Shown in pieces: positions 1 to 64,000 of a DNA stretch of 64,000 nt. The stretch comes from Methanobacteriota archaeon (lineage in GTDB: Archaea > Thermoplasmatota > Thermoplasmata > SG8-5 > DAIRED01), in contig JAZDNO010000006.1 of assembly GCA_043799545.1 (NCBI GenBank), positions 32,001 through 96,000 of the forward strand, written 5' to 3'. The position numbers were made by a program, and so were the translations under genes. Each line of letters opens with the position of its first letter. Positions within the stretch are counted from its first letter, which is position 1. The notes under the pieces were generated by a model. That model was not told the origin of the DNA. It searched no databases and saw only the letters and a list, made by a program, of their open reading frames with translations.

Positions 1-8
1 GACATTGC

Positions 9-1016
9 ATGACCTTGATTAGCCGGGCACCGGTCCGAATTAGCTTCGGGGGCGGCGGCACGGATCTGGCATCGTATTACGAGAAGCACGGCGGAATGGT
101 AATCAGCGCTTCCATCAACAAGTACTTCTACACGATTCTCGAGATGCGGGAGGATGACCGCATTCAGCTTATTTCGTCGGACCTCCAGCTCAGCCAGACC
201 GTGCGCGACTTTTACCACCTTAAGCTCGGGGAAGGGCTGGACATACCGGTGGCTGTGATAAAGCATTTCAACATCCAGAGGGGGATGAACCTCTTCATGG
301 CATCGGAGGTCCCGCCGGGCACTGGCCTGGGCTCGTCCGGCACGGTGTGCGTCAACCTGGTGAACATGTTCAACAGCCTCGAGCATATGAAAATGACGAA
401 GCAGGAGATTGCCGAGACTGCATACAAGGTGGGTCACGACGACTTGGCGATGCCTATCGGGAAGCAGGACGAGTACGCCGCGAGCTTCGGCGGCCTGAAC
501 GTTTTCCACTTCACGAAAGAAGGCGTCACTGTCGAGCCGCTGGGAATCTCAAAGGAGGTTCGCAAGCGCCTCGAGGAGGACATCATGCTCTTCTTCACAG
601 GACGCACGCGAGACTCTGCGAAGATACTGGCCTGCCAGGACAAAGGCGGCAAGGACGACGAGAACGTCGTTGTCAGTTCCCTCCACAACATCAAGAAGCT
701 CGGATACGAAATCAAGGACGCGATAACCGAGGGGGACCTCCGCAAGTTCGGGGAGCTCATGGGCATGGCATGGGAGAGCAAGAAGAAGCTGGCCAAGGGC
801 ATCACGAACGAGCGGATAGATGGGCTGTACAAAATCGCCATCGAGAAGGGGGCGCTGGGGGCCAAGCTGACTGGTGCAGGCGGCGGAGGCTACCTGATGC
901 TATTCTGCGAGAAGCCCAACCAGAAAGCGGTGCGCGACGCCCTTTCGGCGCAAGGTTTAAAGCCCATGGACTTCAAGTTCGACATGCACGGGGCCAAGAT
1001 AATCGGAGGCGATTAG
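9..1016 (+). CDS. hddA: GHMP kinase, D-glycero-alpha-D-manno-heptose 7-phosphate kinase (HddA-like)
   Basis: Motifs RAPVRISFGGGGTD, PPGTGLGSSG, GKQDEYAASFGG and GAKLTGAGGGG; adjacent to gmhA/gmhB. ATG at 9 overlaps a TGA at 10-12 that probably ends an upstream gene. Confidence 0.88.
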   Translation: MTLISRAPVRISFGGGGTDLASYYEKHGGMVISASINKYFYTILEMREDDRIQLISSDLQLSQTVRDFYHLKLGEGLDIPVAVIKHFNIQRGMNLFMASEVPPGTGLGSSGTVCVNLVNMFNSLEHMKMTKQEIAETAYKVGHDDLAMPIGKQDEYAASFGGLNVFHFTKEGVTVEPLGISKEVRKRLEEDIMLFFTGRTRDSAKILACQDKGGKDDENVVVSSLHNIKKLGYEIKDAITEGDLRKFGELMGMAWESKKKLAKGITNERIDGLYKIAIEKGALGAKLTGAGGGGYLMLFCEKPNQKAVRDALSAQGLKPMDFKFDMHGAKIIGGD

Positions 1017-1017
1017 G

Positions 1018-1626
1018 ATGAGCGAATTCAGGAAAAAGTACATGAAGGGGTATCTGGAGGAAGTCAGGCAGTGCCTCGTGGCGATGGAGGGGCAGCTCGA
1101 CGTCTTCGACGAGCTGGGGCAGATGTTGCTCGATACCCGGGAGCGCGGCGCGACGGTATTCCTCTGCGGGAACGGCGGGAGCGCATCATGCGCGTCACAC
1201 TTTACGAGCGACCTGGCAAAGGGGACGATACACCCGAAGGAGGCGCGATTCCGCGTGCTCTCGCTTGCGGACAACATCCCCCTCATGACTGCCTGGGGGA
1301 ACGACTCAAGCTACGCCGACATCTTCGTGGAGCAGCTGAAGAACCTGATGAAGCCGGGTGACCTGGTCATCGGGATAAGTGGCTCGGGGAACTCGCCGAA
1401 TGTCCTTAAGACCATCGAGTGGGCGAGGGCGAACGGCGCGAAGACTGTCAGCATCACGGGTTTCCAGGGCGGCAAAATGGCGTCGGCCGCAGAGTGGGCG
1501 TACGTGATTCCCCTGCACTACATGCAGCAGATCGAGGACTTGCACATGCTCATCGAGCACATGGTCACCTCGTCCATCCGCGAGGAGTTCCACGCCAAGC
1601 ACGGAACGGACCCGAAGGGCTGCTGA
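1018..1626 (+). CDS. gmhA: Phosphoheptose isomerase (SIS domain)
   Basis: CGNGGSASCASHF, ND..Y..IF..QL, ISGSGNSPNV, QQIEDLH motifs. Confidence 0.92.
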   Translation: MSEFRKKYMKGYLEEVRQCLVAMEGQLDVFDELGQMLLDTRERGATVFLCGNGGSASCASHFTSDLAKGTIHPKEARFRVLSLADNIPLMTAWGNDSSYADIFVEQLKNLMKPGDLVIGISGSGNSPNVLKTIEWARANGAKTVSITGFQGGKMASAAEWAYVIPLHYMQQIEDLHMLIEHMVTSSIREEFHAKHGTDPKGC

Positions 1627-1630
1627 GGCG

Positions 1631-2176
1631 ATGACCGCACCCGCCATGGCCGCACACGCCGCTGCTGAAATACACGCAATCCAACCGGGCACCCTGAAGG
1701 CGATATTTCTCGACCGTGACGGAGTCATCAACAAGATGTACAAGGGCGATTGGGTGCGCACATGGGAGCAGTTTGTCTGGCTCCCGGGGGCTATGGACGC
1801 AGTGGCGCTCATCAGCAAGAAGGGCTACCTCTGCGCAATAATCACCAACCAGTCGTGCGTGGGGAGGGGCGTCGTGCCTCGGGAGACGGTGGACGACATC
1901 AACGGCCGCATGGTGGCCGAGCTGGAGAAAGCCGGGGGGAAAATCTCCGGCGTCTACGTGTGCCCGCACAGGCCCGATGAGGGCTGCCCGTGCCGCAAGC
2001 CAGGAACTCTGAATTTCGAGAGGGCCATGAAGGATTTGGGAGTCAGGGCGGACGAAATACTTTTCGTCGGGGACAACGAGAGCGACAGGGAGGCAGCGAG
2101 GCGCGTGGGGTGCATGTTCGAGATGGCGGGCGGGGAGCGCACTCTTCTCAAAATCGTGGAAGAATTACTGGCTTGA
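1631..2176 (+). CDS. gmhB: D,D-heptose 1,7-bisphosphate phosphatase (HAD IIIA)
   Basis: FLDRDGVIN, ITNQS, CPHRPDEGCPCRKP zinc motif, VGDNESD. Confidence 0.9.
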   Translation: MTAPAMAAHAAAEIHAIQPGTLKAIFLDRDGVINKMYKGDWVRTWEQFVWLPGAMDAVALISKKGYLCAIITNQSCVGRGVVPRETVDDINGRMVAELEKAGGKISGVYVCPHRPDEGCPCRKPGTLNFERAMKDLGVRADEILFVGDNESDREAARRVGCMFEMAGGERTLLKIVEELLA

Positions 2177-2254
2177 AAATTCATGGTATCGACGCGGAGG
2201 AAGGCATTTATATCAATTCCCAAATGAGACGTCAATAAGGTGGAGTGTTAGAAA

Positions 2255-3760
2255 TTGAAGGTTCCCAATCCATTCGAGAATCCGAAGCCCGGAGAATGCT
2301 GGACGGAGCGGGGAGCCAAATATTTCAGGTACGCGTTTGTGATTTTGAGCGTTATCCTCATACTCAGCGCCGTAAGTTCATTTTTCATCAGTAGGGAATT
2401 ATCCAAGGCGAGCGGAACGGTCGTGGAATCTCCCGAATTGATTGCACTTGTTGCAGCAGATATGATACTCGGTAGCCTTCAAATAGGACTGGGCGCTCTC
2501 ATGAGCTTGCTCCTTCTGTTGGGACTGGTCGGATTCTATACCGGTAGAAAAGAGTTCGGGGAAAAGCACGAGAAGAATGTCAAAAGAGCAATGGTCACCA
2601 TCGTATTCGCAATTGGTTTTATTGCAGCATCGTTCGCCTTACTACCGCAAGCGACAAGCGGGGGTTACGAGTTTACAGATGGGCAGGTAATTGTTCTCGG
2701 AGCATCGGATACCAACATAGACGGTGCGACCGTCTTCAACACATTGTTGAGTGGCGTCATGGTTCTGATTGGACTGGTATGCATTACCTTATTTTTATAC
2801 TTCTTTATCGTGGAATTAAGCAGTCAGCAGCAAAAAGCAAACATCGTCGGGGCAGCTGGCGTTATCATTGTTTCCGCAATCGTCTGGCAAATAATATTGT
2901 CTTATCTGGTTATGACATCTGATATCGAATCTGCGGCCGACATTTTAAATGTTCAAGCCATAGCCATACTTTTGTTTATTCCGATTGCTGTAGGCTTATC
3001 GATGATGGCCATCGCCTATAACGGTGTTTTCAAGAGAATCAAAAACAGGGAGATAAAACCGAAATTGCCAGAAGTTGTTTCTGTTCCTCCGATAACCTCA
3101 TCGTCCGTACCATGTGCGGAGATGTCGCCAGTCAACGTGTCGTCGATACTTGCTTCAGCGCACCCGTTGGTCGAGGAAATCGTCCGATTAGAATACAAAA
3201 TTCGAATGCCGCTAACTTGGATTATCGCAATAATTTATACGATGCTCATTTGTTGGTTTCTGGGCATATGGGTTGGGCTCGTAATATTGGCAATAACCAT
3301 AGTCCTTTTGGGTTGGACGTTATGGGGTTTCAAGGCATACCAGACAAAGTACCAATATAAGCCTATGGGGCAGGTTACAGTCTGGCACATTCTTTATTGG
3401 CGGACCCACCTTAGAAACGCACAGGATAAATCTTACGAAGTTAAGGATTATTATCCGTATGTTGTCAGTGACACGCTCCTAATGATAACCGATATCAAAG
3501 GTTATTTTGAATATAAAATTATCAGCGCCATAGTGTTCGTACCACTATTGCTCGTATTTTTCTTGAATAGTACTCTCCCGGTGAGCGATGGGAACGGTCC
3601 CCCGTGGGCTATGTGGATCGCAGCGATTGGTTTTATCGCCTCTACTATGTTCATCGACTTGGCCATTTGGGGTGTTCTGCGGAGCCGATTCAAGGACGTC
3701 CGGAAACGATTGGAGACCTTCAAATCGAACATAGACGCCTTCTGGCGGGCGTATGGGTGA
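2255..3760 (+). CDS. Multi-pass membrane protein of unknown function, AT-rich relative to its flanks
   Basis: About 10-11 hydrophobic segments in two blocks separated by a Pro/Ser-rich linker; GRKEFGEKH motif resembles archaeal DUF973/DUF996-like membrane proteins; visibly lower GC. Confidence 0.65.
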   Translation: MKVPNPFENPKPGECWTERGAKYFRYAFVILSVILILSAVSSFFISRELSKASGTVVESPELIALVAADMILGSLQIGLGALMSLLLLLGLVGFYTGRKEFGEKHEKNVKRAMVTIVFAIGFIAASFALLPQATSGGYEFTDGQVIVLGASDTNIDGATVFNTLLSGVMVLIGLVCITLFLYFFIVELSSQQQKANIVGAAGVIIVSAIVWQIILSYLVMTSDIESAADILNVQAIAILLFIPIAVGLSMMAIAYNGVFKRIKNREIKPKLPEVVSVPPITSSSVPCAEMSPVNVSSILASAHPLVEEIVRLEYKIRMPLTWIIAIIYTMLICWFLGIWVGLVILAITIVLLGWTLWGFKAYQTKYQYKPMGQVTVWHILYWRTHLRNAQDKSYEVKDYYPYVVSDTLLMITDIKGYFEYKIISAIVFVPLLLVFFLNSTLPVSDGNGPPWAMWIAAIGFIASTMFIDLAIWGVLRSRFKDVRKRLETFKSNIDAFWRAYG

Positions 3761-3764
3761 TTGA

Positions 3765-4037
3765 ATGGAACGTCCTGACCTCTACGTTCTCGCCCGGTTC
3801 CTCGAAGCGCTCTGGCTAAAGGGGAAGGGGCAGATGCGCAGGACGGAACTTCAGATGGCCGTCCGGCTGAATTACGACCTTTACACGAAATACCTCGAAT
3901 TCCTCGCCGCAAAAGGGCTGGTCTCGGAAACGGAAGAGGGCGGCGAGCGCATCGTCAAGATAACGCAAAGGGGAGTCGAGGCGTTCAAAACGCTGGGGGA
4001 CCTCATGAGCCAGGTGTTCGAAAATAAAAAACCGTGA
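3765..4037 (+). CDS. Small winged-helix DNA-binding protein (archaeal HTH_45-like regulator)
   Basis: TELQMAVRLNYDLYTKYLEFLAAKGLV...VKITQRG pattern. Confidence 0.75.
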   Translation: MERPDLYVLARFLEALWLKGKGQMRRTELQMAVRLNYDLYTKYLEFLAAKGLVSETEEGGERIVKITQRGVEAFKTLGDLMSQVFENKKP

Positions 4038-4105
4038 CGCCCAGCACATTCGAGCTTTTGCCGCAATCCAAACCATTTTATCCGTTGTCTCATTAAACTG
4101 CTTCG

Positions 4106-4801
4106 ATGCCAAATCCCAAAGTCTCTGTCATCATCCCCACGATGAACGAGGAGAAAGCCGTTGGCGCGGTCATGGACGCCGTGCACGAAGCCTTGAAGCC
4201 GACTGGCTGGCCTTACGAGGTTCTCATAGTCGATACAAGCTCCAAAGACAAGACCCGCGAAATCGCCTCGTCCAAGGGTGCAATAGTCGTCGACGAACCG
4301 CGCAGAGGCTACGGGCGCGCCTACAAGACTGGATTTGAAAAGGCGCGTGGCGATTACATCGCCACGCTGGACGCGGACTGCACGTACCCAGCCGAGGACA
4401 TTCCAAAGTTCGTCGAAATACTTGAGAAGGACGAGCTGGACTTCATAACCGGCGACCGCCTGAGCCAGATGAAGAAGGGCGTGATGTCTGGCACGCACAA
4501 GCTGGGCAACTGGGTGCTGGTGAAAACGTCGAACATTCTTTTCGGTACAAAGCTCCGCGATTCGCAGAGCGGGATGTGGGTTTTCAGGCGCTCGATAATA
4601 CCAAAGCTCAATCTCGTGAGCGACAAAATGGCCCTGTCCGAGGAAATAAAAATAGAAGTCAAGCTGAAAGGACTGAAGATGCGGGAGATACCCATCGAGT
4701 ACCGCCCTAGGGAGGGCGAGGTCAAGCTTAACACATGGCGGGACGGGACGGGCAACCTAAAATACATGTGGCGCAAGAAATTCGGAAAGGCGCGGGACTG
4801 A
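4106..4801 (+). CDS. Glycosyltransferase family 2 (dolichol-phosphate mannosyltransferase/AglJ-like)
   Basis: VIIPTMNEE, GYGRAYKTG, LDADCTY (DxD), DSQSG motifs. Confidence 0.88.
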   Translation: MPNPKVSVIIPTMNEEKAVGAVMDAVHEALKPTGWPYEVLIVDTSSKDKTREIASSKGAIVVDEPRRGYGRAYKTGFEKARGDYIATLDADCTYPAEDIPKFVEILEKDELDFITGDRLSQMKKGVMSGTHKLGNWVLVKTSNILFGTKLRDSQSGMWVFRRSIIPKLNLVSDKMALSEEIKIEVKLKGLKMREIPIEYRPREGEVKLNTWRDGTGNLKYMWRKKFGKARD

Positions 4802-4847
4802 GCCGATGAGAAATGTTATAACTGCAAAGTGTTTTTAGTCTGAGACC

Positions 4848-5852
4848 ATGGCCGACGAGGATTTCGCGCTTCCAGATGCGCCCGCGATACCTGGCCTTAC
4901 AACAAGGGGCTTCGTGTTGAACAAGGATTGTCCAGGGATTGCCCAGCTCTGCCTGGCAATGAAGGATGCTGACCACTACGATTACGTCCCCGACGCCGAG
5001 GAGCTTTTCAAGGAGTTCAGCGCCGAGGCCAAGAAACGCGATCTGGGCAAGGATATTCTCATAGTGGAGTTGGACGGAAAAATCGTGGGCGAATCGTTCG
5101 TCTCGTGGGACGATGCCCCTTCGGGCGAGAGGCTTTATCAGCTCGACGCCAACCTCGTTCCCGAGCTGCGCGGTACCGGGCTGAGGCGCTCGATGCTGTT
5201 ATGGGCAGAGCGGAGGGCGAGGAATATGGCATCCTCGCATCCAGGTGAAACACGAAAGCTGTTCCACGTTTTCACAGACCAAGGCGAGGACCACTGGCGC
5301 TCCGTCCTCGAGTCCAGCGGGTACGCTATTTTCCGGCACGGATTGAAAATGGTCAGGCCGGCGCTGGACGACGTCCCGGAGCTTCCCCTGCCCGAAGGAA
5401 TAGGGGTGCGCAAGGTCGAGCCAGCGCACTACGAGAAGATCCGTTTGGCCTGGAACGAAGCGTGCAGGGACATGAGGGGCCAGCTGCCGATAGACGACGA
5501 AAATTTCAAGGTCTGGTCGGAGTTCCCGACTTTCGACCCAACATTATGGCAGATAGCCTGGCACGGCGAGCAGGTCGTTGGCACGGTTTTCGGAATGATT
5601 AACGCCAAGGAGAACGAGATGAACGGGCGCAAGCGCGGGATGACGGAGCTAATATCTGTCGCCAGGCCTTGGCGCGGCAAAGGCATCGCCAAGGCGCTGA
5701 TGGCGCGATGTATGCGCGAACTGAAGGCGAGGGGGATGGCCGAGGCCGCTCTCGGCGTCGATGCGGAGAACCCCAGCGGGGCTCTGAAGCTCTACGAGAA
5801 GATGGGTTTCAAAGTCGTGAAGCGGGTCACGTTCTACCGGAAGCCGTTGTGA
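4848..5852 (+). CDS. Tandem-domain GNAT acetyltransferase (MshD-like architecture)
   Basis: Two GNAT folds: PELRGTGL and RPWRGKGIAKAL...ALKLYEKMGF. Confidence 0.85.
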   Translation: MADEDFALPDAPAIPGLTTRGFVLNKDCPGIAQLCLAMKDADHYDYVPDAEELFKEFSAEAKKRDLGKDILIVELDGKIVGESFVSWDDAPSGERLYQLDANLVPELRGTGLRRSMLLWAERRARNMASSHPGETRKLFHVFTDQGEDHWRSVLESSGYAIFRHGLKMVRPALDDVPELPLPEGIGVRKVEPAHYEKIRLAWNEACRDMRGQLPIDDENFKVWSEFPTFDPTLWQIAWHGEQVVGTVFGMINAKENEMNGRKRGMTELISVARPWRGKGIAKALMARCMRELKARGMAEAALGVDAENPSGALKLYEKMGFKVVKRVTFYRKPL

Positions 5853-5865
5853 TGGCGAGCCCTCA

Positions 5866-7248
5866 TCACTTCGTCGATTTTGTCACGTTCACTTTCTCAA
5901 TCACCATGTCTGGCACGAACGTGGGCATCCCGCCCATGTCCATCTCCCACCAGAAGACCTGCTTCTGCACCTTGCCCAGCGCGCTCACGCCCTTGAGCAT
6001 CCGCTCCATGTTGTCGCTGATGCGCACCCCCTTGACCGAGCCGACTATCTCCCCTTTCTTGACCAGCAGTATCGCGTCGCGGGGAATTGTCGAGTAGTCG
6101 CCTGTGGCGTAGTTCTGGAAGCGGGAGTACCAGACGTTCGTGACCACGATTCCATCGCGCATCCCCTCCAGCAATTCGTCCCTGCTCATGTCTCCGGGGG
6201 GCACGACCACATTTCTCGGGCGCGGGCCTATGAGGCCAGCGTTTGCCGTGTTTGTTGCCTCGTATTTCTTCGCCGTCGAGGTGTTGTGAAGGTAGGTCAT
6301 CAGCTTTCCGTTCTTGATTATCTCGGTCCTCCTCGTCGGTACGCCCTCGTCGTCTGCGCAGCCGCTAGCCAGCCCGTCCGGCAATGTGCCGTCATCGATG
6401 ATTGTGATTGCCTTGCTTCCGACCGTTTTTCCAATCTTGTCTTTAAGGAAGGACATCCCCGCGTCGACCGCGGAGGCCGATGCGAATTGCGCAGTCATCA
6501 TAGGCATATCGGCCCCGGACATGTGAGTGAAGAGCACGCTCATCTTGCCGTCGGGTCCGGGCTTGGGCGCACTTGCCAGCTTACAGAACGCGGCCGCCTC
6601 CTTGCCCGCGCCGACCGGGTCGAGGGCGCGCATCGAGGTAGCGCAGCTCACGGCGTGGCCGGAACCTCCCCCCTTTCCGAAGGCCCTTATTGAGAAATTT
6701 AGAGAAGCCCCCTCCTCTTCGAACGACGGCCCTCGGGACGACGCCATGGTATCTGTCGTGTGGTAGCGATGCAGCACGCCAGCGCAGCGGTCCGCGCCGT
6801 TGGATTCTGCCGCCTCTATTCCCCTCCAAGCCATGTCGACCAGCGCATCCTCAGAGTCTATTATCTTTTTGTCGAGCGGTAGCTTCCTGTATTTGTATTT
6901 GCCTTCCGCTACCCCAAAATAGTCTTTGTTCTCCGGAGTCTTGGCGGAACTTTTCTTCAATTCCGCAAGCACCGCATCGATGCGCGAGACATCGTTGAGG
7001 CTCGACGTGACCACGCGCTTCCCGAAGGCCAGGAAGACATCCATGCTCATCTCCGACCAGGCCTGCGAGACCACGACCTCGCTGTTGGCGAACTTAATCT
7101 GGCTCTTGTCAAGGCGGTCGAGGGACACCACAGCATCGGTTGCGCCGATGCGCAGCGCTTTGGCAACAGTCCCGTCGACCAGTTCGCGGTCATCGACCTC
7201 GCTGCGAGACTTCTTCGTGCTTGCTATCAAACGCTTCCTGTTCTGCAT
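5866..7248 (-). CDS. pmbA: TldE/PmbA family protein
   Basis: DDEGVPTRRTEIIKNG, GDYSTIP..., ISDN; directly follows tldD. Confidence 0.85.
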   Translation of the reverse strand: MQNRKRLIASTKKSRSEVDDRELVDGTVAKALRIGATDAVVSLDRLDKSQIKFANSEVVVSQAWSEMSMDVFLAFGKRVVTSSLNDVSRIDAVLAELKKSSAKTPENKDYFGVAEGKYKYRKLPLDKKIIDSEDALVDMAWRGIEAAESNGADRCAGVLHRYHTTDTMASSRGPSFEEEGASLNFSIRAFGKGGGSGHAVSCATSMRALDPVGAGKEAAAFCKLASAPKPGPDGKMSVLFTHMSGADMPMMTAQFASASAVDAGMSFLKDKIGKTVGSKAITIIDDGTLPDGLASGCADDEGVPTRRTEIIKNGKLMTYLHNTSTAKKYEATNTANAGLIGPRPRNVVVPPGDMSRDELLEGMRDGIVVTNVWYSRFQNYATGDYSTIPRDAILLVKKGEIVGSVKGVRISDNMERMLKGVSALGKVQKQVFWWEMDMGGMPTFVPDMVIEKVNVTKSTK

Positions 7249-8679
7249 CTAAGCACCCCCCAGGCGCAGGCCGCGGAGGCGCATGTGCGGGCCGCCCATG
7301 CCGACGGGCACACCCTGACCAGGCTCTCCTTTTCCGCACGTTCCGACCGAGAGGAAGAAGTCGCTGCCAACGGCGTCGACAGCCGACCAGAAATCAGGGG
7401 TCGTGACCTCGATGCGCGGGTCTTTGACGGGGCCCTTGAGCTCTCCCTTCTCGATGAGGAACGCCTCCCGGCCGACGTACTTCTGGTTGTAGCGCGTGTC
7501 GTCGATGTTCCACTCGTTGAACGAATTGACGTAGACGCCGAGCTTGACGTCCTCGATGAGCTCTTCGAACTTGTGGTCTCCTGGCTTGACGAAAGTGTTG
7601 GCCATCCTGACCAGCGGCTCGCGGTTGAATCCGTCCGCCCTCGCCGAGCCGTTGCTGCTGCGTAAACCGGCTCTCGCGGCAGTCTCCCTGTTGTGCAGGA
7701 ACTCGTTGATGATGCCGTTTTTCATCAGAGTTCGAGGCCTGGCCTTGACCCCCTCGTCGTCGTAAAGGTAATGGCCGTAGCTGCCGGGGAGCGTCGGGTC
7801 CTCAATCACCGTAGCGGCCTTGCTCCCTATGCGCTTTCCGAGCATGTCCAGCTTTACAAATGACTCCCCGGCTTGGGCAGCCTCGCGCCCCATTATCCTG
7901 TCAGCCTCGTACGGATGTCCGCAGCTCTCGTGCGTCGCTATTCCCGTGACCTCCGGGCCAACGACAATGTCAATCTTCCCCTTCGGCGGCGCCTTGCCCT
8001 TGGTGAGGTTCGCATTGAGAATCCTGCACTCCCTCTCCATCCTCCCTGGACCGTCGAGCGCCAACATCGCTTCCCAGCCACCCGTGCCGCCCATCCAGAG
8101 CATCGCCTGCGCGTTTTTTCCTTTTGCGTTTACTGTCGCAGTCGCGGACATGTAAACTATTGGCGTTGTCGTGCGTATCCTGGCTCCGTCGGAGTTCACG
8201 AAAAGCTTCTCCGACTTCGTAAGCTGCATGTAGAGGTTGCGCCCCGGGACCTTCACTCCCTCGGGCACGGACTTGTCCACTTCGTTCAAAAGCGCGAGCT
8301 TCTCCTCTCGCGATACGCTGGAAAGTTTTCGCTTCTCCTTCACCGCCACCGTGGCGACGTGCGCCTTCTCGCTGCAGAGCCTGATTTTGCGCTTTGCGCG
8401 CTTGGCCGCTGCTCCAGCGAGGCGCACGCAGCGCTCGGCCTGGGCGTCCGCCGCCTCGGGCGTAAGCCTGTCCAGCGAGGCGAAGGCTAGGGCTCCGCCG
8501 ACGAGGGCGCGCATCCCTATGCCCGTGGCGCGCGACTCGTTGGCCGCGTCGAGATTGCCCTTCCTCATAACGTAGTACTCGTAGCTGACGTCCTCTATCC
8601 TCGCCTCGGCGTAACTGGCGCCCAGCGCCCCGAGCTTCTTCACAACCCTCTCCGCCAAATCATCGTCCATTTCCTTCAC
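7249..8679 (-). CDS. tldD: TldD family metalloprotease
   Basis: HESCGHPYEAD (HExxGH) motif, DDEGVKA, RMANT, CGKGEPGQ..PVG.GGPH; GTG start overlaps the upstream TGA. Confidence 0.9.
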   Translation of the reverse strand: MKEMDDDLAERVVKKLGALGASYAEARIEDVSYEYYVMRKGNLDAANESRATGIGMRALVGGALAFASLDRLTPEAADAQAERCVRLAGAAAKRAKRKIRLCSEKAHVATVAVKEKRKLSSVSREEKLALLNEVDKSVPEGVKVPGRNLYMQLTKSEKLFVNSDGARIRTTTPIVYMSATATVNAKGKNAQAMLWMGGTGGWEAMLALDGPGRMERECRILNANLTKGKAPPKGKIDIVVGPEVTGIATHESCGHPYEADRIMGREAAQAGESFVKLDMLGKRIGSKAATVIEDPTLPGSYGHYLYDDEGVKARPRTLMKNGIINEFLHNRETAARAGLRSSNGSARADGFNREPLVRMANTFVKPGDHKFEELIEDVKLGVYVNSFNEWNIDDTRYNQKYVGREAFLIEKGELKGPVKDPRIEVTTPDFWSAVDAVGSDFFLSVGTCGKGEPGQGVPVGMGGPHMRLRGLRLGGA

Positions 8680-9920
8680 CCCTTGAAGTCCATCAATGCA
8701 GTCTGACCTTTAAGGCTTTTTCGCACGGGCTTCTCGTCGGGCGGGGCTCCGCTGAGCGAGATGGTTCCGTACTGCCCCCCTCCTCCAGGAATCAGCCTGA
8801 CCTTTCCCTCCCTGAACAGCCTCACGGCGCTCGCGACTTCCGGGCTTGCGATATTCTCTATCGGATCGTCGACGAGGACCGCGACCTCGCTTCCGGCCTT
8901 GGATACGAGCTTGGCCCAGAGGTCTCCGACGATTTTCGCGTTTGCGTTGGGGGCGCCGATGGCTTTCGCAATTATCTCGGAGAGCGGGATGATGTGCAGG
9001 TACTGCGGCCTGTGCTCCGGGTGCTTCGGCTCTGGGAGATCCGCTAGCTCCTCGATGCGGTCCCGGACGCCCTTCTTTACGACACCCCCGCAAACGCAAC
9101 GCCATTTCAAAGCCATGGCCTGGCGCAAATCGTAATGCTTGAAGCAGGCGATGCAGGCGCTCTCGTTGTACTTTCCCTCCTCCGGCGGAAACCCGACGTT
9201 CAAAACGAATTTTCGCCCCCCTTCCCGCAAAATGGCCTTTCTCAGTTCCGCGAAGGTCACGCCCCTGACATCGAGCCTGTTGAACTCCCTGGCGATTCTG
9301 CTAGGGTAGGGGGAATGAGCGTCCGAGTTGGTGAGGAATGTGAGGCGGTGAAGCTCTGAAATCCGGTCGGCATAGTCAGTGTCCGCGCTCAACCCCAGCT
9401 CCGCGAAACTCGCCTTCGGGGCGAGGTCTCCGTAGCATCCCGCCAGCTTCGCATGGTGACCATACATGCCGGTCCAAGGAGTGAACGCGTGCGACGGGCC
9501 GAAGAGCGCGCCGCAATCGACCGCGGCCTGCGCAATCTCCCCTCCGCCCATATGGACTTTCGGGCGCCCGTCCGAATCGAGCGGCGAATGCCTGCCTTTC
9601 AATCCTTCGATGAAGCCCTCAACCGAAGCAACGTCCGGGAAGATGATGATGTGGTGGACTCGATGGTTGTCTTCGACCTCGGTCTGCAGAACGAACGAGA
9701 CCTTCCCCAGGTCGAAGACGCCGTCGCGCTCCTTCGTCCCTTCCCGAATCTCGGCCAGCCATTTGGGGTGCAGGCAATCGCCAGTCGCTAGCAGGCGGAT
9801 GCCCTTCTTCGGCGATTCCTCCGCAAGCGTCCGGACGGTCATGGCGCTGCTGGTTCCCATGGCGAACCTGCTGTGGATGTGGAGGTCTGCGTCGACGAGC
9901 ACGCTCCCGCATCGACTCAT
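8676..9920 (-). CDS. endoQ: Endonuclease Q (PHP domain plus Zn finger, TIGR00375 family)
   Basis: DLHIHSRF, PSHAFTPWTG, ELGLSAD, SDAHS, REFN, GKY...C..C...C.CGG, PGGGGQYG. Confidence 0.88.
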   Translation of the reverse strand: MSRCGSVLVDADLHIHSRFAMGTSSAMTVRTLAEESPKKGIRLLATGDCLHPKWLAEIREGTKERDGVFDLGKVSFVLQTEVEDNHRVHHIIIFPDVASVEGFIEGLKGRHSPLDSDGRPKVHMGGGEIAQAAVDCGALFGPSHAFTPWTGMYGHHAKLAGCYGDLAPKASFAELGLSADTDYADRISELHRLTFLTNSDAHSPYPSRIAREFNRLDVRGVTFAELRKAILREGGRKFVLNVGFPPEEGKYNESACIACFKHYDLRQAMALKWRCVCGGVVKKGVRDRIEELADLPEPKHPEHRPQYLHIIPLSEIIAKAIGAPNANAKIVGDLWAKLVSKAGSEVAVLVDDPIENIASPEVASAVRLFREGKVRLIPGGGGQYGTISLSGAPPDEKPVRKSLKGQTALMDFKG

Positions 9921-9949
9921 TCGGTTAAATGGTTGCGGGACGCGGGAAC

Positions 9950-11722
9950 CTACGGTTTTTCAGTTTGGCACAAAAGCATCGCAAGAAGTGCCGCGTAAAT
10001 CCCAAAGGCGGAGATGCCCAGCGCGGGCAACCACAATCCCACCTTCTCGTCCTCTACGACGAGGTCCATGTTCAATTCTCCTGGCCCGCCAGCGTCGGCG
10101 GTCGCCGGATGGGCGCCCACCGTTGATGCCGTTATCGTTCCGTTGACAAAATGGGTGGGGCAAAGAATCTTGACTTCGAAGCGCCCTGCTTCGCCGGTGG
10201 TGCCGTTCGCACGCCCTCCATCCCCCCATCTGACCTCGACGAATGCTCCATCGATTGGAACGCCTTCTTTGTCCGTCACAGTCCCGTTGACGTGGAGCCA
10301 GGCCTCGATGACGAGTTCCTCCGCGGGCTCGGCGATGGCCGCCAGGTTCCCGTCTTTTCCATAGATGTAAGCTGAGACGGGATACGTTCCGAAGGGAAGT
10401 CCTGTGAAACTCGCGGAGGCGTGGCCGGATGCGATGGTGCGCTCCTCGCTATCCATCGGCAGGCCATCGATAAGGAACACGGCAACCCCCTCAGCATCGG
10501 TGTCGACGGATAATGTCGCGGCATCCATCGCGCCATCGCCATCAGTATCCTCCCGTTGGATGGAGAGGTCCGCACGATAATGCGGCGCCGGGGCATACGT
10601 TCCATAGGTGTCGAGGAACTCGGCCCACCCGGTGTCGGCGGCGAGGGCCAGCGCCCGATATGACGGAGTTGCGCCATTCAGCGGAAACCACACTGAAAGA
10701 CCGTTCGCATGCTCCGCCGACTCGTCGCCGAGGCGCGTCCACGCGTCGCTGTAGACGATGGAGCCGTAAACGGCCTGCTCAAGGTCCCCCGTGAGTCCTG
10801 CTAGCATCCTGCTTCCGCCCTTGGAGGCGATGTTTTGCGCTAAGTGCGCCAAGTCGTATTCCGCGTCGCCATCGTATCTTTCCGTTGTACCGCGCGCGCT
10901 TGTTATGTTGTTGCGCAGGAGGCTGGTCGACCGTCGCAGTTCGTGTGCGAAGCTCGAAAAAGATTGCGCGACGGAACCCATCATTTTGAGGTCGATGACC
11001 GAGACTGTTGTCGAGTATGCGCTGTGGTTTCGGGCCCAGGACATGTAGGTCTGCGCAAGAAGAGTGCCCGCCAGGGACGCGACGCCGGCGAACTGAATAC
11101 TCGAGAGCCAATAGCCATAATGCCATCCCTCTGCAGGCACGTCCTTCTCCGACGCAACCAGCACATCGGCGCTGTTCCGGAGCTGGTACGCGACTTCGAC
11201 CATCCCCATTTGGCAGGCGTCGATTGATAGCAAATCGGGCTCGTGGCCGGCGAGCGCGCACTCTATTTCAGGCATCGTGAGCCAGCTCCCGCGGTCCATG
11301 CAGACGCCGGGCCAGCCGGCGCCGTGTCCCCAGAGGTCGAGCGCGTGCATGCACTCCGGCTGCTGCGAATCCGCCCAGGACACGAAATCGCGTAGCGTTT
11401 CGGGTGCGCCCATGTCGAGCTCCGGGCCCCATGACGCATTGATGGCCGCGAGCCCCAAATCGAGCCACGAATCTCCGCCGAACTCCAGCAACCTGGAGTC
11501 TCCGACCCCGTCCTGGTCCACCAAGGCAAAGACATCGACGCTCCCCTGAGAGACGAAGGATGTAATCTCGTCCAAATCCTGCTGCACGTTGTCGGACAGG
11601 GTGTTGTCGGCCGAAACGTAAATCGCAACGACCCAGTCGTAGCGCGCGGCCTGCGCCCCGGCAGGCAAACACCCAAGGCTCGTAAACAGCAACGCTAGCC
11701 CAAGAATTGCAGCGGCCTTCAT
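9950..11722 (-). CDS. Secreted, membrane-anchored clostripain (C11) family cysteine peptidase
   Basis: N-terminal signal peptide; WGHGAGW (His) and DACQMG (Cys) catalytic motifs; beta-rich carboxypeptidase-regulatory-like domain; C-terminal TM helix. Confidence 0.82.
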   Translation of the reverse strand: MKAAAILGLALLFTSLGCLPAGAQAARYDWVVAIYVSADNTLSDNVQQDLDEITSFVSQGSVDVFALVDQDGVGDSRLLEFGGDSWLDLGLAAINASWGPELDMGAPETLRDFVSWADSQQPECMHALDLWGHGAGWPGVCMDRGSWLTMPEIECALAGHEPDLLSIDACQMGMVEVAYQLRNSADVLVASEKDVPAEGWHYGYWLSSIQFAGVASLAGTLLAQTYMSWARNHSAYSTTVSVIDLKMMGSVAQSFSSFAHELRRSTSLLRNNITSARGTTERYDGDAEYDLAHLAQNIASKGGSRMLAGLTGDLEQAVYGSIVYSDAWTRLGDESAEHANGLSVWFPLNGATPSYRALALAADTGWAEFLDTYGTYAPAPHYRADLSIQREDTDGDGAMDAATLSVDTDAEGVAVFLIDGLPMDSEERTIASGHASASFTGLPFGTYPVSAYIYGKDGNLAAIAEPAEELVIEAWLHVNGTVTDKEGVPIDGAFVEVRWGDGGRANGTTGEAGRFEVKILCPTHFVNGTITASTVGAHPATADAGGPGELNMDLVVEDEKVGLWLPALGISAFGIYAALLAMLLCQTEKP

Positions 11723-11765
11723 TGTTGCCGATTAGGCCCACCCGGCGTAATAAACTTTTGCCGTT

Positions 11766-13529
11766 TCACTGGCCCAACAGCTCCCAGAGCAGTCTCTCCT
11801 GGTCGTCGTTGAGGGCAAGCAGCACCTTCTCGAGCCTCTCCCTGCGCTCCTTCGGGACGCGGCCAACGGCCAGGTACTTATCTATCTTCTGACCCAGCTT
11901 CTCCAGCTGCTGCTTGCTGCGCACCGCGGTGGGCATTACGCGCTTAAGCTCCCCTCGCTCGGCCAGCGCCCTGAACTCGTCCCGCAGGCGGAACTTCTGC
12001 ACCTTCCCGCGTCCGCTCAGGGGCAACGCCATCCCTATCGTAACATACCGTGGAACCTTGGCGCTGGCCACGTTGCCGTAAAGGTGGTCGACGACATCCT
12101 CCGGCGTCAGCGACGCCCCAGGCAACGGTATCACTGCCGCCCCGACGACCTCTCCCAAATCTTTGTCGGGAACGCCGAAAACGGCGACCTCCTGGATGAG
12201 AGGATGCTTCATCAGCTCCTCCTCGATTTCAGTCGGATAGACGTTGAATCCGCCGACAATGACCATGTCCTTCTTCCGCCCGACTATGGCGTAGTATCCG
12301 TCCTTGTCCAGCACGGCGAGGTCGCCGCTGTGGAGCCAGCCCTCAGGGTCGATCGCCAAATCCGTCGCCTCGCGAGCCTTGTAGTAGCCCTTCATCACGT
12401 TGTATCCGCGGCAGCACAATTCGCCCACTGTGCCCTGCGGGACCGGATGGTTCTCATCGTCCACGATCCGAACCTCGACCTCTGGCAGCTCCTTTCCGAC
12501 TGTCTCGACCCTCTTCTCCACCGGGTCCTCGAACCTTGTCATCGTGATGAGTGGGGAGGCCTCTGTCAGCCCGTAGCCGATGCACACGTTGCAGTGCAGG
12601 CTCTCCATCACGTCGCGCATAGTCTCGACCGGGCACGGCGCCCCCGCCATGATTCCGGTCCTCAATGTCGAAACGTCATACTTCTGCCTGTCCAGCACCT
12701 CCAATTCGCGTATGAACATCGTCGGCACGCCGTGCAGGATGGTGCACTTCTCTTTCTCGATCAGGTCAAGCACATCCTCGGCGTTGAACGCTTTGACGGG
12801 GACCATCGTGGCGCCGTATGCGGCGCACAGCGTGAGGCTGAGCACGTTGCCGAAGCAGTGCGAGAACGGGACGGGGATGAGCATCCTGTCGCGCTGGCTG
12901 GTCTCTATCACGCGACCGACGTCGGTGGCGTTGCGGACGACGTTGTTGTGGGTGAGCATCGCCCCCTTCGGCTTGCCCGTCGTTCCCGAGGTGTACAAAA
13001 TGAAAGCAACGTCGTCCGGGTCTATGGAGCGCATGAGGTTGAAAAAATTCGGCGTGGTCCGCCATTCGATGCCGGACTGCTGGATATCCTCGAATCTCAG
13101 CGTGTCCGCGCCCGGCTCGCCCGAAACGACGACGTGCTTGAGGATGGGGAGCCTCGTTTTGATAGTGGCGACCATCTCGACATAGTCCGCGCCTTGGTAC
13201 TTGTCGGCGACTAAGACCGCGACTGACTCAGAATGTCCGAGAATGTACTCGGCCTCGGAAGGCTTGTACCAAGTGTCCATGGGTATTATGACCGCGCCGA
13301 GCTTAGAGAGAGCGAACCAGGAGACAATCCACTCTGCGGAGTTGGGCATCCAGAGCCCGACCTTGTCGTCCTTTGCGATTCCGAGCTTCATCAGGCCGAC
13401 GGCGAGCTTGTTGGACTCCTCGTTGAGCTGGGCCCAGGTTATCCTTCGGTCTCCGAAAATTATCGACTCCTTGTCTGGGAAGACGAGAGCGCACCTGTCG
13501 AGGAGCGCGCCCACTGTCAGTTTGTCCAT
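11766..13529 (-). CDS. Acyl-CoA synthetase (AMP-forming)
   Basis: YTSGTTGKPKG, GYGLTE, SGDL, GRKKDM; likely start MDKLTVG at 13529; extra C-terminal helical tail of about 60 aa. Confidence 0.9.
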   Translation of the reverse strand: MDKLTVGALLDRCALVFPDKESIIFGDRRITWAQLNEESNKLAVGLMKLGIAKDDKVGLWMPNSAEWIVSWFALSKLGAVIIPMDTWYKPSEAEYILGHSESVAVLVADKYQGADYVEMVATIKTRLPILKHVVVSGEPGADTLRFEDIQQSGIEWRTTPNFFNLMRSIDPDDVAFILYTSGTTGKPKGAMLTHNNVVRNATDVGRVIETSQRDRMLIPVPFSHCFGNVLSLTLCAAYGATMVPVKAFNAEDVLDLIEKEKCTILHGVPTMFIRELEVLDRQKYDVSTLRTGIMAGAPCPVETMRDVMESLHCNVCIGYGLTEASPLITMTRFEDPVEKRVETVGKELPEVEVRIVDDENHPVPQGTVGELCCRGYNVMKGYYKAREATDLAIDPEGWLHSGDLAVLDKDGYYAIVGRKKDMVIVGGFNVYPTEIEEELMKHPLIQEVAVFGVPDKDLGEVVGAAVIPLPGASLTPEDVVDHLYGNVASAKVPRYVTIGMALPLSGRGKVQKFRLRDEFRALAERGELKRVMPTAVRSKQQLEKLGQKIDKYLAVGRVPKERRERLEKVLLALNDDQERLLWELLGQ

Positions 13530-13602
13530 GAATATCGCTCCGAGGCGCCGTAAAGCGGGGATTGGAATAAGCTTTTTCCCTGGTTGGCCTCCTGGTTTCG
13601 CA

Positions 13603-14781
13603 TCACCTGCCCAGATGCTCCAACATCCTCTCGGCAACCTTGCGGGCGCCGTCGTGCCGCACCGCAAGCTCCTGAAGCCGCTTGGCGCTCTTCTCGTAGT
13701 CTTCGGCACGGCTCACCATATCATCCAGCGCCTCACGCAAAGTGTCCCGGTCGACCGAGGCCTGATCGACGACGCGGGCCGAACCATGGTCTGCCATCGC
13801 CCTGGCGTTTCCCTCCTGCTCCGACTGCGTCGGTGTGGGAATCAGGACGCAGGCCTTTCCAAACCTGGCAATCTCGGAAAGGGTTGTGAGCCCGGGCCGC
13901 GATACGACTACGGAGCACGCCTTCAGAAGTTCGAACCTGCTGTCCGTCCAGCCGCGCACGTTCACTCGGCTTCCCAGCCATTCGGATGAGGCGTCTGAGG
14001 GATCGCCCTTGACTATCAGCGATTTGCGATCGAACTCGGGCAGTACGCTTTTCAAGGCGTCGATGATGGGGGCGCGCGTCCGGCCAGGCCCGCTCACGGC
14101 CGCGTAGACGAACAGCCCGCCGTCGAAGCCGTTGCGCCTGCAAATCTCGCCCCTCTCAGGAAAATCCTCGGGCTTGGCTCGATAGATAGGGCCTACGAAC
14201 GTCAACCGTTTCATCAAGCGCTCCGGAACAGCGGCGTTGTCCCTCGAAATAGTGTCTGGGGGCGGGAAGTCCGGGAAGAATATCGCCTCAGCCCTCCGCA
14301 GCCAGTGGTGATTCGCCCGCGTGATTCTGTTGCTCGCCCAACGCATCAGATATCGTTCCTCCCATCGTGGCATCAGGAACCTTATCTGGTTTGACAGGAA
14401 GAAATGTGGGGCGTCGTAGTGCCCGGTCGCGAAGACGGTCGAGTACCTGGTGTCGACGAGGATGGCATCCGGCTTCACGTGCGAGAGCCTCTTCCGCTCC
14501 TGCTCCATGTGGATGCCGAACTTTCGGATGTAGAGTCCCATCTTGGCCACGGAGCTGGTGACGGCAATCGAGCCGTCCTGGTACTCGTCCCACATTAGCA
14601 CCGGCGAATCGTAGGCCTCGTATCCGGCGGCGGTGATGTATTTGTAAGCTGGCCCATAGGTCGAGAAGATGCACTCCACCCCGTTGTCCCGAAGGATGTC
14701 CGCCACTGCGACGACCCGCCCGATGTGGCCCAGCCCTATCCCGCAGGCGGAGATATAGACTTTTTTCTTCGCGCTCGACAT
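13603..14781 (-). CDS. GT-B glycosyltransferase (MurG/GT28-like, archaeal)
   Basis: CGIGLGHIGR N-terminal motif; RPGLTTLSE and PTPTQSEQEGNA; start MSSAKKK at 14781. Confidence 0.82.
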   Translation of the reverse strand: MSSAKKKVYISACGIGLGHIGRVVAVADILRDNGVECIFSTYGPAYKYITAAGYEAYDSPVLMWDEYQDGSIAVTSSVAKMGLYIRKFGIHMEQERKRLSHVKPDAILVDTRYSTVFATGHYDAPHFFLSNQIRFLMPRWEERYLMRWASNRITRANHHWLRRAEAIFFPDFPPPDTISRDNAAVPERLMKRLTFVGPIYRAKPEDFPERGEICRRNGFDGGLFVYAAVSGPGRTRAPIIDALKSVLPEFDRKSLIVKGDPSDASSEWLGSRVNVRGWTDSRFELLKACSVVVSRPGLTTLSEIARFGKACVLIPTPTQSEQEGNARAMADHGSARVVDQASVDRDTLREALDDMVSRAEDYEKSAKRLQELAVRHDGARKVAERMLEHLGR

Positions 14782-14802
14782 GCGGAGGTGGATGAATGGA
14801 TG

Positions 14803-14812
14803 GCATATAAAA
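14803..14812. promoter_or_regulatory. Shared TATA element of divergent promoters (GT28 gene / radical SAM gene)
   Basis: GCATATAAAA lies in the roughly 70 bp gap, about 25-45 nt from both start codons. Confidence 0.45.
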
Positions 14813-14851
14813 TACGTTAGTTTTATGAACGACGAGGCCATCCACGCGCCA

Positions 14852-16042
14852 ATGGCGAAAAAGTCGAGCGCGCTAAGCCGACTCCCCCTCCAGTTCTGGA
14901 AGCCGATGCGAAGGCATCCCACGCTGATGCTCGGAATGATGCGCGGGGCATACAAAAAGTACGTCACTGCCAACAGAGCCCACGGTCGGGCGGACGGGAC
15001 GAGCGACGCCCTCTGGCTGATAAGCATGAGGATAACCGCGCGCTGCAACCACCGCTGCGCCATATGCGGCCAGCAGGGGGAGAAGGGATACAACAGGCTC
15101 GAGAACGTCCAAAAACCGACCGACGAAGTCCCTGTCGAAACGTACATGCGGATGGTGGACGAGGTAAAGCACCTCAAGCCGCACATCTACATAACGGGCG
15201 GCGAGCCGTTCCTCTATAAAGATTTGATTCCCCTGGTCAGATACATGAAGCAGAACGGCCTTTCTGTTCAAGTAGTCACGAATGGCGTGGGGCTGGAGAA
15301 GAACGCCGAGGCGATTGTGGACGACGAATGGGACATGCTATGCGTTTCGTTGGACGGACCGAGGGAAGTGCACGACAAGTGCCGCGGGCTGGTCGGCGCC
15401 TACGATACGATGCAGAGGGGAATGCGAAAGATACAGAAGATAAAGAAAGAGAAGAAAAAGAAATACCCGACGTTCTACACCCTATCGACCCTTTCGCAGG
15501 CGAACCAGGCGAACCTGATGGACACGCTCCGCGAGGCCGAGGACCTTGAGCCAGACGTGATCGGCGTCTATTACTCTTGGTTCACCAGCGAAGAGGTCGG
15601 GTGCAGGCATTCTGAAATCATCAAGAAGGAGCTCGGCGTCGAGCCTTTCGCCTGGAAGAGCTACGCCAGGGACATGTCCGGCATGGACCCGGAAATCATT
15701 GCAGAAACGGTGAGCAGGGTAAAGAAAACGAAATTCAGGGCTCCCGTAGTCTTTATCCCTCAGATACAGCCGGACGAGATCGAGGAGTACTACCACCACC
15801 CGGAGAGCTTCCTGGGCTGGAAGAAATGCCTGGCTCCGTGGTTCCAGATCGACATCATGCCGAACGGCGACGTGGTGAACTGCCGCGATTTTCCCGACAT
15901 TCACATGGGGAATATGCAGAAGACGCCGTTGCTGGACATCTACAACGGCGAGATGTTCAGGAGGTACAGGAAGGCGCTCGCCAAGCAGCCGGACGGGGTG
16001 TTCCCGCTGTGCTCTAGGTGCTGCGGGCTGATGGGGTACTGA
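14852..16042 (+). CDS. Radical SAM protein with SPASM/Twitch domain
   Basis: CNHRCAIC, ITGGEPFL, SLDG, CLAPW...MPNGDVVNC...CSRC; start at 14825 or 14852. Confidence 0.88.
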   Translation: MAKKSSALSRLPLQFWKPMRRHPTLMLGMMRGAYKKYVTANRAHGRADGTSDALWLISMRITARCNHRCAICGQQGEKGYNRLENVQKPTDEVPVETYMRMVDEVKHLKPHIYITGGEPFLYKDLIPLVRYMKQNGLSVQVVTNGVGLEKNAEAIVDDEWDMLCVSLDGPREVHDKCRGLVGAYDTMQRGMRKIQKIKKEKKKKYPTFYTLSTLSQANQANLMDTLREAEDLEPDVIGVYYSWFTSEEVGCRHSEIIKKELGVEPFAWKSYARDMSGMDPEIIAETVSRVKKTKFRAPVVFIPQIQPDEIEEYYHHPESFLGWKKCLAPWFQIDIMPNGDVVNCRDFPDIHMGNMQKTPLLDIYNGEMFRRYRKALAKQPDGVFPLCSRCCGLMGY

Positions 16043-16068
16043 GAGTTTTCCTGGCGCATGTTTTGCTG

Positions 16069-16109
16069 AAGTTGAAACTATACTTTCAAGTTTCGCGCGA
16101 AAGTTGAAA
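16069..16109. promoter_or_regulatory. Cluster of palindromes and direct repeats upstream of the GIY-YIG gene (candidate operator)
   Basis: TTGAAACTATACTTTCAA (16072-16089), TTTCGCGCGAAA (16091-16102), AAGTTGAAA at 16069 and 16101. Confidence 0.45.
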
Positions 16110-16196
16110 ATATGATGTTGACTTTCCCATAATTATTAGATGGAGCGGACGAAACAATTATTACATGGAACTTGTTTCTTCACGTTGGTGTAGGTT

Positions 16197-17048
16197 ATGA
16201 TTGGCGTAGCTAAATTGCTTGGAATTGAGGAGTTCGTAGAGAATATCAAAGTACACATGGCTACGGAGCCGGGGGATGCCTACAGGCCATTGAAAGAATA
16301 TGAAGCAGGGATAGAATCTTTCAAGAAATGGCAGGACTACCAAGGCAACGATATCTTCAAGAGGAAATATGTAGCTTCGTTCGTCCAATATCGTAAGAAC
16401 GTCTGGTTGTTTGTCGGGGTCTGGGAGATTAAGGGTTTCGTTAATAAACCACGCGATAAGGATGCAGGGGATTGGGCTAATCCGGGAGCCAAGATACGTT
16501 ATAATTCTTCCCTCACGAGTTACGGGAAGGATTTGGTCGGACGCTTGCTCATAGACTGGGTGCGCACCCAACGAGACCGAAATTCATACCGGAACGGTGA
16601 GAATTTTTTCCATCAATTAGGTGTGAAATACATCAAAGAGAAGAAGCATGAAACATCCGAATACCCAGGTCCCGATGATGTTCACCTTACGCACTCAGAA
16701 CTCACGACTATTGTCGATAAAGAGGTGGAGTCTTGGAAAGTTTCCTTGTCCTATCTAAAAGGAGTCTATTTAATAATGGACAATAAAACGGGCAAAGGTT
16801 ACGTTGGTAGCGCTACAGGCGAGGATTATCTCTGGCAGAGATGGTGTCAATATGCAAAAACGGGGCATGGTGGCAACAAGCTACTGGTGCGCCTTTTAAA
16901 AAAGGAGGGCGATGACTACGCTGACAACTTTACGTTTTCTCTATTACAGGTCTTCAACCCCTCTGTTGATGATAACGTTGTGATTGAGCGTGAAAGTTTC
17001 TGGAAGAGTGTTTTACTCACACGAGATTTCGGGTATAACGACAATTGA
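16197..17048 (+). CDS. GIY-YIG nuclease family protein on an AT-rich insertion
   Basis: GVYLIMDNKTGKGYVGSA...LWQRW..Y...GHGGN...E..WK..L.TR.FGYNDN C-terminal GIY-YIG domain; lower GC than flanks. Confidence 0.85.
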   Translation: MIGVAKLLGIEEFVENIKVHMATEPGDAYRPLKEYEAGIESFKKWQDYQGNDIFKRKYVASFVQYRKNVWLFVGVWEIKGFVNKPRDKDAGDWANPGAKIRYNSSLTSYGKDLVGRLLIDWVRTQRDRNSYRNGENFFHQLGVKYIKEKKHETSEYPGPDDVHLTHSELTTIVDKEVESWKVSLSYLKGVYLIMDNKTGKGYVGSATGEDYLWQRWCQYAKTGHGGNKLLVRLLKKEGDDYADNFTFSLLQVFNPSVDDNVVIERESFWKSVLLTRDFGYNDN

Positions 17049-17113
17049 CACGAGGTTATTATAATCGAACAGCATAAAAGAAAGTATACGCTGGATTTTG
17101 TTATCATTACCTA

Positions 17114-17120
17114 TTTATAC
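17114..17120 (+). promoter_or_regulatory. TATA box of the rpl7ae-rps28e-rpl24e-ndk operon
   Basis: TTTATAC about 27 nt upstream of a 5' hairpin that begins at 17141. Confidence 0.55.
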
Positions 17121-17140
17121 AAGCTTGCCTTCGAAGGACT

Positions 17141-17221
17141 GCTCTTTTCGAAGAGCCGATGACTGATGAAGCGGCGGTCCTCCGGGTGTTTGTCCCGCGC
17201 GGGCCTGCCGTGGAACGAGGT
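17141..17221 (+). promoter_or_regulatory. rpl7ae 5' UTR with tandem K-turns covering the Shine-Dalgarno and a competing UUCG hairpin
   Basis: GCC-gau-GACU-gau-GAAGCGGCGG (17155-17177) pairs with CUGCCGUGGAACGAGGU (17205-17221); hairpin GCUCUU-UUCG-AAGAGC at 17141-17156. Confidence 0.75.
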
Positions 17222-17227
17222 GAAAAT

Positions 17228-17598
17228 ATGGCAAAGCCAATGTACGTAAGGTTCGAGCAGCCGAAGGAGATAACGGACAAGGTCTTCCAGCTAGCGGACG
17301 CGGTCCGCGAGAGCGGGAAGATGCGCAAGGGAACGAACGAAGTCACGAAACTCGTTGAGCGCGGCGACGCCCAGATGGTCATAATGGCCGAGGACGTCTC
17401 CCCGGAGGAGATACTGGCCCACATGCCGATACTCTGCGACGAGAAGAACGTGCCCTACGCCTACGTCGCCAGCAAGGCCGACCTGGGCAAGGCCGCCGGG
17501 ATGGAGAAGCCGACGGCGTCCGTTGCGATCATAGACATCGGCAAGGGAAAACCATGCTGGACGAGATCGTCGCCGCCGTCAAGGCGCTGAAGCAGTGA
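17228..17598 (+). CDS. rpl7ae: 50S ribosomal protein L7Ae, with an apparent -1 frameshift near the 3' end
   Basis: [33 protein letters not shown]. Frame 0 ends in an aberrant [13 protein letters not shown] (stop 17590); the -1 frame gives the expected [15 protein letters not shown] (stop 17598), followed by an RBS and rps28e. Confidence 0.93.
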
Positions 17599-17611
17599 GG
17601 GGGCGCACCCG

Positions 17612-17821
17612 ATGGACGCGGACGGAATACCGGCTGAAGTGGTCGAGGTCGTGGGCAGGACCGGGATGACAGGCGAAGCGACGCAGGTCAAGATACGGGT
17701 TCTCGACGGCCGTGACAAGGGCCGAATAATAACCAGGAACGTCATGGGGCCTGTTCAGATAGGCGACGTGCTGGTGCTTAGGGAGACGGCGCGCGAGGCA
17801 CGGAAGCTCGGCGTGAGGTGA
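17612..17821 (+). CDS. rps28e: 30S ribosomal protein S28e
   Basis: [21 protein letters not shown]...RNVMGPV..GD.L.L.ETAREAR. Confidence 0.97.
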
Positions 17822-18396
17822 TTCAAATGGTCGAGAGGAAGAACTGCTCGTTTTGCGGAGGGGAGATCGAGCCCGGGACTGGCTCGATGTTCATACGCAA
17901 GGACGGGGTGACTTACAACTTCTGCAAGAAGAAGTGCAGGAAGAACCAGATTATACTGGGCAGGATACCCCGAAGGACCCGCTGGACTAAGGCGTTCTGC
18001 GACCTGAAGGCTGCCGGTCTGAGCAAGGAAGCGATGGCCAAGAAGGATGAGGACGACGAAGCAGAAGCGGCGCCCGCCCCGGTCAAACCCAAGGCGTCGA
18101 AGAGGCCAGTCAAGGCCGAGGCTGAGGCGCAGGCCCCTGTGAAGGCGCCATCGCCCGCAGCGGAGCCGAAGAAGAAGACTGCCTACCAGGAGCTGAAGGA
18201 GCTGAGGCCCGAGGTGCCCCAGCAGAAGGCGCCGGAGGCCGCCGGACCGGCGCTGAAGCCAAAGCCGGCAGCATCCAAAGCCCCGGCACAACCCAAACCC
18301 GCAAAGCCGGCCGAGCCGAAGCCCGCCGCGGACAGGCCATCCGAGGCAAAGCCCAAGGCGCCGGCGAAGAAGCCCAAGGCCGAAGCCCCGAAGTAA
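17818..18396 (+). CDS. rpl24e: 50S ribosomal protein L24e with long Ala/Lys/Pro/Glu-rich C-terminal extension
   Basis: CSFCG..IEPGTG.M....DG....FC..KC.KN...R.PR...WT core in the first ~62 aa, then low-complexity tail. Confidence 0.93.
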
Positions 18397-18407
18397 TTGG
18401 ACGGAGC

Positions 18408-18860
18408 ATGACTCGCACATTCGCGATGGTCAAGCCCGACGGGGTCCAGCGCGGCCTTGTCGGCGAGGTCGTTGCAAGATTCGAAAGGCGCGGCCTGAAG
18501 ATTGCCGCGATGAAGATGATGCAGATATCGCGCGAGCTTGCCGAGCGCCACTACGGGGAACACAAAGGGAAGCCTTTCTACGAACCGCTTGTAGGGTTCA
18601 TAACCAGCGGACCGGTCGTCGCGATGGTGTTGGAAGGCGAGAACGCGGTCCAGGTCGTCAGGGACATGATGGGCAAGACCGACCCGCAGAAGTCCGCACC
18701 TGGCACGATACGGGCGGACTTCGGAATGGCTATGTCCAGGAACATCATCCACGGTTCCGATTCGGACGCGAGCGCGGAGAGGGAAATCGGGCTGTTCTTC
18801 AGGCCGGACGAGCTCATCGCGTATACGAGGATTGACGAGGCCTGGCTGTACGGGAAGTAA
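18408..18860 (+). CDS. ndk: Nucleoside diphosphate kinase
   Basis: [31 protein letters not shown]. Confidence 0.97.
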
Positions 18861-18881
18861 GTCATCTGAATTTAAAACCGT

Positions 18882-20024
18882 TCACACTATTCTGTTTACC
18901 TTTATCAGCGCTATCTCGCTCCTCGTCCCCAGCCTCATCGGCGGTCCCCAGGTGCCCGCGCCCGTCGATGTGTAGAGGTGCATCCCCCCACGCTTGTGCA
19001 GACCCCTGTATTCCTTTCCCCAGACGAGCCTGTTGATGCCCGTGAAGGGGAAGAACTGGCCTCCGTGTGTGTGGCCACAGAGCATCAGGTCCACCCCGGC
19101 TGCACGTGCATCCTCCATGCCGTCGGGCTGGTGGAACATCAGGATGACGTACTTCGAAGCGTCTAACGAAATCACGGCTAGTCGCTCCCTCAACTCCGCC
19201 GCGCCGCCGTAGTCCAAGCCGACGACCTGCACGCCGTCGATTGTGACAGCCTCGTTCCGCAATACCCGCACCTTGGTCTTGGCTAGCATCCCCACAACTT
19301 CCTCTATTCCCGCGTAGTACTCGTGGTTGCCAAGGCAGAAAAAGGTTGGCGCGTTCAGCCCGTCCAGCGCGGCGAACGGTTCCTCTTTCGGGTCCATCGG
19401 GCTGTCGGCCAGGTCGCCCGTTATCAGGACCAAATCCGGTTTCGCGTCGTTCGACATCCGGACGAGCTTGCCGAGGCTCTCGGGCCCGTGGGTCGCGCCG
19501 ACGTGTATGTCGCTCATGTGGATGATTCTGAGGTCGCGCTTGAGTTTCCCGGAGGTGATTTCAACCTTCCTCAGGACCACGAAATACGGGACGGCCAGGG
19601 AGACCATCAAGAGCCCGACCGTGCCGACTATGAACGCCGGCGCCGCGTAGGCTCGGTCGTAATCCACGAACCATCCTGATATGTCGAAAATCAACGATGC
19701 GAAGATGAAATAGATGAGGAATCCCAGCCAGGCGGACGCGACAAAGTAATAGCCCTTTGTGGCATGGCAGGACCTGGCGGACCTGAGGCCCATCGCTGCT
19801 ACGAACGAAAGGGATGACAATACCGTGAAAGCCAGGAAGAATAGTCCGTGCCTCAGCCCGAGCATCGCGAAGAGCCTGGTCAGAACGTAGAGATTGAAAA
19901 GGAAGAGCATGCCGAAGAAGAAGATGAAGAAGACCAGGAATCCGAATATCCTGCCTGGGCCCTGCCTGGCCCACGGCGGAGCGTGGGGGTTGTCCGAATC
20001 TTTCTGCGCTTTGTCTTCGCTCAA
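18882..20024 (-). CDS. Membrane-anchored metallophosphoesterase (YkuE-like)
   Basis: Four TM helices followed by SDIHVG, TGDLAD, LGNHE, GHTHGGQ; probable TTG start at 20024, about 25 nt downstream of TTTAAA. Confidence 0.88.
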   Translation of the reverse strand: MSEDKAQKDSDNPHAPPWARQGPGRIFGFLVFFIFFFGMLFLFNLYVLTRLFAMLGLRHGLFFLAFTVLSSLSFVAAMGLRSARSCHATKGYYFVASAWLGFLIYFIFASLIFDISGWFVDYDRAYAAPAFIVGTVGLLMVSLAVPYFVVLRKVEITSGKLKRDLRIIHMSDIHVGATHGPESLGKLVRMSNDAKPDLVLITGDLADSPMDPKEEPFAALDGLNAPTFFCLGNHEYYAGIEEVVGMLAKTKVRVLRNEAVTIDGVQVVGLDYGGAAELRERLAVISLDASKYVILMFHQPDGMEDARAAGVDLMLCGHTHGGQFFPFTGINRLVWGKEYRGLHKRGGMHLYTSTGAGTWGPPMRLGTRSEIALIKVNRIV

Positions 20025-20079
20025 GCGGGCGTTTGAGTGCGCGGGGCGATTTAAAGTTGATGCCGCCTTCGCGGGTTTT

Positions 20080-22071
20080 TCAGGCGAATCCCGTGTATGC
20101 GACAAAGACCGCACCGGCGAAGACGAGCCACGATGTGGCCAGCGACGTGCCAGCTCTCCATTTCAGCTCCACGTCGTCATCTCCGTGCATCAGTCTGGAA
20201 CAGAAATATGATATCGCAAGAACCATCAGCATCAGATAGGCGCCCACCACCCCTGCGAAGAGCCAGACGGGCATCATCTCCACCCCATCGCCAACGTCTG
20301 CGAACGTGCGCGAAAGCAGCGCGAACAGCCCGACGGTCACTCCCATTATCAGCGGCGCGAAGAGGGTCGCCGTATTGCGCATGTTCTCGGAAATGCCGGA
20401 AAGCTGGAGGCGTATCTCGTGGTCGGTCTTCTGCAAGTCGCGAAGATATCCAGAGAAGTCCATCATCATCTTGCCGGCCGTCCGGGGGTCCATCTCCGCG
20501 GACGCAACCACCGAGCGCAAAGTCGCGCGGATGGTCCTTGAACCGATTTGCCGGAGGGCTCCCAACTCCGGGTCGAAGAGCGCCCTCTCAGGCGAGAGGC
20601 CGGACGTTCCCATCGCTCCGCCGATGCCTATGAAAAGCTGGCCAATCTCCGAGCCTTTCATCCTTCCGCCCACGAAGGGGAACGCTGCCTCGAGCGGAAC
20701 CCCCTCCGCGACGCGCCTGCCGAGCTGGAAGAGCGCGTCCGGAAACTCTGCCTCCATGTCCATCATGCGTTTTCGCTCGGCGCGGGCGTGGGATGCGATG
20801 GACACGAGATGGTATCCCGCAGGAATCGATATCGCTCCGAGGGCCAGCAAAGCGGCCGCGAGCAGCTCGCCCTCCGAACCGCCGATGGCGATTGCAAGGG
20901 CAAGCATGGCCAACAGAACGGCAATGGATGCCGGTTTTACGATGCTTGCCTTGCCAGCGGTAACGCGCGCCGGCGATGAGGTGCCAGGCCTCCGTCCTAT
21001 CACATAATAGGCATAGGCGAAGGCGAGACCGGGGAAGGCTACATCCATCAACAAGACCGTGACGACCGCGGTGGCGCGCGGGTCGCCCCCTGTGGATAGG
21101 CCCTGTCCGAGGTTGGAGACGTCGAGCGTTCCGACGGCCATCATCGGAAGCATGGAACCCACGACCAGGGGGAGGAGGATGCCGAGCGCGAAAAGTATTG
21201 TTGAGGGGCCCGAAAGCCCGGCCGCGAACTCCTCGATTCTCCGGCGGGTGCCGGATAGCGCCGACTCCGTTGCCTTTCCGAGAACTCGCTCCCTGCCTTC
21301 CTTGCTCTTTTCCGAGACGGCACCCCTGATTGAATAGAGAGCCATCTTCAGCTCCTCGCCGTCGCCGGACCATTCGGCGGCAAAATCCATGAACGATTCA
21401 TCGACGCTGAGGCTCTGCCTGGTCTCCACGTTCCAAATGATCTTCCTGAGCGCGCTCGACAGCGGCTCCTCCCCGTTCTCGGCGGCGAACTTGACTGCCC
21501 TCTCGAGCGAGGGCACGAGGTTGAGCGACATCGCCATGTAGCACACTGTCTCGGGGCTTTTGCCAAGCGAACGGAGCCTGAGCCTTTTCGCCATGGACAG
21601 CGGATATTGCGCAACGACCATGTAGAGTCCGAGCGCTCCCAGCGCCCCGCATGAGAAGACTATTGGCAATTGCCCAACGACGTTCCAACCCATGGCGAAA
21701 AAGACGAGCCATGACGCAAGAACCCCTGCCGCGAACCCGGCGAGCCCCCCCAATACGGCCAAGGCGTCCGCTTCGTGGGGCTCGACGTCCAGACCAAGAA
21801 GCGCAGCGGCCCTGCGAAATCTATCTCTGTGGAGCCGTTCCCGCGCCCCCATCGTTGCGGTTTTCACCCTCTCGAGCCTCCTGGCGGCGTCCGCATATTC
21901 GCGGCTTGCCGGCCCCCGCAGCTCCTCCGCCCTTGCGACGGCCGAAGAGGCGTCCTGCTCCGCAAGCATGGACTCCCTGAGCCGGGCTTCCAGGTACGAG
22001 CGGCGCCTTTCCATAATGGCCTTGGACGGCCCGAGAATCGTTCCCGCGAAACGCGCGGCGGAAACGAACAA
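20080..22071 (-). CDS. Type II secretion / type IV pilus membrane platform protein (TadC/FlaJ-like, two T2SSF domains)
   Basis: Repeated cytoplasmic domain plus TM hairpins (SLERAVKFAA, EFPDALFQLG..G..LE.A); follows the ATPase; start at 22071 (TTG) or 22014. Confidence 0.75.
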   Translation of the reverse strand: MFVSAARFAGTILGPSKAIMERRRSYLEARLRESMLAEQDASSAVARAEELRGPASREYADAARRLERVKTATMGARERLHRDRFRRAAALLGLDVEPHEADALAVLGGLAGFAAGVLASWLVFFAMGWNVVGQLPIVFSCGALGALGLYMVVAQYPLSMAKRLRLRSLGKSPETVCYMAMSLNLVPSLERAVKFAAENGEEPLSSALRKIIWNVETRQSLSVDESFMDFAAEWSGDGEELKMALYSIRGAVSEKSKEGRERVLGKATESALSGTRRRIEEFAAGLSGPSTILFALGILLPLVVGSMLPMMAVGTLDVSNLGQGLSTGGDPRATAVVTVLLMDVAFPGLAFAYAYYVIGRRPGTSSPARVTAGKASIVKPASIAVLLAMLALAIAIGGSEGELLAAALLALGAISIPAGYHLVSIASHARAERKRMMDMEAEFPDALFQLGRRVAEGVPLEAAFPFVGGRMKGSEIGQLFIGIGGAMGTSGLSPERALFDPELGALRQIGSRTIRATLRSVVASAEMDPRTAGKMMMDFSGYLRDLQKTDHEIRLQLSGISENMRNTATLFAPLIMGVTVGLFALLSRTFADVGDGVEMMPVWLFAGVVGAYLMLMVLAISYFCSRLMHGDDDVELKWRAGTSLATSWLVFAGAVFVAYTGFA

Positions 22072-22084
22072 TCCGTCCGCCGCT

Positions 22085-23926
22085 TCAGAGCCCCGCGCCC
22101 GCGGTCCCTTCAAACCACTGCCTCCATTTGGAATAGACTGCGTCGTAATCCGGCGCGCCAGACATCTGACCCACGAGGTTCCAGAAATGCGTGTTCGACC
22201 TGGCATTCCATTGGGCCCCCGCAAACTCCGCCGAGCGGGACGAGGCAGCCACTAGCGAATGTTTCAGCTTCGCCCTGACCTCCATGTTTCCCAATAGCTC
22301 CGCGTAGGTCATCCCCCATCCAGTTGCTATGGCGGCCATCCTTTCCGAATCCCTCCTCAGGTGCTCCGTCTCGACGAGCGAATCGGCGGCATCGTCGTAT
22401 CGCATCAGCTCCCTGAAAGCCCCGTCGCCGCCTCCGGATTTTACAACCTCCGAGATTGATGTCACGCGCCTCACTTGGCGCTGCCCCCCTCCCGGCCGGA
22501 CGAGCCCGCACACCACGACGATGTCTGTGGCGTTGAATGATTTCGCAGGAATCCCGAGGTCGTAGACGATGCGCTCGTACACGGAAACCGGGGAATTGCC
22601 GTGGATTGTGCCGAGGACGGACGAGCCCGCGCTGCCAGAGCGCATCGCCTCGTAGAGGGTCTTGGCCTCGCGCCCCCTGACCTCGCCGAGAACTATGGCC
22701 GATTCGCCGAGCCTGAGGGAGACCCGGAGCGCGTCGTCGGCCGTCATCTCCTCAGTTCCACCGAGCGTCGACCTTACGAAAAGGCTCTGGACCTTGTATC
22801 CCAGGCGCTGCATCTGAGGTCCCGGGAGCTCTAGCGTGTCCTCGATGGTGAGGATTCGCTGCGTTCGCGGGAATTCGAGCATGAGCGCGCTGAGCAGCGA
22901 GGACTTGCCCGCCCCCCTGCTCCCGGCGATGAGTATAGTCGAGCGCCCATCCACCAGCAGCCAAAGCAGTCCCGCCGCTAGGGGCGTGAGGGAGTTTGCC
23001 CCGATGAGCCTCGGCAGGGTCCACGGCTCAGTCGAATGCCTCCGCAAGGCTATCGCCACGCCGTCAGGGCTCAGGGGCTTGCCGACGACGGTGACTCGCG
23101 TCTTGAATTGCTCCAGGTCCGTTTCCAGAACGGGCATGGCCTCGGAGAACGGCCTGCCGCTGGCCAGCCTCATCCGCGAGAGGACGTTCGTTGCTTCGTC
23201 CTCTGTCAACAGTATGTTGGTGGCGCATTTTCCCGAACCGACGTCGACGGGCATGGGGCCCAGAGCCACGTGAACTGGGATGGCGCCGGCCGGCGCGTCA
23301 ACGTAAACGTCCTGGATGTAGGGGTCTTCGAGCGGGATTTCCAAAACCCCCAGGCCCACCGTATATCGCGCGAGGACGTCGGCGAGCCTAGCAGACAGCG
23401 CGGCCACCTCCGCCAGGCTCGCACCAGCCACGCCGCCCTTTCGCATCAGAATCCTCATGAGGGCCGACTCTGCTAGGCTCCGTGCCCTCTCGCGCCCGAC
23501 TCCACCTGCCGCCTTGGACGCCGTTCCCGGGGGCCTCGCCGCCATCTCCAGCCTCGCCTCGTGAACGAGCCTGTTCTGGTACACGGGCATCCTGAACTCG
23601 TCCGGCGTGACGTGGTAGATGACCTCTCCGGTGTTTGCCACGCGATAAATCCCCACCGTCGCGCCTCCGGCCCGGTACTCAAGAAGCAACGCCCCCTCGG
23701 GCGGCTCGGGCAAGACCCAGGAAGACGAGAAAGACGGCCGCATGCGCCTGCCCTTCGACAGCAGCTTGGCCAGCCCCTTCTCCACCTTTGCGGCATCGAA
23801 GTTCCTGGCCGAGTCATCGACCGAAACGACGCTGCTCTCGCCCCTCGGCTGGATTGTGATGGGCGACCGGATTTGCGCCGCTCTGCCATCCTTTTTCTTT
23901 GGACGCAAGACGACTCCTCCGCTCAA
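22085..23926 (-). CDS. Type II/IV secretion system ATPase (VirB11/CpaF/FlaI family)
   Basis: Walker A GSRGAGKSS, TIEDTLEL, GEVRG.EA, GTIHG; TTG start with GGAGG RBS overlapping the upstream TGA. Confidence 0.9.
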   Translation of the reverse strand: MSGGVVLRPKKKDGRAAQIRSPITIQPRGESSVVSVDDSARNFDAAKVEKGLAKLLSKGRRMRPSFSSSWVLPEPPEGALLLEYRAGGATVGIYRVANTGEVIYHVTPDEFRMPVYQNRLVHEARLEMAARPPGTASKAAGGVGRERARSLAESALMRILMRKGGVAGASLAEVAALSARLADVLARYTVGLGVLEIPLEDPYIQDVYVDAPAGAIPVHVALGPMPVDVGSGKCATNILLTEDEATNVLSRMRLASGRPFSEAMPVLETDLEQFKTRVTVVGKPLSPDGVAIALRRHSTEPWTLPRLIGANSLTPLAAGLLWLLVDGRSTILIAGSRGAGKSSLLSALMLEFPRTQRILTIEDTLELPGPQMQRLGYKVQSLFVRSTLGGTEEMTADDALRVSLRLGESAIVLGEVRGREAKTLYEAMRSGSAGSSVLGTIHGNSPVSVYERIVYDLGIPAKSFNATDIVVVCGLVRPGGGQRQVRRVTSISEVVKSGGGDGAFRELMRYDDAADSLVETEHLRRDSERMAAIATGWGMTYAELLGNMEVRAKLKHSLVAASSRSAEFAGAQWNARSNTHFWNLVGQMSGAPDYDAVYSKWRQWFEGTAGAGL

Positions 23927-24486
23927 TCCGATCCCTCCACTATTCCGTAGGCTTCCCTCAGTATCTCCCGGCAGGATGCGCGGTATTCACTCCAAAGATA
24001 CGCCAGATCCTTCTCCGACGAGTTGTAGCACGATTGGCAGGACGGGGAGGGCGGCCCCCTCAACATGGCGGCGCTTGCCCTGCCGATTGCCACCTGCCCC
24101 GAACCCACCCCTCCCGAGAAGCCAGCGGAGCATTCCGCGAAGAGACGCGATGGATTGAGGCGGCATTCCGCGCAGGCTTTGGAATCCGAGGGCGCGGGTC
24201 GCCCGGCGAGCCTTCGGGCTGCCGTTCCGATGCGTCTCAGTCTCTCCATCGCCTCAAGTCCCGGACCGGCATATTCTGTTTCCAAATAGCCCGCCAGGAC
24301 AATGGAGTCAAGCGACGAAACGTCGGCTATCGCAGACGTGACCCCGCGCCAGCAAACGCGGGATGCCAGATCCGATTCGCGGGCGCAGCCCTTGCAATCG
24401 AATACTGCGCTCAATCCCCCGTGCGACTCTCTCATTTCGACTAGGCAAGACTCGTTTACTCCTTGCGGATGGCCCTTCTTCCCCAT
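23923..24486 (-). CDS. Cys-rich hypothetical protein coupled to the secretion ATPase
   Basis: CKGC...C, CAEC, CQSC motifs; TTGA overlap with the ATPase gene. Confidence 0.65.
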   Translation of the reverse strand: MGKKGHPQGVNESCLVEMRESHGGLSAVFDCKGCARESDLASRVCWRGVTSAIADVSSLDSIVLAGYLETEYAGPGLEAMERLRRIGTAARRLAGRPAPSDSKACAECRLNPSRLFAECSAGFSGGVGSGQVAIGRASAAMLRGPPSPSCQSCYNSSEKDLAYLWSEYRASCREILREAYGIVEGSD

Positions 24487-24579
24487 GGCTCTCGACAGCC
24501 CCCCAATGCATTTTTGTTATAAATTCTTTAGCGCCAGGGAAAGGCATATATCGGGCAAGCCGTTAAGGGAATAGATAAG

Positions 24580-26268
24580 ATGAAGGACGTAAAAGAGCGG
24601 ATAGAAGGCTCCTTTCGATTGATAGCCTTCAGACGCATGAAGAGACGCATCTTTCTGTTGGAAGTCGTGATGCTGCTGATTCTAGCATTCGGGCTCATGG
24701 CAATCATGGGGGCGTCCCTGAACCCGTTCTACATGCCGATGGACTACTTTCTTTTGATGATTTTCGTGCTCCTGATGCTGCTCGTTCCGGAGACGCAGTA
24801 TCTCGGGCTTCTGGAGATTGCCCAGACGAAGAGCAAGAGCGGCAAGTATCTCATGGCCAGGAACAACGTCAGGAACGCCACGGTCGTGATAGTGCTGTGC
24901 GTCATGTTCGTGGTAATGTTCGCGCTGCCCCCGTCGGTCAAGGCCATGGAGAGCGGATACACGGTAAGCGAGACCGTATACGTGAACCCGGGAGACGAAG
25001 CGGTGTTCAATTACACCACGAGGGACTCGATGGGCACCAGGACGGTGATGGACGTAAGGGTTTATGTGGCGGACGCCGTGGGCGGCGACCTGTCGATATA
25101 CCTGCTGCGAGCCGAGGATTACGAAGCTGGCGAGCTCGCCAACCGGGCCAACTACGACTTCTCATGGCACGAAGGCGATACGCTCGTCTACTCGTCAGGG
25201 CAGTGGCACAAGGGTTTCGAGCAATTCGTCATTCAAGCGAACGGCACGAGCCCGGCGGCCAGCGGGAGGATAGAGATAGGGATTACCTACGAATTCTCAG
25301 AGGCCGTGACGAAATACATGCCCCTCCTCGGAATCATTTTCATAGTCGTCGAGGGCCTGACAGTTTCATATTTCCTGCCGATACGGGAGAAGTACGCCTC
25401 CAGCTCGATATTCAGCAAGGACTATGTCGAATCCAAGGACTCCGGCGCTGAAAGGCTGAGCGAGCGCGCGGCGGCCTTGGACAAGGCGCTCAGCGAGGAC
25501 GAGATTGCCAAGGAGGCTGAGCTTTCGGAGACTGCCGTTCCGATGGAGATGCCCGTCGCTGCCGTCGAGGTCAAACTGGGCCAGGCCAGGAAGAAGGGCG
25601 TTCTCGAAGTGGCTGGGGCCGAGGCGAAGGATGTCGCTTGCTCGACGTGCGGCTCGATGAACAGCCCCGACTCTTCGCTGTGCTTTTCGTGCGGAAACGC
25701 GATAGAGGTCAAGCCAACGGTCACGGTTGGACCGGAAGAGCTCATGGAAAAGGGCAGGTCTTTCCTCTCCCGGGGGCGAAACCAGGATGCGATATGGTGC
25801 TTCGACGAGGTGCTAAAGGGGGACCACAAGAACGAGCCCGCCCTGTTCATGAAGGCCAAGGCGCTCGTCGGCGACGGGCGCAGGGAGCTGGCAATCCAAT
25901 ATCTGAACACAGTCATCCAGCTCAACCCCGTCAATCAGGAGGCCCACCTCATGCGCGGGGCGATATTCGAGGGCCTGGAGATGTACGACAAAGCCACGGA
26001 CAGCTATGAGAAAGCGCTGGGCATAGGCCCGAGCGAACTGGCGGCGGCCAAGCTGAAGGAAATGATGGAAGGCGACCGCGAAGACGTCATCAATCAGTTC
26101 ATGACCCTGCCGGGAATAGGCCCCGCGAAGGCCAGCGCACTATTCGATGCGGGGCTCACCAGCGTGGAAGCCCTCAAGGGCGCGAGCCTGGAGAAGCTCT
26201 GCACAATCAAGGGGATAAGCGAGCGCATAGCGAAGAAGCTTCTCAAGGACATGGGCCGCGAAATCTAG
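24580..26268 (+). CDS. Membrane protein with Zn ribbon, TPR repeats and C-terminal helix-hairpin-helix domain
   Basis: Five TM segments, beta-rich loop, CSTCG...CFSCG, about 3-4 TPRs, LPGIGPAKA...IKGISERIA HhH pair. Confidence 0.78.
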   Translation: MKDVKERIEGSFRLIAFRRMKRRIFLLEVVMLLILAFGLMAIMGASLNPFYMPMDYFLLMIFVLLMLLVPETQYLGLLEIAQTKSKSGKYLMARNNVRNATVVIVLCVMFVVMFALPPSVKAMESGYTVSETVYVNPGDEAVFNYTTRDSMGTRTVMDVRVYVADAVGGDLSIYLLRAEDYEAGELANRANYDFSWHEGDTLVYSSGQWHKGFEQFVIQANGTSPAASGRIEIGITYEFSEAVTKYMPLLGIIFIVVEGLTVSYFLPIREKYASSSIFSKDYVESKDSGAERLSERAAALDKALSEDEIAKEAELSETAVPMEMPVAAVEVKLGQARKKGVLEVAGAEAKDVACSTCGSMNSPDSSLCFSCGNAIEVKPTVTVGPEELMEKGRSFLSRGRNQDAIWCFDEVLKGDHKNEPALFMKAKALVGDGRRELAIQYLNTVIQLNPVNQEAHLMRGAIFEGLEMYDKATDSYEKALGIGPSELAAAKLKEMMEGDREDVINQFMTLPGIGPAKASALFDAGLTSVEALKGASLEKLCTIKGISERIAKKLLKDMGREI

Positions 26269-26278
26269 GGGGGCTGGC

Positions 26279-27112
26279 TCAACCGACTGCGCAGCAAACC
26301 GACCGCCTTCCGATGTTCATACCCGACTTCTTCCATGCCTCCATGGACTTTCTAGAAGGATTGACGATGCCCGAGATGCCGAGCTCCATCGCCGCCAGCT
26401 CGAATTCCACCCATCCCCTCGGCCTCATGCAACCGAGGATGACTGACGCATCGGGGAGCGTGGCCCGCGCGGCTCCGATGATGTCGAGGGCTCGGACCGG
26501 GTCGACTGCTCGGTCCTCGAATGCGGTTCCTTTGGTGGGAACGAGGATGTTGAGGACCAGCCTTTCGGTTTTGTATTCATTCAATCTTGCCAGCGCCGCC
26601 AGTTCGCCGCTGTCGGATCCGCCCCTCAGTCCAATGGTCAGGTGCGGCACGACCCTCAGGCCAGTGCCGAGAAGGATTTTGTAAGACTTCCAGTAATCGT
26701 CCACCCGCTTGTCGAGGCCGAAAACCTCCCGAACGGTCTCGTCGCTCCCGAGGACATCGACCGACACGACGCCGGGTTTTACAGCGGCAAGGCCTTTGGC
26801 AAACCCATGGTCGCACAAACCGACGTGGAGGTTTGTCTTCAAGGCCAGCTCGCGTCCGATTCGCTCGACGACCGGGAGAAAAGGACCGAGAGGAACTCTT
26901 CCTTCCACGTCACATCCCCCGCTGACCAGGAGGCCCGTTCCCCCCCGCTCCGCCAGTCGGCGGGCGAACTGCCAAAGCGTCTCCGGGTCGGTAGTTGGGG
27001 ACATGCCCGAGAGGTACTTGCCCGAGCAGTGGGCGCAGTCAAGGCCACATTCCGGGCCAGTGACCGAAACGGCAGGAAAGTTATTGCCTGGTTCGTAGAC
27101 TGTGAGGGCCAT
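26279..27112 (-). CDS. Radical SAM protein, LipS1-like (COG1856 type)
   Basis: CGLDCAHC, LVSGG, PHLTIGL, GCMRP and terminal CC motifs, which I recall as characteristic of archaeal LipS1. Confidence 0.65.
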   Translation of the reverse strand: MALTVYEPGNNFPAVSVTGPECGLDCAHCSGKYLSGMSPTTDPETLWQFARRLAERGGTGLLVSGGCDVEGRVPLGPFLPVVERIGRELALKTNLHVGLCDHGFAKGLAAVKPGVVSVDVLGSDETVREVFGLDKRVDDYWKSYKILLGTGLRVVPHLTIGLRGGSDSGELAALARLNEYKTERLVLNILVPTKGTAFEDRAVDPVRALDIIGAARATLPDASVILGCMRPRGWVEFELAAMELGISGIVNPSRKSMEAWKKSGMNIGRRSVCCAVG

Positions 27113-27186
27113 CGAACACGCAATCCGGTCTGCCTATATCAAACCCGCCGCGAAGGATTATATCCCACCCCGGCGATTTTGGCTCG

Positions 27187-28158
27187 GTGGAAACGATGAA
27201 GGCCATGATATCCGACCTGAAGCCTGGCAGCAGGGTTGGGAGCTACTTCTCAGTGAAGTTAAAGAAAGCGCCGAGGGAATACAAGTACGGCTGGATGTTC
27301 GAGCTCCGCGTCGCGGACTCGAGCGGGGAAATCGCGGCCAAGTACTGGGGTCCACCGAGCCAGGCCGAAGTCCAGAAGGCGTTCGACTCGTTCGCTTCCG
27401 GGGACGTGGTCAGGGTCACCGGAGAGGCGAGAGAGTTCGGGCAGGGAATGGAGATAGGGATAAACCCGAAGAACGGCGACAGCATCACGAGAATGCCGGA
27501 AGGGGAATACGACCTCGAAGACCTAGTCGGAAAGAGCCCAGTTGACCGGAAGGTGATGGTTGAGGAACTGGCGGTCATCGCAGCTTCAGTGAGGGACAAG
27601 CACCTTTCCGCCCTTCTGGACCGATTCTTCGGAAAGGAAGGAATACTGGACTCTTTCTCTTCGGCCCCAGCGTCGATGCAGATGCACTCCAACTACGCCG
27701 GCGGGCTCTTGGAGCACAGCATCAAGGTGGCGCGCATATGCGATGCGATGGCGGGGCAGTATCCCGCGGTCGACAGGGACCTTCTTGTTGCCGGGGCCTT
27801 GCTCCATGACATAGGGAAGGTGCGGGAGATGGAGATTGGAACGAGCATCGAGGTGTCGGACGAGGGGATGTTCCGCGGTCACGTCGTGATAGGCGACGAA
27901 ATGGTAGGGGAAGCGGTGGCGCTTGTCCCGGGATTTCCAAAAATGCTCGGGTTGAAGCTGAGCCACATGATGCTCTCGCACCACGGGAAAAAGGAATGGG
28001 GCTCGCCGAAAGAGCCTCAGACAGCGGAGGCTCTGCTGCTCCACTTCGGCGATATGGCCGATTCCCAGGTGTTCCAGTACCTCCGAGCCAGGGCGGAGGC
28101 GAAAACGGACGACGACTGGGCATGGGACCGGCGCCTGGGGCATATCTATCTGAAATGA
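27187..28158 (+). CDS. yhaM: OB-fold plus HD-domain 3'-5' exonuclease (YhaM/Cbf1 family)
   Basis: N-terminal OB fold (DSSGEIAAKYW), PAS..MHSNYAGGLLEHS, LLHDIGK, SHHG. Confidence 0.85.
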   Translation: METMKAMISDLKPGSRVGSYFSVKLKKAPREYKYGWMFELRVADSSGEIAAKYWGPPSQAEVQKAFDSFASGDVVRVTGEAREFGQGMEIGINPKNGDSITRMPEGEYDLEDLVGKSPVDRKVMVEELAVIAASVRDKHLSALLDRFFGKEGILDSFSSAPASMQMHSNYAGGLLEHSIKVARICDAMAGQYPAVDRDLLVAGALLHDIGKVREMEIGTSIEVSDEGMFRGHVVIGDEMVGEAVALVPGFPKMLGLKLSHMMLSHHGKKEWGSPKEPQTAEALLLHFGDMADSQVFQYLRARAEAKTDDDWAWDRRLGHIYLK

Positions 28159-28216
28159 ACCCCCGATACGCTTTTAAACCCCATCGCTTTACAGAGAGAT
28201 GCCAAGAGGTTGTACG

Positions 28217-28441
28217 ATGAAGGCGTTCAAAGTCACAGGCACGTTCCGGAACAGGCCAGGCATGCAGAAGTTCTCAAAGGAAGTCGCCGCCAAGGGAAAG
28301 GACGAAGCGGTCGAGGCGATTATCTCCGTTATTGGCAGCAAGCACAGGGCCAAGCGGAGGGAGATACTCATCGAGAGCGTTTCAGAGATGAAGAATGACG
28401 ACATCACCGACCAGGTCGTGCTTCACAGGATGCAGTCGTGA
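28217..28441 (+). CDS. rpl18a: 50S ribosomal protein L18Ae/LX
   Basis: MKAFKVTG.F....F.KE.......S.IGSKH...R..I.I. Confidence 0.92.
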   Translation: MKAFKVTGTFRNRPGMQKFSKEVAAKGKDEAVEAIISVIGSKHRAKRREILIESVSEMKNDDITDQVVLHRMQS

Positions 28442-28445
28442 GACC

Positions 28446-28868
28446 ATGGAACAGGCTGAACTAGAGGACAAGCTGGCGCTTCTCGAACAGTACAAGACGC
28501 TTCTCGAGCGGCTGGCCAAACAGGACGAGGGATTGCGGGCCGAACTTGAGGAGCACATGCGCGCCCGAGACACCCTTCAGCGCCTCGACCAGATGAAGAA
28601 GGGCGAGGAACTCCTGGTCCCCATCGGCGCAAACTGCTTCGTATACGCGAGCGTGAAGAATGCCAGGAAGGTCATCAACTCGGTGGGCTCGGGCGTCGCG
28701 GTCGAGGACACGGTCAAGAAGGCCATCGAGCGCCTGGACGATGCGGTAAAGCAGCTCAACGAGGCAGGGCAGAAACTAGCCGAGAGGGTGCAGGAGATGG
28801 ACGGCAAGGCGCGGGAGCTCGCGGCAGAGGTCGACCAGGCATACCAGCAGATGACCCACAAGCACTAG
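28446..28868 (+). CDS. pfdA: Prefoldin subunit alpha
   Basis: Coiled coil flanking ELLVPIGA..FV.A...VI..VGSGVAVE; conserved rpl18a-pfdA-ftsY order. Confidence 0.9.
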   Translation: MEQAELEDKLALLEQYKTLLERLAKQDEGLRAELEEHMRARDTLQRLDQMKKGEELLVPIGANCFVYASVKNARKVINSVGSGVAVEDTVKKAIERLDDAVKQLNEAGQKLAERVQEMDGKARELAAEVDQAYQQMTHKH

Positions 28869-28876
28869 GGGTCCCA

Positions 28877-29803
28877 ATGTTCAATTTTCTCAAAGAGAAG
28901 CTCGGGCTGATAAAAAACGAGGCTTCTGCGGACAAAGATCTCATAGTCGAGCAGGGCGGCTTTTGGTCTATCAAGGAGTCGAAACTCGAGGATGTCCTGT
29001 GGGCGCTGGAAGTATCGCTGATGGAGGCCGACGTAGCCGTCGAGGTGATAGCCGAGATAAAGGACAGCCTCAAGAAGGAGCTGGTGGGAAAGAAGCTGGC
29101 ATGGGGGGCGAACATCGGGGAGGCGGTCGAGGGCGCGCTTCGCAAGAGCGTCACGTCGCTGCTGTCCCGGCAAAGCTTCGATTTCGATCAGTTCGTCGCC
29201 GGGCACGCCCGGCCAGTCGTGGTGATGTTCGTCGGGGTGAACGGGACGGGCAAAACGACGGCCATCGCGAAGGTGGCCAATCGGCTGAAATCTCAGAAGA
29301 TGGGATGCGTTTTGGCCGCCGGTGACACGTTCCGCGCCGGGGCGATAGAGCAGCTCTCGCTCCACGCCGACAAGCTAGGGGTCAAGGTAATCAAGCACTT
29401 GGCCGGCAGCGACCCGGCTGCGGTGGCCTACGACGCCATAGAGCACGCCCGCGCCAGGAACAAGGACATCGTTTTGATTGATACGGCGGGCAGGATGCAG
29501 ACGAACGCGAACCTGATGGACGAGCTGAAGAAGGTCAAGCGCGTGGCCGAGCCCCATCTCGTAATATTCGTAGGAGACTCTCTCGCGGGAAACGACGCCA
29601 TAGAGCAGGCGAAGGCGTTCGATGCGGCGGTGGGAATAAACGCGGTCATACTCACGAAAATCGACGCGGACTCCAAAGGCGGCGCCGCGCTGAGCATCGC
29701 GCACGCCATCAGGAAGCCCATCGCGTTCGTCTCCACGGGCCAGGAATACGACCAGTTCCAGAAGTTCGACGCGGAGTGGATGGCGAAGAGGATATTCGAG
29801 TGA
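28877..29803 (+). CDS. ftsY: SRP receptor FtsY
   Basis: GVNGTGKTT, DTFRAGA, DTAGR, TKIDAD.KGG. Confidence 0.96.
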   Translation: MFNFLKEKLGLIKNEASADKDLIVEQGGFWSIKESKLEDVLWALEVSLMEADVAVEVIAEIKDSLKKELVGKKLAWGANIGEAVEGALRKSVTSLLSRQSFDFDQFVAGHARPVVVMFVGVNGTGKTTAIAKVANRLKSQKMGCVLAAGDTFRAGAIEQLSLHADKLGVKVIKHLAGSDPAAVAYDAIEHARARNKDIVLIDTAGRMQTNANLMDELKKVKRVAEPHLVIFVGDSLAGNDAIEQAKAFDAAVGINAVILTKIDADSKGGAALSIAHAIRKPIAFVSTGQEYDQFQKFDAEWMAKRIFE

Positions 29804-29806
29804 TAC

Positions 29807-32113
29807 TTATTTCTTAGTGGCTTTTATCCTAGCGCAAACTGGACACCAGGTTCCATTATTTTTAATACTGCTTGGTCTTGCTTCCCAAGTATGTCCTTTA
29901 TTGCACATCCATTTTATCTTAGTATTATTGTTCAGATATTTGTCTGAAACACATCGCCCTCCTCGTTTTTGTGCAATTTCTTTCATTAACTCTATGTTTA
30001 ACCTTTGGGATGCTCCTTTCTTCGATTGTGCACATATAGGGCACCATTGCCCCCTTTGAATATGACCTGGTGTATTCTCCCATTCATGACCGAAACCACA
30101 GCGCCATTTTAACTTTGTTTTAGAATTAACATATCGTTTGGATAGACACATACCTCCGCAATTCTCTGCAATTCGTTGCATATGGTCTATTGTTTTGCCA
30201 CGGCCAACACAAAAAGGGCACCAGTGGCCTTGCCTAACTGTTGATGGTCGAGCTAAGAATATATGCCCTTCTTTACATCTCCATTTCAATTTAGTTGATG
30301 AATTAAAATATTTTGGTGATATGCATTTTCCACCTTTCAATATTGCTAATTTCTCCATATCTTCAATCGACGGCCGTTGTGCATCAATTACCTTTTTGCG
30401 ACTACAAATGTGACACCAATGGCCTTTTGCTATTGATGTAGGTACTGCCAACCATTCATGGCCTTCACTACATTTCCATTTCAATTTAGTTGAAGAATTG
30501 ATATATGCCTGAGATTGACAAATTCCATTCTTCACCGAAGCCAATTTATTCATATCTTCTATTGTTTTTCCATAGCCAACGCAATAGGGGCACCAATGAC
30601 CCATGAAAATGCTTGCCGGGGGGGCCTCCCAAATGTGCCCATCTTTGCATTTCCATTTTAATTTGACATTACTTTTAATATATTTTTCCGAGAGACAATC
30701 TCCTCCTTTATTTTTCGCATATTCTCTCATATCTTCTATTGTTTTATGGCGTCCGACACAATAAGGGCACCAGCTCCGTCGCTTCACGTGAATTGGCATG
30801 GCTGACCAAATATGGCCCTCTTTACATTTCCAATCTAATGCAGTATGGCTGTTTATATATACTTTTGAAAGGCAGGTCCCACCCCTTTCGCTCGCTATTT
30901 GTCTCATTTCATTTATCTTGTTTGGCTTATAAATATTGAAAGATTTGTAATTATAAATATCTAAATTGTTAATGGTAAATTTCAAGTCTCTATTTTTGCA
31001 CTGGTTGATGATAAATTCCGCCATTTTATCGAATTCAATATCGTATGGTACTTCTATTAAAGCGATGTTATGTTTCACACATAACTCTCTTTTTACTTGG
31101 TCCCTCATCTGCCTTTCTATTAACGATTCCTTCTGATCAAAAAACTTCTTAGTTTTATAATGTTGCACTCCAGAATATTCAAAAGCTATGCCTAGTTCTT
31201 TGCAGTAACCATCTAATTCCATTTTATTGCCCGTCTTTGGATTTATCAACCAGGATGGTTTTATCCTTGGAAACTCCTTTTTGAAAAGTCGTTGAAAGAT
31301 CTCTCGACATATTTTCTCGCTCACGCCAGTTTTACATACTGGACACCATTGTCCTTTTTTAATATTACTAACTATATTTACCCACGAGTGCCCCTCGCTA
31401 CATTGCCATTTTAAAGGAGTTCGATTACTGGAATATTTGCTGGATAGTAATAGTCCACCTCTTGCTTTGGCAAGGTCTTGAATATCCTTAATGCGTAATC
31501 TTTGTCTGTCGGTATTGCGTTCTATAGCGCAAGTAGGACACCATTGACCACGTTTTACACTATGTGGCGCCATATAAAACGTATGTCCTTTTTTACAACG
31601 CCATAATAACTTTAAAAAGGCATCACCACATTTTTTTGATAGGCAAGTACCACTCCGTTCGGCAGCAATTGTACGAAGATCTATTATATCGGTTCGGGCT
31701 TTGCCAGCACAACGTGGACACCAAGAACCTTGGTCCTTCACACTATTGACACTGGCACTCCACTCGTGCCCTTTTGAACACTTCCACTTATATCTATTTC
31801 CACTGCGTGTATAAACTAAAGATAAAAACTCTCCACCTCTGTCTTTAGCTAATTTCTGAATATCCTCAATTTTTAACCTACTTCGATTTGCATTGTTTAT
31901 GTTACGACATATAGGACACCAGTGACCTTGAACTAATGAGCTCGGAACAGCTGACCACTCATGACCACATTTGCATTGCCACTTCAATTTTGAATGCATA
32001 TCAATATATCTTTCAGATAAACATTTACCGTCATGATTGGCAGCGTAAGTTCTCATATCCTCAATCGTTTTTTTCTTATTCATAGGCAAAGAACCATATC
32101 TGGGACCAATCAC
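29807..32113 (-). CDS. Zinc-ribbon repeat protein (10 repeats, DUF4379-like) with a central PD-(D/E)XK-like endonuclease domain, on an AT-rich insertion
   Basis: Repeats of about 60-65 aa, W.C..GH.W......G.WCP.C, four before and six after a domain reading E..CR...ELDGY..ELGIAFEYSG.QHY; ATG at 32083 may be the true start. Confidence 0.8.
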   Translation of the reverse strand: MIGPRYGSLPMNKKKTIEDMRTYAANHDGKCLSERYIDMHSKLKWQCKCGHEWSAVPSSLVQGHWCPICRNINNANRSRLKIEDIQKLAKDRGGEFLSLVYTRSGNRYKWKCSKGHEWSASVNSVKDQGSWCPRCAGKARTDIIDLRTIAAERSGTCLSKKCGDAFLKLLWRCKKGHTFYMAPHSVKRGQWCPTCAIERNTDRQRLRIKDIQDLAKARGGLLLSSKYSSNRTPLKWQCSEGHSWVNIVSNIKKGQWCPVCKTGVSEKICREIFQRLFKKEFPRIKPSWLINPKTGNKMELDGYCKELGIAFEYSGVQHYKTKKFFDQKESLIERQMRDQVKRELCVKHNIALIEVPYDIEFDKMAEFIINQCKNRDLKFTINNLDIYNYKSFNIYKPNKINEMRQIASERGGTCLSKVYINSHTALDWKCKEGHIWSAMPIHVKRRSWCPYCVGRHKTIEDMREYAKNKGGDCLSEKYIKSNVKLKWKCKDGHIWEAPPASIFMGHWCPYCVGYGKTIEDMNKLASVKNGICQSQAYINSSTKLKWKCSEGHEWLAVPTSIAKGHWCHICSRKKVIDAQRPSIEDMEKLAILKGGKCISPKYFNSSTKLKWRCKEGHIFLARPSTVRQGHWCPFCVGRGKTIDHMQRIAENCGGMCLSKRYVNSKTKLKWRCGFGHEWENTPGHIQRGQWCPICAQSKKGASQRLNIELMKEIAQKRGGRCVSDKYLNNNTKIKWMCNKGHTWEARPSSIKNNGTWCPVCARIKATKK

Positions 32114-32137
32114 AAATAATTTACCCGACGTGGGGGA

Positions 32138-32986
32138 CTAATCGTCGAACCCTTCCCCGTACACCTTTCTCGGCAGCCCGTCGTGTATCCATCGCACACC
32201 CTCCTCGTCCAGCAGCCCCTTCTCCAGAAGCATCTTCGTTCTGCGAGGAACCGTCGCCGGGCCAAGGACCGCCCCCGGCCTGCGCGGGTCGTCCATGTAG
32301 TCCGTCTCCAGCAGGAAATCGCGCCCTTGCTTCGCCGCTTCCTGGGCGTTCCTATCGCTCGCAAGCACCGAGGGCGTTAAACCGAAGTTCTGTTCACGCG
32401 TGATGTGGGGTGGCGCGAAGTGCTTGACGACCCGCTCCCTGGCAAGTCCCGCTTTATCGGCCATCAAGGCCAGCTCCTCCCAGACCTTCGCTGTCGCGCT
32501 CTCGCAATGGATTACCACGGCGCAACCCTCTCCCTTTGCCACGCTCATTGCGTATGCCATGACGTCGTTCGACGCGTCCATCACGGGCTGTTCGACAGGA
32601 AAGTGGGGGCGCCCGACCTCGCCGATGGCCAGCGCCTTTCCCTCCGCGATGTACTCTGCCGCGAGGTCCATCCCCTCCATCATCAGGGCCTTCGCCTCAG
32701 CGAGGGGCACCTTCTCCATCATCTCCATCATCTCGACCGGGTAAGGCCCGAGGGTGCAATGGCAGCGCATGCCCGTTTCCGCCCGCACCTTGCGCGCCAT
32801 CTCCACGGTTCTGTCGTACCCCTCTCTGAAATCGAAGTTGCGGACGATTGGAATGTCGTGGTAAGGCATGTGAGAGAGGATGATGCGCGTGCCGCCGGCG
32901 CGCTTGAACTCCTCGACAGCCGCCACGTGGCGCCCGGATGGCTGGAGATGCATGTGGTTGTCGAGTATCGGAACCGCATCGCTCAT
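32138..32986 (-). CDS. TatD family hydrolase (archaeal type)
   Basis: DNHMH, IGEVGRPHF, VIHCE, VKHF, LETDYMDD..RPGAV. Confidence 0.85.
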   Translation of the reverse strand: MSDAVPILDNHMHLQPSGRHVAAVEEFKRAGGTRIILSHMPYHDIPIVRNFDFREGYDRTVEMARKVRAETGMRCHCTLGPYPVEMMEMMEKVPLAEAKALMMEGMDLAAEYIAEGKALAIGEVGRPHFPVEQPVMDASNDVMAYAMSVAKGEGCAVVIHCESATAKVWEELALMADKAGLARERVVKHFAPPHITREQNFGLTPSVLASDRNAQEAAKQGRDFLLETDYMDDPRRPGAVLGPATVPRRTKMLLEKGLLDEEGVRWIHDGLPRKVYGEGFDD

Positions 32987-33501
32987 TCCAATTCCAGCCC
33001 CAGCGTGTCCAGGATCTGCACCAGGACCTTGTTAATAGCCTCCTCGTCGTTCGCGCCCGTGACCGCAATCCGTCCAGAGGGGAAGATTGCCGCCTTGGCG
33101 CCGTCAAAAGGTATTTCGAGGCGCGGCTCCTGCATGGACGGGTCTGGAGGGCCGATGCCGAACGACTCTGCCGCCGCCGCCAAATCGATAGATGACGCAA
33201 TCTTCGCTTCGCAGACGACGTTCTCGACCTGCGAGGATTCGACAATGACGTCGTCAGATATGAGGAACGCCGTCGCCTCCCCAACGCCGATGAGCGTGTG
33301 AGGGAGTTGCGGACCCGTAATGAGAAGCTCGCCGTGCGGAAATGCCAGCACCGTGCACTGCGGCTCCGCCCGCTTCTGAACTCCCGCGCCGAGCGCTTCG
33401 TCAGACACCATTCCGGGAATCCGGGCTGACGCATCGGCGAGGTTGAACGGCCTGGAAAGCTTGCAGACGACCACCGCGGAAACGACAATTACATCGGGCA
33501 T
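32983..33501 (-). CDS. Divergent TATA-binding-protein-fold protein
   Basis: Two TBP repeats: ...FNL...TVLAFPHGELLITG and VENVVC...IDL...AAIFPSGRIAVTGA; ATG at 33501 with GAGGA RBS; ATGA overlap with tatD. Confidence 0.7.
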   Translation of the reverse strand: MPDVIVVSAVVVCKLSRPFNLADASARIPGMVSDEALGAGVQKRAEPQCTVLAFPHGELLITGPQLPHTLIGVGEATAFLISDDVIVESSQVENVVCEAKIASSIDLAAAAESFGIGPPDPSMQEPRLEIPFDGAKAAIFPSGRIAVTGANDEEAINKVLVQILDTLGLELE

Positions 33502-33551
33502 GCAATCCTCTTCCGGTGAGTGCCGTGGTTCTCTAATAATACTTTCGCGGC

Positions 33552-34025
33552 TCACTCGATGTTGTTCGCAGAGACTGCGAGCGCAGCCCCTATGGCACCG
33601 AGCGGAAGGATGGCCAGGGCGGCGACAAATCCGGCGGTCCATGCCAGACCGGTGTGCCTGCCAGTGCTCTCCACGGCATCGATTGTGTACGGGATGGCGA
33701 ACAGGACGGCTGTTGAGATGGAGGCAGACAATCCGACGGCCCACGAAGTGACGATGGCCCTCTTCATATTCTCGAATGCCAGGCCGATGCCGGCTCCTGC
33801 GACGACCGGGGCTCCCATGATGATGACCAGCCCCCACCAGGAATCGAAGGTGCTCCAGTCCAGCTCCAGCGCCGAATAGAGGAAGAATGCCGTCGTTTCG
33901 AGGGCGAAAGCCAGAGGGACCGCCAAGCCGAGCCACAGCTTAGGGAGGACGAGCGTTTGCTCAGTCGTGCCCTTTCCCTGCGAACTCCAATGGGCAAGGG
34001 TTCCAGCCTCTTCATCCTCCGCCAT
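33552..34025 (-). CDS. Four-TM hypothetical membrane protein
   Basis: Hydrophobic helices; ATG overlaps the upstream TGA (TGATG). Confidence 0.65.
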   Translation of the reverse strand: MAEDEEAGTLAHWSSQGKGTTEQTLVLPKLWLGLAVPLAFALETTAFFLYSALELDWSTFDSWWGLVIIMGAPVVAGAGIGLAFENMKRAIVTSWAVGLSASISTAVLFAIPYTIDAVESTGRHTGLAWTAGFVAALAILPLGAIGAALAVSANNIE

Positions 34026-34510
34026 CACGATGCCTCCAGCGGAACGCTCTGGGATCCCGCGAGCGCCGAGCCGCTGCCCCTGTCTGGTACGTTGACCCAA
34101 ATCCAGTAATCGACGACGATTCCCTCGTCGTTTGCCAGCGCGGCAAATTGCTCGGCGGTTACGGGGACGGACGAAGTGTCGATGTCCGAAACACCCCGCA
34201 TGAATGTTTTATCGACCGAGCCCGTGAGGCTCAAAGCCACTCCATTCGCGCTCAAGTTGAACCAATACTCCCCCGGTTTGGTCGAGAGCCGGTCTGGTGA
34301 TGTATACCTGAACGTCAAGACCAGGATGTGCACTCCGTTTGTCGTATGCAAGCTGGCGTTTTCAATCTCCAGCCCGGCGCCGAACCCTTTTTTGCACACG
34401 TCGATGTACTGGATTACGCTGTACGGGAGGACGGCGCACGCGGTGACGGAAGCGGCGACGAACATGACGACGAAGACGGAGTGGCGCGATTTCACAATCT
34501 CGGATGGCAA
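34025..34510 (-). CDS. Hypothetical protein with N-terminal membrane anchor and beta-rich (LEA/Ig-like) domain
   Basis: N-terminal hydrophobic helix followed by alternating beta pattern. Confidence 0.55.
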   Translation of the reverse strand: MPSEIVKSRHSVFVVMFVAASVTACAVLPYSVIQYIDVCKKGFGAGLEIENASLHTTNGVHILVLTFRYTSPDRLSTKPGEYWFNLSANGVALSLTGSVDKTFMRGVSDIDTSSVPVTAEQFAALANDEGIVVDYWIWVNVPDRGSGSALAGSQSVPLEAS

Positions 34511-34582
34511 AGGGGGGAATTAAGCTTGCCGGAAAAGGCGCAATTCATTTATATGCAGTGAAGGATGATTTGCTTGAACCCC

Positions 34583-34723
34583 ATGAGCACCAGGAGAAAA
34601 ATTGGAGACGGCGCCCTCAAGGGAGCTCCGCCCAAGGCCAGCAAACACAGTCTCCCCGCCATCATGGCGGTGGCTGTGGCTATGGGCGTTTACCTCATTC
34701 TATACAAATTAAAAATCGTGTGA
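34583..34723 (+). CDS. Small 46-aa single-TM protein (below the ORF-track cutoff)
   Basis: MSTRRKIGDGALKGAPPKASKHSLPAIMAVAVAMGVYLILYKLKIV; TTTATATG TATA box at 34548-34555, 28 nt upstream. Confidence 0.55.
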   Translation: MSTRRKIGDGALKGAPPKASKHSLPAIMAVAVAMGVYLILYKLKIV

Positions 34724-34802
34724 GAAGGAAATTTAGTGAAAGGTTTTGCGAGCGGTTATCGGTCGAGAAAGATGGCTCAGTCCGATTTTCTATGCATCAA
34801 GA

Positions 34803-34957
34803 GCTTTCTTTGGGAGGACTATAACAATCCGTGTATCGGTTGAGCCGAGCTGGGAGAGCCCGAATTTCTTTGCTCCAAATGCTTTCTTTGGGAGGGCTCT
34901 TCCAGAGAGGCGAAACTAAAGAAAGCGTTTCAGCGCAGCGAGACTCAAAGAAAGGGC
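34803..34957. repeat. Direct and inverted repeat cluster between convergent genes
   Basis: GCTTTCTTTGGGAGG exactly repeated at 34803 and 34881; inverted copies CTAAAGAAAGC (34916) and CTCAAAGAAAG (34944). Confidence 0.6.
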
Positions 34958-34958
34958 T

Positions 34959-35702
34959 TTATTTCATCGTCTTGACCCATTCGTATATCGGCGCCACGAG
35001 CTTCTTTATGCGCTCCTTCTCCGGGGTCATCGGACCGGGTTTCCAGCCCTTCGCAGGCTCGAAGTGGAAGTCCGTGACAGCGCCCACGCGCTCCCTCTCC
35101 GGCACGAAGACCACCTGAAGCGGCATGCCGAATTCGACCTCCCATGGTTTGATGCCGGTGAGGTAGTTGGCGATGGCCACAGTGCTGCCCTCTATCTTCG
35201 CGTAGACGAGCACGAAAGGCAGCTTCTTCAGCGACGAGCGCCCGCTCCACCCCGCGACCGTCCATGTGTGAACCTTCGCCTTCAGGGGGAACTCGACCCA
35301 TTTCGTCTCCTGGAGGTTGCAATCGAGGTTCCAGCAGTTCGTCCTCGGGGGCACCCAGGCCGCGCCGCACTTCGGGCACTTCGTGCCGACGAGCTTTCCC
35401 TTCAATAAATTCCTGAAGAACCGACTGTTCTGGCCGTGGCGGATGGTGTAGAGCTGGTCGTAGTGCAGGAACTGGTTGAAATCCACGTCGTTATCGGCAA
35501 TCTCGTATCCGACGAAGTTCAGCCCCGGTTCCGTGACGCCCTCTGGTCTGAACCATGTCTGCTTGTGGAACCCCGGCCCCTTCTTGTACGCCTTGTCCCG
35601 CGGGTCCTTCACAACAACGGTCTTCTTCGCGACAACAGAGCCAACATTCTTGGATGGTTTCACCGTCTTCTTCTGAACCTTCTTCACGCTCTTTTTAGCC
35701 AT
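34959..35702 (-). CDS. DUF35 Zn-ribbon/OB-fold acyl-CoA-binding protein, partner of the thiolase-fold protein
   Basis: GTKCPKCG..WVPPRTNC, HTWTVA, PFVLVYAK; start MAKKSV with GGAGG RBS. Confidence 0.85.
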   Translation of the reverse strand: MAKKSVKKVQKKTVKPSKNVGSVVAKKTVVVKDPRDKAYKKGPGFHKQTWFRPEGVTEPGLNFVGYEIADNDVDFNQFLHYDQLYTIRHGQNSRFFRNLLKGKLVGTKCPKCGAAWVPPRTNCWNLDCNLQETKWVEFPLKAKVHTWTVAGWSGRSSLKKLPFVLVYAKIEGSTVAIANYLTGIKPWEVEFGMPLQVVFVPERERVGAVTDFHFEPAKGWKPGPMTPEKERIKKLVAPIYEWVKTMK

Positions 35703-35703
35703 T

Positions 35704-36954
35704 TCAAGGCCTCCTGATGATAAAGTTGGAGATGCTCGTTCCCGTGCCCGCATGACTGTTGACGATGCCGCATTCCGCGTTGTCGACTGTCGTCTTCTTG
35801 CTCACGTGCTTCTTGGTCGCCAGGCCGCCGAGCTGGTAATGAGCCTCGATTGCGCTCATAATGCCCGTCGCCCCAACTGGGTGCCCATAACCTATCAGCC
35901 CGCCGCCTGGGTTCATCGGGATGCTGCCGTCCATCGTAGTCTCTCCGTCGCGGAGGAACTTTGCGATATTGTCCTTGGTCGCCAAACCGAGCGCCTTGTA
36001 AATCTGCGCCTCCGACGTGGTGAACGCGTCGTGAATCTCCCCGAAGTCCAGCTCCTTCTTCGGGTTCGTGATGCCGGCCATTTTGTAAGCGTCTTCGGCC
36101 GACTTGCGGCAGGCTCCGAACTCGGTCATGTCCGGGTAACCCTTTCCGTAGAGCTTCTCCCAGGATGGATAGCCGCAGCGGTCCCCCGCGCGTATGGTGC
36201 AACTGGAGAGGCCCATGCCATCGATGACCGTGTAGTTGTCCGGAGCGTGCTGCTTCGCATACTCCTCGGTTGTCACCAGCATGAACGCAGTCCCGCGGGT
36301 CATCATGCAACAGTCGTATTTCTTAATGGGATAGGCGATAAGGCCAGAGTTCATCACGTCGTCGACGGTGATGTATCGGTGGTCGTTGCGGTACCACTGG
36401 GCTTTGGGGTTGTCCATGGCGTTGTTCTTGTTCTTCACTGCGATTGTCGCCACGTCCTCTTCCTTGAGCTTGTTCTCCTTCATCCACTTGTTCGCCATCG
36501 CGGCATAGTATATCGGGTAGATGCCGCCGACCATCAGCTCGTATCTCACGTCCGATGCGAGGGCGATGAACTCGGAGCCCTGCGACTGGCGAACCGAGTC
36601 CATGGTCTCCCAACCGACGATACCGACGACGTCGTGGTGGCCGGACATGATCGCAAGCGCCGCCCCATAAAGGGCGGATCCGCCTGTGTTCCCGCCGTTC
36701 TCAATCCTGATGTGCGGGAGGCCGCAGAGGCCCAGGTGGTCATGGATGATCCATTCCGAGCAAAGCTGGTGGCCGAAGTGCACCGAGAAGTGCGAGTATA
36801 TCATGAAGTCCAGGTCTTTCAGGTGGAAATCGGGGACGTCCTTCTGCGTCTCCCTAATGCAATCGGCCGCACCCTTCTCAACGTTCTCGAAGCCAGTTGG
36901 ACCGTAGTCGAACGGCGTCGTCGCTCCCCCAACTATGCAGACTTTCCTTGCCAT
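35704..36954 (-). CDS. Thiolase-fold (SCP-x type) protein lacking the nucleophilic Cys
   Basis: ENGGNTGG where E(N/A)ACASGG is expected; EIHDAFT; NPGGGL..GHPVGATG; start MARKVCIVGG. Confidence 0.85.
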   Translation of the reverse strand: MARKVCIVGGATTPFDYGPTGFENVEKGAADCIRETQKDVPDFHLKDLDFMIYSHFSVHFGHQLCSEWIIHDHLGLCGLPHIRIENGGNTGGSALYGAALAIMSGHHDVVGIVGWETMDSVRQSQGSEFIALASDVRYELMVGGIYPIYYAAMANKWMKENKLKEEDVATIAVKNKNNAMDNPKAQWYRNDHRYITVDDVMNSGLIAYPIKKYDCCMMTRGTAFMLVTTEEYAKQHAPDNYTVIDGMGLSSCTIRAGDRCGYPSWEKLYGKGYPDMTEFGACRKSAEDAYKMAGITNPKKELDFGEIHDAFTTSEAQIYKALGLATKDNIAKFLRDGETTMDGSIPMNPGGGLIGYGHPVGATGIMSAIEAHYQLGGLATKKHVSKKTTVDNAECGIVNSHAGTGTSISNFIIRRP

Positions 36955-37123
36955 GCGAAATCCTCCGAAAAGGCGCGGCACGCTGGCCGCGACCCCCCTA
37001 ATGAATCCAGAAAGAGGGCGTTCGATAAAATAGTTTCGGTATGGGGATGCGAGACTAGCCCGAATGGAAGTGCCAGTTGCCCAAAATAATATAAACGCTT
37101 CAAACGTTTGCGGTTCCGATACC

Positions 37124-37330
37124 ATGGAATGCAAATCCCAGTCGAACAAGAAGGATTGCAACTGCACTTACGAGCCATGCCATCGGAAAGGTGTGTGCTG
37201 TGATTGCCTAGCGTTTCACCTAAGGTCTCGCGAATTGCCAGCATGCTGCTTCCCCGCCGAGGTCGAGCGCACCTACGACCGGAGCTTCGGGCGCTTCGCG
37301 GAGTGCGTTAAAAACGGTCAATTGCCGTAA
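37124..37330 (+). CDS. Small Cys-rich protein (DUF6485-like)
   Basis: CNCTYEPCHRKGVCCDC..H....ELPACCFP...E.TYDRS. Confidence 0.75.
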   Translation: MECKSQSNKKDCNCTYEPCHRKGVCCDCLAFHLRSRELPACCFPAEVERTYDRSFGRFAECVKNGQLP

Positions 37331-37860
37331 TTGATTACGTATTCGCAATAAACATCGCCCTTGAGCTGGCAACGTTGCTTGGTGACCGTGCCCTTCGTGT
37401 GCGTCATCTCCAATGCCCCCTCGCACACCCCAACCCAGGAATCGCAGGAAACATCGACTCGGTTCACGTCGTAGAGCTTGAGCGAGATTCTGTTTTTTAT
37501 GCTGGTGTCCACCCGCACCTGACCGAACGTATACACTTCGCTGTAATTCTTCGGAAAGCTCTCGGCGAGTATCTTGGGACTCGCATATCTGACCAGCCAT
37601 CCAAGCAGACCGAGGTTCTTAACGACGAACTTACCCGCCTCGATTATGCTCTCGCGCCCGTATGTGCGCTCCAGCCATCGCAGTACGTTCTCCCTGTACG
37701 CATCTGGATAGTAAAGCCCGTCTTTGACGGCCTCCGCCAATCCCAAGTCGGCGATGCAGCTCTCCAGCCCCTGCTGGCCCCACTTCTTCTCGACGAACTT
37801 GAGATATGCGTTAACGACCGAGCCCCTGACGCTTCTTTCCACCATGGTAACGATATCCAT
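37318..37860 (-). CDS. HNOB/V4R-like ligand-binding domain protein
   Basis: KKWG..G.E.....Y..WY-like N-terminus; C-terminal CQLKGDVYCEYVI V4R motif. Confidence 0.6.
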   Translation of the reverse strand: MDIVTMVERSVRGSVVNAYLKFVEKKWGQQGLESCIADLGLAEAVKDGLYYPDAYRENVLRWLERTYGRESIIEAGKFVVKNLGLLGWLVRYASPKILAESFPKNYSEVYTFGQVRVDTSIKNRISLKLYDVNRVDVSCDSWVGVCEGALEMTHTKGTVTKQRCQLKGDVYCEYVINYGN

Positions 37861-37961
37861 ATTCCTGTGGGGTGTAAAAAAGTTTGTCTTTTAGAGGGAA
37901 AATCGTCCAGCGCACTCGACACCTTAAAATATCGTCATCATCTATTCCCGCGCGTGGAAGC

Positions 37962-39254
37962 ATGCTAGACCCCAAGCTCGTCCGCGAGAACCCCGATGTC
38001 ATCAGACGCGACCTGGAGAAGCGCAACGACGGCGCAAAGCTTGAATTGCTGGGACAGGTCGTCGCGCAGGATGCCGAGTGGCGCAAGCTGACCGAAGAGG
38101 TCAACAATCTCAGGCACGAGAGGAACGACATCGCCAGGAAGATAGCCGAGACGAAGAAGGCAAAGGGCGACGCGACCGCACTGATGGAGAGAGCCGCAGA
38201 AATACCCAGGAAAATCGACGAGGCAGGCGCGCGCCTGGACGAGCTGAGGCACGCCGTTGACGCCGGGTTGATGAGGCTGCCGAACATCCTGCACGAGAGC
38301 GTGCCCGTGGGGAAGGACGATGTGGCAAACGTCGTCGTGATGTCGTGGGGGGAGCCCAGGGCGTTCGACTTCGAGCTGAAGAACCACGGTGAGCTGGCTG
38401 AGGCGCTGGGGCTGGCCGACTTCGACCGCGCGGCGAGGATATCCGGGGCCGGATTCAACTATCTGAAAGGCGACCTCGCGCTCCTCGACCTGGCACTGGT
38501 GAACTATGCCGTCCATTTCATGACCTCAAAGGGATACACGCTCGTGGAGCCCCCGTACATGATGCGGCGCGAGGCATACGAAGGAGTCACAGATCTTTCT
38601 GATTTCGAGAACGTGATGTACAAAATAGAGGGCGAGGATCTCTACATGATAGCAACATCCGAGCATCCGATGGCGGCTATGTACATGGGTGAAATAATCG
38701 ACGAGGACTTGCTACCCATCAAGCTCGTCGGGATGTCCCCGTGCTTCAGAAGGGAGATTGGCGCCCGCGGCGTGGACACCAAGGGCCTTTTCCGCATGCA
38801 CCAGTTCAACAAGGTGGAGCAGTTCATCTTCTGCCGTCCGGAGGACTCCTGGAAGTTCCACGAGGAGCTCCAGTCCAACAGCGAGGAGATGATAAAAGGG
38901 CTGGGCCTGCCCTTCCGCGTCGTGAACGTCTGCACCGGGGACATTGGCACGCTGGCCGCAAAGAAGTACGACATCGAGGTGTGGTTCCCCAGGCAGGGGA
39001 AGTATGGCGAGGTGACGTCGTGCTCCAACGACACCGATTACCAGGCCAGGCGCCTCGGTATAAGGTACGGAAAACACGGCGGCGAGAAGAAGGGAGTGCC
39101 GCACACCCTCAACAACACCGCAATAGCGACGTCGCGCATCATGGTCGCCATCCTTGAGAATTGCCAGAACGCGGACGGAAGCGTCACAATCCCGGAGGCT
39201 CTGCGCAAGTACATGGGCGGAAAAGATAGGATGCCGGAAGGGGGGTCGGGATGA
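37962..39254 (+). CDS. serS: Seryl-tRNA synthetase (type 1)
   Basis: MLDPKLVR, coiled arm, ATSEHP, CFRREIGARG.DTKGLFRMHQFNKVEQF, EVTSCSN, HTLNNTAIA. Confidence 0.97.
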   Translation: MLDPKLVRENPDVIRRDLEKRNDGAKLELLGQVVAQDAEWRKLTEEVNNLRHERNDIARKIAETKKAKGDATALMERAAEIPRKIDEAGARLDELRHAVDAGLMRLPNILHESVPVGKDDVANVVVMSWGEPRAFDFELKNHGELAEALGLADFDRAARISGAGFNYLKGDLALLDLALVNYAVHFMTSKGYTLVEPPYMMRREAYEGVTDLSDFENVMYKIEGEDLYMIATSEHPMAAMYMGEIIDEDLLPIKLVGMSPCFRREIGARGVDTKGLFRMHQFNKVEQFIFCRPEDSWKFHEELQSNSEEMIKGLGLPFRVVNVCTGDIGTLAAKKYDIEVWFPRQGKYGEVTSCSNDTDYQARRLGIRYGKHGGEKKGVPHTLNNTAIATSRIMVAILENCQNADGSVTIPEALRKYMGGKDRMPEGGSG

Positions 39255-39814
39255 AACCTGGAACGGCAAAAGAGGCCACAGTTCAATTCCGATCCATCGA
39301 AGAGCCAGAGATAGTGAAGATCCATGGATACCAGAATGGGGATTGCAGGGAGGAACTGTCCGGCATATTCAGGTTCGAGGAACCGTGGGCTCCGATGAGC
39401 AGGGCTCAGATAAAGGAGAAGCTGGACGAGCAACGAAAGGAGCGCAGAAGCGCTTTCTTCGGCCTTTTTTTGCCCGAAGGCGAATTTGTAGGTCTGGCAT
39501 CTTTCACATCAAGGTGGGACCCTTGGTGCCCGCGCTTTGAAATCATCGTTTGGCCCGAATGCAGAAGGAAAGGCTTCGGGAGGTCGGCAGCGCAGAACAT
39601 GCTCTCAAAAATTTTCGGCGACCATTTGTCCAACGCGACATCGACCAGCGTGCCTGAGTGGTCCAAGCCGGCGCGTGCATTCGTCGAATCCCTGGGATTC
39701 AGTGCCTGCGGCCGGATGCGGCGAGCCGGCATCAGGGGCGGCAAGTTCTACGACATGGTGTGCTACGATTTACTCAAGCGGGAATATCTGGCCGGCAAGA
39801 AGGGGGTGGGGTGA
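39251..39814 (+). CDS. RimJ/RimL-type GNAT, type A copy 1
   Basis: RRKGFGRSAA, GRMRRAG...FYD...YDLL..EY; ATGA overlap with serS. Confidence 0.8.
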   Translation: MKPGTAKEATVQFRSIEEPEIVKIHGYQNGDCREELSGIFRFEEPWAPMSRAQIKEKLDEQRKERRSAFFGLFLPEGEFVGLASFTSRWDPWCPRFEIIVWPECRRKGFGRSAAQNMLSKIFGDHLSNATSTSVPEWSKPARAFVESLGFSACGRMRRAGIRGGKFYDMVCYDLLKREYLAGKKGVG

Positions 39815-40374
39815 TGGACGTCCTTGTCGGCAAAACGGTGCGGCTCAGGCCGATGAAGGATTCGGATTACGAATATTTCGCGTCTTTGAAGAACGACCTT
39901 CGGACGCAGGCCTGGAACCAGCGCACGCCGATGTGCAGGACCGCCCAGCAGATGAAGGAGCATTACGAGACCGAGAGGAAGAAGCCACACACCGGGGACT
40001 TTTCCATCGAGACGCTGGACGGGGCGCTCGTGGGTACGATTGGATATGGCGAGGACCCTCCTAGGCTGGCTGCCCACGTCGGCGTCATCACCGGCATGGA
40101 ACATTGGGGAAAGGGGTATGCGCTGGAGGCGCACGAACTGCTGCTGCGATTCCTATTCGAGGAAAGGGGAATCCAGGTCGTTCGCCTATGGACGCAATCT
40201 GGCAACGAGCGCGGGATAGCCGCGGCGGAGAAAATCGGGTTCAAAGTTCAGAGCCGATTCAGGGAGAACGGAATAATCGGGGGAAAGCCCGCCGACAACG
40301 TGTACATGGACATGCTGCGCGAGGAATATTTCAAAGCCAGAGGCCTCAAGGACAACCTGCCACCACGCCGCTGA
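39814..40374 (+). CDS. RimJ/RimL-type GNAT, type B copy 1
   Basis: GKTVRLRP, HWGKGYALEA, GNERGI..AEKIGF; TGATG overlap with the previous gene. Confidence 0.85.
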   Translation: MDVLVGKTVRLRPMKDSDYEYFASLKNDLRTQAWNQRTPMCRTAQQMKEHYETERKKPHTGDFSIETLDGALVGTIGYGEDPPRLAAHVGVITGMEHWGKGYALEAHELLLRFLFEERGIQVVRLWTQSGNERGIAAAEKIGFKVQSRFRENGIIGGKPADNVYMDMLREEYFKARGLKDNLPPRR

Positions 40375-40420
40375 CCGGACAACCGAAGATATTTCTACCA
40401 ATTCAGGCATCGCTCGGGCG

Positions 40421-40981
40421 ATGAACGAGAATGCGAAGATGGGTCCCCGCATAGAAATCCGCTCCCTGGGGGAGCAGGAGATGGTCGAGGTCCACCGCCA
40501 GCAGAACTCGCGCTGCCTCGCAGAGCTGGCCGACTTCCTCGACGTCGAGCCGCCTTACCTCCCGCTCACGCTGGAAAAAGTCAAAAGCACGGTTGCCGAG
40601 TACAACCGCAAGGATAGGACTTACCTCTCCGGGGTTTTCACCCATGACGGACATCTCGTGGGCCTGGCATTCTACGGTGCCGAGTTCGACGCCACCTGGC
40701 CGTGGCTATCGGTCCTGATATTTCCCGAGCACAGGCGCAAAGGGTTCGGGCGCGCAGCGGCGGACGCGCTGATGGCGAAGGCGTTCGGCCAGACTCACGC
40801 CCGCTCGGCATGCTGCCATGTCCCCGGCTGGTCCGAAGCGGGGCTTGCGTTCGCCCCGAAGATGGGCTTAAGGGCGGCCGGTCGAAGCCGCCGGTCATAC
40901 TTCATCGACGGCGGGTTCGTCGACGGTTTCTTCTTCGACATCCTTCGCTCGGAGTACGCCGGAACTGGGGGGGATATATGA
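40421..40981 (+). CDS. RimJ/RimL-type GNAT, type A copy 2
   Basis: RRKGFGRAAA, VPGWS, GRSRRS...FDIL..EY; paralogous to 39251. Confidence 0.8.
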   Translation: MNENAKMGPRIEIRSLGEQEMVEVHRQQNSRCLAELADFLDVEPPYLPLTLEKVKSTVAEYNRKDRTYLSGVFTHDGHLVGLAFYGAEFDATWPWLSVLIFPEHRRKGFGRAAADALMAKAFGQTHARSACCHVPGWSEAGLAFAPKMGLRAAGRSRRSYFIDGGFVDGFFFDILRSEYAGTGGDI

Positions 40982-41538
40982 TGGAACTGTTCGAGGGGAA
41001 GCTGGTCCGCCTGAGGCCATACCGGGACGGGGACTTGGGGTACTTTTCCGGGCTCAGGAACGACATGCGCACCCAGGGCTGGAACCAGAGGATGCCGCCC
41101 CGGGCGACGCCGGAGAGCACCCGCGAGAGGCTGGAGGACCGCCAGAAGAACCAGCACTCGGCAGTCCTCGCAATAGAGACGCTTGACGGAAAGCTCGTGG
41201 GCTACGTCACATACGAAGAGGGCCCCATGCGCCTGAAGGCTATGCTCGGCGCCATAACGGGGCCGGAGCACTGGGGCAAAGGATATGCCCGCGAGGCTCA
41301 GGAGCTGATGATGAAGTTCCTCTTCGAGGACCGCGGAATCCAGGTCATCTACCTATGGACGACGTCGTGGAACGAGAAGGCCGTGCACGGCGCGGCGAAG
41401 CTTGGCTTCAAACCCGCCGTTCGGTTGAGGGAGGCCACGGTGATGGACGGCAAGCGCCACGATGCGATAATAATGGACATGGTGCGCGAGGAGTACTACG
41501 CCGTCAGAGGGCTGAAGGACCCGCTCAGCGGCATCTGA
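40978..41538 (+). CDS. RimJ/RimL-type GNAT, type B copy 2
   Basis: GKLVRLRP, NDMRTQGWNQR, HWGKGYAREA; paralogous to 39814. Confidence 0.85.
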   Translation: MMELFEGKLVRLRPYRDGDLGYFSGLRNDMRTQGWNQRMPPRATPESTRERLEDRQKNQHSAVLAIETLDGKLVGYVTYEEGPMRLKAMLGAITGPEHWGKGYAREAQELMMKFLFEDRGIQVIYLWTTSWNEKAVHGAAKLGFKPAVRLREATVMDGKRHDAIIMDMVREEYYAVRGLKDPLSGI

Positions 41539-41541
41539 ACG

Positions 41542-42144
41542 TCAATTGCCGCTCTTCAGGGTCGGCAAGACCTTCACGAGCCCGGTGTCCAAATCGTATA
41601 TCGCGCCAGCCACCCGCGTCCCCTTCTCCCGCACGAGCTTTCCCAGCGGGGTCTTCGGAGACGAAATCCTCGCCACGAGCATCTCGGTGCTCACTTTGAC
41701 CGCGTTGGAGACAAGGTCTCCTTGCATCGCCCTCGCCTTTTCCACCGCCGGCGCAATGGCGGCCATCACATGGCTGAGGTGCCCTGAGGCTTTGTCTCCC
41801 CTGGCGGCAGCTTCCAAAGCTCCGCATTTGGTATGTCCCAGGACCAGGACGAGGGGGACGCGCAGGTGTCCCACAGCGTATTCCAGGGATCCGAAGGACA
41901 TCGCGTCCATCGCGCTCCCGGCCGTCCGGACGACAAAGATGTTGCCGAGCGTCTGGTCGAAAATCAGCTCCGGCGGGACTCGGGAGTCCGAGCAGGCGAC
42001 GATTGCGGCAAAGGGATTCTGGCCGCCGGACACCTGCTCCCGTCTTATCTGCATGGAAACCGAGAATGTGGACTCGCCTGCAACGAAGCGTTTGTTGCCG
42101 TCAAGCAGCTCCTTGATTGCCTGCGTCGCGGTGCGCGAACTCAT
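41542..42144 (-). CDS. Beta-class carbonic anhydrase
   Basis: CSDSRVPPE, RTAG, HTKCGA. Confidence 0.92.
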   Translation of the reverse strand: MSSRTATQAIKELLDGNKRFVAGESTFSVSMQIRREQVSGGQNPFAAIVACSDSRVPPELIFDQTLGNIFVVRTAGSAMDAMSFGSLEYAVGHLRVPLVLVLGHTKCGALEAAARGDKASGHLSHVMAAIAPAVEKARAMQGDLVSNAVKVSTEMLVARISSPKTPLGKLVREKGTRVAGAIYDLDTGLVKVLPTLKSGN

Positions 42145-42908
42145 CGGTACATCCCCGGGGGCGCGTCCGGCATCTCGGGCTGCGCCAGGGGCTTGATCTG
42201 GGCAATCGCCTTCCTGACCTGCGCCTCGATTGCAATAGCTTGCCCCAGCAGGGGCTTCGGGTCAATCTCGATCTGCGGTATCATCTTGTTGAGAACAGTG
42301 AGCACCTGCGCCGCGGATCGGCTGTCGGGATATTCTGCGTGTGCCTCCACCAGAAGACACACGACATCGAAGTCTGCGAAGTTGCCTTTGTATAACAAGA
42401 GCCCTGACAGGCCGCTCACCATGCCCGTCAACAGCGGCTCGGTACCGAGGTCTTTCAGGTGCCCGTTGGAACCCGGAGTGCTTCCCACATGGAATATCTT
42501 AACTGGGTCCTTGGGGAGATCTGTGCTGTTGACCCCCTCGACAGCCACGACGATATGGCATTTCCTCTCCATGCACCAATCTATTATCTTGTCGGCCAGC
42601 GGAGCGATCAGGCCCGCCTTGATGGGCAGCTCGGACGTGATGACCACAAGCTGATTGCACGCCCCCTTCGGGCCGCAAACGTGGTCGCCGGCGTAGATGC
42701 GCACGGGCGGCATGGGAACGCCGTCCTGGACTATTGCCGCCGGGTAGAAATCATCTGAGGCGAAAGAGCCGACGAGCTCGAGTTTCAGGTTGGTGACCAT
42801 GAAGTTCGCGGCTATCGTGCTGACCAGGCCTATCGTCGGAAAGCTGACGACGACCATCGAGTTCGTCAAATCCTTCGTCATGTAATCGTGAACAGATATG
42901 GAGTTCAT
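42141..42908 (-). CDS. PAC2 family proteasome assembly chaperone
   Basis: FPTIGLVSTIAA, PPVRIY, GMVSGLSGLLL, YPDSRSAA, IDPKPL. Confidence 0.85.
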   Translation of the reverse strand: MNSISVHDYMTKDLTNSMVVVSFPTIGLVSTIAANFMVTNLKLELVGSFASDDFYPAAIVQDGVPMPPVRIYAGDHVCGPKGACNQLVVITSELPIKAGLIAPLADKIIDWCMERKCHIVVAVEGVNSTDLPKDPVKIFHVGSTPGSNGHLKDLGTEPLLTGMVSGLSGLLLYKGNFADFDVVCLLVEAHAEYPDSRSAAQVLTVLNKMIPQIEIDPKPLLGQAIAIEAQVRKAIAQIKPLAQPEMPDAPPGMYR

Positions 42909-42973
42909 GCGGCACCAGGGGGATGAGACAGTCGCCGATTAAGAGCTTTGCGGAGGAAGCCTGCCAAATCAAT

Positions 42974-43017
42974 TTGTTATATATTGTAATAATACTTTGT
43001 AATATTGTTTTTTATAC
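42974..43017 (+). promoter_or_regulatory. AT-rich promoter of the hybrid hydrogenase operon with TTGT(AATA) repeats
   Basis: TTGT at 42974, 42984, 42997 and 43005; TTGTAATA at 42984 and 42997; TTTTATAC ends near 43017. Confidence 0.45.
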
Positions 43018-43060
43018 TCACTCTCGGATTTGCCGTTGGCTCGACCCAGGAGTTAAGTCC

Positions 43061-44782
43061 ATGAAGCCCAAGGTAGCGGTGTTCGACTTCGCAAGCTGCG
43101 AAGGCTGCGAACTGCAGATCGCGAATCTCGAGGAGCAGGTAATCGACCTAGTCGGCGCGGTCGACATAGTCTCCTTCAGGGAGGTCATGAAGGAGCACTC
43201 GGACGATTACGACATCGCGTTCATTGAGGGCTCGATAAACCGACCTCTGGACGAGGAGCGGTTGAAGAAGATTCGGTCTCGCGCGAAGGTCCTCATCGCC
43301 ATGGGCGACTGCGCCTGCACGGGCTGTGTCAACAAGCTGAGGAACCAGTGGACGGTCGAGGAGGTCAAGAAAGAGGTGTATCCAGACGCGGCGGCGCAGA
43401 TGAAGGGCAACGAGCTCTTCGACATCTTTCCGACGAAGGCCATCGACGAAGTCGTGAAGGTGGATTTCTACATCCGCGGCTGCCCGATTCGGAAGGAGCA
43501 GTTCATCTATTACGTCAACAGGTTCGCGACCATGCCCCCGAGGAAGAACATGAACCTGCGCTTCAAGATCACCGAAAGGGAGATGGAGTCCGACCCCCGC
43601 TCGGTAATCCACTACGACCCGCAGAAGTGCATTCTTTGTAGGCACTGCCAGATAATATGCAACGACGTTCTTGACGTGCACGCCATCGGCATATCGGAGA
43701 AGGGGAACGAATCCATCATCTCCACGCCTTTTGAGAAAGGGCTGGAGGCCAACAACTGCATCAAGTGCGGCCAATGCCTCGTCAATTGCCCGGTCGGAGC
43801 GTTTTCGGAGAGCGCGGGAGTCGAAAAGGCCAAGGCGCTCATCGAGGACCCGAAGAATTACGTCATCCTGGTCATAGACCCGATTGCGATGGCCTCGGCA
43901 ATGGAGGGGATGATGACGTCGGAGACGCAGCTGGGGCCGGTGATTAGGAGGACGATATCGGCGTTCAGGAAGCTCGGCGTCAAGAGGGTGCTCGATTTCA
44001 CAAACTTCACGTACCTCTCAATCGCGGCGCAGGGCGAGCACATCAGGAACCACCACGAGATGAGCTTCGCATCATGGTGTCCGAGCGCCAGTATTTTCGT
44101 GAAGAAGTTCTATCCGCAGTTCAAGAAGTACCTGCACCCAGAATTCGAACCAGTTAACATCATGGCAGACCAGCTGAGGGCCAAGTACGGCAAGAAGAAT
44201 CTGAAGATAGTGCTTGTGAGCCCATGCATCGTGCACAAGGGCAACGAAAGCATCGACGCAGTGCTGACCGCCAGGGAGCTGCCGAGGCTCCTGAAATCAT
44301 GCGAGCTCGACATCGATTTCTTCCCTGCCGAAGGGGTGGACTTCGACACCGAGTGCTCCATGACGACGACGTTCCTCAGCGGGGCCAGGAACGACCACAC
44401 TTACTCCGTGCAGATGCTTGAAGCTGCGTACTATGGCAAATTCAAGAACCTCGATTCGGCGCTCGACATCAAGACCATCGGCGACTACGCCCACGAACTG
44501 ACCTTCGACAGCGAGGAGGGCTTCTTCAACGCCCTCGTCATCGAAGACATAGCAAAGACCAGCAAGTACCTCGAGAAGGACATAAGGAAGTACAACATCG
44601 TCGAGCTTTACCCGTGCTACTGGGGGTGCGTCACCGGCGGCGGGCAGACGCTGACGACTTCGTTGGCTGTGCTGGAGCACAGGATGGCTTTGCTGAAGGA
44701 GTACAAGGGAACGATAAAAGACCATGGCAAATTCATAGCCCAGATGATTGCCGGGTACGAACAGTGCAAGAGGGGTGAGTAA
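43061..44782 (+). CDS. Hybrid subunit: [NiFe] small-subunit N-domain fused to the 2x[4Fe-4S] and H-cluster domain of an [FeFe] hydrogenase
   Basis: SCEGC, GDC, GCP (small subunit); CILCRHC and CIKCGQC..CPVGA; degenerate P1 ASWCPS, P2 SPCIVHK, P3 ELYPCYWGCVTGGG. Confidence 0.88.
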   Translation: MKPKVAVFDFASCEGCELQIANLEEQVIDLVGAVDIVSFREVMKEHSDDYDIAFIEGSINRPLDEERLKKIRSRAKVLIAMGDCACTGCVNKLRNQWTVEEVKKEVYPDAAAQMKGNELFDIFPTKAIDEVVKVDFYIRGCPIRKEQFIYYVNRFATMPPRKNMNLRFKITEREMESDPRSVIHYDPQKCILCRHCQIICNDVLDVHAIGISEKGNESIISTPFEKGLEANNCIKCGQCLVNCPVGAFSESAGVEKAKALIEDPKNYVILVIDPIAMASAMEGMMTSETQLGPVIRRTISAFRKLGVKRVLDFTNFTYLSIAAQGEHIRNHHEMSFASWCPSASIFVKKFYPQFKKYLHPEFEPVNIMADQLRAKYGKKNLKIVLVSPCIVHKGNESIDAVLTARELPRLLKSCELDIDFFPAEGVDFDTECSMTTTFLSGARNDHTYSVQMLEAAYYGKFKNLDSALDIKTIGDYAHELTFDSEEGFFNALVIEDIAKTSKYLEKDIRKYNIVELYPCYWGCVTGGGQTLTTSLAVLEHRMALLKEYKGTIKDHGKFIAQMIAGYEQCKRGE

Positions 44783-45256
44783 ATGGACGTCAAGGACAGG
44801 TTCGTAATCGACACGGTTCTGGAGAAGTACAAAGGGGTCCGGGACCCCGCCCTCATAATACTCCAGAATATCCAGGCCGTCCTCGGATACGTCGGGAAGG
44901 ATTACCTGGAGTACGTCGCCGAGAAGACCGATTACTCCCTCACGGAATTGTACGGCATAGTCACATTCTATCCGTCGTTCAGGCTGGAGCCACCGGGGAA
45001 GCACACAATCAAAGTCTGCCAGGGGACGGCCTGCCACGTCCGGGGCGGGGAGAAGGTGCTGAAGGCGGTGGAGGAGCTGCTGGAAATCAAGCCCGGCGGG
45101 ACGACCAAAGACCGGCTTTTCTCGCTGGAATCGGTCCGGTGCCTCGGCTGCTGCGGCCTCTCGCCAGTCATAATGATAGACAACGAAACTTACGGGCGGG
45201 TAAAACCCGCCAAGCTCAATGAAATCCTGACCAAATACGGGGAGGCGGGCGAATGA
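44783..45256 (+). CDS. NuoE/HydC-like [2Fe-2S] subunit
   Basis: TFYPSF, VCQGTACHVRG, RCLGCCGLSP. Confidence 0.92.
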   Translation: MDVKDRFVIDTVLEKYKGVRDPALIILQNIQAVLGYVGKDYLEYVAEKTDYSLTELYGIVTFYPSFRLEPPGKHTIKVCQGTACHVRGGEKVLKAVEELLEIKPGGTTKDRLFSLESVRCLGCCGLSPVIMIDNETYGRVKPAKLNEILTKYGEAGE

Positions 45257-48200
45257 AGATAAAGAGGAAGTTCGACCTGGAGGACCTGGCCAAGGCGGGT
45301 TTGGCCGACATGAACAGCGAGAACCCGCAGCTGATTTTCGGTCTGGCGACTTGCGGAATCGCGGCCGGCGGGATGCCGCTCAAGGAATACGCCGAGGAAT
45401 ACCTGTCGGTTAAAAACCCCAACGCCGAGATAGTCTCAGTGGGCTGCATCGGCATGTGCCACGCGGAACCGCTGGTGGACGTCAAGCTGCCGGGGAGGCC
45501 GAGGGTCACGTACCACAATATGACGGTTGAGAAGTTGAAGCGGGTCATGGACGAGCATCTTCTCGGGGGAAAGCCGGCCAAGGACCTGGCGCTGGCCCAG
45601 CTATCGGAGGAGATGTCCGAGTGCGTCGACGGCGTCCTGAAGTTCGACTCGAAATACGAGGGGATTCCGACCTATCGGGAGCTGCCCTTCTTCACCAAAC
45701 AGAAGAGGATTGTCCTGAGAAACTGCGGGATAGTCAATCCCGAAAGCCTGAAGGAGTACATTGCCAGGGGCGGCTACAAGAGCGCGTTCGCGATGCTTCA
45801 GGAGATGAAGCCCGAAGAGGTCATCGGCATCGTGAAGAAATCCGGCATAAGGGGCAGGGGCGGGGCGGGTTTCCCGACGGGGCTGAAGTGGGAGCTGTGC
45901 GCCAAAGCGCCTGGGGACGTGAAGTACATCATATGCAACGCGGACGAGGGCGACCCTGGCGCGTACATGGACCGGGCCGTGCTCGAAGGGGACCCGCACA
46001 GCGTCATCGAGGGGATGATAATCGGCGCCTACGCCATGGGCGCGTCAGAGGGCTTCGTCTACGTTAGGACGGAGTATCCGCTCGCCATCAAGCATTTGAA
46101 GCTGGCATTGGCCCAGGCTGAGAGCCACGGGCTCCTCGGCGAGAGAATTCTGGGAACGGACTTCAACTTCCAGATACACATCCGGGAAGGGGCGGGCGTG
46201 TTCGTCTGCGGCGAGGAGACGGCGCTCATGCATTCGATAGAAGGCAAGCGCGGGGAGCCGAGGCCCAGGCCGCCGTTCCCGGCGTCCAGCGGCCTGTGGG
46301 GCAAGCCCACCAACATCAACAATGTCGAGACGTGGGCCAACATCCCGCTCATCATGCAGAGGGGCGGGGCCTGGTTCGCGAAAATCGGGACCGAGAAGAG
46401 CACAGGGACGAAAGTATTCTCCCTTGTCGGCAAGATAAACCGGGCTGGCCTGGTGGAGGTGCCCGCGGGCATACCCCTGAAGGACATAGTGCACGAGATG
46501 GGGGGCGGTTGCCCCGACGGGAGGAAGGTCAAGGCCGTGCAGACGGGCGGGCCGTCCGGCGGTTGCATACCCGTCGAGCATCTGGACGTCACGGTGGATT
46601 ACGAGAACCTGAAGGCGCTGGGCTCCATCGTTGGGTCCGGTGGAATGGTCGTAATGGACGAGGACACGTGCATGGTCGACGTGGCTAGGTACTTCCTCTC
46701 TTTCACATCCGAAGAATCTTGCGGGAAATGCACTCCCTGCCGCGTCGGAACCAAGAGGATGCTGGAGCTGCTCCAGAAGATATGCCACGGCCAAGGCACT
46801 CCAGAGGATGTGCAGGTATTGGAGAACCTGTCCATCCAGGTGAGGGATGCGTCGCTTTGCGCGCTCGGCGGCACCGCGCCGAACCCGGTCCTCACCACTC
46901 TGAAATACTTCAGGCACGAGTACATGTCCCACGTCGAGGACGGCAAGTGCAAGGCGAGCGTGTGCGCGGCCATGTTCAAGTCGCCGTGCCAGAACACCTG
47001 CCCGGCCGGCACGAACGTCCCGGGATACATCCAGCTGATAAACGAGGGCAAGCTCGTTGAGGCCTACCAGGTGAACCTCGAGAACAACCCGTTCCCCTCG
47101 GTTTGCGGGCGCGTTTGCGAGCACCCATGCGAGGCAAGGTGCCAGCGCGGCCAGCTGGACGAGTCGATTGCCATCAGGGACCTTAAGAGGGTATGCTCCG
47201 ACGGCTTCGCCAAGTCCAAGAAGGCGCCGAAGGTTTCGAAGCTCAAACCCGTGGGGAAGAAGGTCGCCATAGTCGGCGGCGGGCCGTCGGGCATGTCGGC
47301 GGCGTACTTCCTCGCCCGCCTGGGCTACTTGCCGACCGTGTTCGAATCGGCCGAGAGGGCGGGGGGCTGGATGCGCTACGGGATACCGCGCTACAGGCTG
47401 CCGCACGAGGTGATCGACCGGGAGATAAAGAACATCGTCGACCTGGGCGTGGAATTGAAGACCGGCGTCGCCGTAGGCAGGGACGTGACTTTGCCCGAAC
47501 TCAAGAAGAAGTATGACGCGGTGTACCTAGCCATCGGGGCACAGCTCGATAAAAAGCTCGGGCTGGAGGGCGAGGACCTGCCCGGCGTGTTGCCAGGGCT
47601 CCAGGTGTTGAGGGATGTCAACGGCGGCAAGAAGGTCGACATCGGAAGGCACACGCTCATCATCGGTGGGGGCAACGTCGCTGTGGACGTGGCAAGAACC
47701 GCCGTGCGTGTGGGCGCCAAGGTGACGATTTGCTACAGGCGCGAGGAGCAGGACATGCCCGCCTACCGTGAAGAGGTAGAGCAGTGCAAGCAGGAGGGCG
47801 TCACTTACCACTTCCTCGTGGCGCCGGAGAAGCTAATCGTCCAGAAGGGAAGGGTCGTCGGAGCAGTGTTCAGGAAGAACTCGATTGGGGAGTTCAACAA
47901 GCACGGCCGCAGGGCGCCGGTGCCGACGGAAGAGACGCTGGAGGTCAAGGCCGACAGCATCATCGTGGCCATCGGGCAGGACGTCGACGAAGGCTTCGCA
48001 AAGGGATTCGACGGCGCGATTCTGGGCAAGGGCAAGCTCGTCGAGACCAAGAAAGGCCTGGCGACTAGCGACCCTAAGGTATTCGCCGGAGGGGACGCGG
48101 TCCTGGGGCCGGCGAGCGTCATCGAGGCCATAGGCCACGGAAAGCAGGCCGCGAGGAGCATCGACGCGATGCTCAGCGGGAAAGACAGGTTCCCCGAGCT

Positions 48201-48402
48201 GGAAGAGCACAACTTCGCGGGCTATTCCATGGCGGAGCCCAAGAACGAGCAGGAGATGCCGCGCCAGCATTCGGCGGAGGCCGAGGCTGCCAAGCGGATG
48301 TGCGGCTTCGACGAGGTGGTGATGTGCCTGGACGCGAAATGCGCCAAGAAAGAATCATCGAGATGTCTGAGGTGTGACCTCAGCGCAGTGGGGGATGATT
48401 AG
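45253..48402 (+). CDS. NuoF/HydB-like flavoprotein fused to a GltD/NfnB-like FAD/NAD(P)H oxidoreductase
   Basis: GRGGAGFPTG, NADEGDPG, CGEETAL, CGKCTPCR; then CQNTCP, CGRVCEHPCE, GGGPSG, GGGNVA..YRR, RCLRCD. Confidence 0.92.
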   Translation: MKIKRKFDLEDLAKAGLADMNSENPQLIFGLATCGIAAGGMPLKEYAEEYLSVKNPNAEIVSVGCIGMCHAEPLVDVKLPGRPRVTYHNMTVEKLKRVMDEHLLGGKPAKDLALAQLSEEMSECVDGVLKFDSKYEGIPTYRELPFFTKQKRIVLRNCGIVNPESLKEYIARGGYKSAFAMLQEMKPEEVIGIVKKSGIRGRGGAGFPTGLKWELCAKAPGDVKYIICNADEGDPGAYMDRAVLEGDPHSVIEGMIIGAYAMGASEGFVYVRTEYPLAIKHLKLALAQAESHGLLGERILGTDFNFQIHIREGAGVFVCGEETALMHSIEGKRGEPRPRPPFPASSGLWGKPTNINNVETWANIPLIMQRGGAWFAKIGTEKSTGTKVFSLVGKINRAGLVEVPAGIPLKDIVHEMGGGCPDGRKVKAVQTGGPSGGCIPVEHLDVTVDYENLKALGSIVGSGGMVVMDEDTCMVDVARYFLSFTSEESCGKCTPCRVGTKRMLELLQKICHGQGTPEDVQVLENLSIQVRDASLCALGGTAPNPVLTTLKYFRHEYMSHVEDGKCKASVCAAMFKSPCQNTCPAGTNVPGYIQLINEGKLVEAYQVNLENNPFPSVCGRVCEHPCEARCQRGQLDESIAIRDLKRVCSDGFAKSKKAPKVSKLKPVGKKVAIVGGGPSGMSAAYFLARLGYLPTVFESAERAGGWMRYGIPRYRLPHEVIDREIKNIVDLGVELKTGVAVGRDVTLPELKKKYDAVYLAIGAQLDKKLGLEGEDLPGVLPGLQVLRDVNGGKKVDIGRHTLIIGGGNVAVDVARTAVRVGAKVTICYRREEQDMPAYREEVEQCKQEGVTYHFLVAPEKLIVQKGRVVGAVFRKNSIGEFNKHGRRAPVPTEETLEVKADSIIVAIGQDVDEGFAKGFDGAILGKGKLVETKKGLATSDPKVFAGGDAVLGPASVIEAIGHGKQAARSIDAMLSGKDRFPELEEHNFAGYSMAEPKNEQEMPRQHSAEAEAAKRMCGFDEVVMCLDAKCAKKESSRCLRCDLSAVGDD

Positions 48403-49083
48403 ATGCCTTCAGGCGTGATGATTGAGATTGTAGTTGACGGCAAGAAGATACATTGCCAGCCTAACCAGACGGTGCTGGAAGTCGCCAAGGCGAACAACAT
48501 CAGCATCCCGACGATGTGCCTGAACCCTCTGTTTCCGGGGCACAAGGTGGGTGCGTGCAGGATGTGCCTCGTGGAGATAACGGGGGGCGGGAGGCCTGGG
48601 CTGCAACCGAGCTGCACGCTGCCTGTCTCGTCGGGTCTGGCCATGTCCACATGCAGCGATGCAGTGTACAACGCCAGGCGGACTGTGGTGGAGCTGATGC
48701 TGACGGAGCACGTGCAGAAATGCCGCGACTGCCCCATCAGCGGTGACTGCAACTTCGCCAGGCTGTGCAGGGACTACGACGTCAACGGCGTCCCGGTCTG
48801 CGCGGAATGCCCCAACCAGAGGGAGGGCTGCCTGCTCAAGCGCGGAGTCCTCTGCGTCGGGCCGATAACGTACGCCAACTGCAACGCCTACTGCACCCGG
48901 CAGGGGTACAGATGCGAGGGTTGCCACTCCGTGATGGTGCACGACGACATACTGAAGTTCGGCATCAGGGCATTCAAGGACGCTGGCTTCAAGGCCAAGG
49001 ACATAGTGGAGGCAGCGAAAGTCTTCTCGTACGACAGCGTCAAAAGGGTCGAGAAGGCGCTGAAAGAGGAGGGGATGAAATGA
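48403..49083 (+). CDS. Hybrid subunit: HydA/NuoG N-terminal [2Fe-2S] and His-ligated [4Fe-4S] domains fused to the distal-cluster domain of a [NiFe] small subunit
   Basis: IPTMC..GACRMC..SC, EHVQKCRDC..GDC; then PVCAEC..CL..C.GPIT.A.C.A.C..C.GC. Confidence 0.85.
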   Translation: MPSGVMIEIVVDGKKIHCQPNQTVLEVAKANNISIPTMCLNPLFPGHKVGACRMCLVEITGGGRPGLQPSCTLPVSSGLAMSTCSDAVYNARRTVVELMLTEHVQKCRDCPISGDCNFARLCRDYDVNGVPVCAECPNQREGCLLKRGVLCVGPITYANCNAYCTRQGYRCEGCHSVMVHDDILKFGIRAFKDAGFKAKDIVEAAKVFSYDSVKRVEKALKEEGMK

Positions 49084-50375
49084 GCGAAAAGAACGTCCGC
49101 GTTGAGCATCTGACAAGGGTGGAGGGGCATGGCAACATCATCCTCAACTCCAAGAACGGCAAGTTGGAGAAGGTGGTCTGGGAGGTCTCGGAGGCTCCGA
49201 GGCTTTTCGAGGCCTTCGTGAGGGGGAAGCCCTATAGCCAGCTCGCGCAAATCACATCGAGGATATGCGGGATATGCTCCATCGGTCACACGATGGCATC
49301 TCTGAAGGCGACGGAGGCGGCGATGGGGATTGAAATATCCGAGCAGAGCGAGAAGCTCAGGCGGCTCGCGATGCACGGGGAGAACCTCCAGAGCCACGTT
49401 CTTCACGTGGGATACCTCGTCGCTCCAGACCTGTTCGGCGTGGGCAGCGTCGTTCCGCTAGTCGGAACCCACACCGACACCGTCCTGGCGATAATCAAAC
49501 TGCACAAGACGGCGAACGAGTTCTCGGACATGATATGCGGCCGGACGACGCACCCGACCAACCTGGTTCCAGGCGGGCTGTGGAAAACGCCCTCGCCACT
49601 GAAGCTTAGGAGCATGAGGCAGAAGCTCCTGGAGATGGTGCCTACGGCGAATGCTGTCGCCGAGGTGGTGCTGGCAAATGCGGGAGCCCTGCCGAATTTC
49701 ACGAGGGAGACGGAATTCATCGGCTTGGTGTCCAAGGACGAGTACGCGCTCTACGACGGCGACGTCGGCTCGACGGACGGCGGAACCTTCCCCGTGTCGT
49801 CGTACAGGACGATAGTCAACGAGTTCGTAGTACCCCAGTCCACCGCGAAGTACACGAAGCACAAGCGCGACTCTTTCATGGTCGGAGCCCTGGCCAGGTA
49901 CAACCTCAACTCCAAGAAGTTGTCTCCGATGGCGAAGGATTGGGCGGACAGGTTCGGCCTCAAACCGGTATGCCACAACCCGTTCATGAACAACGTGGCC
50001 CAGCTGGTCGAGGTGTTCAATTCCGTCGAGGATTCGATCGCGATAATCGACAGCCTGCTCGGCAAGTACGCCGACGAGCCCAGGCCAAAGATTAAACCGA
50101 AGGCCGGGAGCGGCGTTGGGGCGGTGGAGGTTCCGCGCGGTATACTCTTCCACGACTACACGTACGATGCCAACGGCCTGTGCACCAAGGCGAACTGCGT
50201 CATACCGACGAACCAGAACCACAACAACATCCAAAAGGACATGGAGGCGTTCGCGCCCACGCTCCTCGACAGGCCGGAAAAGGAGATCGAGCTAAACCTC
50301 GAGATGCTCGTGCGCGCCTACGACCCGTGCATCTCCTGCTCGACGCATTATTTAAAGGTCAAATTCGTGCGTTGA
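49080..50375 (+). CDS. Group 3b-like [NiFe] hydrogenase large subunit (hybrid operon)
   Basis: TRVEGHG, L1 RICGICSIGH, EVPRG, L2 DPCISCSTH plus an 8-aa tail. Confidence 0.95.
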   Translation: MSEKNVRVEHLTRVEGHGNIILNSKNGKLEKVVWEVSEAPRLFEAFVRGKPYSQLAQITSRICGICSIGHTMASLKATEAAMGIEISEQSEKLRRLAMHGENLQSHVLHVGYLVAPDLFGVGSVVPLVGTHTDTVLAIIKLHKTANEFSDMICGRTTHPTNLVPGGLWKTPSPLKLRSMRQKLLEMVPTANAVAEVVLANAGALPNFTRETEFIGLVSKDEYALYDGDVGSTDGGTFPVSSYRTIVNEFVVPQSTAKYTKHKRDSFMVGALARYNLNSKKLSPMAKDWADRFGLKPVCHNPFMNNVAQLVEVFNSVEDSIAIIDSLLGKYADEPRPKIKPKAGSGVGAVEVPRGILFHDYTYDANGLCTKANCVIPTNQNHNNIQKDMEAFAPTLLDRPEKEIELNLEMLVRAYDPCISCSTHYLKVKFVR

Positions 50376-50478
50376 GCCGGCAAGCAACGGCCACGGAATC
50401 CTTGGACCGCCTTGCGTTATGGTGCATATTCAATGGTCGGTGTGGCAGGGGAAGCTATCGGAGGCGCCACAGTCGAAA

Positions 50479-50530
50479 TGTAGCAATTCTTTTATAAGAT
50501 GAAGCGTTTGGTCTTTTTCAATTTGCTACA
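50479..50530 (+). promoter_or_regulatory. Inverted repeat flanking the TATA box of the second hydrogenase operon
   Basis: TGTAGCAA (50479-50486) and TTGCTACA (50523-50530) around TTTTATAA (50490-50497). Confidence 0.5.
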
Positions 50531-50592
50531 CCCGCCTGTGACGAATATGCGCGCGGGTCGGGCATCCCGCAGATCGTTTGGAGGTGTAGTGT

Positions 50593-52521
50593 TTGAAGAT
50601 AATACAAAAGGATGATTTCAAAGGGTTTGTGAACGCGCTGATAAAGGACAGCGGCATGGACGTTGAAGGCGTGAAGGCGAAGGGCCCGAAGTTCGCCTTC
50701 GGGCCGCTGGACAGCGCCGACGAGCTCAGGCTCGATTACGACGTCACGCTCCTGCCCCCGAAAAAGTATTTCCTGCCTCAGTACGAACAGTTGATGACCT
50801 TCGATTTGTCGAGCCCGTTCTCTGTCACCAGAGCCGAATACCCGCGCCGCAAGCTCATCATCGGCGTTCATCCCTACGATATTGTCGCGATTAGGCAGAT
50901 GGATAGCTATTTCCTCGACACGGATGTATCGGCCAGCTACCTCAGGAGGAAGAAGAACATACTCATCATCGGCTGCGATGTCATGCGCGTGCAGGACAAG
51001 GCCTTCTTCGGCTCGATGGGCACGGGGATGGTGCATTCTGGATACGACCTCTTCCTGACCGACCTGGGCGAGAAGGTGGCCATCGAGGTCGGAACTGAAG
51101 CGGGAAGCGACCTGCTCAGGTTCGCGACGAATGTGAGGGAGGCCACCCCGGTCGAGGTCCAGAAGGTCAAGGCGATGAGGGAGGCCACCGCGCTGAAGGC
51201 GACGCGCGGCCTGATGGTGAAGCCGAATGGCTGGCACGACCTGCTGGAGAAGGACTACGAGAGCGAGGTCTGGAAGAAGCAATCCGACAAATGCCTGGCT
51301 TGCGGCACGTGCACGCTGGTCTGCCCGACGTGCTTCTGCTACGACGTCAAGGACGACATACACCTGACTTTAAAGACAGGCGAACGGTCTAGGACGTGGG
51401 ACGGTTGCTTGCTCCGCCGGTTCACCGAGATAGGGTCCGGGGAGATATTCAGGGACGACATCCTCGACAGGTACAGGCACAGGATTCACAGGAAGGGTCG
51501 GTACCTCCCCGACCGATTGGGGTTCGTAGCCTGCGTGGGATGCGGTCGCTGCTCGAGCCAGTGCGTCCCGGACATTGCAGACCCGGTCAACCTAATTAAC
51601 ATGCTGTTCGAGGCGTCGCCGCACCTGGTAACCGATTCGCTTTCCGACCCGCACACCGTGAAGACAGACTTCACGAATCTCCCCGAGGGCGACACGGCCA
51701 AGATGCTCCACATGCCTGTGCCGGCAACCATCAATAGGGTTGAGAAGCTCACGGCGAAGGAGACTCTGTTCGAGATATCTCTCGACGACGGGAAGGCGCT
51801 CGGTCACGTGCCCGGCCAGTTCGTCGAGGTCTCAATCGCCGGCATGGGAGAATCCCCGATATCCGTTTCGTCAGCGCCGGGAACCAAGACCTTCGAGCTG
51901 GTAGTCAGGAAGGTCGGAGACGTCACGAGCAAGCTCCACACCATGAAGGCGGGAGATAAAATAGGAATCCGCGGGCCGTTCGGAAAGGGCTTCGACACCG
52001 AGGGTTTGAAGGGGAAGAACCTGCTCTTCATCGGGGCTGGCCTGGGCATGGTCCCGATGCGCTCCTTCATCAACCACGTGCTCAACAACCGCAAGGACTA
52101 CGGCGAGGTGACGATACTCTATGGATGCAAGGAACCGTGCGAGATGCTCTTCGCCAAGGAAATAGGGTCATGGGGGAAGCGCGATGACATACAGCACAAG
52201 AGGGCTGTCGACAAGTGCCCCGAAGGAGCGTGCTGGGACGGCGAGATAGGCGTCATAACGACGTTGCTGCCGAAGGTCAAATTCGATCCCAAGACGACGG
52301 TCGCCATCGTCGTCGGACCTCCGATCGTCTACAAATTCGTGAACAGGGACCTGCTCAAGCTCGGTGTGCCTGAGGAGAACATCGTCGTCTCCCTCGAAAG
52401 GCGCATGAAGTGCGGCGTCGGCAAGTGCGGGCACTGCCAGATGAACGGCATCTACGTATGCAAGGAAGGGCCAGTGTTCAATCTAAAGGACCTTAAGGGC
52501 GTGCAGGAGGCGTTCGAATGA
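50593..52521 (+). CDS. Fused beta (Fe-S) and gamma (FAD/NAD) subunits of a group 3b sulfhydrogenase (AsrA/AsrB-like)
   Basis: CLACGTCTLVCPTC.C and CVGCGRCSSQC; then PGQF, RGPFG.G, GAGLG..P, CGVGKCGHC...C. Confidence 0.9.
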   Translation: MKIIQKDDFKGFVNALIKDSGMDVEGVKAKGPKFAFGPLDSADELRLDYDVTLLPPKKYFLPQYEQLMTFDLSSPFSVTRAEYPRRKLIIGVHPYDIVAIRQMDSYFLDTDVSASYLRRKKNILIIGCDVMRVQDKAFFGSMGTGMVHSGYDLFLTDLGEKVAIEVGTEAGSDLLRFATNVREATPVEVQKVKAMREATALKATRGLMVKPNGWHDLLEKDYESEVWKKQSDKCLACGTCTLVCPTCFCYDVKDDIHLTLKTGERSRTWDGCLLRRFTEIGSGEIFRDDILDRYRHRIHRKGRYLPDRLGFVACVGCGRCSSQCVPDIADPVNLINMLFEASPHLVTDSLSDPHTVKTDFTNLPEGDTAKMLHMPVPATINRVEKLTAKETLFEISLDDGKALGHVPGQFVEVSIAGMGESPISVSSAPGTKTFELVVRKVGDVTSKLHTMKAGDKIGIRGPFGKGFDTEGLKGKNLLFIGAGLGMVPMRSFINHVLNNRKDYGEVTILYGCKEPCEMLFAKEIGSWGKRDDIQHKRAVDKCPEGACWDGEIGVITTLLPKVKFDPKTTVAIVVGPPIVYKFVNRDLLKLGVPEENIVVSLERRMKCGVGKCGHCQMNGIYVCKEGPVFNLKDLKGVQEAFE

Positions 52522-53294
52522 CCAAACCGCGAGTTGCGTTCTTCGACTTCTCGAGCTGCGAGGGCTGCCAGCTCCAGGTCGTCAACCTGGAGGAGGCCAT
52601 ACTGGATGTCGTCGGGCTCGTCGACATAGTCGAATTCAGGGAGGCCATGAAAGAATCCTCGACAGAATACGACATTGCAATTATCGAGGGGTCCATCGCA
52701 CGGCCGATGGACGTCGAGAGGATAAAGAAGATTAGGGAGAGGGCAAAGGTGCTAATCGCACTCGGGGCATGCGCCCACCTCGGCGGAGTACAGAGGATGG
52801 GCAACAAATGGACCGCTGAGGAGAACAAGGCAGAAGTCTATGCGAGACACCCCGGCTCCGAGGTGACAAAGGGCGATGCCAACCCCTATTTCGACCAGCC
52901 CAGGCACAGGGCCGTGGACGAGATTGTCAAAGTGGACTACACGATTCCGGGATGCCCCATAGACTCGAACGAGTTTGCGAAGGTTCTGATTGCTCTCCTG
53001 ACGGGCAAGAAGCCGCCTATTCCAGACTACCCAGTTTGCGTGGAGTGCAAGAAGAACGAGAACATCTGCCTCTTCACCATCGGGCAGTTCTGCATGGGGC
53101 CGATAGCTAGGGCCGGATGCGGCGCGATATGCCCGACCCACGGCGGCGAGTGCGAGGCGTGCCGAGGGTACGTGGACCACCCGCACACGCAAGCCCAGAC
53201 GGAAGTGCTAAAGAAGCACGGGCTGACGGTGGACGAAATCATGAACAGGAAGACAATGTACACTCACCGCTACGTCGAGGAGGGGAAACAATGA
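52518..53294 (+). CDS. Group 3b [NiFe] hydrogenase small (delta) subunit, complete
   Basis: SCEGC, GAC, PGCP, PVCVEC...C.GP...GC...CP....C..CRG. Confidence 0.93.
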   Translation: MTKPRVAFFDFSSCEGCQLQVVNLEEAILDVVGLVDIVEFREAMKESSTEYDIAIIEGSIARPMDVERIKKIRERAKVLIALGACAHLGGVQRMGNKWTAEENKAEVYARHPGSEVTKGDANPYFDQPRHRAVDEIVKVDYTIPGCPIDSNEFAKVLIALLTGKKPPIPDYPVCVECKKNENICLFTIGQFCMGPIARAGCGAICPTHGGECEACRGYVDHPHTQAQTEVLKKHGLTVDEIMNRKTMYTHRYVEEGKQ

Positions 53295-54589
53295 GCAACG
53301 TCAACATCAACGTCGAGCACCTGACAAGGGTCGAGGGCCACGGCAACATTGTGCTGAACGCGAAGGACGGCAAAATCGAGAAGGTGCAGTGGCAGGTTTC
53401 CGAGGCCCCGCGCTTCTTCGAATCGTTCGTCAGGGGGAGGCCATACAACGAGCTCAGCCACATCACCTCTAGGATTTGCGGCATCTGCTCCATCGGGCAT
53501 TCGCTCGCCTCCCTAAAGGCCACAGAAGCCGCAATGGGCATCCATACTTCGGAGCAGACCGAGATTCTCAGGCGGCTCGCGATACACGCGGAGAACATTC
53601 AGAGCCACGTTCTTCATGTGGGCTACCTGGTCGCTCCCGACTTGCTGGGGGCGCCGAGTGTGATTCCTCTTGCGGGCACGCACACTGGCGCAGTTCTGAA
53701 AATCGTCGGGTTGCACCGCTTGGCTAACGAGTACTCCAACATGATTTGCGGAAGGACAGTCCACCCGATCAGCCTCATCCCGGGCGGCTTCAGTCACATC
53801 CCTTCCGAGAAGCAGCTTAAGGGACTGAGGAAGAAGATTGCAGATGCGGTTCCTGATGTCGTCGCAGTCGCGGAGATAGTTCTGGCAAACGCGCACAAGC
53901 TACCGAACTTCTCTCGCGAAACGGAGTTCATAGCCCTCACGGCAGACGACGAATATGCCATCTACGACGGGGACATGGGCTCGACGGACGGCGGTCGCTG
54001 GCCGGTCGACAAATACCTTGAAATTACCAACGAATTCGTGGTCCCGCATTCGACGGCAAAGTTCACTAGGCACAAGCGCGAATCGTACATGGTCGGGGCG
54101 CTCGCACGCTTCAACCTCAACTACGACAAGCTGACCCCGGGGGCAAAGGAATGGGCCGGGAAATTCGGCCTGAAGCCAGTCAACCACAACCCGTTCATGA
54201 ACAGCGTCGCGCAGCTCGTGGAAACCGTGCACAGCTTCGAGGACTCGATAGCGCAAATCGACAAACTCATCGGGATGGGAATCGACGTCAACGAGAGGCC
54301 GAAGTTCGCAGTCAAGGCCGGTCATGGCGTGGGTGCGGTGGACGTGCCGAGGGGAATCCTCTTCCATGATTACACATACAACGACAAGGGCATTTGCACT
54401 AAAGCCAACTGCATCATCCCCACCAACCAGAACCACAACAACATAAACCAGGACTTCAAAGCGTTCGCGCCGACGATAATCGACAAGCCAGAGAAGGAAA
54501 TCGAGCTTCTGATGGAAATGCTGGTTCGCGCGTACGACCCGTGCATCTCCTGCTCGACGCACTACCTTGACGTGAAATTCGTGCGTTGA
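53291..54589 (+). CDS. Group 3b [NiFe] hydrogenase large (alpha) subunit, second copy
   Basis: TRVEGHG, RICGICSIGH, DVPRG, DPCISCSTHYLDVKFVR. Confidence 0.95.
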   Translation: MSNVNINVEHLTRVEGHGNIVLNAKDGKIEKVQWQVSEAPRFFESFVRGRPYNELSHITSRICGICSIGHSLASLKATEAAMGIHTSEQTEILRRLAIHAENIQSHVLHVGYLVAPDLLGAPSVIPLAGTHTGAVLKIVGLHRLANEYSNMICGRTVHPISLIPGGFSHIPSEKQLKGLRKKIADAVPDVVAVAEIVLANAHKLPNFSRETEFIALTADDEYAIYDGDMGSTDGGRWPVDKYLEITNEFVVPHSTAKFTRHKRESYMVGALARFNLNYDKLTPGAKEWAGKFGLKPVNHNPFMNSVAQLVETVHSFEDSIAQIDKLIGMGIDVNERPKFAVKAGHGVGAVDVPRGILFHDYTYNDKGICTKANCIIPTNQNHNNINQDFKAFAPTIIDKPEKEIELLMEMLVRAYDPCISCSTHYLDVKFVR

Positions 54590-54710
54590 TTGGATGTATC
54601 GCATTTCGAGAAAGCCGAAGCAGGAACCCAGGAGCGTCGGCCAGGGCACTAATAAACGTCGACAGGTTAAGGAAAGCCCGGGATTGCGACAATCGGTCAT
54701 CCGTGGCAAG

Positions 54711-55181
54711 ATGCCAAAAGCCGCCGTCATAGGAATAGGCAACCCCCTGATGTGCGACGACGGTGCGGGAATCGAGGTTCTGGACGCCCTTCGGAAGATG
54801 ACCTTGCCCGCAGGCGTGGACATACTGGACTGCGGGACCGGAGGGATGGCTCTCTTGCATGCGCTGGCGGATTATCGCGCCGTCGCAATCGTGGACGCGG
54901 TCGATTTCGGGGGCAGGCCTGGAGAAGTGAAATCTTTCTCCCCGGACGATGCCGTCTCCATAAAGGAGCTCAAGCGCCTGTCGCTCCACGAAGGGGACGC
55001 CTTCGAGACAATCGTTCTGGCAAGAAGGCTGGGCCAGTGCCCAGAGAATATAGTCATCTGCGCAATCCAGCCCAAGCGGATCGAGCCCAGGCACGGGATG
55101 ACCCGCGACGTGCGCTCGAAGCTGCCAGAACTCGCCTCTCAGGCGCGCCTGGCTCTCGAGCGGCTTTTAGCCAGCCGTTGA
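54711..55181 (+). CDS. Hydrogenase maturation endopeptidase (HyaD/HycI family)
   Basis: GIGNPLMCDDGAG, IVDAVD, SLHE. Confidence 0.92.
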   Translation: MPKAAVIGIGNPLMCDDGAGIEVLDALRKMTLPAGVDILDCGTGGMALLHALADYRAVAIVDAVDFGGRPGEVKSFSPDDAVSIKELKRLSLHEGDAFETIVLARRLGQCPENIVICAIQPKRIEPRHGMTRDVRSKLPELASQARLALERLLASR

Positions 55182-55864
55182 GCCTTCTTCTCAAGCATCG
55201 CCCGCACTTTCTCCCCTTCGAGCTCCCGTAGCGCGTCGCGGGCTATCCACCGGCTCGATTTGGCGTCGATGGCTAGGATCCTTTTCGCCGCCGCTATCGC
55301 CGCCTTGTTCAGGGCCAGGTTTCTTTTCCCTATCCCCCTCAGCGCCCAGTTGACGGCCTTTTTCACGTAATTTCTCTCGTCCGAGGACGCCCTTTCGATG
55401 AGCGGAAGCAAGGAGGCAAACTTCGAGTCCGGCGCATTTTTATCTAGAATCGCAAGGGACGCGATGAGACTGAATGCGGCCCTTCTCTCGAACTCCATCT
55501 CGCTCTCGCTCCACTCTGTCGCCTTCCGGTATGCGAACGGAGTGTACCTCATCAACCACATGCAGAAGGCATCGCACACGTCCCAAGAATCGATTCCCCC
55601 GACCATAATCTCCGCCTGCTCCTCGGTCATCTTCTCAGGTTCGCCGACCAGCGTTGCCAGCAGCCTCGCGTCGTGGATTCCCGAATCCCACAGGAGCATG
55701 GCCAGCTCGTGGTCCTTACCGATTTCCGAGGACATTTTCCGCAGCGAGGAGATTGAGTTGCCGTAATTGTTTTTCGGATTGATTCCATATCTGGCCATCC
55801 CCTCTACGTTGCGGGGGTTGGCGCTCGCGCGCAGCTCGTTCAATATTGCCTTCAATTCAACCAC
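55139..55864 (-). CDS. DNA alkylation repair protein (AlkD-like HEAT glycosylase)
   Basis: LW.SGIHDARLLA, SWDVCD, W..SE.EF.RRAA, DERNYVKKAVNWALR.IGKR. Confidence 0.88.
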   Translation of the reverse strand: MVELKAILNELRASANPRNVEGMARYGINPKNNYGNSISSLRKMSSEIGKDHELAMLLWDSGIHDARLLATLVGEPEKMTEEQAEIMVGGIDSWDVCDAFCMWLMRYTPFAYRKATEWSESEMEFERRAAFSLIASLAILDKNAPDSKFASLLPLIERASSDERNYVKKAVNWALRGIGKRNLALNKAAIAAAKRILAIDAKSSRWIARDALRELEGEKVRAMLEKKAQRLAKSRSRARRA

Positions 55865-55868
55865 GTCG

Positions 55869-56756
55869 TCACCCCTTCGCCGGCTTTGCTTGTCCGAGTC
55901 CGGAGGCTAGCAGTATGCCAACAAAGACCAGCGGGGCGCCGAACATCGTCCACTCCGTTGGAGCCTCGCTGAGTATCAGCCAGGCCATAATGCTTGAAAG
56001 GATGGGCTCGCCCAGCAGGCTCGTCGACACGATGAAAGCCGAAACGCGTCCGAGGGCGTAGTTGTACATCGTGTGCCCCAGCACGCCGGCGACCGCAGCC
56101 ATCGCAAGGAGTATGTACCAGTCGTTCCCCGATGTTGGGGCGAACCCCGATTCTAGAAACGCCAGCGGAGCCAGAAACGCCGTGGCGAAACCGTAGACGA
56201 TAAGGCAGTAGGCGCCCGTGTTGAGCCGCTTTCTCTGAAGCCGCCCCCCGACGATGTAGGTTCCTGCGGCCAGAGCCCCGCCGATGGCGAGCAGGTCTCC
56301 GGCGAGCCCATCGCCCGACAGGTCACCCGCGAACATTATCGCCACGCCTACGAAGGCCACGAATGCGCCGATTAGCGCGCTCTTCTTCGGGCTCTCACCG
56401 AGGAATGCGAACGAAATCGCCGCCACGAAAATCGGGTGCGTGGTGACGAGCACGGTGCTGTTGGCCACCGAGGTCATTCCCAGCGATGTGACCCACAGCG
56501 AGAAATGCACGGCAAGGACAAGGCCTATGCCCGCAAGCTTCGCCCACTCCCCCTTGCTCAGCCCCGCGAAGCAACCCCCGTCCTTCGCCAGGGCCCAAGG
56601 CGCGACCATCAGCGTCGTGAAAAGCAGCCTGTAAAATGCCACGGTCAATGGACCGGACTCGCACATTCTTATCATCACCGCGGCTGTCGAAACAGATATG
56701 ATGGCAGCGACGACGGCGACCTTCGACCGCCCGTCCTCGTCCGCTGGAATTATCAT
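55869..56756 (-). CDS. EamA/DMT family transporter
   Basis: Ten TM helices in two EamA repeats; HF.LW..SL..TSVA; LGEP. Confidence 0.88.
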   Translation of the reverse strand: MIIPADEDGRSKVAVVAAIISVSTAAVMIRMCESGPLTVAFYRLLFTTLMVAPWALAKDGGCFAGLSKGEWAKLAGIGLVLAVHFSLWVTSLGMTSVANSTVLVTTHPIFVAAISFAFLGESPKKSALIGAFVAFVGVAIMFAGDLSGDGLAGDLLAIGGALAAGTYIVGGRLQRKRLNTGAYCLIVYGFATAFLAPLAFLESGFAPTSGNDWYILLAMAAVAGVLGHTMYNYALGRVSAFIVSTSLLGEPILSSIMAWLILSEAPTEWTMFGAPLVFVGILLASGLGQAKPAKG

Positions 56757-56767
56757 CAAGTGCCACC

Positions 56768-57145
56768 TCAGCCGTATCCGTCCATGCCCCAGGCGAGCGG
56801 AGTTGCCTTGGCCGCGCATTCTCCGCCGTGGCGGGCGAAATCCCTCACCTGGTTTCTGAGAATCGTCTCATGGACGGCGCCCACGATGTCCCCTACCCTG
56901 TTCCCTTTGCATAGGAAGACGAAGCTCGGAACGCCCATGACGCCGAAACGCCGCGCGAGAGCCTGATTCGCCTGCGCGTTGACGCGGACAAAGTTGGCGT
57001 ACCCGGAAAGCTCGCGCGAAAGCCCCTCGTAGACGGTAGCGTTGGCGGCGCAGTTGACACACGTGTGGGTGTAGAACTCGACCACGACCATCTTCGGGCC
57101 GCTCATGGTAGCATCGAAGTTCGATTCGTCGAGCTCTTCAATCAT
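56768..57145 (-). CDS. Thioredoxin-family protein with atypical TCVNC active site
   Basis: VVEFY...CVNC...A.RFGVMGVPSF. Confidence 0.8.
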   Translation of the reverse strand: MIEELDESNFDATMSGPKMVVVEFYTHTCVNCAANATVYEGLSRELSGYANFVRVNAQANQALARRFGVMGVPSFVFLCKGNRVGDIVGAVHETILRNQVRDFARHGGECAAKATPLAWGMDGYG

Positions 57146-57158
57146 CGCGCACCGTAGC

Positions 57159-58418
57159 CTAGCGCTGCTGTGGAAGGTATGGCAGGAGCTGCTCGGCGAA
57201 AGCGGGCAGGTGCCTGGTCTGCATCAATATCCTGCCTGGCCCCACGAAGTCCGTCACGAGCCCCTCGCCGCTGAGAATAGTCGACTTCCAGTTGCCTATC
57301 CTACGGACGCTGAACTGCATCGTGTCCGGGAAGGCGACTATGTGCCCCGTGTCCACGGCCAGGACCTCGCCCGGCTTCAAGTCCTTCTCTATTATGGCCC
57401 CGAAGGATGAAACCCAGAGCGTCCCGGGTCCCAAAGCGTGGAGCATTATGAAGTCCCTGTCCGTCAGGAACCCTTTCAGCCCCTGCCATTTCGTGTCCAG
57501 GTTGACCTGGGGGTCGGACGCGAGGTATGCGCCGCTCTGGAGTATCATCCCCTGGTGCAGCTCTATCGGCTTTATGTCGCCCATGACCGGTCCGACGAAC
57601 GCGATGTCTCCAAGCCCGCGAGCGGCGGTGAAAGTGTTCACGAAGAATGACTCCCCGCCGAAAGCGGAAGTGGCCAGGCCCTTGAGGATGCCGCCCTTCC
57701 GGCCGTGTGTGTCTATGTCGATTGTGTTGTGCATGTACATCATCGCCCCGGCCTCGGCAGTCACCTGCTGGCCGGGCTTGAGATGGAAGACAATCATCGA
57801 GAACGACGGGGCCTGGGAAATCTCGTTTTCGAGTCTCTGCTGCGGTTGGAATGCCGGCTGGTACGGTTGATGGCCGCCTTGAGGTGCCGCATACTGGCTT
57901 TGGGGCTGTTGCGGAGCGTAAGGCGGTTGGACCGCATGCTGGGGCTGGGGGTGGACCGGTGGCAGGGGCTGCGGCGAGGCGGGCTGACGGTGGACCGGTT
58001 GCTGCTGCGGAGCCGACGGCGATGCCTGGTATGCCCCTTGCTGCTGGTATGTCGGTTGCTGGCCGTAGGGCTGCTGAGGTGTGTTTGTAGGAGGAGGCGC
58101 CATTTGCGGATGCTGAGCTGGCTGAGGCGGATATTGATGGGCGGCGTGTGGGTTTTGCAGCGGTTGCTGCGCGACCGGTTGCCGGTACTGCTGGGCCGCC
58201 GGTTGCTGCTGCGCTTGATACACTTGCTGAGGTTGATATGGGGGCTGTGGCGGCGCTGTTAGTGGCTTGTACTGCTGGGCGGGGGGTTGCTGCTGCGCCT
58301 GGGCAGTCGGTTGCTGGTATTGGTTGCATCTGTTGCAGTACCATTGCGAGTACTGCTGGACGAAATTCATCTGGCCACCGCACTTCGGACAGGAGCTCAA
58401 GGGAACACCTCCCGTCAC
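57159..58418 (-). CDS. AIM24/TIGR00266 protein with N-terminal Zn ribbon and Gln/Pro-rich linker
   Basis: CPKCGG...QWYCNRC; about 150 aa Q/P-rich; AEAGAM, FGGESFF, VDTGHIVAF, GEGLV. Confidence 0.85.
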   Translation of the reverse strand: MTGGVPLSSCPKCGGQMNFVQQYSQWYCNRCNQYQQPTAQAQQQPPAQQYKPLTAPPQPPYQPQQVYQAQQQPAAQQYRQPVAQQPLQNPHAAHQYPPQPAQHPQMAPPPTNTPQQPYGQQPTYQQQGAYQASPSAPQQQPVHRQPASPQPLPPVHPQPQHAVQPPYAPQQPQSQYAAPQGGHQPYQPAFQPQQRLENEISQAPSFSMIVFHLKPGQQVTAEAGAMMYMHNTIDIDTHGRKGGILKGLATSAFGGESFFVNTFTAARGLGDIAFVGPVMGDIKPIELHQGMILQSGAYLASDPQVNLDTKWQGLKGFLTDRDFIMLHALGPGTLWVSSFGAIIEKDLKPGEVLAVDTGHIVAFPDTMQFSVRRIGNWKSTILSGEGLVTDFVGPGRILMQTRHLPAFAEQLLPYLPQQR

Positions 58419-58474
58419 AATCGCCCATTACGGATAAGTATCTTTCTGATGAGCCCGCCCGCGTGAACCGTTGG

Positions 58475-59059
58475 TCAATTTTTGCGAGCGCGCTGGCGGA
58501 CCGCCTCGTAAATCATGATCGCGGCGCTGACCGAAGCGTTCAACGACGGCGTTTCGCCGTGCATCGGTATCCTGGCGACGTCGTCGCAAAGCTCCTTCGT
58601 GAGCCTGCCCAGCCCCCTGTCCTCGCCCCCTATGACTATGGCGGTGGGGCCAGTAAAATCGTAGCTATAGTATGGCTTGCGACCGCCCATGTCGGCGGCG
58701 ACTGTCCAGATTCCATCGCGCTTGAGCTGGTCCAGCGCGCCGGGGATGCTGCTCACCCTCGCGACCGGGAGGTAATCGACAGCGCCTGCAGACGCGCGCA
58801 AAGCCCCGATTCCAAGGGGGGCCGCCCTCCTGTCGGGTATCACCACGCCGTGGGCTCCGGCGCATTCGGCCGTCCTGACGACCGCGCCGAGATTGTGCGG
58901 GTCCTCGACGCAATCCAGAAGTATGATTAAGGGAGCTTCGCCGCGCTCTTTGGCGATATCAAGGATGTCGCCGAGCGTGACGTATGCCGAGGGTGCGCGG
59001 CCTTCGGCCCCCCCCCTCTGGCGGCTACGCCGACCCTTCGAGTTTCGCAAGGTAGTCAA
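58475..59059 (-). CDS. SpoU/TrmH RNA methyltransferase (RlmB-like), apparently 5'-truncated
   Basis: LDCVEDPHNLGAVVRTA, GGEDRG, IPMHG...SLNASV; substrate-binding N-domain absent; no convincing start. Confidence 0.7.
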   Translation of the reverse strand: MTTLRNSKGRRSRQRGGAEGRAPSAYVTLGDILDIAKERGEAPLIILLDCVEDPHNLGAVVRTAECAGAHGVVIPDRRAAPLGIGALRASAGAVDYLPVARVSSIPGALDQLKRDGIWTVAADMGGRKPYYSYDFTGPTAIVIGGEDRGLGRLTKELCDDVARIPMHGETPSLNASVSAAIMIYEAVRQRARKN

Positions 59060-59861
59060 GCCCCTCCGTTGTTATTTCCAGCAAGAGCCTGGATCCGTGT
59101 CCGCGTATGCCCAAGGAGCGGCATCCCACGTATTTGCGCTTAAGTAGGTCCTTCTCCTCCATGCCGACGATGAGCTTCTTGAAGTAAACGCCGGAACCGG
59201 CCTTCAGCCCGCCCTCTTCGACCTTCTGGCCGTACATCCGCTCGACATCCTGGGCCAGCGCGTGCCTGCTGTTCCCCGCAAGCTCCCTCAGTGAATCCAG
59301 CACGGTCCTTGCATGGATGTCGGAATCGGATTTTCTGGCCCTCTTCGGACCCGGGCGCTGGGGGGCGCCGGCCCCCTGCATGCCATCTATCTTCACATGG
59401 AGCGAGTCAAGGGCCTTCATAATCGCCGCGACGTCGCTTTCCAGCTTCTTGATAATTATCGCAACTTCTCCATCCGAAGGCATCCGGTCATTTTTTCTTT
59501 GAGGATGGGCGGGGGCGCGCTCCTCGATTTTTAGACTACCCGATTCCAGCTTCGACAGCGCCTCTGCGCCAGCATCCGTGAGCTTGTAAAGCGATATTTC
59601 GACCGGTCGGTCGTCCTTCCGGCTCGCGTGGCTGCTGCGTTCCAGCAGGCCAAACCTCGTGAGCGCGGCGAGGGTGGCGTTGATGGCATTGTAACCCTTG
59701 CCCGTTTCCTTGCGGACGTAGCCCGGGGTGAAGGTGCCTCCGTGCAACCCGTCCGTGAGCTGGGACTTGGCCAGTTTGAGTATCTCGAATTCGAACGGTG
59801 CGCAGGAAGTCAGCCTCTCGCTTTCGAAGGATTGGTCTGGTGATTCTTTGCTGGGGGTCAT
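59025..59861 (-). CDS. Protein with N-terminal winged helix, coiled coil and a Cdc6/Orc1-like C-terminal winged helix
   Basis: INATLAALTRFGLLER...YKLTDAG; coiled segment KKLESDVAAIMKALDSL; DVERMY..VEE.GLK..S..FKKLI..MEEKDLL..LG.RG. Confidence 0.55.
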   Translation of the reverse strand: MTPSKESPDQSFESERLTSCAPFEFEILKLAKSQLTDGLHGGTFTPGYVRKETGKGYNAINATLAALTRFGLLERSSHASRKDDRPVEISLYKLTDAGAEALSKLESGSLKIEERAPAHPQRKNDRMPSDGEVAIIIKKLESDVAAIMKALDSLHVKIDGMQGAGAPQRPGPKRARKSDSDIHARTVLDSLRELAGNSRHALAQDVERMYGQKVEEGGLKAGSGVYFKKLIVGMEEKDLLKRKYVGCRSLGIRGHGSRLLLEITTEGLDYLAKLEGSA

Positions 59862-59979
59862 CGCTGTTACCAATAATCTAAAGGAGCCTCGATATTTATA
59901 ATTTGCCGCGATATTGGCGAGCCTGATACTCACACTGCAAACGTTTTATATCGCCGGGCGGTTTACGGAACGATTCGAA

Positions 59980-62202
59980 ATGGCCGACCGAAGCGTTGTC
60001 CTGAAGGTGGCAGAAGCGGCGCAGTCAGACGTCAGCCTGGGCCGGGCGCGAATCGATACGACCACCAGGATGGCAATAGGGGTGGAGGTCGGCGACATAG
60101 TCGAAATTCTGGGAAAGAAGAGCACGGTCGCCAAGATTTTCCGGACGCTTTCGGAGGACGAGGGCAAGGGGCTCATCCGCATCGATGGCCTGGTCCGCAG
60201 GAACGCTGGCGTTTCCATCGGGGACAAGGTTGAGGTGCGCAAGGCGGAGGTGGTCAATGCCACGAAGGTTACGATGGCTCCGATGCTGGCGGCCAACAAG
60301 CGCGTTACCTTCGGAGAGGGCATAGAGGCGTTCGTGCGGCGCGGTCTGAGCAAGCGCCCCCTGACGAAGGGCGACACGGTCGTTGTCCCTGGGATTGCGC
60401 TGATGGGCGGCGCGCTGCCGTTCATTGTGGTCAGCACCGCGCCCAAGGGTATTGTTCAGATTACAGACTCGACCGAAGTGCAGGTGAGGGAGGAGACCGC
60501 GGAGGCCGGGGAGACGGTGACCCAGAGCATCACGTACGAGGACATCGGCGGCCTGAAAGACGAGCTTCAGCGCGTGAGGGAGATGATAGAGCTCCCGTTG
60601 AAGCACCCAGAGCTGTTCCAGCGCCTCGGAATCGACCCCCCCAAAGGGGTTCTGCTCTACGGCCCGCCCGGGACTGGCAAGACGCTTATCGCGAAGGCGG
60701 TCGCTGGCGAGGCGGGGGCGAACTTCTACTCCATCCAGGGTCCTGAGATAATCTCCAAATACTACGGCCAGTCGGAGGAGAAGCTGCGCGAGAAGTTCGA
60801 GGAGGCCGAGCACAACGCGCCGTCGGTCATTTTCATCGACGAGCTGGACTCAATCGCGCCCAAGAGGGACGAGGTTCAGGGCGAGGTCGAGCGCCGCGTC
60901 GTGGCCCAGCTGCTGACGCTGATGGACGGCCTTAGCAACCGTGGGAATGTCATAGTCATCGCCGCCACCAACAGGGAGGACGCGATTGATCCGGCGCTGA
61001 GGCGCCCGGGCCGCTTCGACCGCGAAATCGAAATCGGCGTGCCCGACCGCTTCGGACGCAAGGAAGTCATGCTGATTCACACTCGTGGCATGCCCATAGA
61101 GGGAACCGAGGACGAGCGCGCCAAGCTTCTCGAAGAGCTTGCGGCGATAACATTCGGGTTCGTAGGCGCCGACCTGGCCGCGCTGGCCCGCGAGGCCGCG
61201 ATGCGGGCCTTGCGCAGGTACCTGCCAGGGATAGACCTGGACAAGCCGATTCCCGCGGACGTGTTGGGCAAGATGATTGTGAAGCGCGAAGACTTCAAGG
61301 AGGCGCTGAAGGACGTGGAGCCGAGCGCGATGCGGGAGGTCCTGGTCGAGATACCGAAGGTCACTTGGGACGAGGTCGGAGGGCTGGAGGACGCCAAGAC
61401 GACTCTGAGGGAATCTGTAGAGATGCCCCTGAACAACCCGGCGGCTTTCGAGCGGATGGGAATCAGGCCGCCTCGCGGAATCCTTCTGTACGGTCCGCCG
61501 GGGACAGGTAAGACTCTACTGGCCAAGGCAGTTGCCAACGAATCGCAGGCCAATTTCATATCCATCAAGGGTCCGGAGGTAATGTCGAAATGGGTGGGGG
61601 AGAGCGAGAAGGCGGTGCGCCTGATTTTCAAGAAAGCCAAGCAGGTCGCGCCATCGATAGTGTTCCTGGACGAGATAGACGCAATCGCGCCGATGAGGGG
61701 CTCAAGCTCCGGAGATGCTGGAGCGACCGAGCGGGTGGTGAACCAGATATTGACATCAGTGGACGGGCTGGAATCGATGGAGGGCGTGGTCGTCCTGGCG
61801 GCGACGAACCGACCCGACATCCTGGATTCCGCGCTGCTCAGGCCCGGGCGTTTCGACAGGATGGTTCTCATCAGCGTGCCAGATAAGGAGACGAGGCTCC
61901 AGATATTCAAGGTGCACACCAAGAAGATGCCCCTCAAGGGCGTGGACCTGAACCGCCTTGCTGACGTGACCAAAAACTACGTCGGTGCGGACATCGAGGG
62001 CCTGTGCCGCGAGGCCGCCATGCAGGCGCTGCGCCAAGACCCGGCGGCCAAGGAAGTCACGACGGCGCACTTCGAGGCCGCGCTGAAGGTCATCAGGCCA
62101 TCTGTCACCGAGGAAATAATCAAATACTACGAGGGGATTAAGGAGAAGATTGAAAGCGGGATAACCAAGAGCAAGCGAGACTCTTTTGGTTATTACGCCT
62201 AG
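59980..62202 (+). CDS. cdc48: CDC48/VCP (VAT) AAA+ ATPase
   Basis: N-domain plus two AAA modules: GPPGTGKT twice, IFIDELD, FLDEID, RPGRFDR twice; C-terminal YYA tail. Confidence 0.97.
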
Positions 62203-62213
62203 AGGTGAATGCG

Positions 62214-62465
62214 ATGAAGAAGTTTGCAGCGGAACTCCGCGGAAAGACCGTGATGACCAACGACGGCCAGATTCTAGGCATGATAGACAACTTCGTCGTG
62301 GACACCATCACCGGCGAACTGCACCACGTTCTGGTGATTCCGGCCGAGGACGTCGAGACCCGGTTATTCAGGACGGACGCGGGCGGGCGCCTAGTGCTTC
62401 CGTTCCTGGAAATGAAGGCTGTACGGGATGTCGTGGTCATGAACGTGAAGCCGGGAAGGGCGTAG
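62214..62465 (+). CDS. PRC-barrel domain protein
   Basis: LRGKTVMTNDG..LG.IDN..VD..TG.....P..VKAV.DVVV. Confidence 0.85.
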   Translation: MKKFAAELRGKTVMTNDGQILGMIDNFVVDTITGELHHVLVIPAEDVETRLFRTDAGGRLVLPFLEMKAVRDVVVMNVKPGRA

Positions 62466-62548
62466 AGCATCAATCAATCGTTTCAGCGTTCCATATGAAT
62501 TTCATTTTTTAGAGTCAGCTCCGCAAGCATGTTTTCTATGGGCTGGTG

Positions 62549-64000
62549 TTAAATCCCCTTCTTCAGCTTTCTCGCCAGCCCCGGCGATATGCCCTGTATG
62601 CGCGTAAGCTCTGCCATCTCCGCGCGGTGGATGTCGTCCTCCGAGCAGAATCCGGCTTCCCATAGGTCGTTGGCCTTCGAGTAGCCGATGCCCGGCACGG
62701 ACATGAGTTTCTGGACGAACGATTCCCGGTCTCGCTTAGCGACCTTTTTCGTCCCCTTCTTCTTTGCTGCTCCCCCATCGCCAGATATCGCGGACTCCAT
62801 CTCCCTTGCCAGGGCGTCTTCCTTGTCCTTGTATCTCAACCGCTCGCCGCAAGCGTGGCATTTCTTCGCACCGATGTCGTTCGTCTCGCCGCATTCCTGG
62901 CATGCCACGCCGGAACGTTTCCTCTCTTTCCTGGCCGCCGCCGGTGCGGGCGTCTTTCTCTCCGGAGGCTGCTCCTGGGCCTGCTTGCGAGCGGGTTTCG
63001 AAGCATCCTTCTCCGGGACGACCTCTCTCTCAACGCCTTCAATGTTCTTCATTGCGTCTGAGAAATCCGGAGCGAGCGAGAGCGCCTCCTCGAACGAGGC
63101 GATTGCGTCAGCTGTCTTGCCGGCGCGTTTCAATGCGATACCTCTGATGTTCCACAGTTCGGCGCTGCGCTCGTCGAGCTTCAACCCGTCGTCCGCTGCC
63201 CGAACCGCGCCTTTCAGGTCGTCCGATTCGAGCATAACGAACGATTTTATTGCGTAAAGCTCGGGAGATTTCACCGCTGCCAGCCCATCCCCGATGAGTT
63301 CCAGCGATTCTCCAGCCCTTCCCTGCCTCGCCAAAACGGAGGCCTTTCCCGCCAGTGCCGCGAGTGCGTCCGGACGCGCGTCCAGCGCCCGGTCGTAACT
63401 TTTAATCGCCTGGTCAAGCTCCCCGCGCGATGCGAACACGGCGCCGCGGTCGCACCAGGCTTCCCAGTGCCCCGGGTCGCTCTGCAAGGCCTTGTCCAGG
63501 CACATCAGGGCGTCGTCCAATTTTCCCGAAAGGTATAGGGTATTTCCGACCTTGTTCCAGAGGTCCGCGCTGGATTTGGCAAGCTCGGCCGCTTCTTCCA
63601 GCGCCTCCGAAGCCTTGCCCTTGCGCCCCCAAAAATCGAGCAGGTCCGCTTTCAGCAGGAGCAGCGGGACGGAGATGTCCGTCTTGGCGGTAATGGCGCT
63701 GAGCGCCTCCGATGCGGCGGCATAACGGCTTGAACCGAGCAGAGCTTCGGTCCTCCCCAGCGCAGCTGCGGTGTCGTCCGGGTCAAGGTCCAGGGCATCC
63801 TCGAAAAACGACGCGGCTTCCTCGTAATGCCCGAGCGCGTAGGCTGCCTCGCCTTGCATCCGCGGCAGACGGGACTCGCTCCTCAGAAGCATGGCCTCGC
63901 CGAACCGCCCTATCGCGTCCTCGAACATCCCGAGGCGCATGCAGAGCTCGCCGAGGCCCACCAACTCGTCGAATTCCAGCACCTCGCGCTCCTCCGCCCT
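62549..64000 (-). CDS. TPR-repeat protein with Zn ribbon and C-terminal HhH domain (5' end probably outside the window)
   Basis: About 9 TPRs, CQECG...CHACG, VPGIGYSKA...IQGISPGLA; frame stays open to the window edge. Confidence 0.8.
   Translation of the reverse strand, partial: RAEEREVLEFDELVGLGELCMRLGMFEDAIGRFGEAMLLRSESRLPRMQGEAAYALGHYEEAASFFEDALDLDPDDTAAALGRTEALLGSSRYAAASEALSAITAKTDISVPLLLLKADLLDFWGRKGKASEALEEAAELAKSSADLWNKVGNTLYLSGKLDDALMCLDKALQSDPGHWEAWCDRGAVFASRGELDQAIKSYDRALDARPDALAALAGKASVLARQGRAGESLELIGDGLAAVKSPELYAIKSFVMLESDDLKGAVRAADDGLKLDERSAELWNIRGIALKRAGKTADAIASFEEALSLAPDFSDAMKNIEGVEREVVPEKDASKPARKQAQEQPPERKTPAPAAARKERKRSGVACQECGETNDIGAKKCHACGERLRYKDKEDALAREMESAISGDGGAAKKKGTKKVAKRDRESFVQKLMSVPGIGYSKANDLWEAGFCSEDDIHRAEMAELTRIQGISPGLARKLKKGI

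Follow-up and report, generated by a model that had tools for sequence, protein, structure and literature searches.

A putative homing-type endonuclease with split zinc-module arrays at the ftsY/tatD junction of an archaeal chromosome

A single foreign gene lies between ftsY and tatD in the window, a 64,000-nucleotide stretch of DNA from a Methanobacteriota archaeon, and it encodes a protein in which four zinc-finger modules precede and six follow a central Vsr/EDxHD-type nuclease core. The analysis identifies the domains, shows that the metal and catalytic residues are intact and that the gene is foreign, and documents its precise insertion at a site with a known empty form and the patchy occurrence of family members in relatives; we regard the gene as probably encoding a selfish, homing-type site-specific endonuclease. 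The protein is an intact, ordinary member of a very large, already described family; what is new here is the empty site, an alternative cargo at the same junction in a genome of the same genus and a second filled/empty locus in a member of the same order.

The inserted gene and its junctions

The longest open reading frame of the insert runs along the minus strand from a GTG at 32113 (29807-32113, 768 aa) with no internal stops, and the public gene call for the same protein (P0002) starts at an ATG at 32083, as do homologues, giving a whole gene of 29807..32083 (minus strand) and 758 aa (MNKKK...). Residues are numbered from the GTG throughout. The gene is present in one copy in its own genome, an archaeal MAG of 2.06 Mb in 31 contigs whose FtsY has its nearest named relatives (64-67% identity) among archaea of the Thermoplasmata and Methanomassiliicoccales. 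Genes for TBP, prefoldin and the SRP receptor occur in the neighbourhood.

Two host genes flank the insert, ftsY (28877..29803, plus strand; Pfam SRP54, E 2.4e-75) and a gene for a tatD-family hydrolase (32138..32986, minus strand; Pfam TatD_DNase, E 5.3e-29), the latter lying upstream of the inserted gene, in the same orientation as it and convergent with ftsY. At the left junction (29801..29809), the ftsY stop codon TGA (29801-29803) is followed by a 3-nt spacer and then by the stop codon of the inserted gene (29807-29809, TTA on the plus strand), exactly the 3 bp of the original prediction. The right junction (32084..32140, minus strand) comprises a 54-nt upstream region and the tatD stop codon (32138-32140); a gene start within 25 bp of that stop, as had been proposed, is correct for the GTG, at 24 nt, but not for the likelier ATG, at 54 nt. 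An A/T box, TAAATTATTT, at 32114-32123, 31-40 nt before the ATG, reads as a possible archaeal TATA element. Homology with the corresponding loci of two relatives, described below, breaks off at the ftsY stop and restarts at the 3′ end of tatD. Searches of the insert ends for terminal inverted or direct repeats and for a target-site duplication found none, and no tRNA or intron RNA was found at the insert; the gene has no partner, as had also been anticipated.

The composition of the insert sets it apart from its surroundings. Its GC content is 35-43% in 500-nt windows compared with ~60% in the flanks; about 35% had been estimated by eye. GC at third codon positions (GC3) is 0.32 in the gene and 0.64-0.81 in six neighbouring genes, and lysine is encoded by AAA and AAG in a ratio of 72:21 in the gene against 22:72 in the neighbours. 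Because GC, GC3 and lysine codon usage all differ from those of the flanks, we take the gene to be recent foreign DNA, a horizontally acquired, free-standing single-gene insertion, which bears out the strongly AT-rich insertion first noted. That the segment is instead an assembly or binning artefact, foreign to the genome, is barely conceivable: the 31 contigs of the MAG and the sharp composition break would allow it, but the insert is interior to a contig of 222,880 bp with host genes on either side, its ends fall at two stop codons, and analogous inserts occur in independent genomes.

A Vsr/EDxHD-type core between zinc-module arrays

The central core (aa 261-395; 30929..31333, minus strand) was assigned from a fold match and conserved residues and carries the motif ELDGY...IAFEYSGVQHY. 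Its AlphaFold2 model (135 residues) had a pLDDT of 88 and a pTM of 0.81, and VIA-align matched it best to DNA-bound E. coli Vsr (1cw0_A, Z 8.9, 112 residues) and then to the catalytic domain of I-Bth0305I (3r3p_B, Z 8.8, 96/98 residues aligned), with further Vsr-like and PD-(D/E)XK folds ranking below these two, in agreement with the PD-(D/E)XK/Vsr-like domain originally placed mid-protein at about 30930-31315. Foldseek on the core returned weak rows only (Vsr, prob 0.85-0.89, E 0.35-0.4), searching the PDB by sequence, whether with the whole protein, its core or a profile of 42 sequences, gave zero matches, and no Pfam Vsr or DUF559 match was found at E <= 0.1, the likeness of the core to Vsr being structural only. 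PHROG families 559, 681 and 9084 match the protein strongly, with annotations consistent with a homing endonuclease, and the matches to the homing or intron nucleases of PHROG 9084/7140 cover aa 295-386.

In an alignment with 41 homologues (42 sequences), no variation is seen at E266, D301, E312, H318 and K341 and hardly any at D338. D301 (31211-31213) and H318 (31160-31162, both minus strand) are 17 residues apart, as are D196 and H213 of I-Bth0305I (PMC3239194), and by this spacing the conserved residues of the core would correspond to the composite E-D-x-H-D motif. The archaeal protein thus shares with I-Bth0305I, the EDxHD prototype (3R3P, PMC3239194), the nuclease fold, the motif and the spacing, and by analogy with the ~60 bp footprint of that enzyme a long footprint might be expected here as well. 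By contrast, I-Bth0305I is an intron-encoded homodimer with an N-terminal NUMOD2/HTH region and a C-terminal nuclease, and no sequence match between the two is detectable. The EDxHD family is delimited by NUMOD2/HTH and an intron or intein setting, whereas the protein described here has zinc modules and is encoded between genes with no intron RNA; it is a relative of the EDxHD homing endonucleases that stands outside the family in the strict sense. E. coli Vsr (1CW0/1VSR), the best structural match of the core, has the same arrangement of catalytic Asp and His but is a stand-alone T:G-mismatch repair nickase with intercalating Trp residues and a zinc site of its own.

Secondary matches of the core to FASTKD4 (RAP domain, Z 7.9) and to Toxoplasma/Tetrahymena mitoribosome chains, together with matches of the repeats to T. 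brucei mitoribosomal proteins (Z 3.4-4.2), raise the alternative that the arrays and a Vsr/RAP-like core bind or cut RNA. We consider this highly improbable, as the RAP and mitoribosomal matches are weaker than those to Vsr and I-Bth0305I, the related CapR protein binds double-stranded DNA, and the intron and intergenic contexts of the family are typical of DNA homing.

The core is embedded in ten modules of 59-66 aa. The N-terminal array, R1-R4 (aa 14-260; 31334..32074, minus strand), consists of four CapR/DUF4379 treble-clef zinc-finger modules with a net charge of +27, and the C-terminal array, R5-R10 (aa 396-768; 29810..30928, minus strand), of six zinc-finger modules with a net charge of +41. 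The WCxxC anchors of all ten were located, at aa 65, 131, 191 and 256 before the core and at aa 448, 507, 566, 631, 690 and 756 after it, with repeat periods of 66, 60 and 65 aa and of 59, 59, 65, 59 and 66 aa, respectively, and the invariant scaffold IEDM..A..GG.C.S..Y that had been read from them is correct as written. The repeats share 32-61% pairwise identity, and C33, H37, C52 and C55 (repeat numbering) are kept in 10/10. Pfam places PF14311 (DUF4379, "probable treble clef zinc finger") on ten stretches with E 1.8e-52 and PF21817 (the CapR homology domain) with E 1.6e-17, and, given that CapR is a sequence-specific binder (PMC8096241), the earlier description of the repeats as zinc modules of a DNA-binding kind is upheld. 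The whole protein, with a pI of 9.6 and a net charge of +73, plausibly binds DNA.

The AlphaFold2 model of the R5-R7 tri-repeat (pLDDT 93, pTM 0.61) shows modules built from an N-terminal helix, a β-hairpin with C33 and H37, a short helix at 43-48 and a WCPxC knuckle. No solved structure was convincingly like the repeat model, the best match having a Z of 4.2, and the mode of DNA binding is therefore not derivable by analogy.

Variation of the repeats across the family

A survey of 1188 repeats across the family separated a near-invariant scaffold, comprising I3, M6, A10, G15, C17, L18, S19, Y22, L29 and W31 and, further along, C33, G36, H37, W39, P43, I46, G49, W51, C52 and C55, from about 14 exposed positions, distributed over the first and the short helix, the hairpin and the loop at 20-26, whose entropy exceeds 3 bits. 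Those in the short helix (42, 44, 45 and 48) share one face, which surrounds the conserved P43, I46 and K47, and their residues change together with those at 25 and 26 of the loop; the short helix and loop plausibly form a candidate recognition surface. The segment between GHxW and GxWCP, originally singled out as variable, does differ between repeats, but it holds this short helix with its conserved P43, I46 and K47, and its variability is not above that of other exposed positions. The repeat period is bimodal, at 59-61 aa in 600 cases and 65-66 aa in 274, which defines two linker classes.

The original prediction went on to suggest a possible repeat-to-base code, which the survey does not support. 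The short helix displays 842 distinct four-residue signatures in the 1188 repeats, which do not reduce to a few types, the roughly 14 exposed positions being equally variable, and the repeats of other proteins that best match a given repeat of the archaeal protein occupy no consistent place in their arrays and may precede or follow the nuclease. In 13 homologue pairs that are 70-84% identical, the arrays have diverged by 21% and the core by 22% at the protein level. The number of signatures, the arbitrary best matches and the equal divergence leave both a TALE-like code and the faster array evolution that had been envisaged unsupported. As to repeat shuffling, no positional orthology of repeats was found at <=50% identity, but the arrays are collinear in homologues that are 60-84% identical, indicating that shuffling is slow or old rather than ongoing.

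The comparison with a natural zinc-finger nuclease or TALEN can accordingly be kept as an analogy of architecture and function, both having tandem small DNA-binding modules joined to a nuclease of low specificity, but not as one of code. The module fold is unrelated to those of ZFNs and TALENs, the nuclease is internal here rather than terminal, and no module-to-base code is evident.

We find it distinctly unlikely that the split 4 + 6 array is a modular reader in which each ~60-aa module contacts a fixed number of base pairs. Were it so, base contacts would be made through short-helix positions 42, 44, 45 and 48 and the co-varying 23-27 loop, the register would be fixed by the two classes of linker (periods of 59-61 and 65-66 aa), and specificity would be predictable and re-programmable from sequence, with the array reading the ftsY/tatD junction and the point of insertion lying at the centre, under the nuclease. 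Such a protein would add a third natural modular DNA-recognition scaffold to C2H2 fingers and TALE repeats, and arrays that read long asymmetric targets module by module would be of interest to genome engineers; absent this modular reading, the gene would be one more selfish nuclease of the usual kind that landed in an archaeal chromosome.

Relatives, empty sites and the case for homing

The family is very large: the core alone retrieved 13,277 representative clusters (50% identity) at E <= 1e-3 and 4,946 at E <= 1e-10. A set of 120 full-length homologues (33-50% identical, 422-1344 aa) came from archaea, Bacillus/Paenibacillus, Scalindua and many metagenomes; 118/120 contain one nuclease core, which lies between two arrays in all but one of those, with 1-8 N-terminal and 2-12 C-terminal modules and 5+5, 4+5 and 5+4 as the commonest arrangements. 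Of 229 viral-contig loci, the best 80 have a C-terminal nuclease in 37 cases, a central one in 17 and no such repeats in 25, the split arrangement thus being dominant in cellular and metagenomic homologues and a minority (17/80 of the best-scoring) in viral contigs. Viral-contig members include giant-virus bins (IMG/VR GVMAG loci), and similar zinc-module/endonuclease fusions have been described in giant viruses and phages (PMC5513546), as the original prediction had stated for giant viruses. A whole-protein search of genome contigs returned at least one locus, in distant Bacteroidetes.

Several relatives have been characterized or annotated in a homing context. A 2025 study of phage group II introns described proteins encoded within introns, in which an EDxHD/Vsr-like nuclease comes after three to five CapR/DUF4379/DUF723-like domains of ~60 aa, found the same domain kit in phage group I and II introns, recognized a large overlooked outgroup of EDxHD/Vsr homing endonuclease genes (HEGs) and pointed out thousands of unannotated relatives (PMC12350094). 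The domain combination having been described there, the novelty of the archaeal gene is below what was first implied. Those proteins and the archaeal one both join tandem ~60-aa CapR/DUF4379-like modules to a Vsr/EDxHD-like nuclease in one polypeptide, and in both the modules would supply the specificity of the nuclease. However, the intron-borne proteins have 3-5 modules and a C-terminal nuclease and reside in introns of phage genes, whereas here four of the ten modules precede the nuclease and six follow it, and the gene is free-standing in an archaeal chromosome. Relatives from T5-like phages, Campylobacter (Hef) and Listeria phages are annotated as homing endonucleases. In phage ICP1, relatives of CapR are putative homing endonucleases (PMC8096241); in these T5orf172/GIY-YIG HEGs, the module is paired with a nuclease of GIY-YIG type rather than the Vsr type of the archaeal protein.

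CapR itself, a protein of the Vibrio cholerae PLE satellite, recognizes a specific promoter site, depends on four Cys residues for this binding and represents a HEG DNA-binding domain domesticated as a repressor (PMC8096241). Its zinc module is homologous to those described here (the PF21817 match), but CapR is a single module lacking a nuclease, and the archaeal ligands follow the pattern C-x3-H...C-x2-C. With this precedent the archaeal protein might likewise be a domesticated DNA binder, a CapR-like regulator or nucleoid protein whose nuclease is no longer relevant. We hold this to be very unlikely: the EDxHD-type residues are all intact and conserved in homologues (D338 nearly invariant), the unameliorated codon usage points to a recent arrival, and the closest relatives lack the gene.

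The junction without the gene is preserved in a relative. On metagenomic contig L133 (FtsY 83% and TatD 78% identical), ftsY and tatD are convergent with stop codons 3 bp apart, a prefoldin gene lies upstream, and the GC content is ~60% throughout; this junction, contained in L133:1190-1300, is the empty site. A genome of the same genus (G001) carries a different AT-rich insert at the ftsY/tatD junction, 2.05 kb long and 31-36% GC, with two unrelated minus-strand ORFs, one of 303 aa and TM-rich and one of 305 aa with many CxxC pairs; neither gave a Pfam match above the gathering threshold or a PADLOC match. The two genes are not neighbours in more distant relatives, the ftsY-tatD synteny being confined to the genus.

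The two different AT-rich cargos at one junction in two congeneric genomes might also suggest a defence or conflict nuclease, with arrays that recognise viral or plasmid DNA so that the host is protected and with the junction acting, as defence islands do, as a hotspot for variable cargo. The patchy distribution of family members would suit such a role, and diverse arrays could fit many targets. We nevertheless judge it unlikely, since PADLOC models match neither the protein (PADLOC-DB v2, 0 families at E <= 0.01) nor the G001 cargo, the neighbours are housekeeping genes with no defence genes among them, the closest characterized contexts are those of phage HEGs located in introns or between genes, and the divergence of the arrays does not exceed that of the core. 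The absence of PADLOC matches and of a partner gene fits a selfish element but is no proof of one. Of the homing or anti-viral role first proposed, homing or conflict is thus the best reading, with homing the more probable.

The steps that we infer for a homing-type endonuclease, from sequence-specific cleavage of a DNA target to homing itself, run as follows. The basic 4 + 6 module arrays would contact an extended DNA segment to both sides of the central nuclease and place this Vsr/EDxHD-type, Mg-dependent domain on its target, and alleles without the gene would be cut, upon which recombinational repair would copy the gene into them. Given that the conserved 3′ ends of ftsY and tatD are joined at the intact stop-to-stop junction and that insertion destroys this site, the junction is the obvious candidate target. 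It may, however, be merely a permissive hotspot in view of the unrelated cargo of G001. The AT-rich donor without shared flanks and the synteny confined to the genus suggest that the insertion event was probably ectopic, with no classical allele-to-allele homing. Also against clean homing, Vsr nicks DNA and I-Bth0305I cuts as a dimer, Vsr-type domains being nickases unless dimerised.

With the insertion point set to the nucleotide, the natural empty sequence known and the gene intact and unameliorated, the locus is a good test case, and the repeated use of the ftsY/tatD junction by unrelated AT-rich cargo marks an integration hotspot, with no recognisable integrase, in two congeneric archaea. 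Family members occur in only 4/40 related genomes, each at another locus and in a low-GC patch; these four are 43-54% identical to the archaeal protein, and one is interrupted by stop codons. In a genome of the same order (G009), the family member lies between convergent CBS-domain and histone-deacetylase (HDAC) genes, which in three relatives are ~190 bp apart with no insert, and this locus shows the same filled/empty pattern as the ftsY/tatD junction.

Insertions at the ftsY/tatD junction and a second locus

The ftsY/tatD junction occupied by the focal gene is also filled in a genome of the same genus (G001; contig C170, locus L041), where the identical junction (L041 945-2990) carries a different AT-rich insert of 2.05 kb with a GC content of 31-36%. 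This insert contains two minus-strand ORFs, a TM-rich ORF of 303 aa (L041 959-1870) and a 305-aa ORF with many CxxC zinc-ribbon pairs (L041 1981-2898), neither of which had a Pfam match over the gathering threshold or a PADLOC match. A short TTTA(C/T)CCG motif is common to the two filled genomes just beyond the tatD stop (window 32114-32137; L041 2985-2995), with ~14 additional GC-rich nucleotides at this site in the window. Although too short for a verdict, this site could be a remnant of either the ancestral tatD 3′ end or a common insertion point.

In another genome of the same archaeal order (G009), a 517-aa member of the focal family forms a single-gene low-GC insert of ~2 kb (contig C65, locus L044, 4433-6448), flanked by convergent CBS-domain and histone-deacetylase genes. 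In three relatives (loci L048-L050), the spacing between these two genes is ~190 bp. The G009 locus and its relatives constitute a second filled/empty pair within the order.

Zinc-module linkers and weaker structural neighbours

Across the family (1188 repeats, 118 proteins), the spacing of successive zinc modules is bimodal, at 59-61 aa or 65-66 aa, and each spacing class has its own conserved linker, CxGxxKTIEDM versus a longer ...QRLxIEDI. The linkers fall into two discrete types.

Among the weaker fold matches, the AlphaFold2 model of the nuclease core resembled RAP-domain proteins and Toxoplasma and Tetrahymena mitoribosome chains, and that of the zinc module resembled the T. brucei mitoribosomal proteins 6sga_Fd, 6hiv_DS, and 6yxx_E2; the predicted models of both have organellar RNA-associated proteins as weaker structural neighbours.

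Other genes and lower-GC patches in the window

GC content is also lower (~45%) in a second patch of the window, which encodes an ORF of 283 aa on the plus strand (16197-17048). The C-terminus of this ORF (GVYLI...GKGYVGSA) weakly matched the Pfam GIY-YIG nuclease family under the cut-off (E = 4.8e-4), and the product may be another nuclease, selfish or repair. A 501-aa multi-pass membrane protein without Pfam matches is encoded on the plus strand in a further lower-GC patch (2255-3760; 44-47%). Upstream of tatD, the product of a minus-strand gene (32983-33936) has a C-terminal TBP-fold match covering one repeat (Pfam TBP, E = 3.1e-12).

Follow-up and report, generated by a model that had tools for sequence, protein, structure and literature searches.

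A five-gene operon that joins parts of a [NiFe] hydrogenase to parts of an [FeFe] hydrogenase raises the question of whether its products form a single enzyme and, if so, which of the two hydrogenase sites works in the cell. The operon lies in a Methanobacteriota archaeon (Thermoplasmatota; SG8-5; DAIRED01; GCA_043799545.1) on contig JAZDNO010000006.1, of which we analysed positions 32,001-96,000, a 64,000-nt stretch referred to here as the window. The host genome is archaeal: it encodes ribosomal protein S19e, and genes for PAC2 and Cdc48 adjoin the operon. A check of the open reading frames confirmed an earlier sequence-only reading of the locus, in which five tightly coupled hydrogenase genes (g1-g5) occupy positions 43061-50375 of the + strand; their junctions are either 0-nt gaps or 4-nt ATGA overlaps (Table 1). 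The listed reading frame of g5 begins earlier than tabulated, and its plausible start is the ATG at 49080. The putative leader of g1 has TATA-like boxes at about 42974-42986 and 43008-43017 and a candidate GGAG ribosome-binding site about 8 nt 5' of the g1 ATG.

Table 1. Features of the hybrid hydrogenase locus, in window coordinates
Feature	Position	Strand	Basis
Putative archaeal promoter and leader	42970..43060	+	AT-rich; reading of the sequence only
g1, HyhS-HydA fusion, 573 aa	43061..44782	+	Pfam, PDB matches, alignment to neighbouring 3b
g2, HydC/NuoE-type thioredoxin-like [2Fe-2S] subunit, 157 aa	44783..45256	+	Pfam, PDB
g3, HydB/NuoF diaphorase with GltD/NfnL-like module, 1049 aa	45253..48402	+	Pfam, PDB
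g4, HydD, 226 aa	48403..49083	+	Pfam, PDB, BLASTP to neighbouring 3b small subunit
g5, HyhL [NiFe] large subunit, 431 aa	49080..50375	+	Pfam NiFeSe_Hases, motifs, PDB
Second hydrogenase, group 3b operon, just downstream of the hybrid operon	50593-54589		
HycI-type [NiFe] maturation endopeptidase	54594..55181	+	Pfam HycI 2e-26

Hybrid hydrogenases with group F [FeFe] and group 3f [NiFe] components were published in 2024, together with their operon and their missing maturases, from several archaea, with Thermoplasmatota UBA147, a close relative of the present host, as the model organism (Greening et al., Cell; PMC11216029). The sequence-only reading had named this class as one recently reported from uncultured archaea, and rightly so, as the fusion and its four partner genes match the published description. 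The g1 fusion is followed by contiguous hydC, hydB, hydD and hyhL and has the four H-cluster cysteines. It is 89% identical to its counterpart in a nearer Thermoplasmatota MAG and, over the full length, 78% identical to the UBA147 fusion protein, and it is this latter figure, rather than a tree with reference groups A-G, that places it in group F. These observations support the operon as a gene-for-gene group F/group 3f hybrid hydrogenase and a further member of the published class. Like the UBA147 system, which comes from another species, this one has a HydB with a GltD-type domain and lacks HydEFG. A point of difference is that a group 3b operon lies between the hybrid operon and the HycI protease in the present genome. 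The main text of that study describes HydD as a NuoG-like four-cluster conduit and assigns the three [4Fe-4S] clusters of the [NiFe] component to the fusion protein, whereas here the medial/distal domain of the small subunit is on HydD (g4).

Pfam and PDB matches bear out the gene identities proposed from sequence alone, namely a small-subunit/H-domain fusion (g1), a NuoE-like protein (g2), a NuoF-GltD fusion (g3), an Fe-S/distal-domain fusion (g4) and an intact [NiFe] large subunit (g5). In g1, residues 1-156 form the N-terminal (proximal cluster) domain of a [NiFe] group-3b small subunit (Oxidored_q6, 4e-25), residues 165-255 a 2x[4Fe-4S] F-domain (Fer4 dicluster) and residues 256-573 an [FeFe] H-domain (Fe_hyd_lg_C, 1.9e-23). 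Residues 3-156 match P. furiosus SHI delta (E 7.5e-21), residues 2-148 are 58% identical to residues 3-153 of the neighbouring 3b small subunit, and residues 164-542 match residues 120-519 of T. kivui HydA1 (8a6t, E 1.7e-42). Residues 6-129 of g4 correspond to the N-terminal part of HydA/NuoG, with its [2Fe-2S] and His-ligated [4Fe-4S] domains (Fer2_4, NADH-G_4Fe-4S_3); residues 10-135 match HydA1 (7q4v, E 9e-21), and residues 6-139 align with HydA1 residues 3-131. The remainder of g4, residues 130-220, is the eight-Cys C-terminal domain of a group-3b small subunit, which holds the medial and distal clusters. It matches residues 160-250 of SHI delta (g4 residues 130-219, E 4e-13) and residues 160-252 of the neighbouring 3b small subunit (BLASTP E 4e-11), with 8/8 Cys aligned. 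By these alignments, the [NiFe] small subunit and HydA are each divided, reciprocally, between g1 and g4.

The remaining subunits supply a flavin core and a [NiFe] site. Gene g2 (2Fe-2S_thioredx, 6e-47) matches HydC-type subunits of Bfu (HydABC-type, flavin-based bifurcating/confurcating) enzymes at E 3e-45 to 6e-36. The g3 protein runs from an N-terminal Trx-like domain through the FMN/NAD(H) site and the NuoF [4Fe-4S] cluster to a Fer4_20 2x[4Fe-4S] and FAD/NAD(P)H domain (Complex1_51K 4e-47; NADH_4Fe-4S 2e-33; Fer4_20 5e-20; Pyr_redox_2 4e-29). Residues 35-577 match A. mobile HydB (7t2r_B, E 2e-214), and the core also matches NfnB (E 2e-211). The alignment with HydB homologues stops at about residue 577, where the GltD-type Fer4_20 2x[4Fe-4S] domain replaces the usual ferredoxin-like tail; from there, the FAD/NADPH portion of T. 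sibiricus NfnA matches residues 577-977 (E 1e-108), and chains 9bov_A and 8oh5_C match residues 576-1042. Homology thus supports the two flavin/nucleotide sites proposed earlier, and two hallmarks of a Bfu enzyme, a HydB core with an FMN/NAD(H) site and a HydC with a [2Fe-2S] cluster, are present in g3 and g2. In other Bfu enzymes the B3/B4 ferredoxin-like domain is the ferredoxin-reducing route (PMC12018979); because this domain is replaced in g3, the bifurcation scheme and the third substrate of the complex are putative. The large subunit g5 has both Ni-binding motifs, RICGICSIGH and DPCISCSTH (CxxC), and a C-terminal extension past the His for endopeptidase cleavage. Its best PDB match is P. 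furiosus SHI alpha (E 3e-65), and it shares 71% identity with the large subunit of the 3b operon, 3 kb downstream.

Since both parent proteins are divided over g1 and g4, these two chains must interlock to rebuild them. The sequence-only reading had proposed one complex and the co-folding of all five chains; run for g1 with g4, co-folding gave an ipSAE of 0.82 against 0.01 for the best control, a mark attained by 58 of 80 solved complexes and by 2 of 110 mismatched pairs. At least 95% of the contacts were common to the runs, with a partner pLDDT of at least 87, and the predicted contacts join the HyhS domain of g1 to the C-domain of g4, and the F- and H-domains of g1 to the N-domains of g4. 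This agreement may reflect likeness to solved structures, both chains being halves of such proteins. The division of both parents, the conserved synteny described below and the co-fold support the claim of one complex, and the operon very probably encodes one soluble multi-subunit group F/group 3f hybrid hydrogenase on the Bfu plan.

Homology shows the anatomy of such a complex, in which the group-3b-type large subunit g5 pairs with a small subunit divided over the g1 N-terminus (proximal) and the g4 C-terminus (medial/distal). The M3-type HydA is divided at the complementary point, with its [2Fe-2S] and His-[4Fe-4S] N-terminus on g4 and its 2x[4Fe-4S] and H-domain on g1. The FMN/NAD(H) core comes from g2 (HydC) and g3 (HydB), with the GltD/NfnL-like 2x[4Fe-4S]-FAD-NADP(H) module in place of the g3 ferredoxin-like tail. 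Electrons from H2 would pass from the [NiFe] site to the g1 proximal cluster, on to the g4 medial and distal clusters, and through the g4 N-terminal clusters to the HydBC flavin core. There, some would go to NAD(H) via the FMN and the others, via the GltD module, to NADP(H), a low-potential carrier or both; H2 release would reverse the same path. The H-domain arm would join this wire via its two F-clusters.

In A. mobile NiFe-HydABCSL (7T2R/7T30), a [NiFe] hydrogenase is likewise wired to a HydBC flavin core via a HydA/NuoG-like Fe-S subunit, and its chains are matched by the g3 core, g2, and the N-domains of g4 and g1. Unlike the present complex, it has a HydA without an H-cluster, a separate short small subunit and no GltD module; g5 is also farther from its large subunit (E 3e-47) than from the 3b enzymes. 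The latter (P. furiosus SHI, the T. kodakarensis cytosolic [NiFe] enzyme and the copy in the window) resemble g5 and both small-subunit halves. Here, however, the small subunit is divided over two fusions, and the beta/gamma (FAD/NADPH) subunits are replaced by HydC, HydB-GltD and HydA-derived parts. Group A3 HydABC enzymes (T. kivui 8A6T, T. maritima 7P5H) share the HydA-like F- and H-domains, HydB and HydC; in the hybrid, HydA is instead divided and fused to the [NiFe] small-subunit halves, the proton-relay Cys, pocket residues and HydB ferredoxin-like tail are replaced, and maturases are absent. T. sibiricus NfnABC (9N5U; PMC12018979), a Bfu-type transhydrogenase, also combines a HydBC core with a GltD/NfnL-like 2x[4Fe-4S]-FAD-NADPH module, but it has no hydrogenase site and carries the module on its HydA-like subunit, whereas here the module forms the HydB C-terminus.

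Judged from its sequence, the [NiFe] site appears to be the securely functional one, because its ligands are intact and HypA, HypC, HypD, HypF and a protease are encoded. Both CxxC motifs, the cleavable tail, and the Hyp machinery and protease are those of a group 3 large subunit. HypE was not found in this assembly, but 20 of the order's 22 genomes encode it, and its absence here is probably an assembly gap. The earlier statement that Hyp and HydEFG genes are missing from the window holds, although a HycI-type maturation endopeptidase does lie in it. This protease and the group 3b hydrogenase just downstream had both been overlooked. A HycI homologue lies directly 3' of the hybrid hyhL in four other loci (L019, L024, L027 and L034), and the C-terminal tails of the two neighbouring large subunits (hybrid and 3b) differ by one residue; the protease is probably common to both. 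A genome search, also proposed earlier, found no match to HydE or HydG in this 94%-complete genome and only sub-cut-off GTPase matches to HydF; none of the order's 22 genomes has HydG or HydF.

The sequence-only reading had raised the possibility of a chimeric assembly, and the locus might alternatively hold two independent enzymes that are neighbours by chance. The one point in favour of a chimera is that the assembly is metagenome-type, in 31 contigs. The operon is not chimeric, however, because it is syntenic in independent assemblies: the five genes keep one order, g1-g5, in 14 loci at 37-92% identity, and one related locus, at 89-92% identity, also has PAC2 upstream and the 3b gene downstream. 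GC is even throughout the locus, and the genes abut or overlap. Two separate enzymes are at odds with the division of the small subunit and HydA between g1 and g4, which leaves neither half-enzyme whole alone. This explanation is close to refuted, and we regard it as extremely improbable.

The role of the H-domain within the complex is less settled. It certainly binds a [4Fe-4S] cluster, and there is about an even chance that, in the cell, it also houses a di-iron site for H2 that is assembled by a HydEFG-independent route. A reading that we rate nearly as high, somewhat short of an even chance, is that H2 is turned over at the [NiFe] site only and that the H-domain holds a [4Fe-4S] cubane as a structural or electron-relay branch, so that in function the enzyme would be a NiFe-Bfu hydrogenase comparable to A. 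mobile HydABCSL, with an NADP(H) module added. The missing HydE, HydF and HydG favour this reading, as do family-wide changes in the pocket: relative to CpI, Cys299 is replaced by Trp, Lys358 by His, Met353 by Ser and Met497 by Tyr, the Glu279/Glu282 stretch is missing, and the Trp at the proton-relay position is invariant. Where the group A [FeFe] site has TSCCP, MPCxxK and the Met353/Met497 pocket, ASWCP, SPCIVHK and ELYPC are found. The H-domain is also by far the fastest-diverging part: the long and short subtypes share 21-26% identity in it, compared with 62-81% in the HyhS domain, 57-65% in g3 and 62-77% in g5, and the short-subtype version has about 80 fewer residues. There is a precedent in a NiFe-Bfu enzyme for a HydA-like subunit that lacks an H-cluster (PMC11216029; 7t2r matches of g1 and g4). 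Against a purely [4Fe-4S] role, the H-cluster ligands C340, C389, C519 and C523, which include the Cys bridging to the di-iron site, align with the HydA1 motifs and are invariant in 17 homologues, as is the GGG loop across the family. The whole domain is under purifying selection (dN/dS 0.05-0.13) and occurs in 12 of the order's 22 genomes (6 of the 7 high-quality ones). Moreover, a group F fusion protein loaded with synthetic [2Fe]adt yielded H2 at about 5% of the level of the C. reinhardtii enzyme, which shows that the pocket is able to accommodate the cofactor (PMC11216029), and most archaeal genomes with [FeFe] hydrogenases lack maturases, including some whose enzymes are active in vitro. 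By analogy, the H-domain might instead be an H2 sensor or gate that tunes electron flow by H2 pressure rather than a site of bulk turnover. Group C/D [FeFe] hydrogenases, which are putatively sensory, likewise lack the proton-relay Cys. Loss of the canonical proton pathway with retention of the cluster ligands, the co-fold interface map, which places the H-domain to the side of the chain of clusters, and the modest or low activity of the two artificially matured relatives tested (PMC11216029) are consistent with such a role. Nevertheless, the idea is one of analogy, Pfam finds no signalling domain (PAS, kinase) in the whole operon, and we consider it improbable.

The origin of the hybrid complex could lie in a single event, in which a circularly permuted hydA'-hydC-hydB-'hydA block would have been inserted in frame within a group-3b small-subunit gene; such an insertion would account for the way in which the breaks in the two parents complement each other exactly. 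The class, the operon and the absence of maturases have been published, and the present operon is one more member of that class rather than a discovery. The joint reading, in which the H-domain cofactor works and is built without HydE, HydF or HydG, and the complex arose in one event, is a tentative one that we consider rather unlikely. If true, it would imply either that the cofactor matures by a new route or that it is non-canonical and sits in a remodelled pocket lined by Trp.

Five genes (g1 to g5), picked out by the sequence-only reading as a coupled set, are all found as intact open reading frames on the + strand, each abutting its neighbor or sharing a 4-nt overlap with it, and Pfam bears out the domains named for every one of them (see table). 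The AT-rich 150 nt upstream of g1 contains TATA-like boxes, with GGAG immediately 5' of the ATG, and reads as a putative promoter. The [NiFe] large subunit, g5, carries both metal-binding motifs as well as a C-terminal tail beyond the His.

Features of the window, with domain assignments of g1 to g5 from Pfam
Feature	Position	Strand	Content
Hybrid operon	43061-50375	+	g1 to g5
g1 (HyhS-HydA fusion)	43061-44782	+	Oxidored_q6 ([NiFe] small subunit), 2x[4Fe-4S] dicluster, Fe_hyd_lg_C ([FeFe] H-domain)
g2 (HydC)	44783-45256	+	NuoE/HydC thioredoxin-like [2Fe-2S] protein
g3 (HydB)	45253-48402	+	NuoF module (Complex1_51K, SLBB, NADH_4Fe-4S) joined to GltD-like Fer4_20 + Pyr_redox_2
g4 (HydD)	48403-49083	+	N-terminal Fer2_4 and NADH-G_4Fe-4S_3
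g5 (HyhL)	49080-50375	+	[NiFe] large subunit
3b operon, including protease	50593-55181		complete, sulfhydrogenase-type
3b beta/gamma	50593-52521		fused gene, 642 aa
3b small subunit	52518-53294		
3b large subunit	53291-54589		
HycI protease	54594-55181		follows the 3b large subunit
768-aa ORF	29807-32113	-	four DUF4379 treble-clef zinc-finger repeats, then C-terminal CapR-homology domain
serS and GNAT genes	37884-41538		serS, then four consecutive same-strand GNAT (RimJ/RimL-type) acetyltransferase genes

Group F [FeFe] hydrogenases have been defined by precisely the fusion seen in g1, accompanied by four contiguous partner genes, HyhL, HydB, HydC and HydD, of which HydB bears a GltA-type domain, and the five-chain complex of Thermoplasmatota UBA147 has been modelled with AlphaFold2 (Greening et al., 2024; PMC11216029). 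Every defining feature of that class that can be examined in silico is present here, in agreement with the earlier assignment to group F as a class that is not new. Judged by its sequence, the locus is thus a further member of the published hybrid class and its finding a rediscovery; the genome may be among the 21 of that study. Neither the split small subunit nor the order-wide absence of HydG and HydF, both described below, changes this assignment.

Scanning a single genome per GTDB species gave full-length relatives of g1, among them one at 89% identity in a Thermoplasmatota MAG; UBA147 itself and a Thermoplasmata MAG each have one at 78%. The order of g1 to g5 is identical in 14 loci of independent assemblies, the locus of the 89% relative also shares with the window the PAC2 gene on its upstream side and the 3b gene on its downstream side, and GC is even across the operon. 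A chimeric assembly at this locus, which would have undone the sequence-only reading, is excluded by these observations. The source genome (2.06 Mb in 31 contigs, 94% complete) encodes the archaeal ribosomal protein S19e, which settles its domain as archaeal, and the hybrid locus is flanked by PAC2 and Cdc48 genes. Rfam and tRNA scans of the 64-kb window returned zero matches. Elsewhere in the window, the 768-aa ORF coincides with 2 kb in which GC falls to 0.39 from about 0.60, and was possibly acquired horizontally; a run of acetyltransferase genes follows serS.

Each hydrogenase half is divided between g1 and g4. Residues 2-148 of g1 are 58% identical to 3-153 of the adjoining 3b small subunit, beyond which the alignment does not extend. 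The C-terminal domain of the small subunit, whose eight Cys serve the medial and distal clusters, is located at g4 130-220. This stretch matches residues 160-250 of the P. furiosus sulfhydrogenase (SHI) delta subunit (E 4e-13) and the adjoining 3b small subunit (E 4e-11), and all eight Cys align in 12 orthologues. HydA is divided likewise, with g4 6-139 aligning to 3-131 and g1 164-542 to 120-519 of T. kivui HydA1. These alignments indicate that the small subunit and HydA parents were each cut once, at complementary points, and then joined crosswise, so that both g1 and g4 are needed to complete either the [NiFe] or the [FeFe] half. With the medial/distal domain placed on HydD, g1 and g4 must interlock. 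A co-fold of g1 with g4 places the HyhS domain of g1 against the g4 C-domain and the F- and H-domains of g1 against the g4 N-domains, with at least 95% of contacts in common between runs and partner pLDDT of at least 87. Its ipSAE is 0.82 against 0.01 for the best control; 58 of 80 solved complexes attain that mark, as do 2 of 110 mismatched pairs. Since solved structures exist for the proteins whose halves g1 and g4 carry, this shows likeness to them rather than proof.

The gene order runs from the HydA C-part through HydC and HydB to the HydA N-part, with the small-subunit halves on either side, followed by the large subunit. The same order would result if a circularly permuted hydCBA block had inserted once, in frame, into the gene for a 3b small subunit, and such an event may be the origin of the operon. 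The split of the small subunit onto HydD is a detail beyond the main text of PMC11216029.

The account given by the sequence-only reading holds for the five hybrid genes, but it overlooked the complete 3b operon, which begins 218 nt 3' of them, and the protease gene that follows it. The large subunits of the two operons share 71% protein identity (about 70% at the DNA level), and their C-terminal tails differ at one residue. Among solved structures, g5 is matched best by the 3b enzymes of P. furiosus and T. kodakarensis; on these comparisons the [NiFe] module of the hybrid operon derives from group 3b. Recent gene conversion between the large-subunit genes was considered, and a short patch at the 3' end is identical, but at only ~70% DNA identity it is rejected as a general explanation. 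Many 60-72% matches to g1 1-156 alone, which might have been hybrids lacking the H-domain, proved to be ordinary 3b operons. A protease gene lies directly 3' of the hybrid hyhL at four loci in other assemblies (L019, L024, L027 and L034), so a single HycI protease probably processes both large subunits.

Other hydrogenase genes were seen in this genome and its relatives. Contig 2 of the source genome (118000-134000; L113) encodes a membrane-bound [NiFe] hydrogenase of group 4, together with antiporter subunits of the Mrp type and a HycI-like protease of its own, adjoined by an NfnSL-like pair (a Fer4_20 + Pyr_redox_2 protein and a PyrK-like protein). At three soda-lake Thermoplasmata loci (L036:1551-7565, L037:1118-7082 and L039:1314-7276, minus strand), a second, unfused operon of the NiFe-Bfu (HydABC-like bifurcating) type adjoins the hybrid operon in divergent orientation. 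It comprises HydC, HydB without a GltD module, and a short gene resembling HydD, as well as a small and a large subunit that are about 30% identical.

The flavin core resembles known bifurcating enzymes. Over residues 35-577, g3 matches subunit B of A. mobile NiFe-HydABCSL (E 2e-214) as well as NfnB of T. sibiricus (E 2e-211). Its residues 577-977 correspond to the FAD/NADPH portion of NfnA (E 1e-108), and its residues 576-1042 to chains 9bov_A and 8oh5_C. The two pyridine-nucleotide sites of the earlier proposal are therefore well supported. In NfnABC, ferredoxin has been observed docking at the ferredoxin-like B3/B4 tail (PMC12018979); in g3 the GltD module, with two [4Fe-4S] clusters of its own, occupies the place of this tail. 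We infer the bifurcation scheme and the identity of the low-potential partner.

The H-domain is conserved and at the same time altered in its pocket. All 17 homologues compared keep the four cluster Cys and the GGG loop, pairwise dN/dS is 0.05-0.13, and the domain is present in 12 of the 22 genomes of the order, including six of the seven high-quality ones, which together argue that it is maintained and functional. Pocket residues were read from HydA1 alignments and are given in the standard CpI numbering. The proton-relay Cys299 is replaced by a Trp that is invariant across the family, Lys358 by His with a Lys at the next position, Met353 by Ser and Met497 by Tyr, and the Glu279/Glu282 stretch is deleted. 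The fusion protein has two subtypes, and the window's own order contains both. In the long one, to which the copies in the window and in UBA147 belong, it measures about 573 aa; in the short one (for example L024:3501-4982) it measures about 494 aa and is without about 80 H-domain residues. Long and short H-domains share 21-26% identity, against 62-81% for the HyhS domain, 57-65% for g3 and 62-77% for g5.

Short-type full-length operons, flanked by hypF, hypD and hypE, also occur in MAGs that bear bacterial labels (Balneolales, Cyclonatronaceae, one Gammaproteobacteria and one Nealsonbacteria), at loci L024, L025, L027 and L029-L035 (also L032 and L037; for example L034:2219-15506). These may reflect cross-domain transfer or repeated mis-binning. 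The five such genomes tested all encode bacterial ribosomal protein L9 and none archaeal S19e; the MAGs span four isolate-label styles (CSSed, DLM2, BLK5 and T1Sed), and the operon contigs are similar in GC to the other contigs of each MAG, as either reading allows. A text search of the literature found no paper tying group F to these bacterial taxa.

The genome search for hydEFG and hyp genes to which the sequence-only reading had pointed finds HypC, HypA and HypD clustered on contig 2 and HypF on contig 30, zero matches to HydE and HydG, and, for HydF, generic GTPase matches below the cut-off. HypE was not found in the assembly by tblastn with bacterial HypE proteins or by the HypE family model; true loss is rejected, since 20 of the 22 genomes of the order, including one of the same genus, have it, and an assembly gap is most likely. 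None of the 22 has HydG or HydF. The hybrid class is also reported without maturases in PMC11216029, where a group F protein that had been matured artificially reached about 5% of the H2 production of the algal enzyme, and the activity of a second was low. Given a genome with no match to HydE, HydG or HydF above the cut-off and relatives that are active once artificially matured, the chance that the H-domain acts as a hydrogenase in the cell is put close to even. The order-wide absence of HydG and HydF, despite purifying selection on the H-domain, adds to the main text of PMC11216029.

Hybrid hydrogenases are, to our knowledge, the sole complexes shared by two unrelated H2-activating metalloenzyme families, and we know of none purified whole. 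The locus is a clean, complete example in nearly closed context, with five intact genes, a promoter region, and a 3b paralogue operon and protease adjoining, and could be a template for co-expression and cryo-EM.

Follow-up and report, generated by a model that had tools for sequence, protein, structure and literature searches.

One operon in the window (the whole 64,000-nucleotide stretch of DNA analysed, from a Thermoplasmatota archaeon) encodes a hybrid hydrogenase in which two proteins, gene 1 and HydD, are confirmed by sequence comparison as exact reciprocal chimeras that combine HydA with HyhS, the [NiFe] small subunit. The operon is of a published type, the group F [FeFe]/group 3f [NiFe] hybrid hydrogenase (Greening et al. 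2024, Cell, PMC11216029). These hybrids, in which two unrelated enzymes have become joined in one complex, were discovered only recently and are a striking find. On balance, we favour a reading in which the two chimeras interlock, a single reciprocal crossover is their simplest origin and modular changes came later. Such a reading offers a concrete, testable model of origin and assembly, with two parental folds rebuilt between two chains, and points to a rule for designing coupled redox enzymes: a domain swap at linkers between two iron-sulfur relay subunits. The features of the operon and its neighbour are as follows.

43061-43537, plus strand: gene 1, N-terminal part; [NiFe] small-subunit N-domain (proximal [4Fe-4S]) and the next helix, to ...MPP (Pfam Oxidored_q6)
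43550-44782, plus strand: gene 1, C-terminal part; HydA F-domain (2x[4Fe-4S], classical CxxCxxCxxxC motifs) and H-cluster domain (Pfam Fer4_7, Fe_hyd_lg_C)
44783-45256, plus strand: HydC, NuoE-like, thioredoxin-like [2Fe-2S] (Pfam 2Fe-2S_thioredx, E 6e-47)
45253-48402, plus strand: HydB (1049 aa), NuoF-like FMN/NADH module fused to a GltD/NfnB-like module (Pfam Complex1_51K, NADH_4Fe-4S, Fer4_20, Pyr_redox_2)
48403-48792, plus strand: HydD, N-terminal part; HydA N-terminus ([2Fe-2S] and His-ligated [4Fe-4S]) (Pfam Fer2_4, NADH-G_4Fe-4S_3)
48793-49083, plus strand: HydD, C-terminal part; [NiFe] small-subunit C-domain (medial and distal [4Fe-4S], eight Cys) (match to sulfhydrogenase delta)
49080-50375, plus strand: HyhL, [NiFe] large subunit of the hybrid (Pfam NiFeSe_Hases)
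50593-52521, plus strand: neighbouring 3b operon, fused HyhB/HyhG-like subunit, start codon uncertain (Pfam Fer4_22, FAD_binding_6, NAD_binding_1, DHODB_Fe-S_bind)
52518-53294, plus strand: neighbouring 3b operon, intact small subunit (258 aa), the reference used by the earlier note (Pfam Oxidored_q6)
53291-54589, plus strand: neighbouring 3b operon, large subunit (Pfam NiFeSe_Hases)
54594-55181, plus strand: hydrogenase maturation protease, HycI family (Pfam HycI, E 2e-26)

Gene 1 (43061-44782, plus strand) starts at an ATG at 43061 (MKPKV...), within a longer open reading frame that opens at 42923. Pfam matches to Oxidored_q6 (residues 13-152) and Fe_hyd_lg_C (278-527) lie within this one frame, which is the fusion by which group F is recognized. 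Residues 1-152 are 58-59% identical to the intact small subunit at 52518-53294 and, in a search of solved structures, the N-terminal part matched residues 3-150 of the Pyrococcus furiosus sulfhydrogenase delta subunit. Residues 164-542 align with residues 120-519 of a bifurcating HydA (8a6t) in a single uninterrupted alignment (E 1.7e-42). The switch from small subunit to HydA, which the earlier note had put at GCP...PP near 43540, is indeed found there, with GCP at about 43478 and PP at about 43535. Gene 1 is colinear with 22 homologues, and the four Cys ligands of the H-cluster (in SWC, SPC and PCxxxC) are conserved in all 23 gene 1-type sequences. SWCP replaces the canonical TSCCP, so that the position of the proton-relay Cys is occupied by Trp.

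HydD (gene 4, 48403-49083, plus strand) carries the complementary pieces. Among solved structures, its residues 7-135 match HydA residues 4-128 (E 8.9e-21), and its best longer relatives for this part are [FeFe] HydA proteins that are intact, rather than NuoG or FdhA. Residues 130-220 match residues 160-250 of sulfhydrogenase delta (E 3.9e-13), and from PVC onwards the C-terminal part can be aligned with the intact small subunit (E 4e-11). The switch from ...DYDVNGV to PVC, which the earlier note had put near 48792, lies at 48790-48795, and all eight Cys of the distal half, likewise described in that note, are present with the spacing of the intact small subunit (x2, x6, x7, x8, x3, x6, x2). 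These eight Cys are invariant across 16 HydD homologues, in which the junction ...YD(I/V)(N/D)GVPVC(A/S)EC is almost invariant too.

The swap is complete on both sides. When aligned with eight intact HydA proteins, the N-terminal part of HydD ends where the HydA part of gene 1 starts; the N-terminal part of gene 1 and the C-terminal part of HydD together leave just a linker of about seven residues unaligned against the intact small subunit. Neither parent has lost or duplicated sequence beyond these few linker residues, as the earlier note had claimed, and the domain matches behind both chimeras lie far beyond chance by their E-values. In the comparison with group 3b small subunits and HydA that it had suggested, both small-subunit halves have group 3b, and both HydA halves bifurcating HydA, as their best solved relative. 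Both breakpoints fall in short inter-domain linkers, and selection would by itself be enough to limit independent fusions to these positions.

The two chains are predicted to interact. A model of the gene 1-HydD complex scored an ipSAE of 0.81 (best of three controls, 0.00). Of 80 solved complexes, 58 reached that mark, as did 2 of 110 mismatched pairs; these counts apply only roughly, since our model was built from our own alignments. Contact agreement between runs was at least 92%, with partner pLDDT of at least 86. In the part of the residue-to-part contacts that the model output gives, the F-domain contacts the N-terminal part of HydD, and the interface includes residues near the ligands of the proximal cluster. 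Because structures of HydA and of small subunits have already been solved, this score may reflect likeness to them. The model suggests that the two chains interlock such that each parental fold is rebuilt from two polypeptides, which would connect both the H-cluster and the [NiFe] large subunit to a single wire leading to HydB and HydC.

The arrangement is conserved. The gene order S(N)A(C)-C-B-A(N)S(C)-L and both break positions are the same in all 26 related group F loci. Wherever a locus extends far enough, as it does in 26 group F loci and in 7 deeper relatives, both chimeras are present. These 33 loci, some 80 HydD clusters and the representatives of S(N)A(C) included no locus with one chimera alone, a constant co-occurrence that is explained by reading gene 1 and HydD as reciprocal chimeras. 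In the deep relatives L031, L037, L035 and L032 (28-46% identity), exactly 16 residues separate the last Cys of the His-cluster from the first Cys of the C-domain in HydD, and in L031 and L030 there are 51-52 residues between GCP and the first ferredoxin Cys of gene 1. Even at 30-45% identity the junctions keep the same length, so that the breakpoints do not vary; neither variable breakpoints nor, among loci extending far enough, a group F locus without the reciprocal A(N)-S(C) gene, two of the observations that the earlier note had set against its own proposal, was encountered.

The deeper relatives keep both chimeras but differ elsewhere in the operon. Three (L031, L037 and L038) have the order hydC-hydB-S(N)A(C)-A(N)S(C)-L, with hydCB upstream and the chimeras adjacent, and in one deep operon type an HdrD-like gene occupies the position of HyhL. 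As group F and the Hdr-linked type show one order and the hydCB-first type another, the ancestral order is ambiguous. The operon variants indicate that the chimeric scaffold is the conserved core and that the catalytic and acceptor modules are exchangeable. A group G-like locus, L027 (GCA_038731705.1), encodes unfused HydA, HyhS and HyhL side by side; of the unfused relatives found for the HydA part of gene 1, its HydA is the nearest (E 5.5e-31). The association of HydA with a [NiFe] enzyme therefore need not have begun with the swap; this locus also allows routes from adjacent genes that need two or more steps.

In the window, hydC, hydB, hydD and hyhL are contiguous. The hybrid HyhL is of 3b type: it is 71% identical to the neighbouring large subunit (53291-54589), interleaves with neighbouring 3b large subunits in the tree and has sulfhydrogenase alpha (group 3b) as its best solved match, at 224 bits versus 194 bits for group 3c. 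The operon at 50593-54589 is a 3b operon proper, with one small subunit bearing proximal, medial and distal clusters and HyhB/HyhG partners; the hybrid operon instead divides the small subunit over gene 1 and HydD and has HydB and HydC as partners. The intact small subunit has 5,966 homologues at E <= 1e-10, and the 120 matches listed span 234-281 aa. It was considered as the parent of the chimeras and rejected, being 59% identical to the N-half in gene 1 but 29-32% identical to the C-half in HydD; intact homologues with comparable identity in the N-part retain 53-75% in the C-part. Synonymous sites are saturated between the neighbouring paralogues, so no recent local event links them. Searches for maturases in this 94%-complete genome gave no HydF above the cut-off and no match for HydG.

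Trees of the two small-subunit halves bear on their history. The C-half tree groups all hybrids in a single clade (support 98/94). The hybrid clade in the N-half tree is nested among Thermoplasmatota-type 3b small subunits, and the stem leading to the hybrids measures 0.27 substitutions per site for the N-half versus 5.16 for the C-half. Discordance between the halves is not statistically firm: forcing all hybrids into one clade in the N-half tree costs 1.8 log-likelihood units (p-AU 0.44), and the C-half data do not reject a tree that joins group F to 3b (p-AU 0.15). The large subunit did not descend vertically. Against Thermococcales 3b, the large subunit of the hydCB-first type reaches 276 bits and that of group F 224 bits, indicating that the S-L part was not simply inherited vertically. 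As to the congruent ancestry that the earlier note sought in the separated halves, the best solved relatives agree for both pairs; the unequal stems and the large-subunit history weaken the note's proposal.

The reading we favour would account for these data as follows. Both junctions would have arisen once, before the known lineages split, most simply when hydA, on DNA that was circular or tandemly repeated, underwent a single reciprocal illegitimate crossover with hyhS. Insertion of a circular hydA-bearing segment into hyhS is expected to yield the order S(N)A(C)...A(N)S(C)-L. What other genes the incoming DNA carried could not be read from the present gene order. Later changes would have been modular: hydCB may have shifted position, the GltD module of HydB may have been acquired or lost, and the large subunit may have been exchanged at least once, perhaps together with the HyhS N-domain, and dropped from one operon type. 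Of the earlier proposal that one integration event made both fusions, the reciprocal and seamless nature of the swap stands, and one event remains the most economical account. We infer it as plausible rather than as a demonstrated mechanism, the sequences being too old to show a single crossover and too diverged for any microhomology at the junctions to have survived.

Of the alternatives, the strongest is a stepwise origin, which we consider unlikely but a serious contender. Separate fission and fusion events, perhaps starting from adjacent HydA-HyhS-HyhL genes as in L027, would have produced the chimeras. Each fusion would have become fixed because proteins broken anywhere but in a domain linker do not work, and reciprocity would reflect this structural constraint, both breaks lying in short linkers. 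Small subunits consisting of the N-domain only exist in Acetomicrobium mobile and in Hox enzymes, so the small-subunit domains are separable. Against such an origin, the surveyed loci, HydD clusters and S(N)A(C) representatives include none with a single chimera, the C-domain gene lies directly before HyhL, which is the place of hyhS in ordinary operons, and the N-domain gene is found upstream in the same orientation, which is what an insertion would give. At least two to three in-frame rearrangements are needed in each of the stepwise routes that we wrote out.

The origin proposed in the earlier note is more specific and, in our view, rather doubtful: a circular hydC-hydB-hydA molecule integrated by one crossover into hyhS of an S-L operon like the neighbouring 3b operon, leaving the group F order as the untouched product. 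C-B-A is the usual gene order in trimeric hydrogenase operons, with one example seen here (L028). The predicted order occurs exactly in all 26 group F loci, reversing the crossover gives back two operon cores of familiar types, and the nesting and short stem of the hybrid N-half among Thermoplasmatota-type 3b small subunits fit as well. However, a C-B-A circle rests on one of two gene orders, since the three hydCB-first loci require either that hydCB moved later or that the circle carried hydA alone. The unequal identities of the neighbouring small subunit, the saturated synonymous sites and the large-subunit scores also argue against this origin.

We put forward more tentatively, as something short of an even chance, an extension of the favoured reading. 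In this extension, the single crossover would have made both chimeras in one step as an obligately interlocked scaffold that fused two unrelated hydrogenases into one complex. The scaffold would then have outlived its parts, as separate lineages exchanged the large subunit, moved hydCB or put Hdr-type modules in place of the large subunit, with its junctions fixed to the residue.

In gene content the operon is the same as the published group F, and the difference lies in the reading only; the reciprocity of the gene 1/HydD swap is not stated in that work. The UBA147 Thermoplasmatota example (Greening et al. 2024, Cell, PMC11216029) has the same five genes in the same order where the locus reaches, the same fused HyhS-HydA subunit, the same HydB with a GltD-like module and the same 3b operon downstream. 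HydD and HyhL on its contig (L002) are 81% and 84% identical to those of the window, and the operon is placed in the group F clade only by proxy, through this 81-84% identity in the parts that the contig covers. All three [4Fe-4S] clusters of the fused subunit were assigned to the [NiFe] small subunit, and HydD was called NuoG-like (PMC11216029). On the domain matches, only the proximal cluster derives from the small subunit, two come from the HydA F-domain, and the medial/distal domain resides in HydD; this corrects the published assignment to one in three. That the C-half of HydD is instead a generic 2x[4Fe-4S] ferredoxin-like domain of HoxU/NuoG type, making HydD a short NuoG-like conduit and no true swap, is very improbable: its published description as a NuoG-like conduit with four clusters and the lack of a Pfam family for this half are outweighed by its match to sulfhydrogenase delta, by small-subunit Cys spacing in place of classical CxxCxxCxxxCP motifs, by its alignment and trees with small-subunit C-domains and by the 60 matches listed, none of which is a HydA, NuoG or HoxU F-domain match over this half. 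The methods of the same paper placed the HydD cofactors from a small-subunit chain, 5ODC_E (PMC11216029). H2 turnover by the matured fusion protein was shown there for two SG8-5 homologues, and electron bifurcation by the group F hybrid was inferred from a structural model (PMC11216029); the enzyme of the window is probably electron-bifurcating as well.

Comparison with other characterized enzymes places the split chains in context. A. mobile HydABCSL (PDB 7T2R/7T30) likewise combines NuoE/NuoF-like HydC and HydB with a small subunit that comprises the N-domain only (179 aa) and a group 3 large subunit, and its HydA-like subunit has the same N-terminal clusters (E 5.8e-19 to HydD). Unlike in the window, this HydA-like subunit is one 692-aa chain in which only the N-terminal clusters and F-domain match, with none to the gene 1 H-domain; none of the genes listed for the enzyme resembles the small-subunit C-domain, and reciprocal chimeras are absent. 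The enzyme is without a true H-cluster subunit (PMC11216029). In group G-like L027, a divergent HydA also lies beside group 3 small and large subunits, but HydA and HyhS are both intact and the small and large subunits are 36-37% identical to those of the window. Among solved structures, the P. furiosus group 3b sulfhydrogenase SHI (PDB 9E1J, 9NEZ) gives the best match to the large subunit and to both small-subunit halves, and its delta subunit is one chain whereas the counterpart in the window is split over two proteins. Trimeric [FeFe] HydABC (PDB 7P5H, 7Q4V, 8A6T) has HydB and HydC homologous to those of the window; its HydA is a single chain, and the H-domain of the window is only 25-30% identical to it, with SWCP for TSCCP, while the HydB of the window adds the GltD module. 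The window thus holds the NuoF-like FMN subunit, NuoE-like subunit and HydA N-terminal clusters of a HydABC-type enzyme with the HydA domains spread over two chains, the N-terminal part of HydD and the C-terminal part of gene 1 together covering HydA from its N-terminus to about residue 519.

Positions 43061-54589 of the window are filled by eight genes on the + strand, followed by a maturation protease:

43061-44782, + strand: gene 1, the N-domain of a [NiFe] small subunit (HyhS) joined to the F-domain and H-domain of HydA
44783-45256, + strand: HydC
45253-48402, + strand: HydB, 1049 aa, with NuoF-like and GltD-like modules
48403-49083, + strand: HydD, the N-terminus of HydA joined to the C-domain of HyhS
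49080-50375, + strand: [NiFe] large subunit (HyhL) of the hybrid
50593-52521, + strand: neighbouring 3b operon, fused HyhB/HyhG-like subunit
52518-53294, + strand: neighbouring 3b operon, intact small subunit, 258 aa
53291-54589, + strand: neighbouring 3b operon, large subunit
54594-55181: HycI-type protease

The group 3b operon directly after the hybrid genes is of the ordinary type. Its first gene (50593-52521) combines a HyhB-like iron-sulfur part and a HyhG-like FAD/NAD part in one 642-aa ORF with an uncertain start codon.

Gene 1 and HydD are reciprocal chimeras. Residues 1-152 of gene 1 form an Oxidored_q6 domain of a [NiFe] small subunit, which shares 58% identity with the intact small subunit of the neighbouring operon and matches residues 3-150 of the Pyrococcus furiosus (P. 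furiosus) sulfhydrogenase delta subunit. From residue 164 onward, gene 1 aligns continuously with residues 120-519 of bifurcating HydA (E = 1.7e-42), covering the H-domain as well as two cluster motifs of the classical ferredoxin type. HydD carries the complement: residues 7-135 match HydA residues 4-128 (E = 8.9e-21), comprising the [2Fe-2S] domain and the His-ligated [4Fe-4S] domain, and residues 130-220 match sulfhydrogenase delta residues 160-250 (E = 3.9e-13). The eight cysteines of this C-terminal half are invariant in 16 homologues and are spaced exactly as in the intact small subunit (x2, x6, x7, x8, x3, x6, x2). In an alignment with eight intact HydA proteins, the N-part of HydD ends where the HydA-derived part of gene 1 starts, and only ~7 linker residues of the intact small subunit are unaccounted for in the split HyhS. 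The split is therefore both reciprocal and seamless. Domain matches, cysteine spacing and alignments thus agree with the domain swap and coordinates proposed in an earlier note on this DNA, including its claim that essentially nothing was lost or duplicated. No longer protein carrying the C-half of HydD was found; the best longer relatives of HydD were intact [FeFe] HydA proteins, matched in the N-part only.

Hybrid complexes of group F [FeFe] and group 3 [NiFe] hydrogenases, built from the same five gene products as here, have been described before (Greening et al. 2024, PMC11216029). The window locus is a close relative of an example genome in that study, UBA147 (locus L002 here), in which HydD and the large subunit are 81% and 84% identical to those of the window and the same 3b operon lies downstream. 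That study treats HydD as a four-cluster, NuoG-like conduit and ascribes the three [4Fe-4S] clusters of the fusion protein to the [NiFe] component; to place cofactors in HydD, it drew on a small-subunit chain, 5ODC_E (PMC11216029 and its methods). The likeness to the small subunit was thus employed, and not discussed, in that work. A full-text literature search found no statement of a reciprocal swap or of a recombination origin. The reciprocal-chimera observation is correct and represents a real refinement of the published system.

A complex model of gene 1 and HydD gave an ipSAE of 0.81 (best of three controls, 0.00), a pass that may mirror likeness to the parental proteins, for which structures have been solved. 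Of 80 solved complexes, 58 reached this ipSAE mark, as did 2 of 110 mismatched pairs; these counts are rough, as our own alignments were used. At least 92% of contacts agree between runs, with a partner pLDDT of at least 86. The surest modelled contacts, between residues 188-191 and 244-246 of the gene 1 F-domain and residues 99-118 of the HydD N-part, are as inside intact HydA, and the interface also takes in gene 1 residues 83-96 and 136-147, around the proximal-cluster ligands. As modelled, each of the two chains would give one half to a rebuilt small subunit and one to a rebuilt HydA, an arrangement in which the H-cluster and the [NiFe] site would share a single relay toward HydB and HydC. 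That the hybrid bifurcates electrons we infer from the published account (PMC11216029).

The four H-cluster cysteines and both ferredoxin motifs are kept in all 23 complete gene 1 homologues. They are of two lengths, long (~570 aa) and short (~495 aa), and between these forms the HydA parts share only 27-33% identity. This split separates loci L010, L011 and L013-L025 from L001-L008 and L012; the remaining operon proteins, by contrast, are 44-79% identical to those of the window. Loss of the H-cluster in the short forms was ruled out, as every ligand is present. In the window (44060-44650), the H-cluster motif reads SWCP, the canonical motif being TSCCP. One 859-aa protein (P0225) has response-regulator receiver and histidine-kinase ATPase domains N-terminal to a complete gene 1-like chimera with all H-cluster cysteines, and may be a sensory or regulated form. 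In the window's genome, which is 94% complete, no HydF exceeded the family cut-off and HydG gave no match; the route of H-cluster maturation was likewise left as a question for many archaea in PMC11216029.

Gene order and breakpoints, by which the earlier note proposed to judge the swap, were constant across the 26 group F loci identified in a scan of one genome per species. As far as each locus extends, the order is S(N)A(C) (gene 1), hydC, hydB, A(N)S(C) (HydD) and large subunit, with identical break positions. Much deeper fusions emerged when the HydA part of gene 1 was used as query in a profile-free search. A hydCB-first type (L031:2427-7830, L037:6225-11731 and L038) starts with hydC and a short hydB that lacks GltD (413-431 aa), after which the two chimeric genes, S(N)A(C) and then A(N)S(C), stand side by side ahead of HyhL. 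In an Hdr-linked type (L035, L036 and L030 plus L032), an HdrA-MvhD fusion is followed by S(N)A(C) and then by hydC and hydB-GltD as far as the contig extends; in L035 and L032, A(N)S(C) comes next after hydB, then an HdrD-like protein in place of HyhL. In this type (L035:4903-14588; L032:1-2887 with L030:792-7327; L036), the HdrA-MvhD fusion has 794-823 aa, HydB is GltD-fused where complete, and the HdrD-like protein contains a 4Fe-4S dicluster and two CCG domains. An ordinary 3b large subunit is encoded elsewhere in both Hdr-type genomes searched, and the chimeras may act as the scaffold of an Hdr-linked complex that has only the [FeFe] site.

In the deep types, at 28-46% identity, exactly 16 residues lie between the last His-cluster cysteine and the first C-domain cysteine of HydD, and in L031 and L030, 51-52 residues lie between GCP and the first ferredoxin cysteine of gene 1. 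Because this spacing is fixed despite such divergence, we conclude that both junctions arose once, before group F and the deep lineages separated. No locus with only one of the two chimeras was found among those examined; loci without the reciprocal A(N)-S(C) gene were a case that the earlier note had named as telling against its proposal.

The closest solved structures are group 3b for both small-subunit halves and bifurcating HydA for both HydA halves. The congruence of the separated halves anticipated in the earlier note holds at this level, but the two small-subunit halves differ strongly in their amount of divergence: compared with the neighbouring small subunit, the hybrid has 59% identity in the N-part and 29% in the C-part, whereas intact homologues with an N-part 57-65% identical to that small subunit have C-parts 53-75% identical. 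Hybrids form one clade inside Thermoplasmatota-type 3b proteins in the N-half tree (stem, 0.27 substitutions per site) and one clade weakly attached near the same 3b sequences in the C-half tree (stem, 5.16). With the deep types added, all hybrids form one clade in the C-half tree (support 98/94); in the N-half tree, group F lies with 3b (80/79), separate from the deep hybrids. Pairwise identities agree with this: in the N-half, those of group F are 59% with 3b and 38-39% with the hydCB-first type, and the corresponding C-half values are 32% and 43-44%. Against P. furiosus delta, the N-halves of group F and of the hydCB-first type have equal scores (81 and 82 bits), which argues against simple acceleration in the latter. 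Constraint tests did not reject the alternatives (p-AU = 0.44 for the N-half and 0.15 for the C-half), and firm incongruence between the two small-subunit halves was not reached. Intact HydA proteins are ~22-30% identical to the hybrid in the H-domain and 25-41% in the N-part, with no clear winner among them as donor lineage and rankings that differ between the two halves.

The picture for the large subunit is clearer. Group F large subunits interleave with neighbouring 3b large subunits in the tree, and a single group F clade was marginally rejected (p-AU = 0.039). Against Thermococcales 3b, the hydCB-first type scores 276 bits and group F 224 bits, and the large subunits of the two types are only 35% identical, fitting the remark in PMC11216029 that the large subunits fall in several clusters. 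These patterns suggest that, once the chimeras existed, the large subunit was exchanged with that of ordinary 3b operons, perhaps along with the small-subunit N-domain, which must fit it. Such exchange might have proceeded, for example, by homologous recombination in the conserved flanks, namely the large subunit and the small-subunit N-domain. Alternatively, the C-half may have changed rapidly soon after the swap. Recent gene conversion between the hybrid and neighbouring 3b genes was rejected on low nucleotide identity (0.70 for large subunits and 0.63 for small-subunit N-parts overall; 37-70% at third positions in windows) and short exact runs (at most 29 nt and 12 nt, respectively).

The earlier note attributed the swap to one crossover between a circular hydC-hydB-hydA molecule and a chromosomal small-subunit-large-subunit operon. 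A single crossover between a site in hydA and one in hyhS would create both junctions simultaneously, and would leave the C-domain gene immediately 5' of hyhL with the N-domain gene farther upstream, as seen in both gene orders. The junctions and gene positions therefore fit the proposal, but its C-B-A cargo rests on one of two orders: the incoming circle would need hydC-hydB-hydA for the group F order and hydA alone for the hydCB-first order. Group F and the Hdr-linked type have hydB-GltD and a closer F-domain in common, as opposed to the hydCB-first type. With the data split on which order is ancestral, donor content cannot be inferred. Judged from sequence, the crossover is a reasonable hypothesis that in its specific form exceeds the evidence. 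Any microhomology at the junctions would by now be erased, as they are older than divergences of 30-45% protein identity and the parental DNA is gone. Stepwise routes starting from adjacent genes, as in L027, would require more events, and we regard them as less likely but plausible. The linkers are so short that selection alone would put independent breaks at the same places. L027 contains the closest unfused relative of the HydA part: its HydA is intact, as is the small subunit that comes next, ahead of a large subunit, and this gene set fits the description of group G. In this archaeal locus (L027:537-4174), the divergent HydA has 530 aa, the small subunit directly after it has 242 aa, and the contig ends 536 bases upstream.

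Group F operons also occur in bins labelled Balneolales, Balneolaceae, Cyclonatronaceae, Gemmatimonadales and Gammaproteobacteria (L014, L016-L021, L023 and L025), and their record names suggest that they stem from at least two sample series. Provided that the binning is correct, the hybrid hydrogenase is not restricted to archaea. In Balneolota-labelled bins with a long enough contig, a HoxEFUYH-like cluster follows the group F operon.
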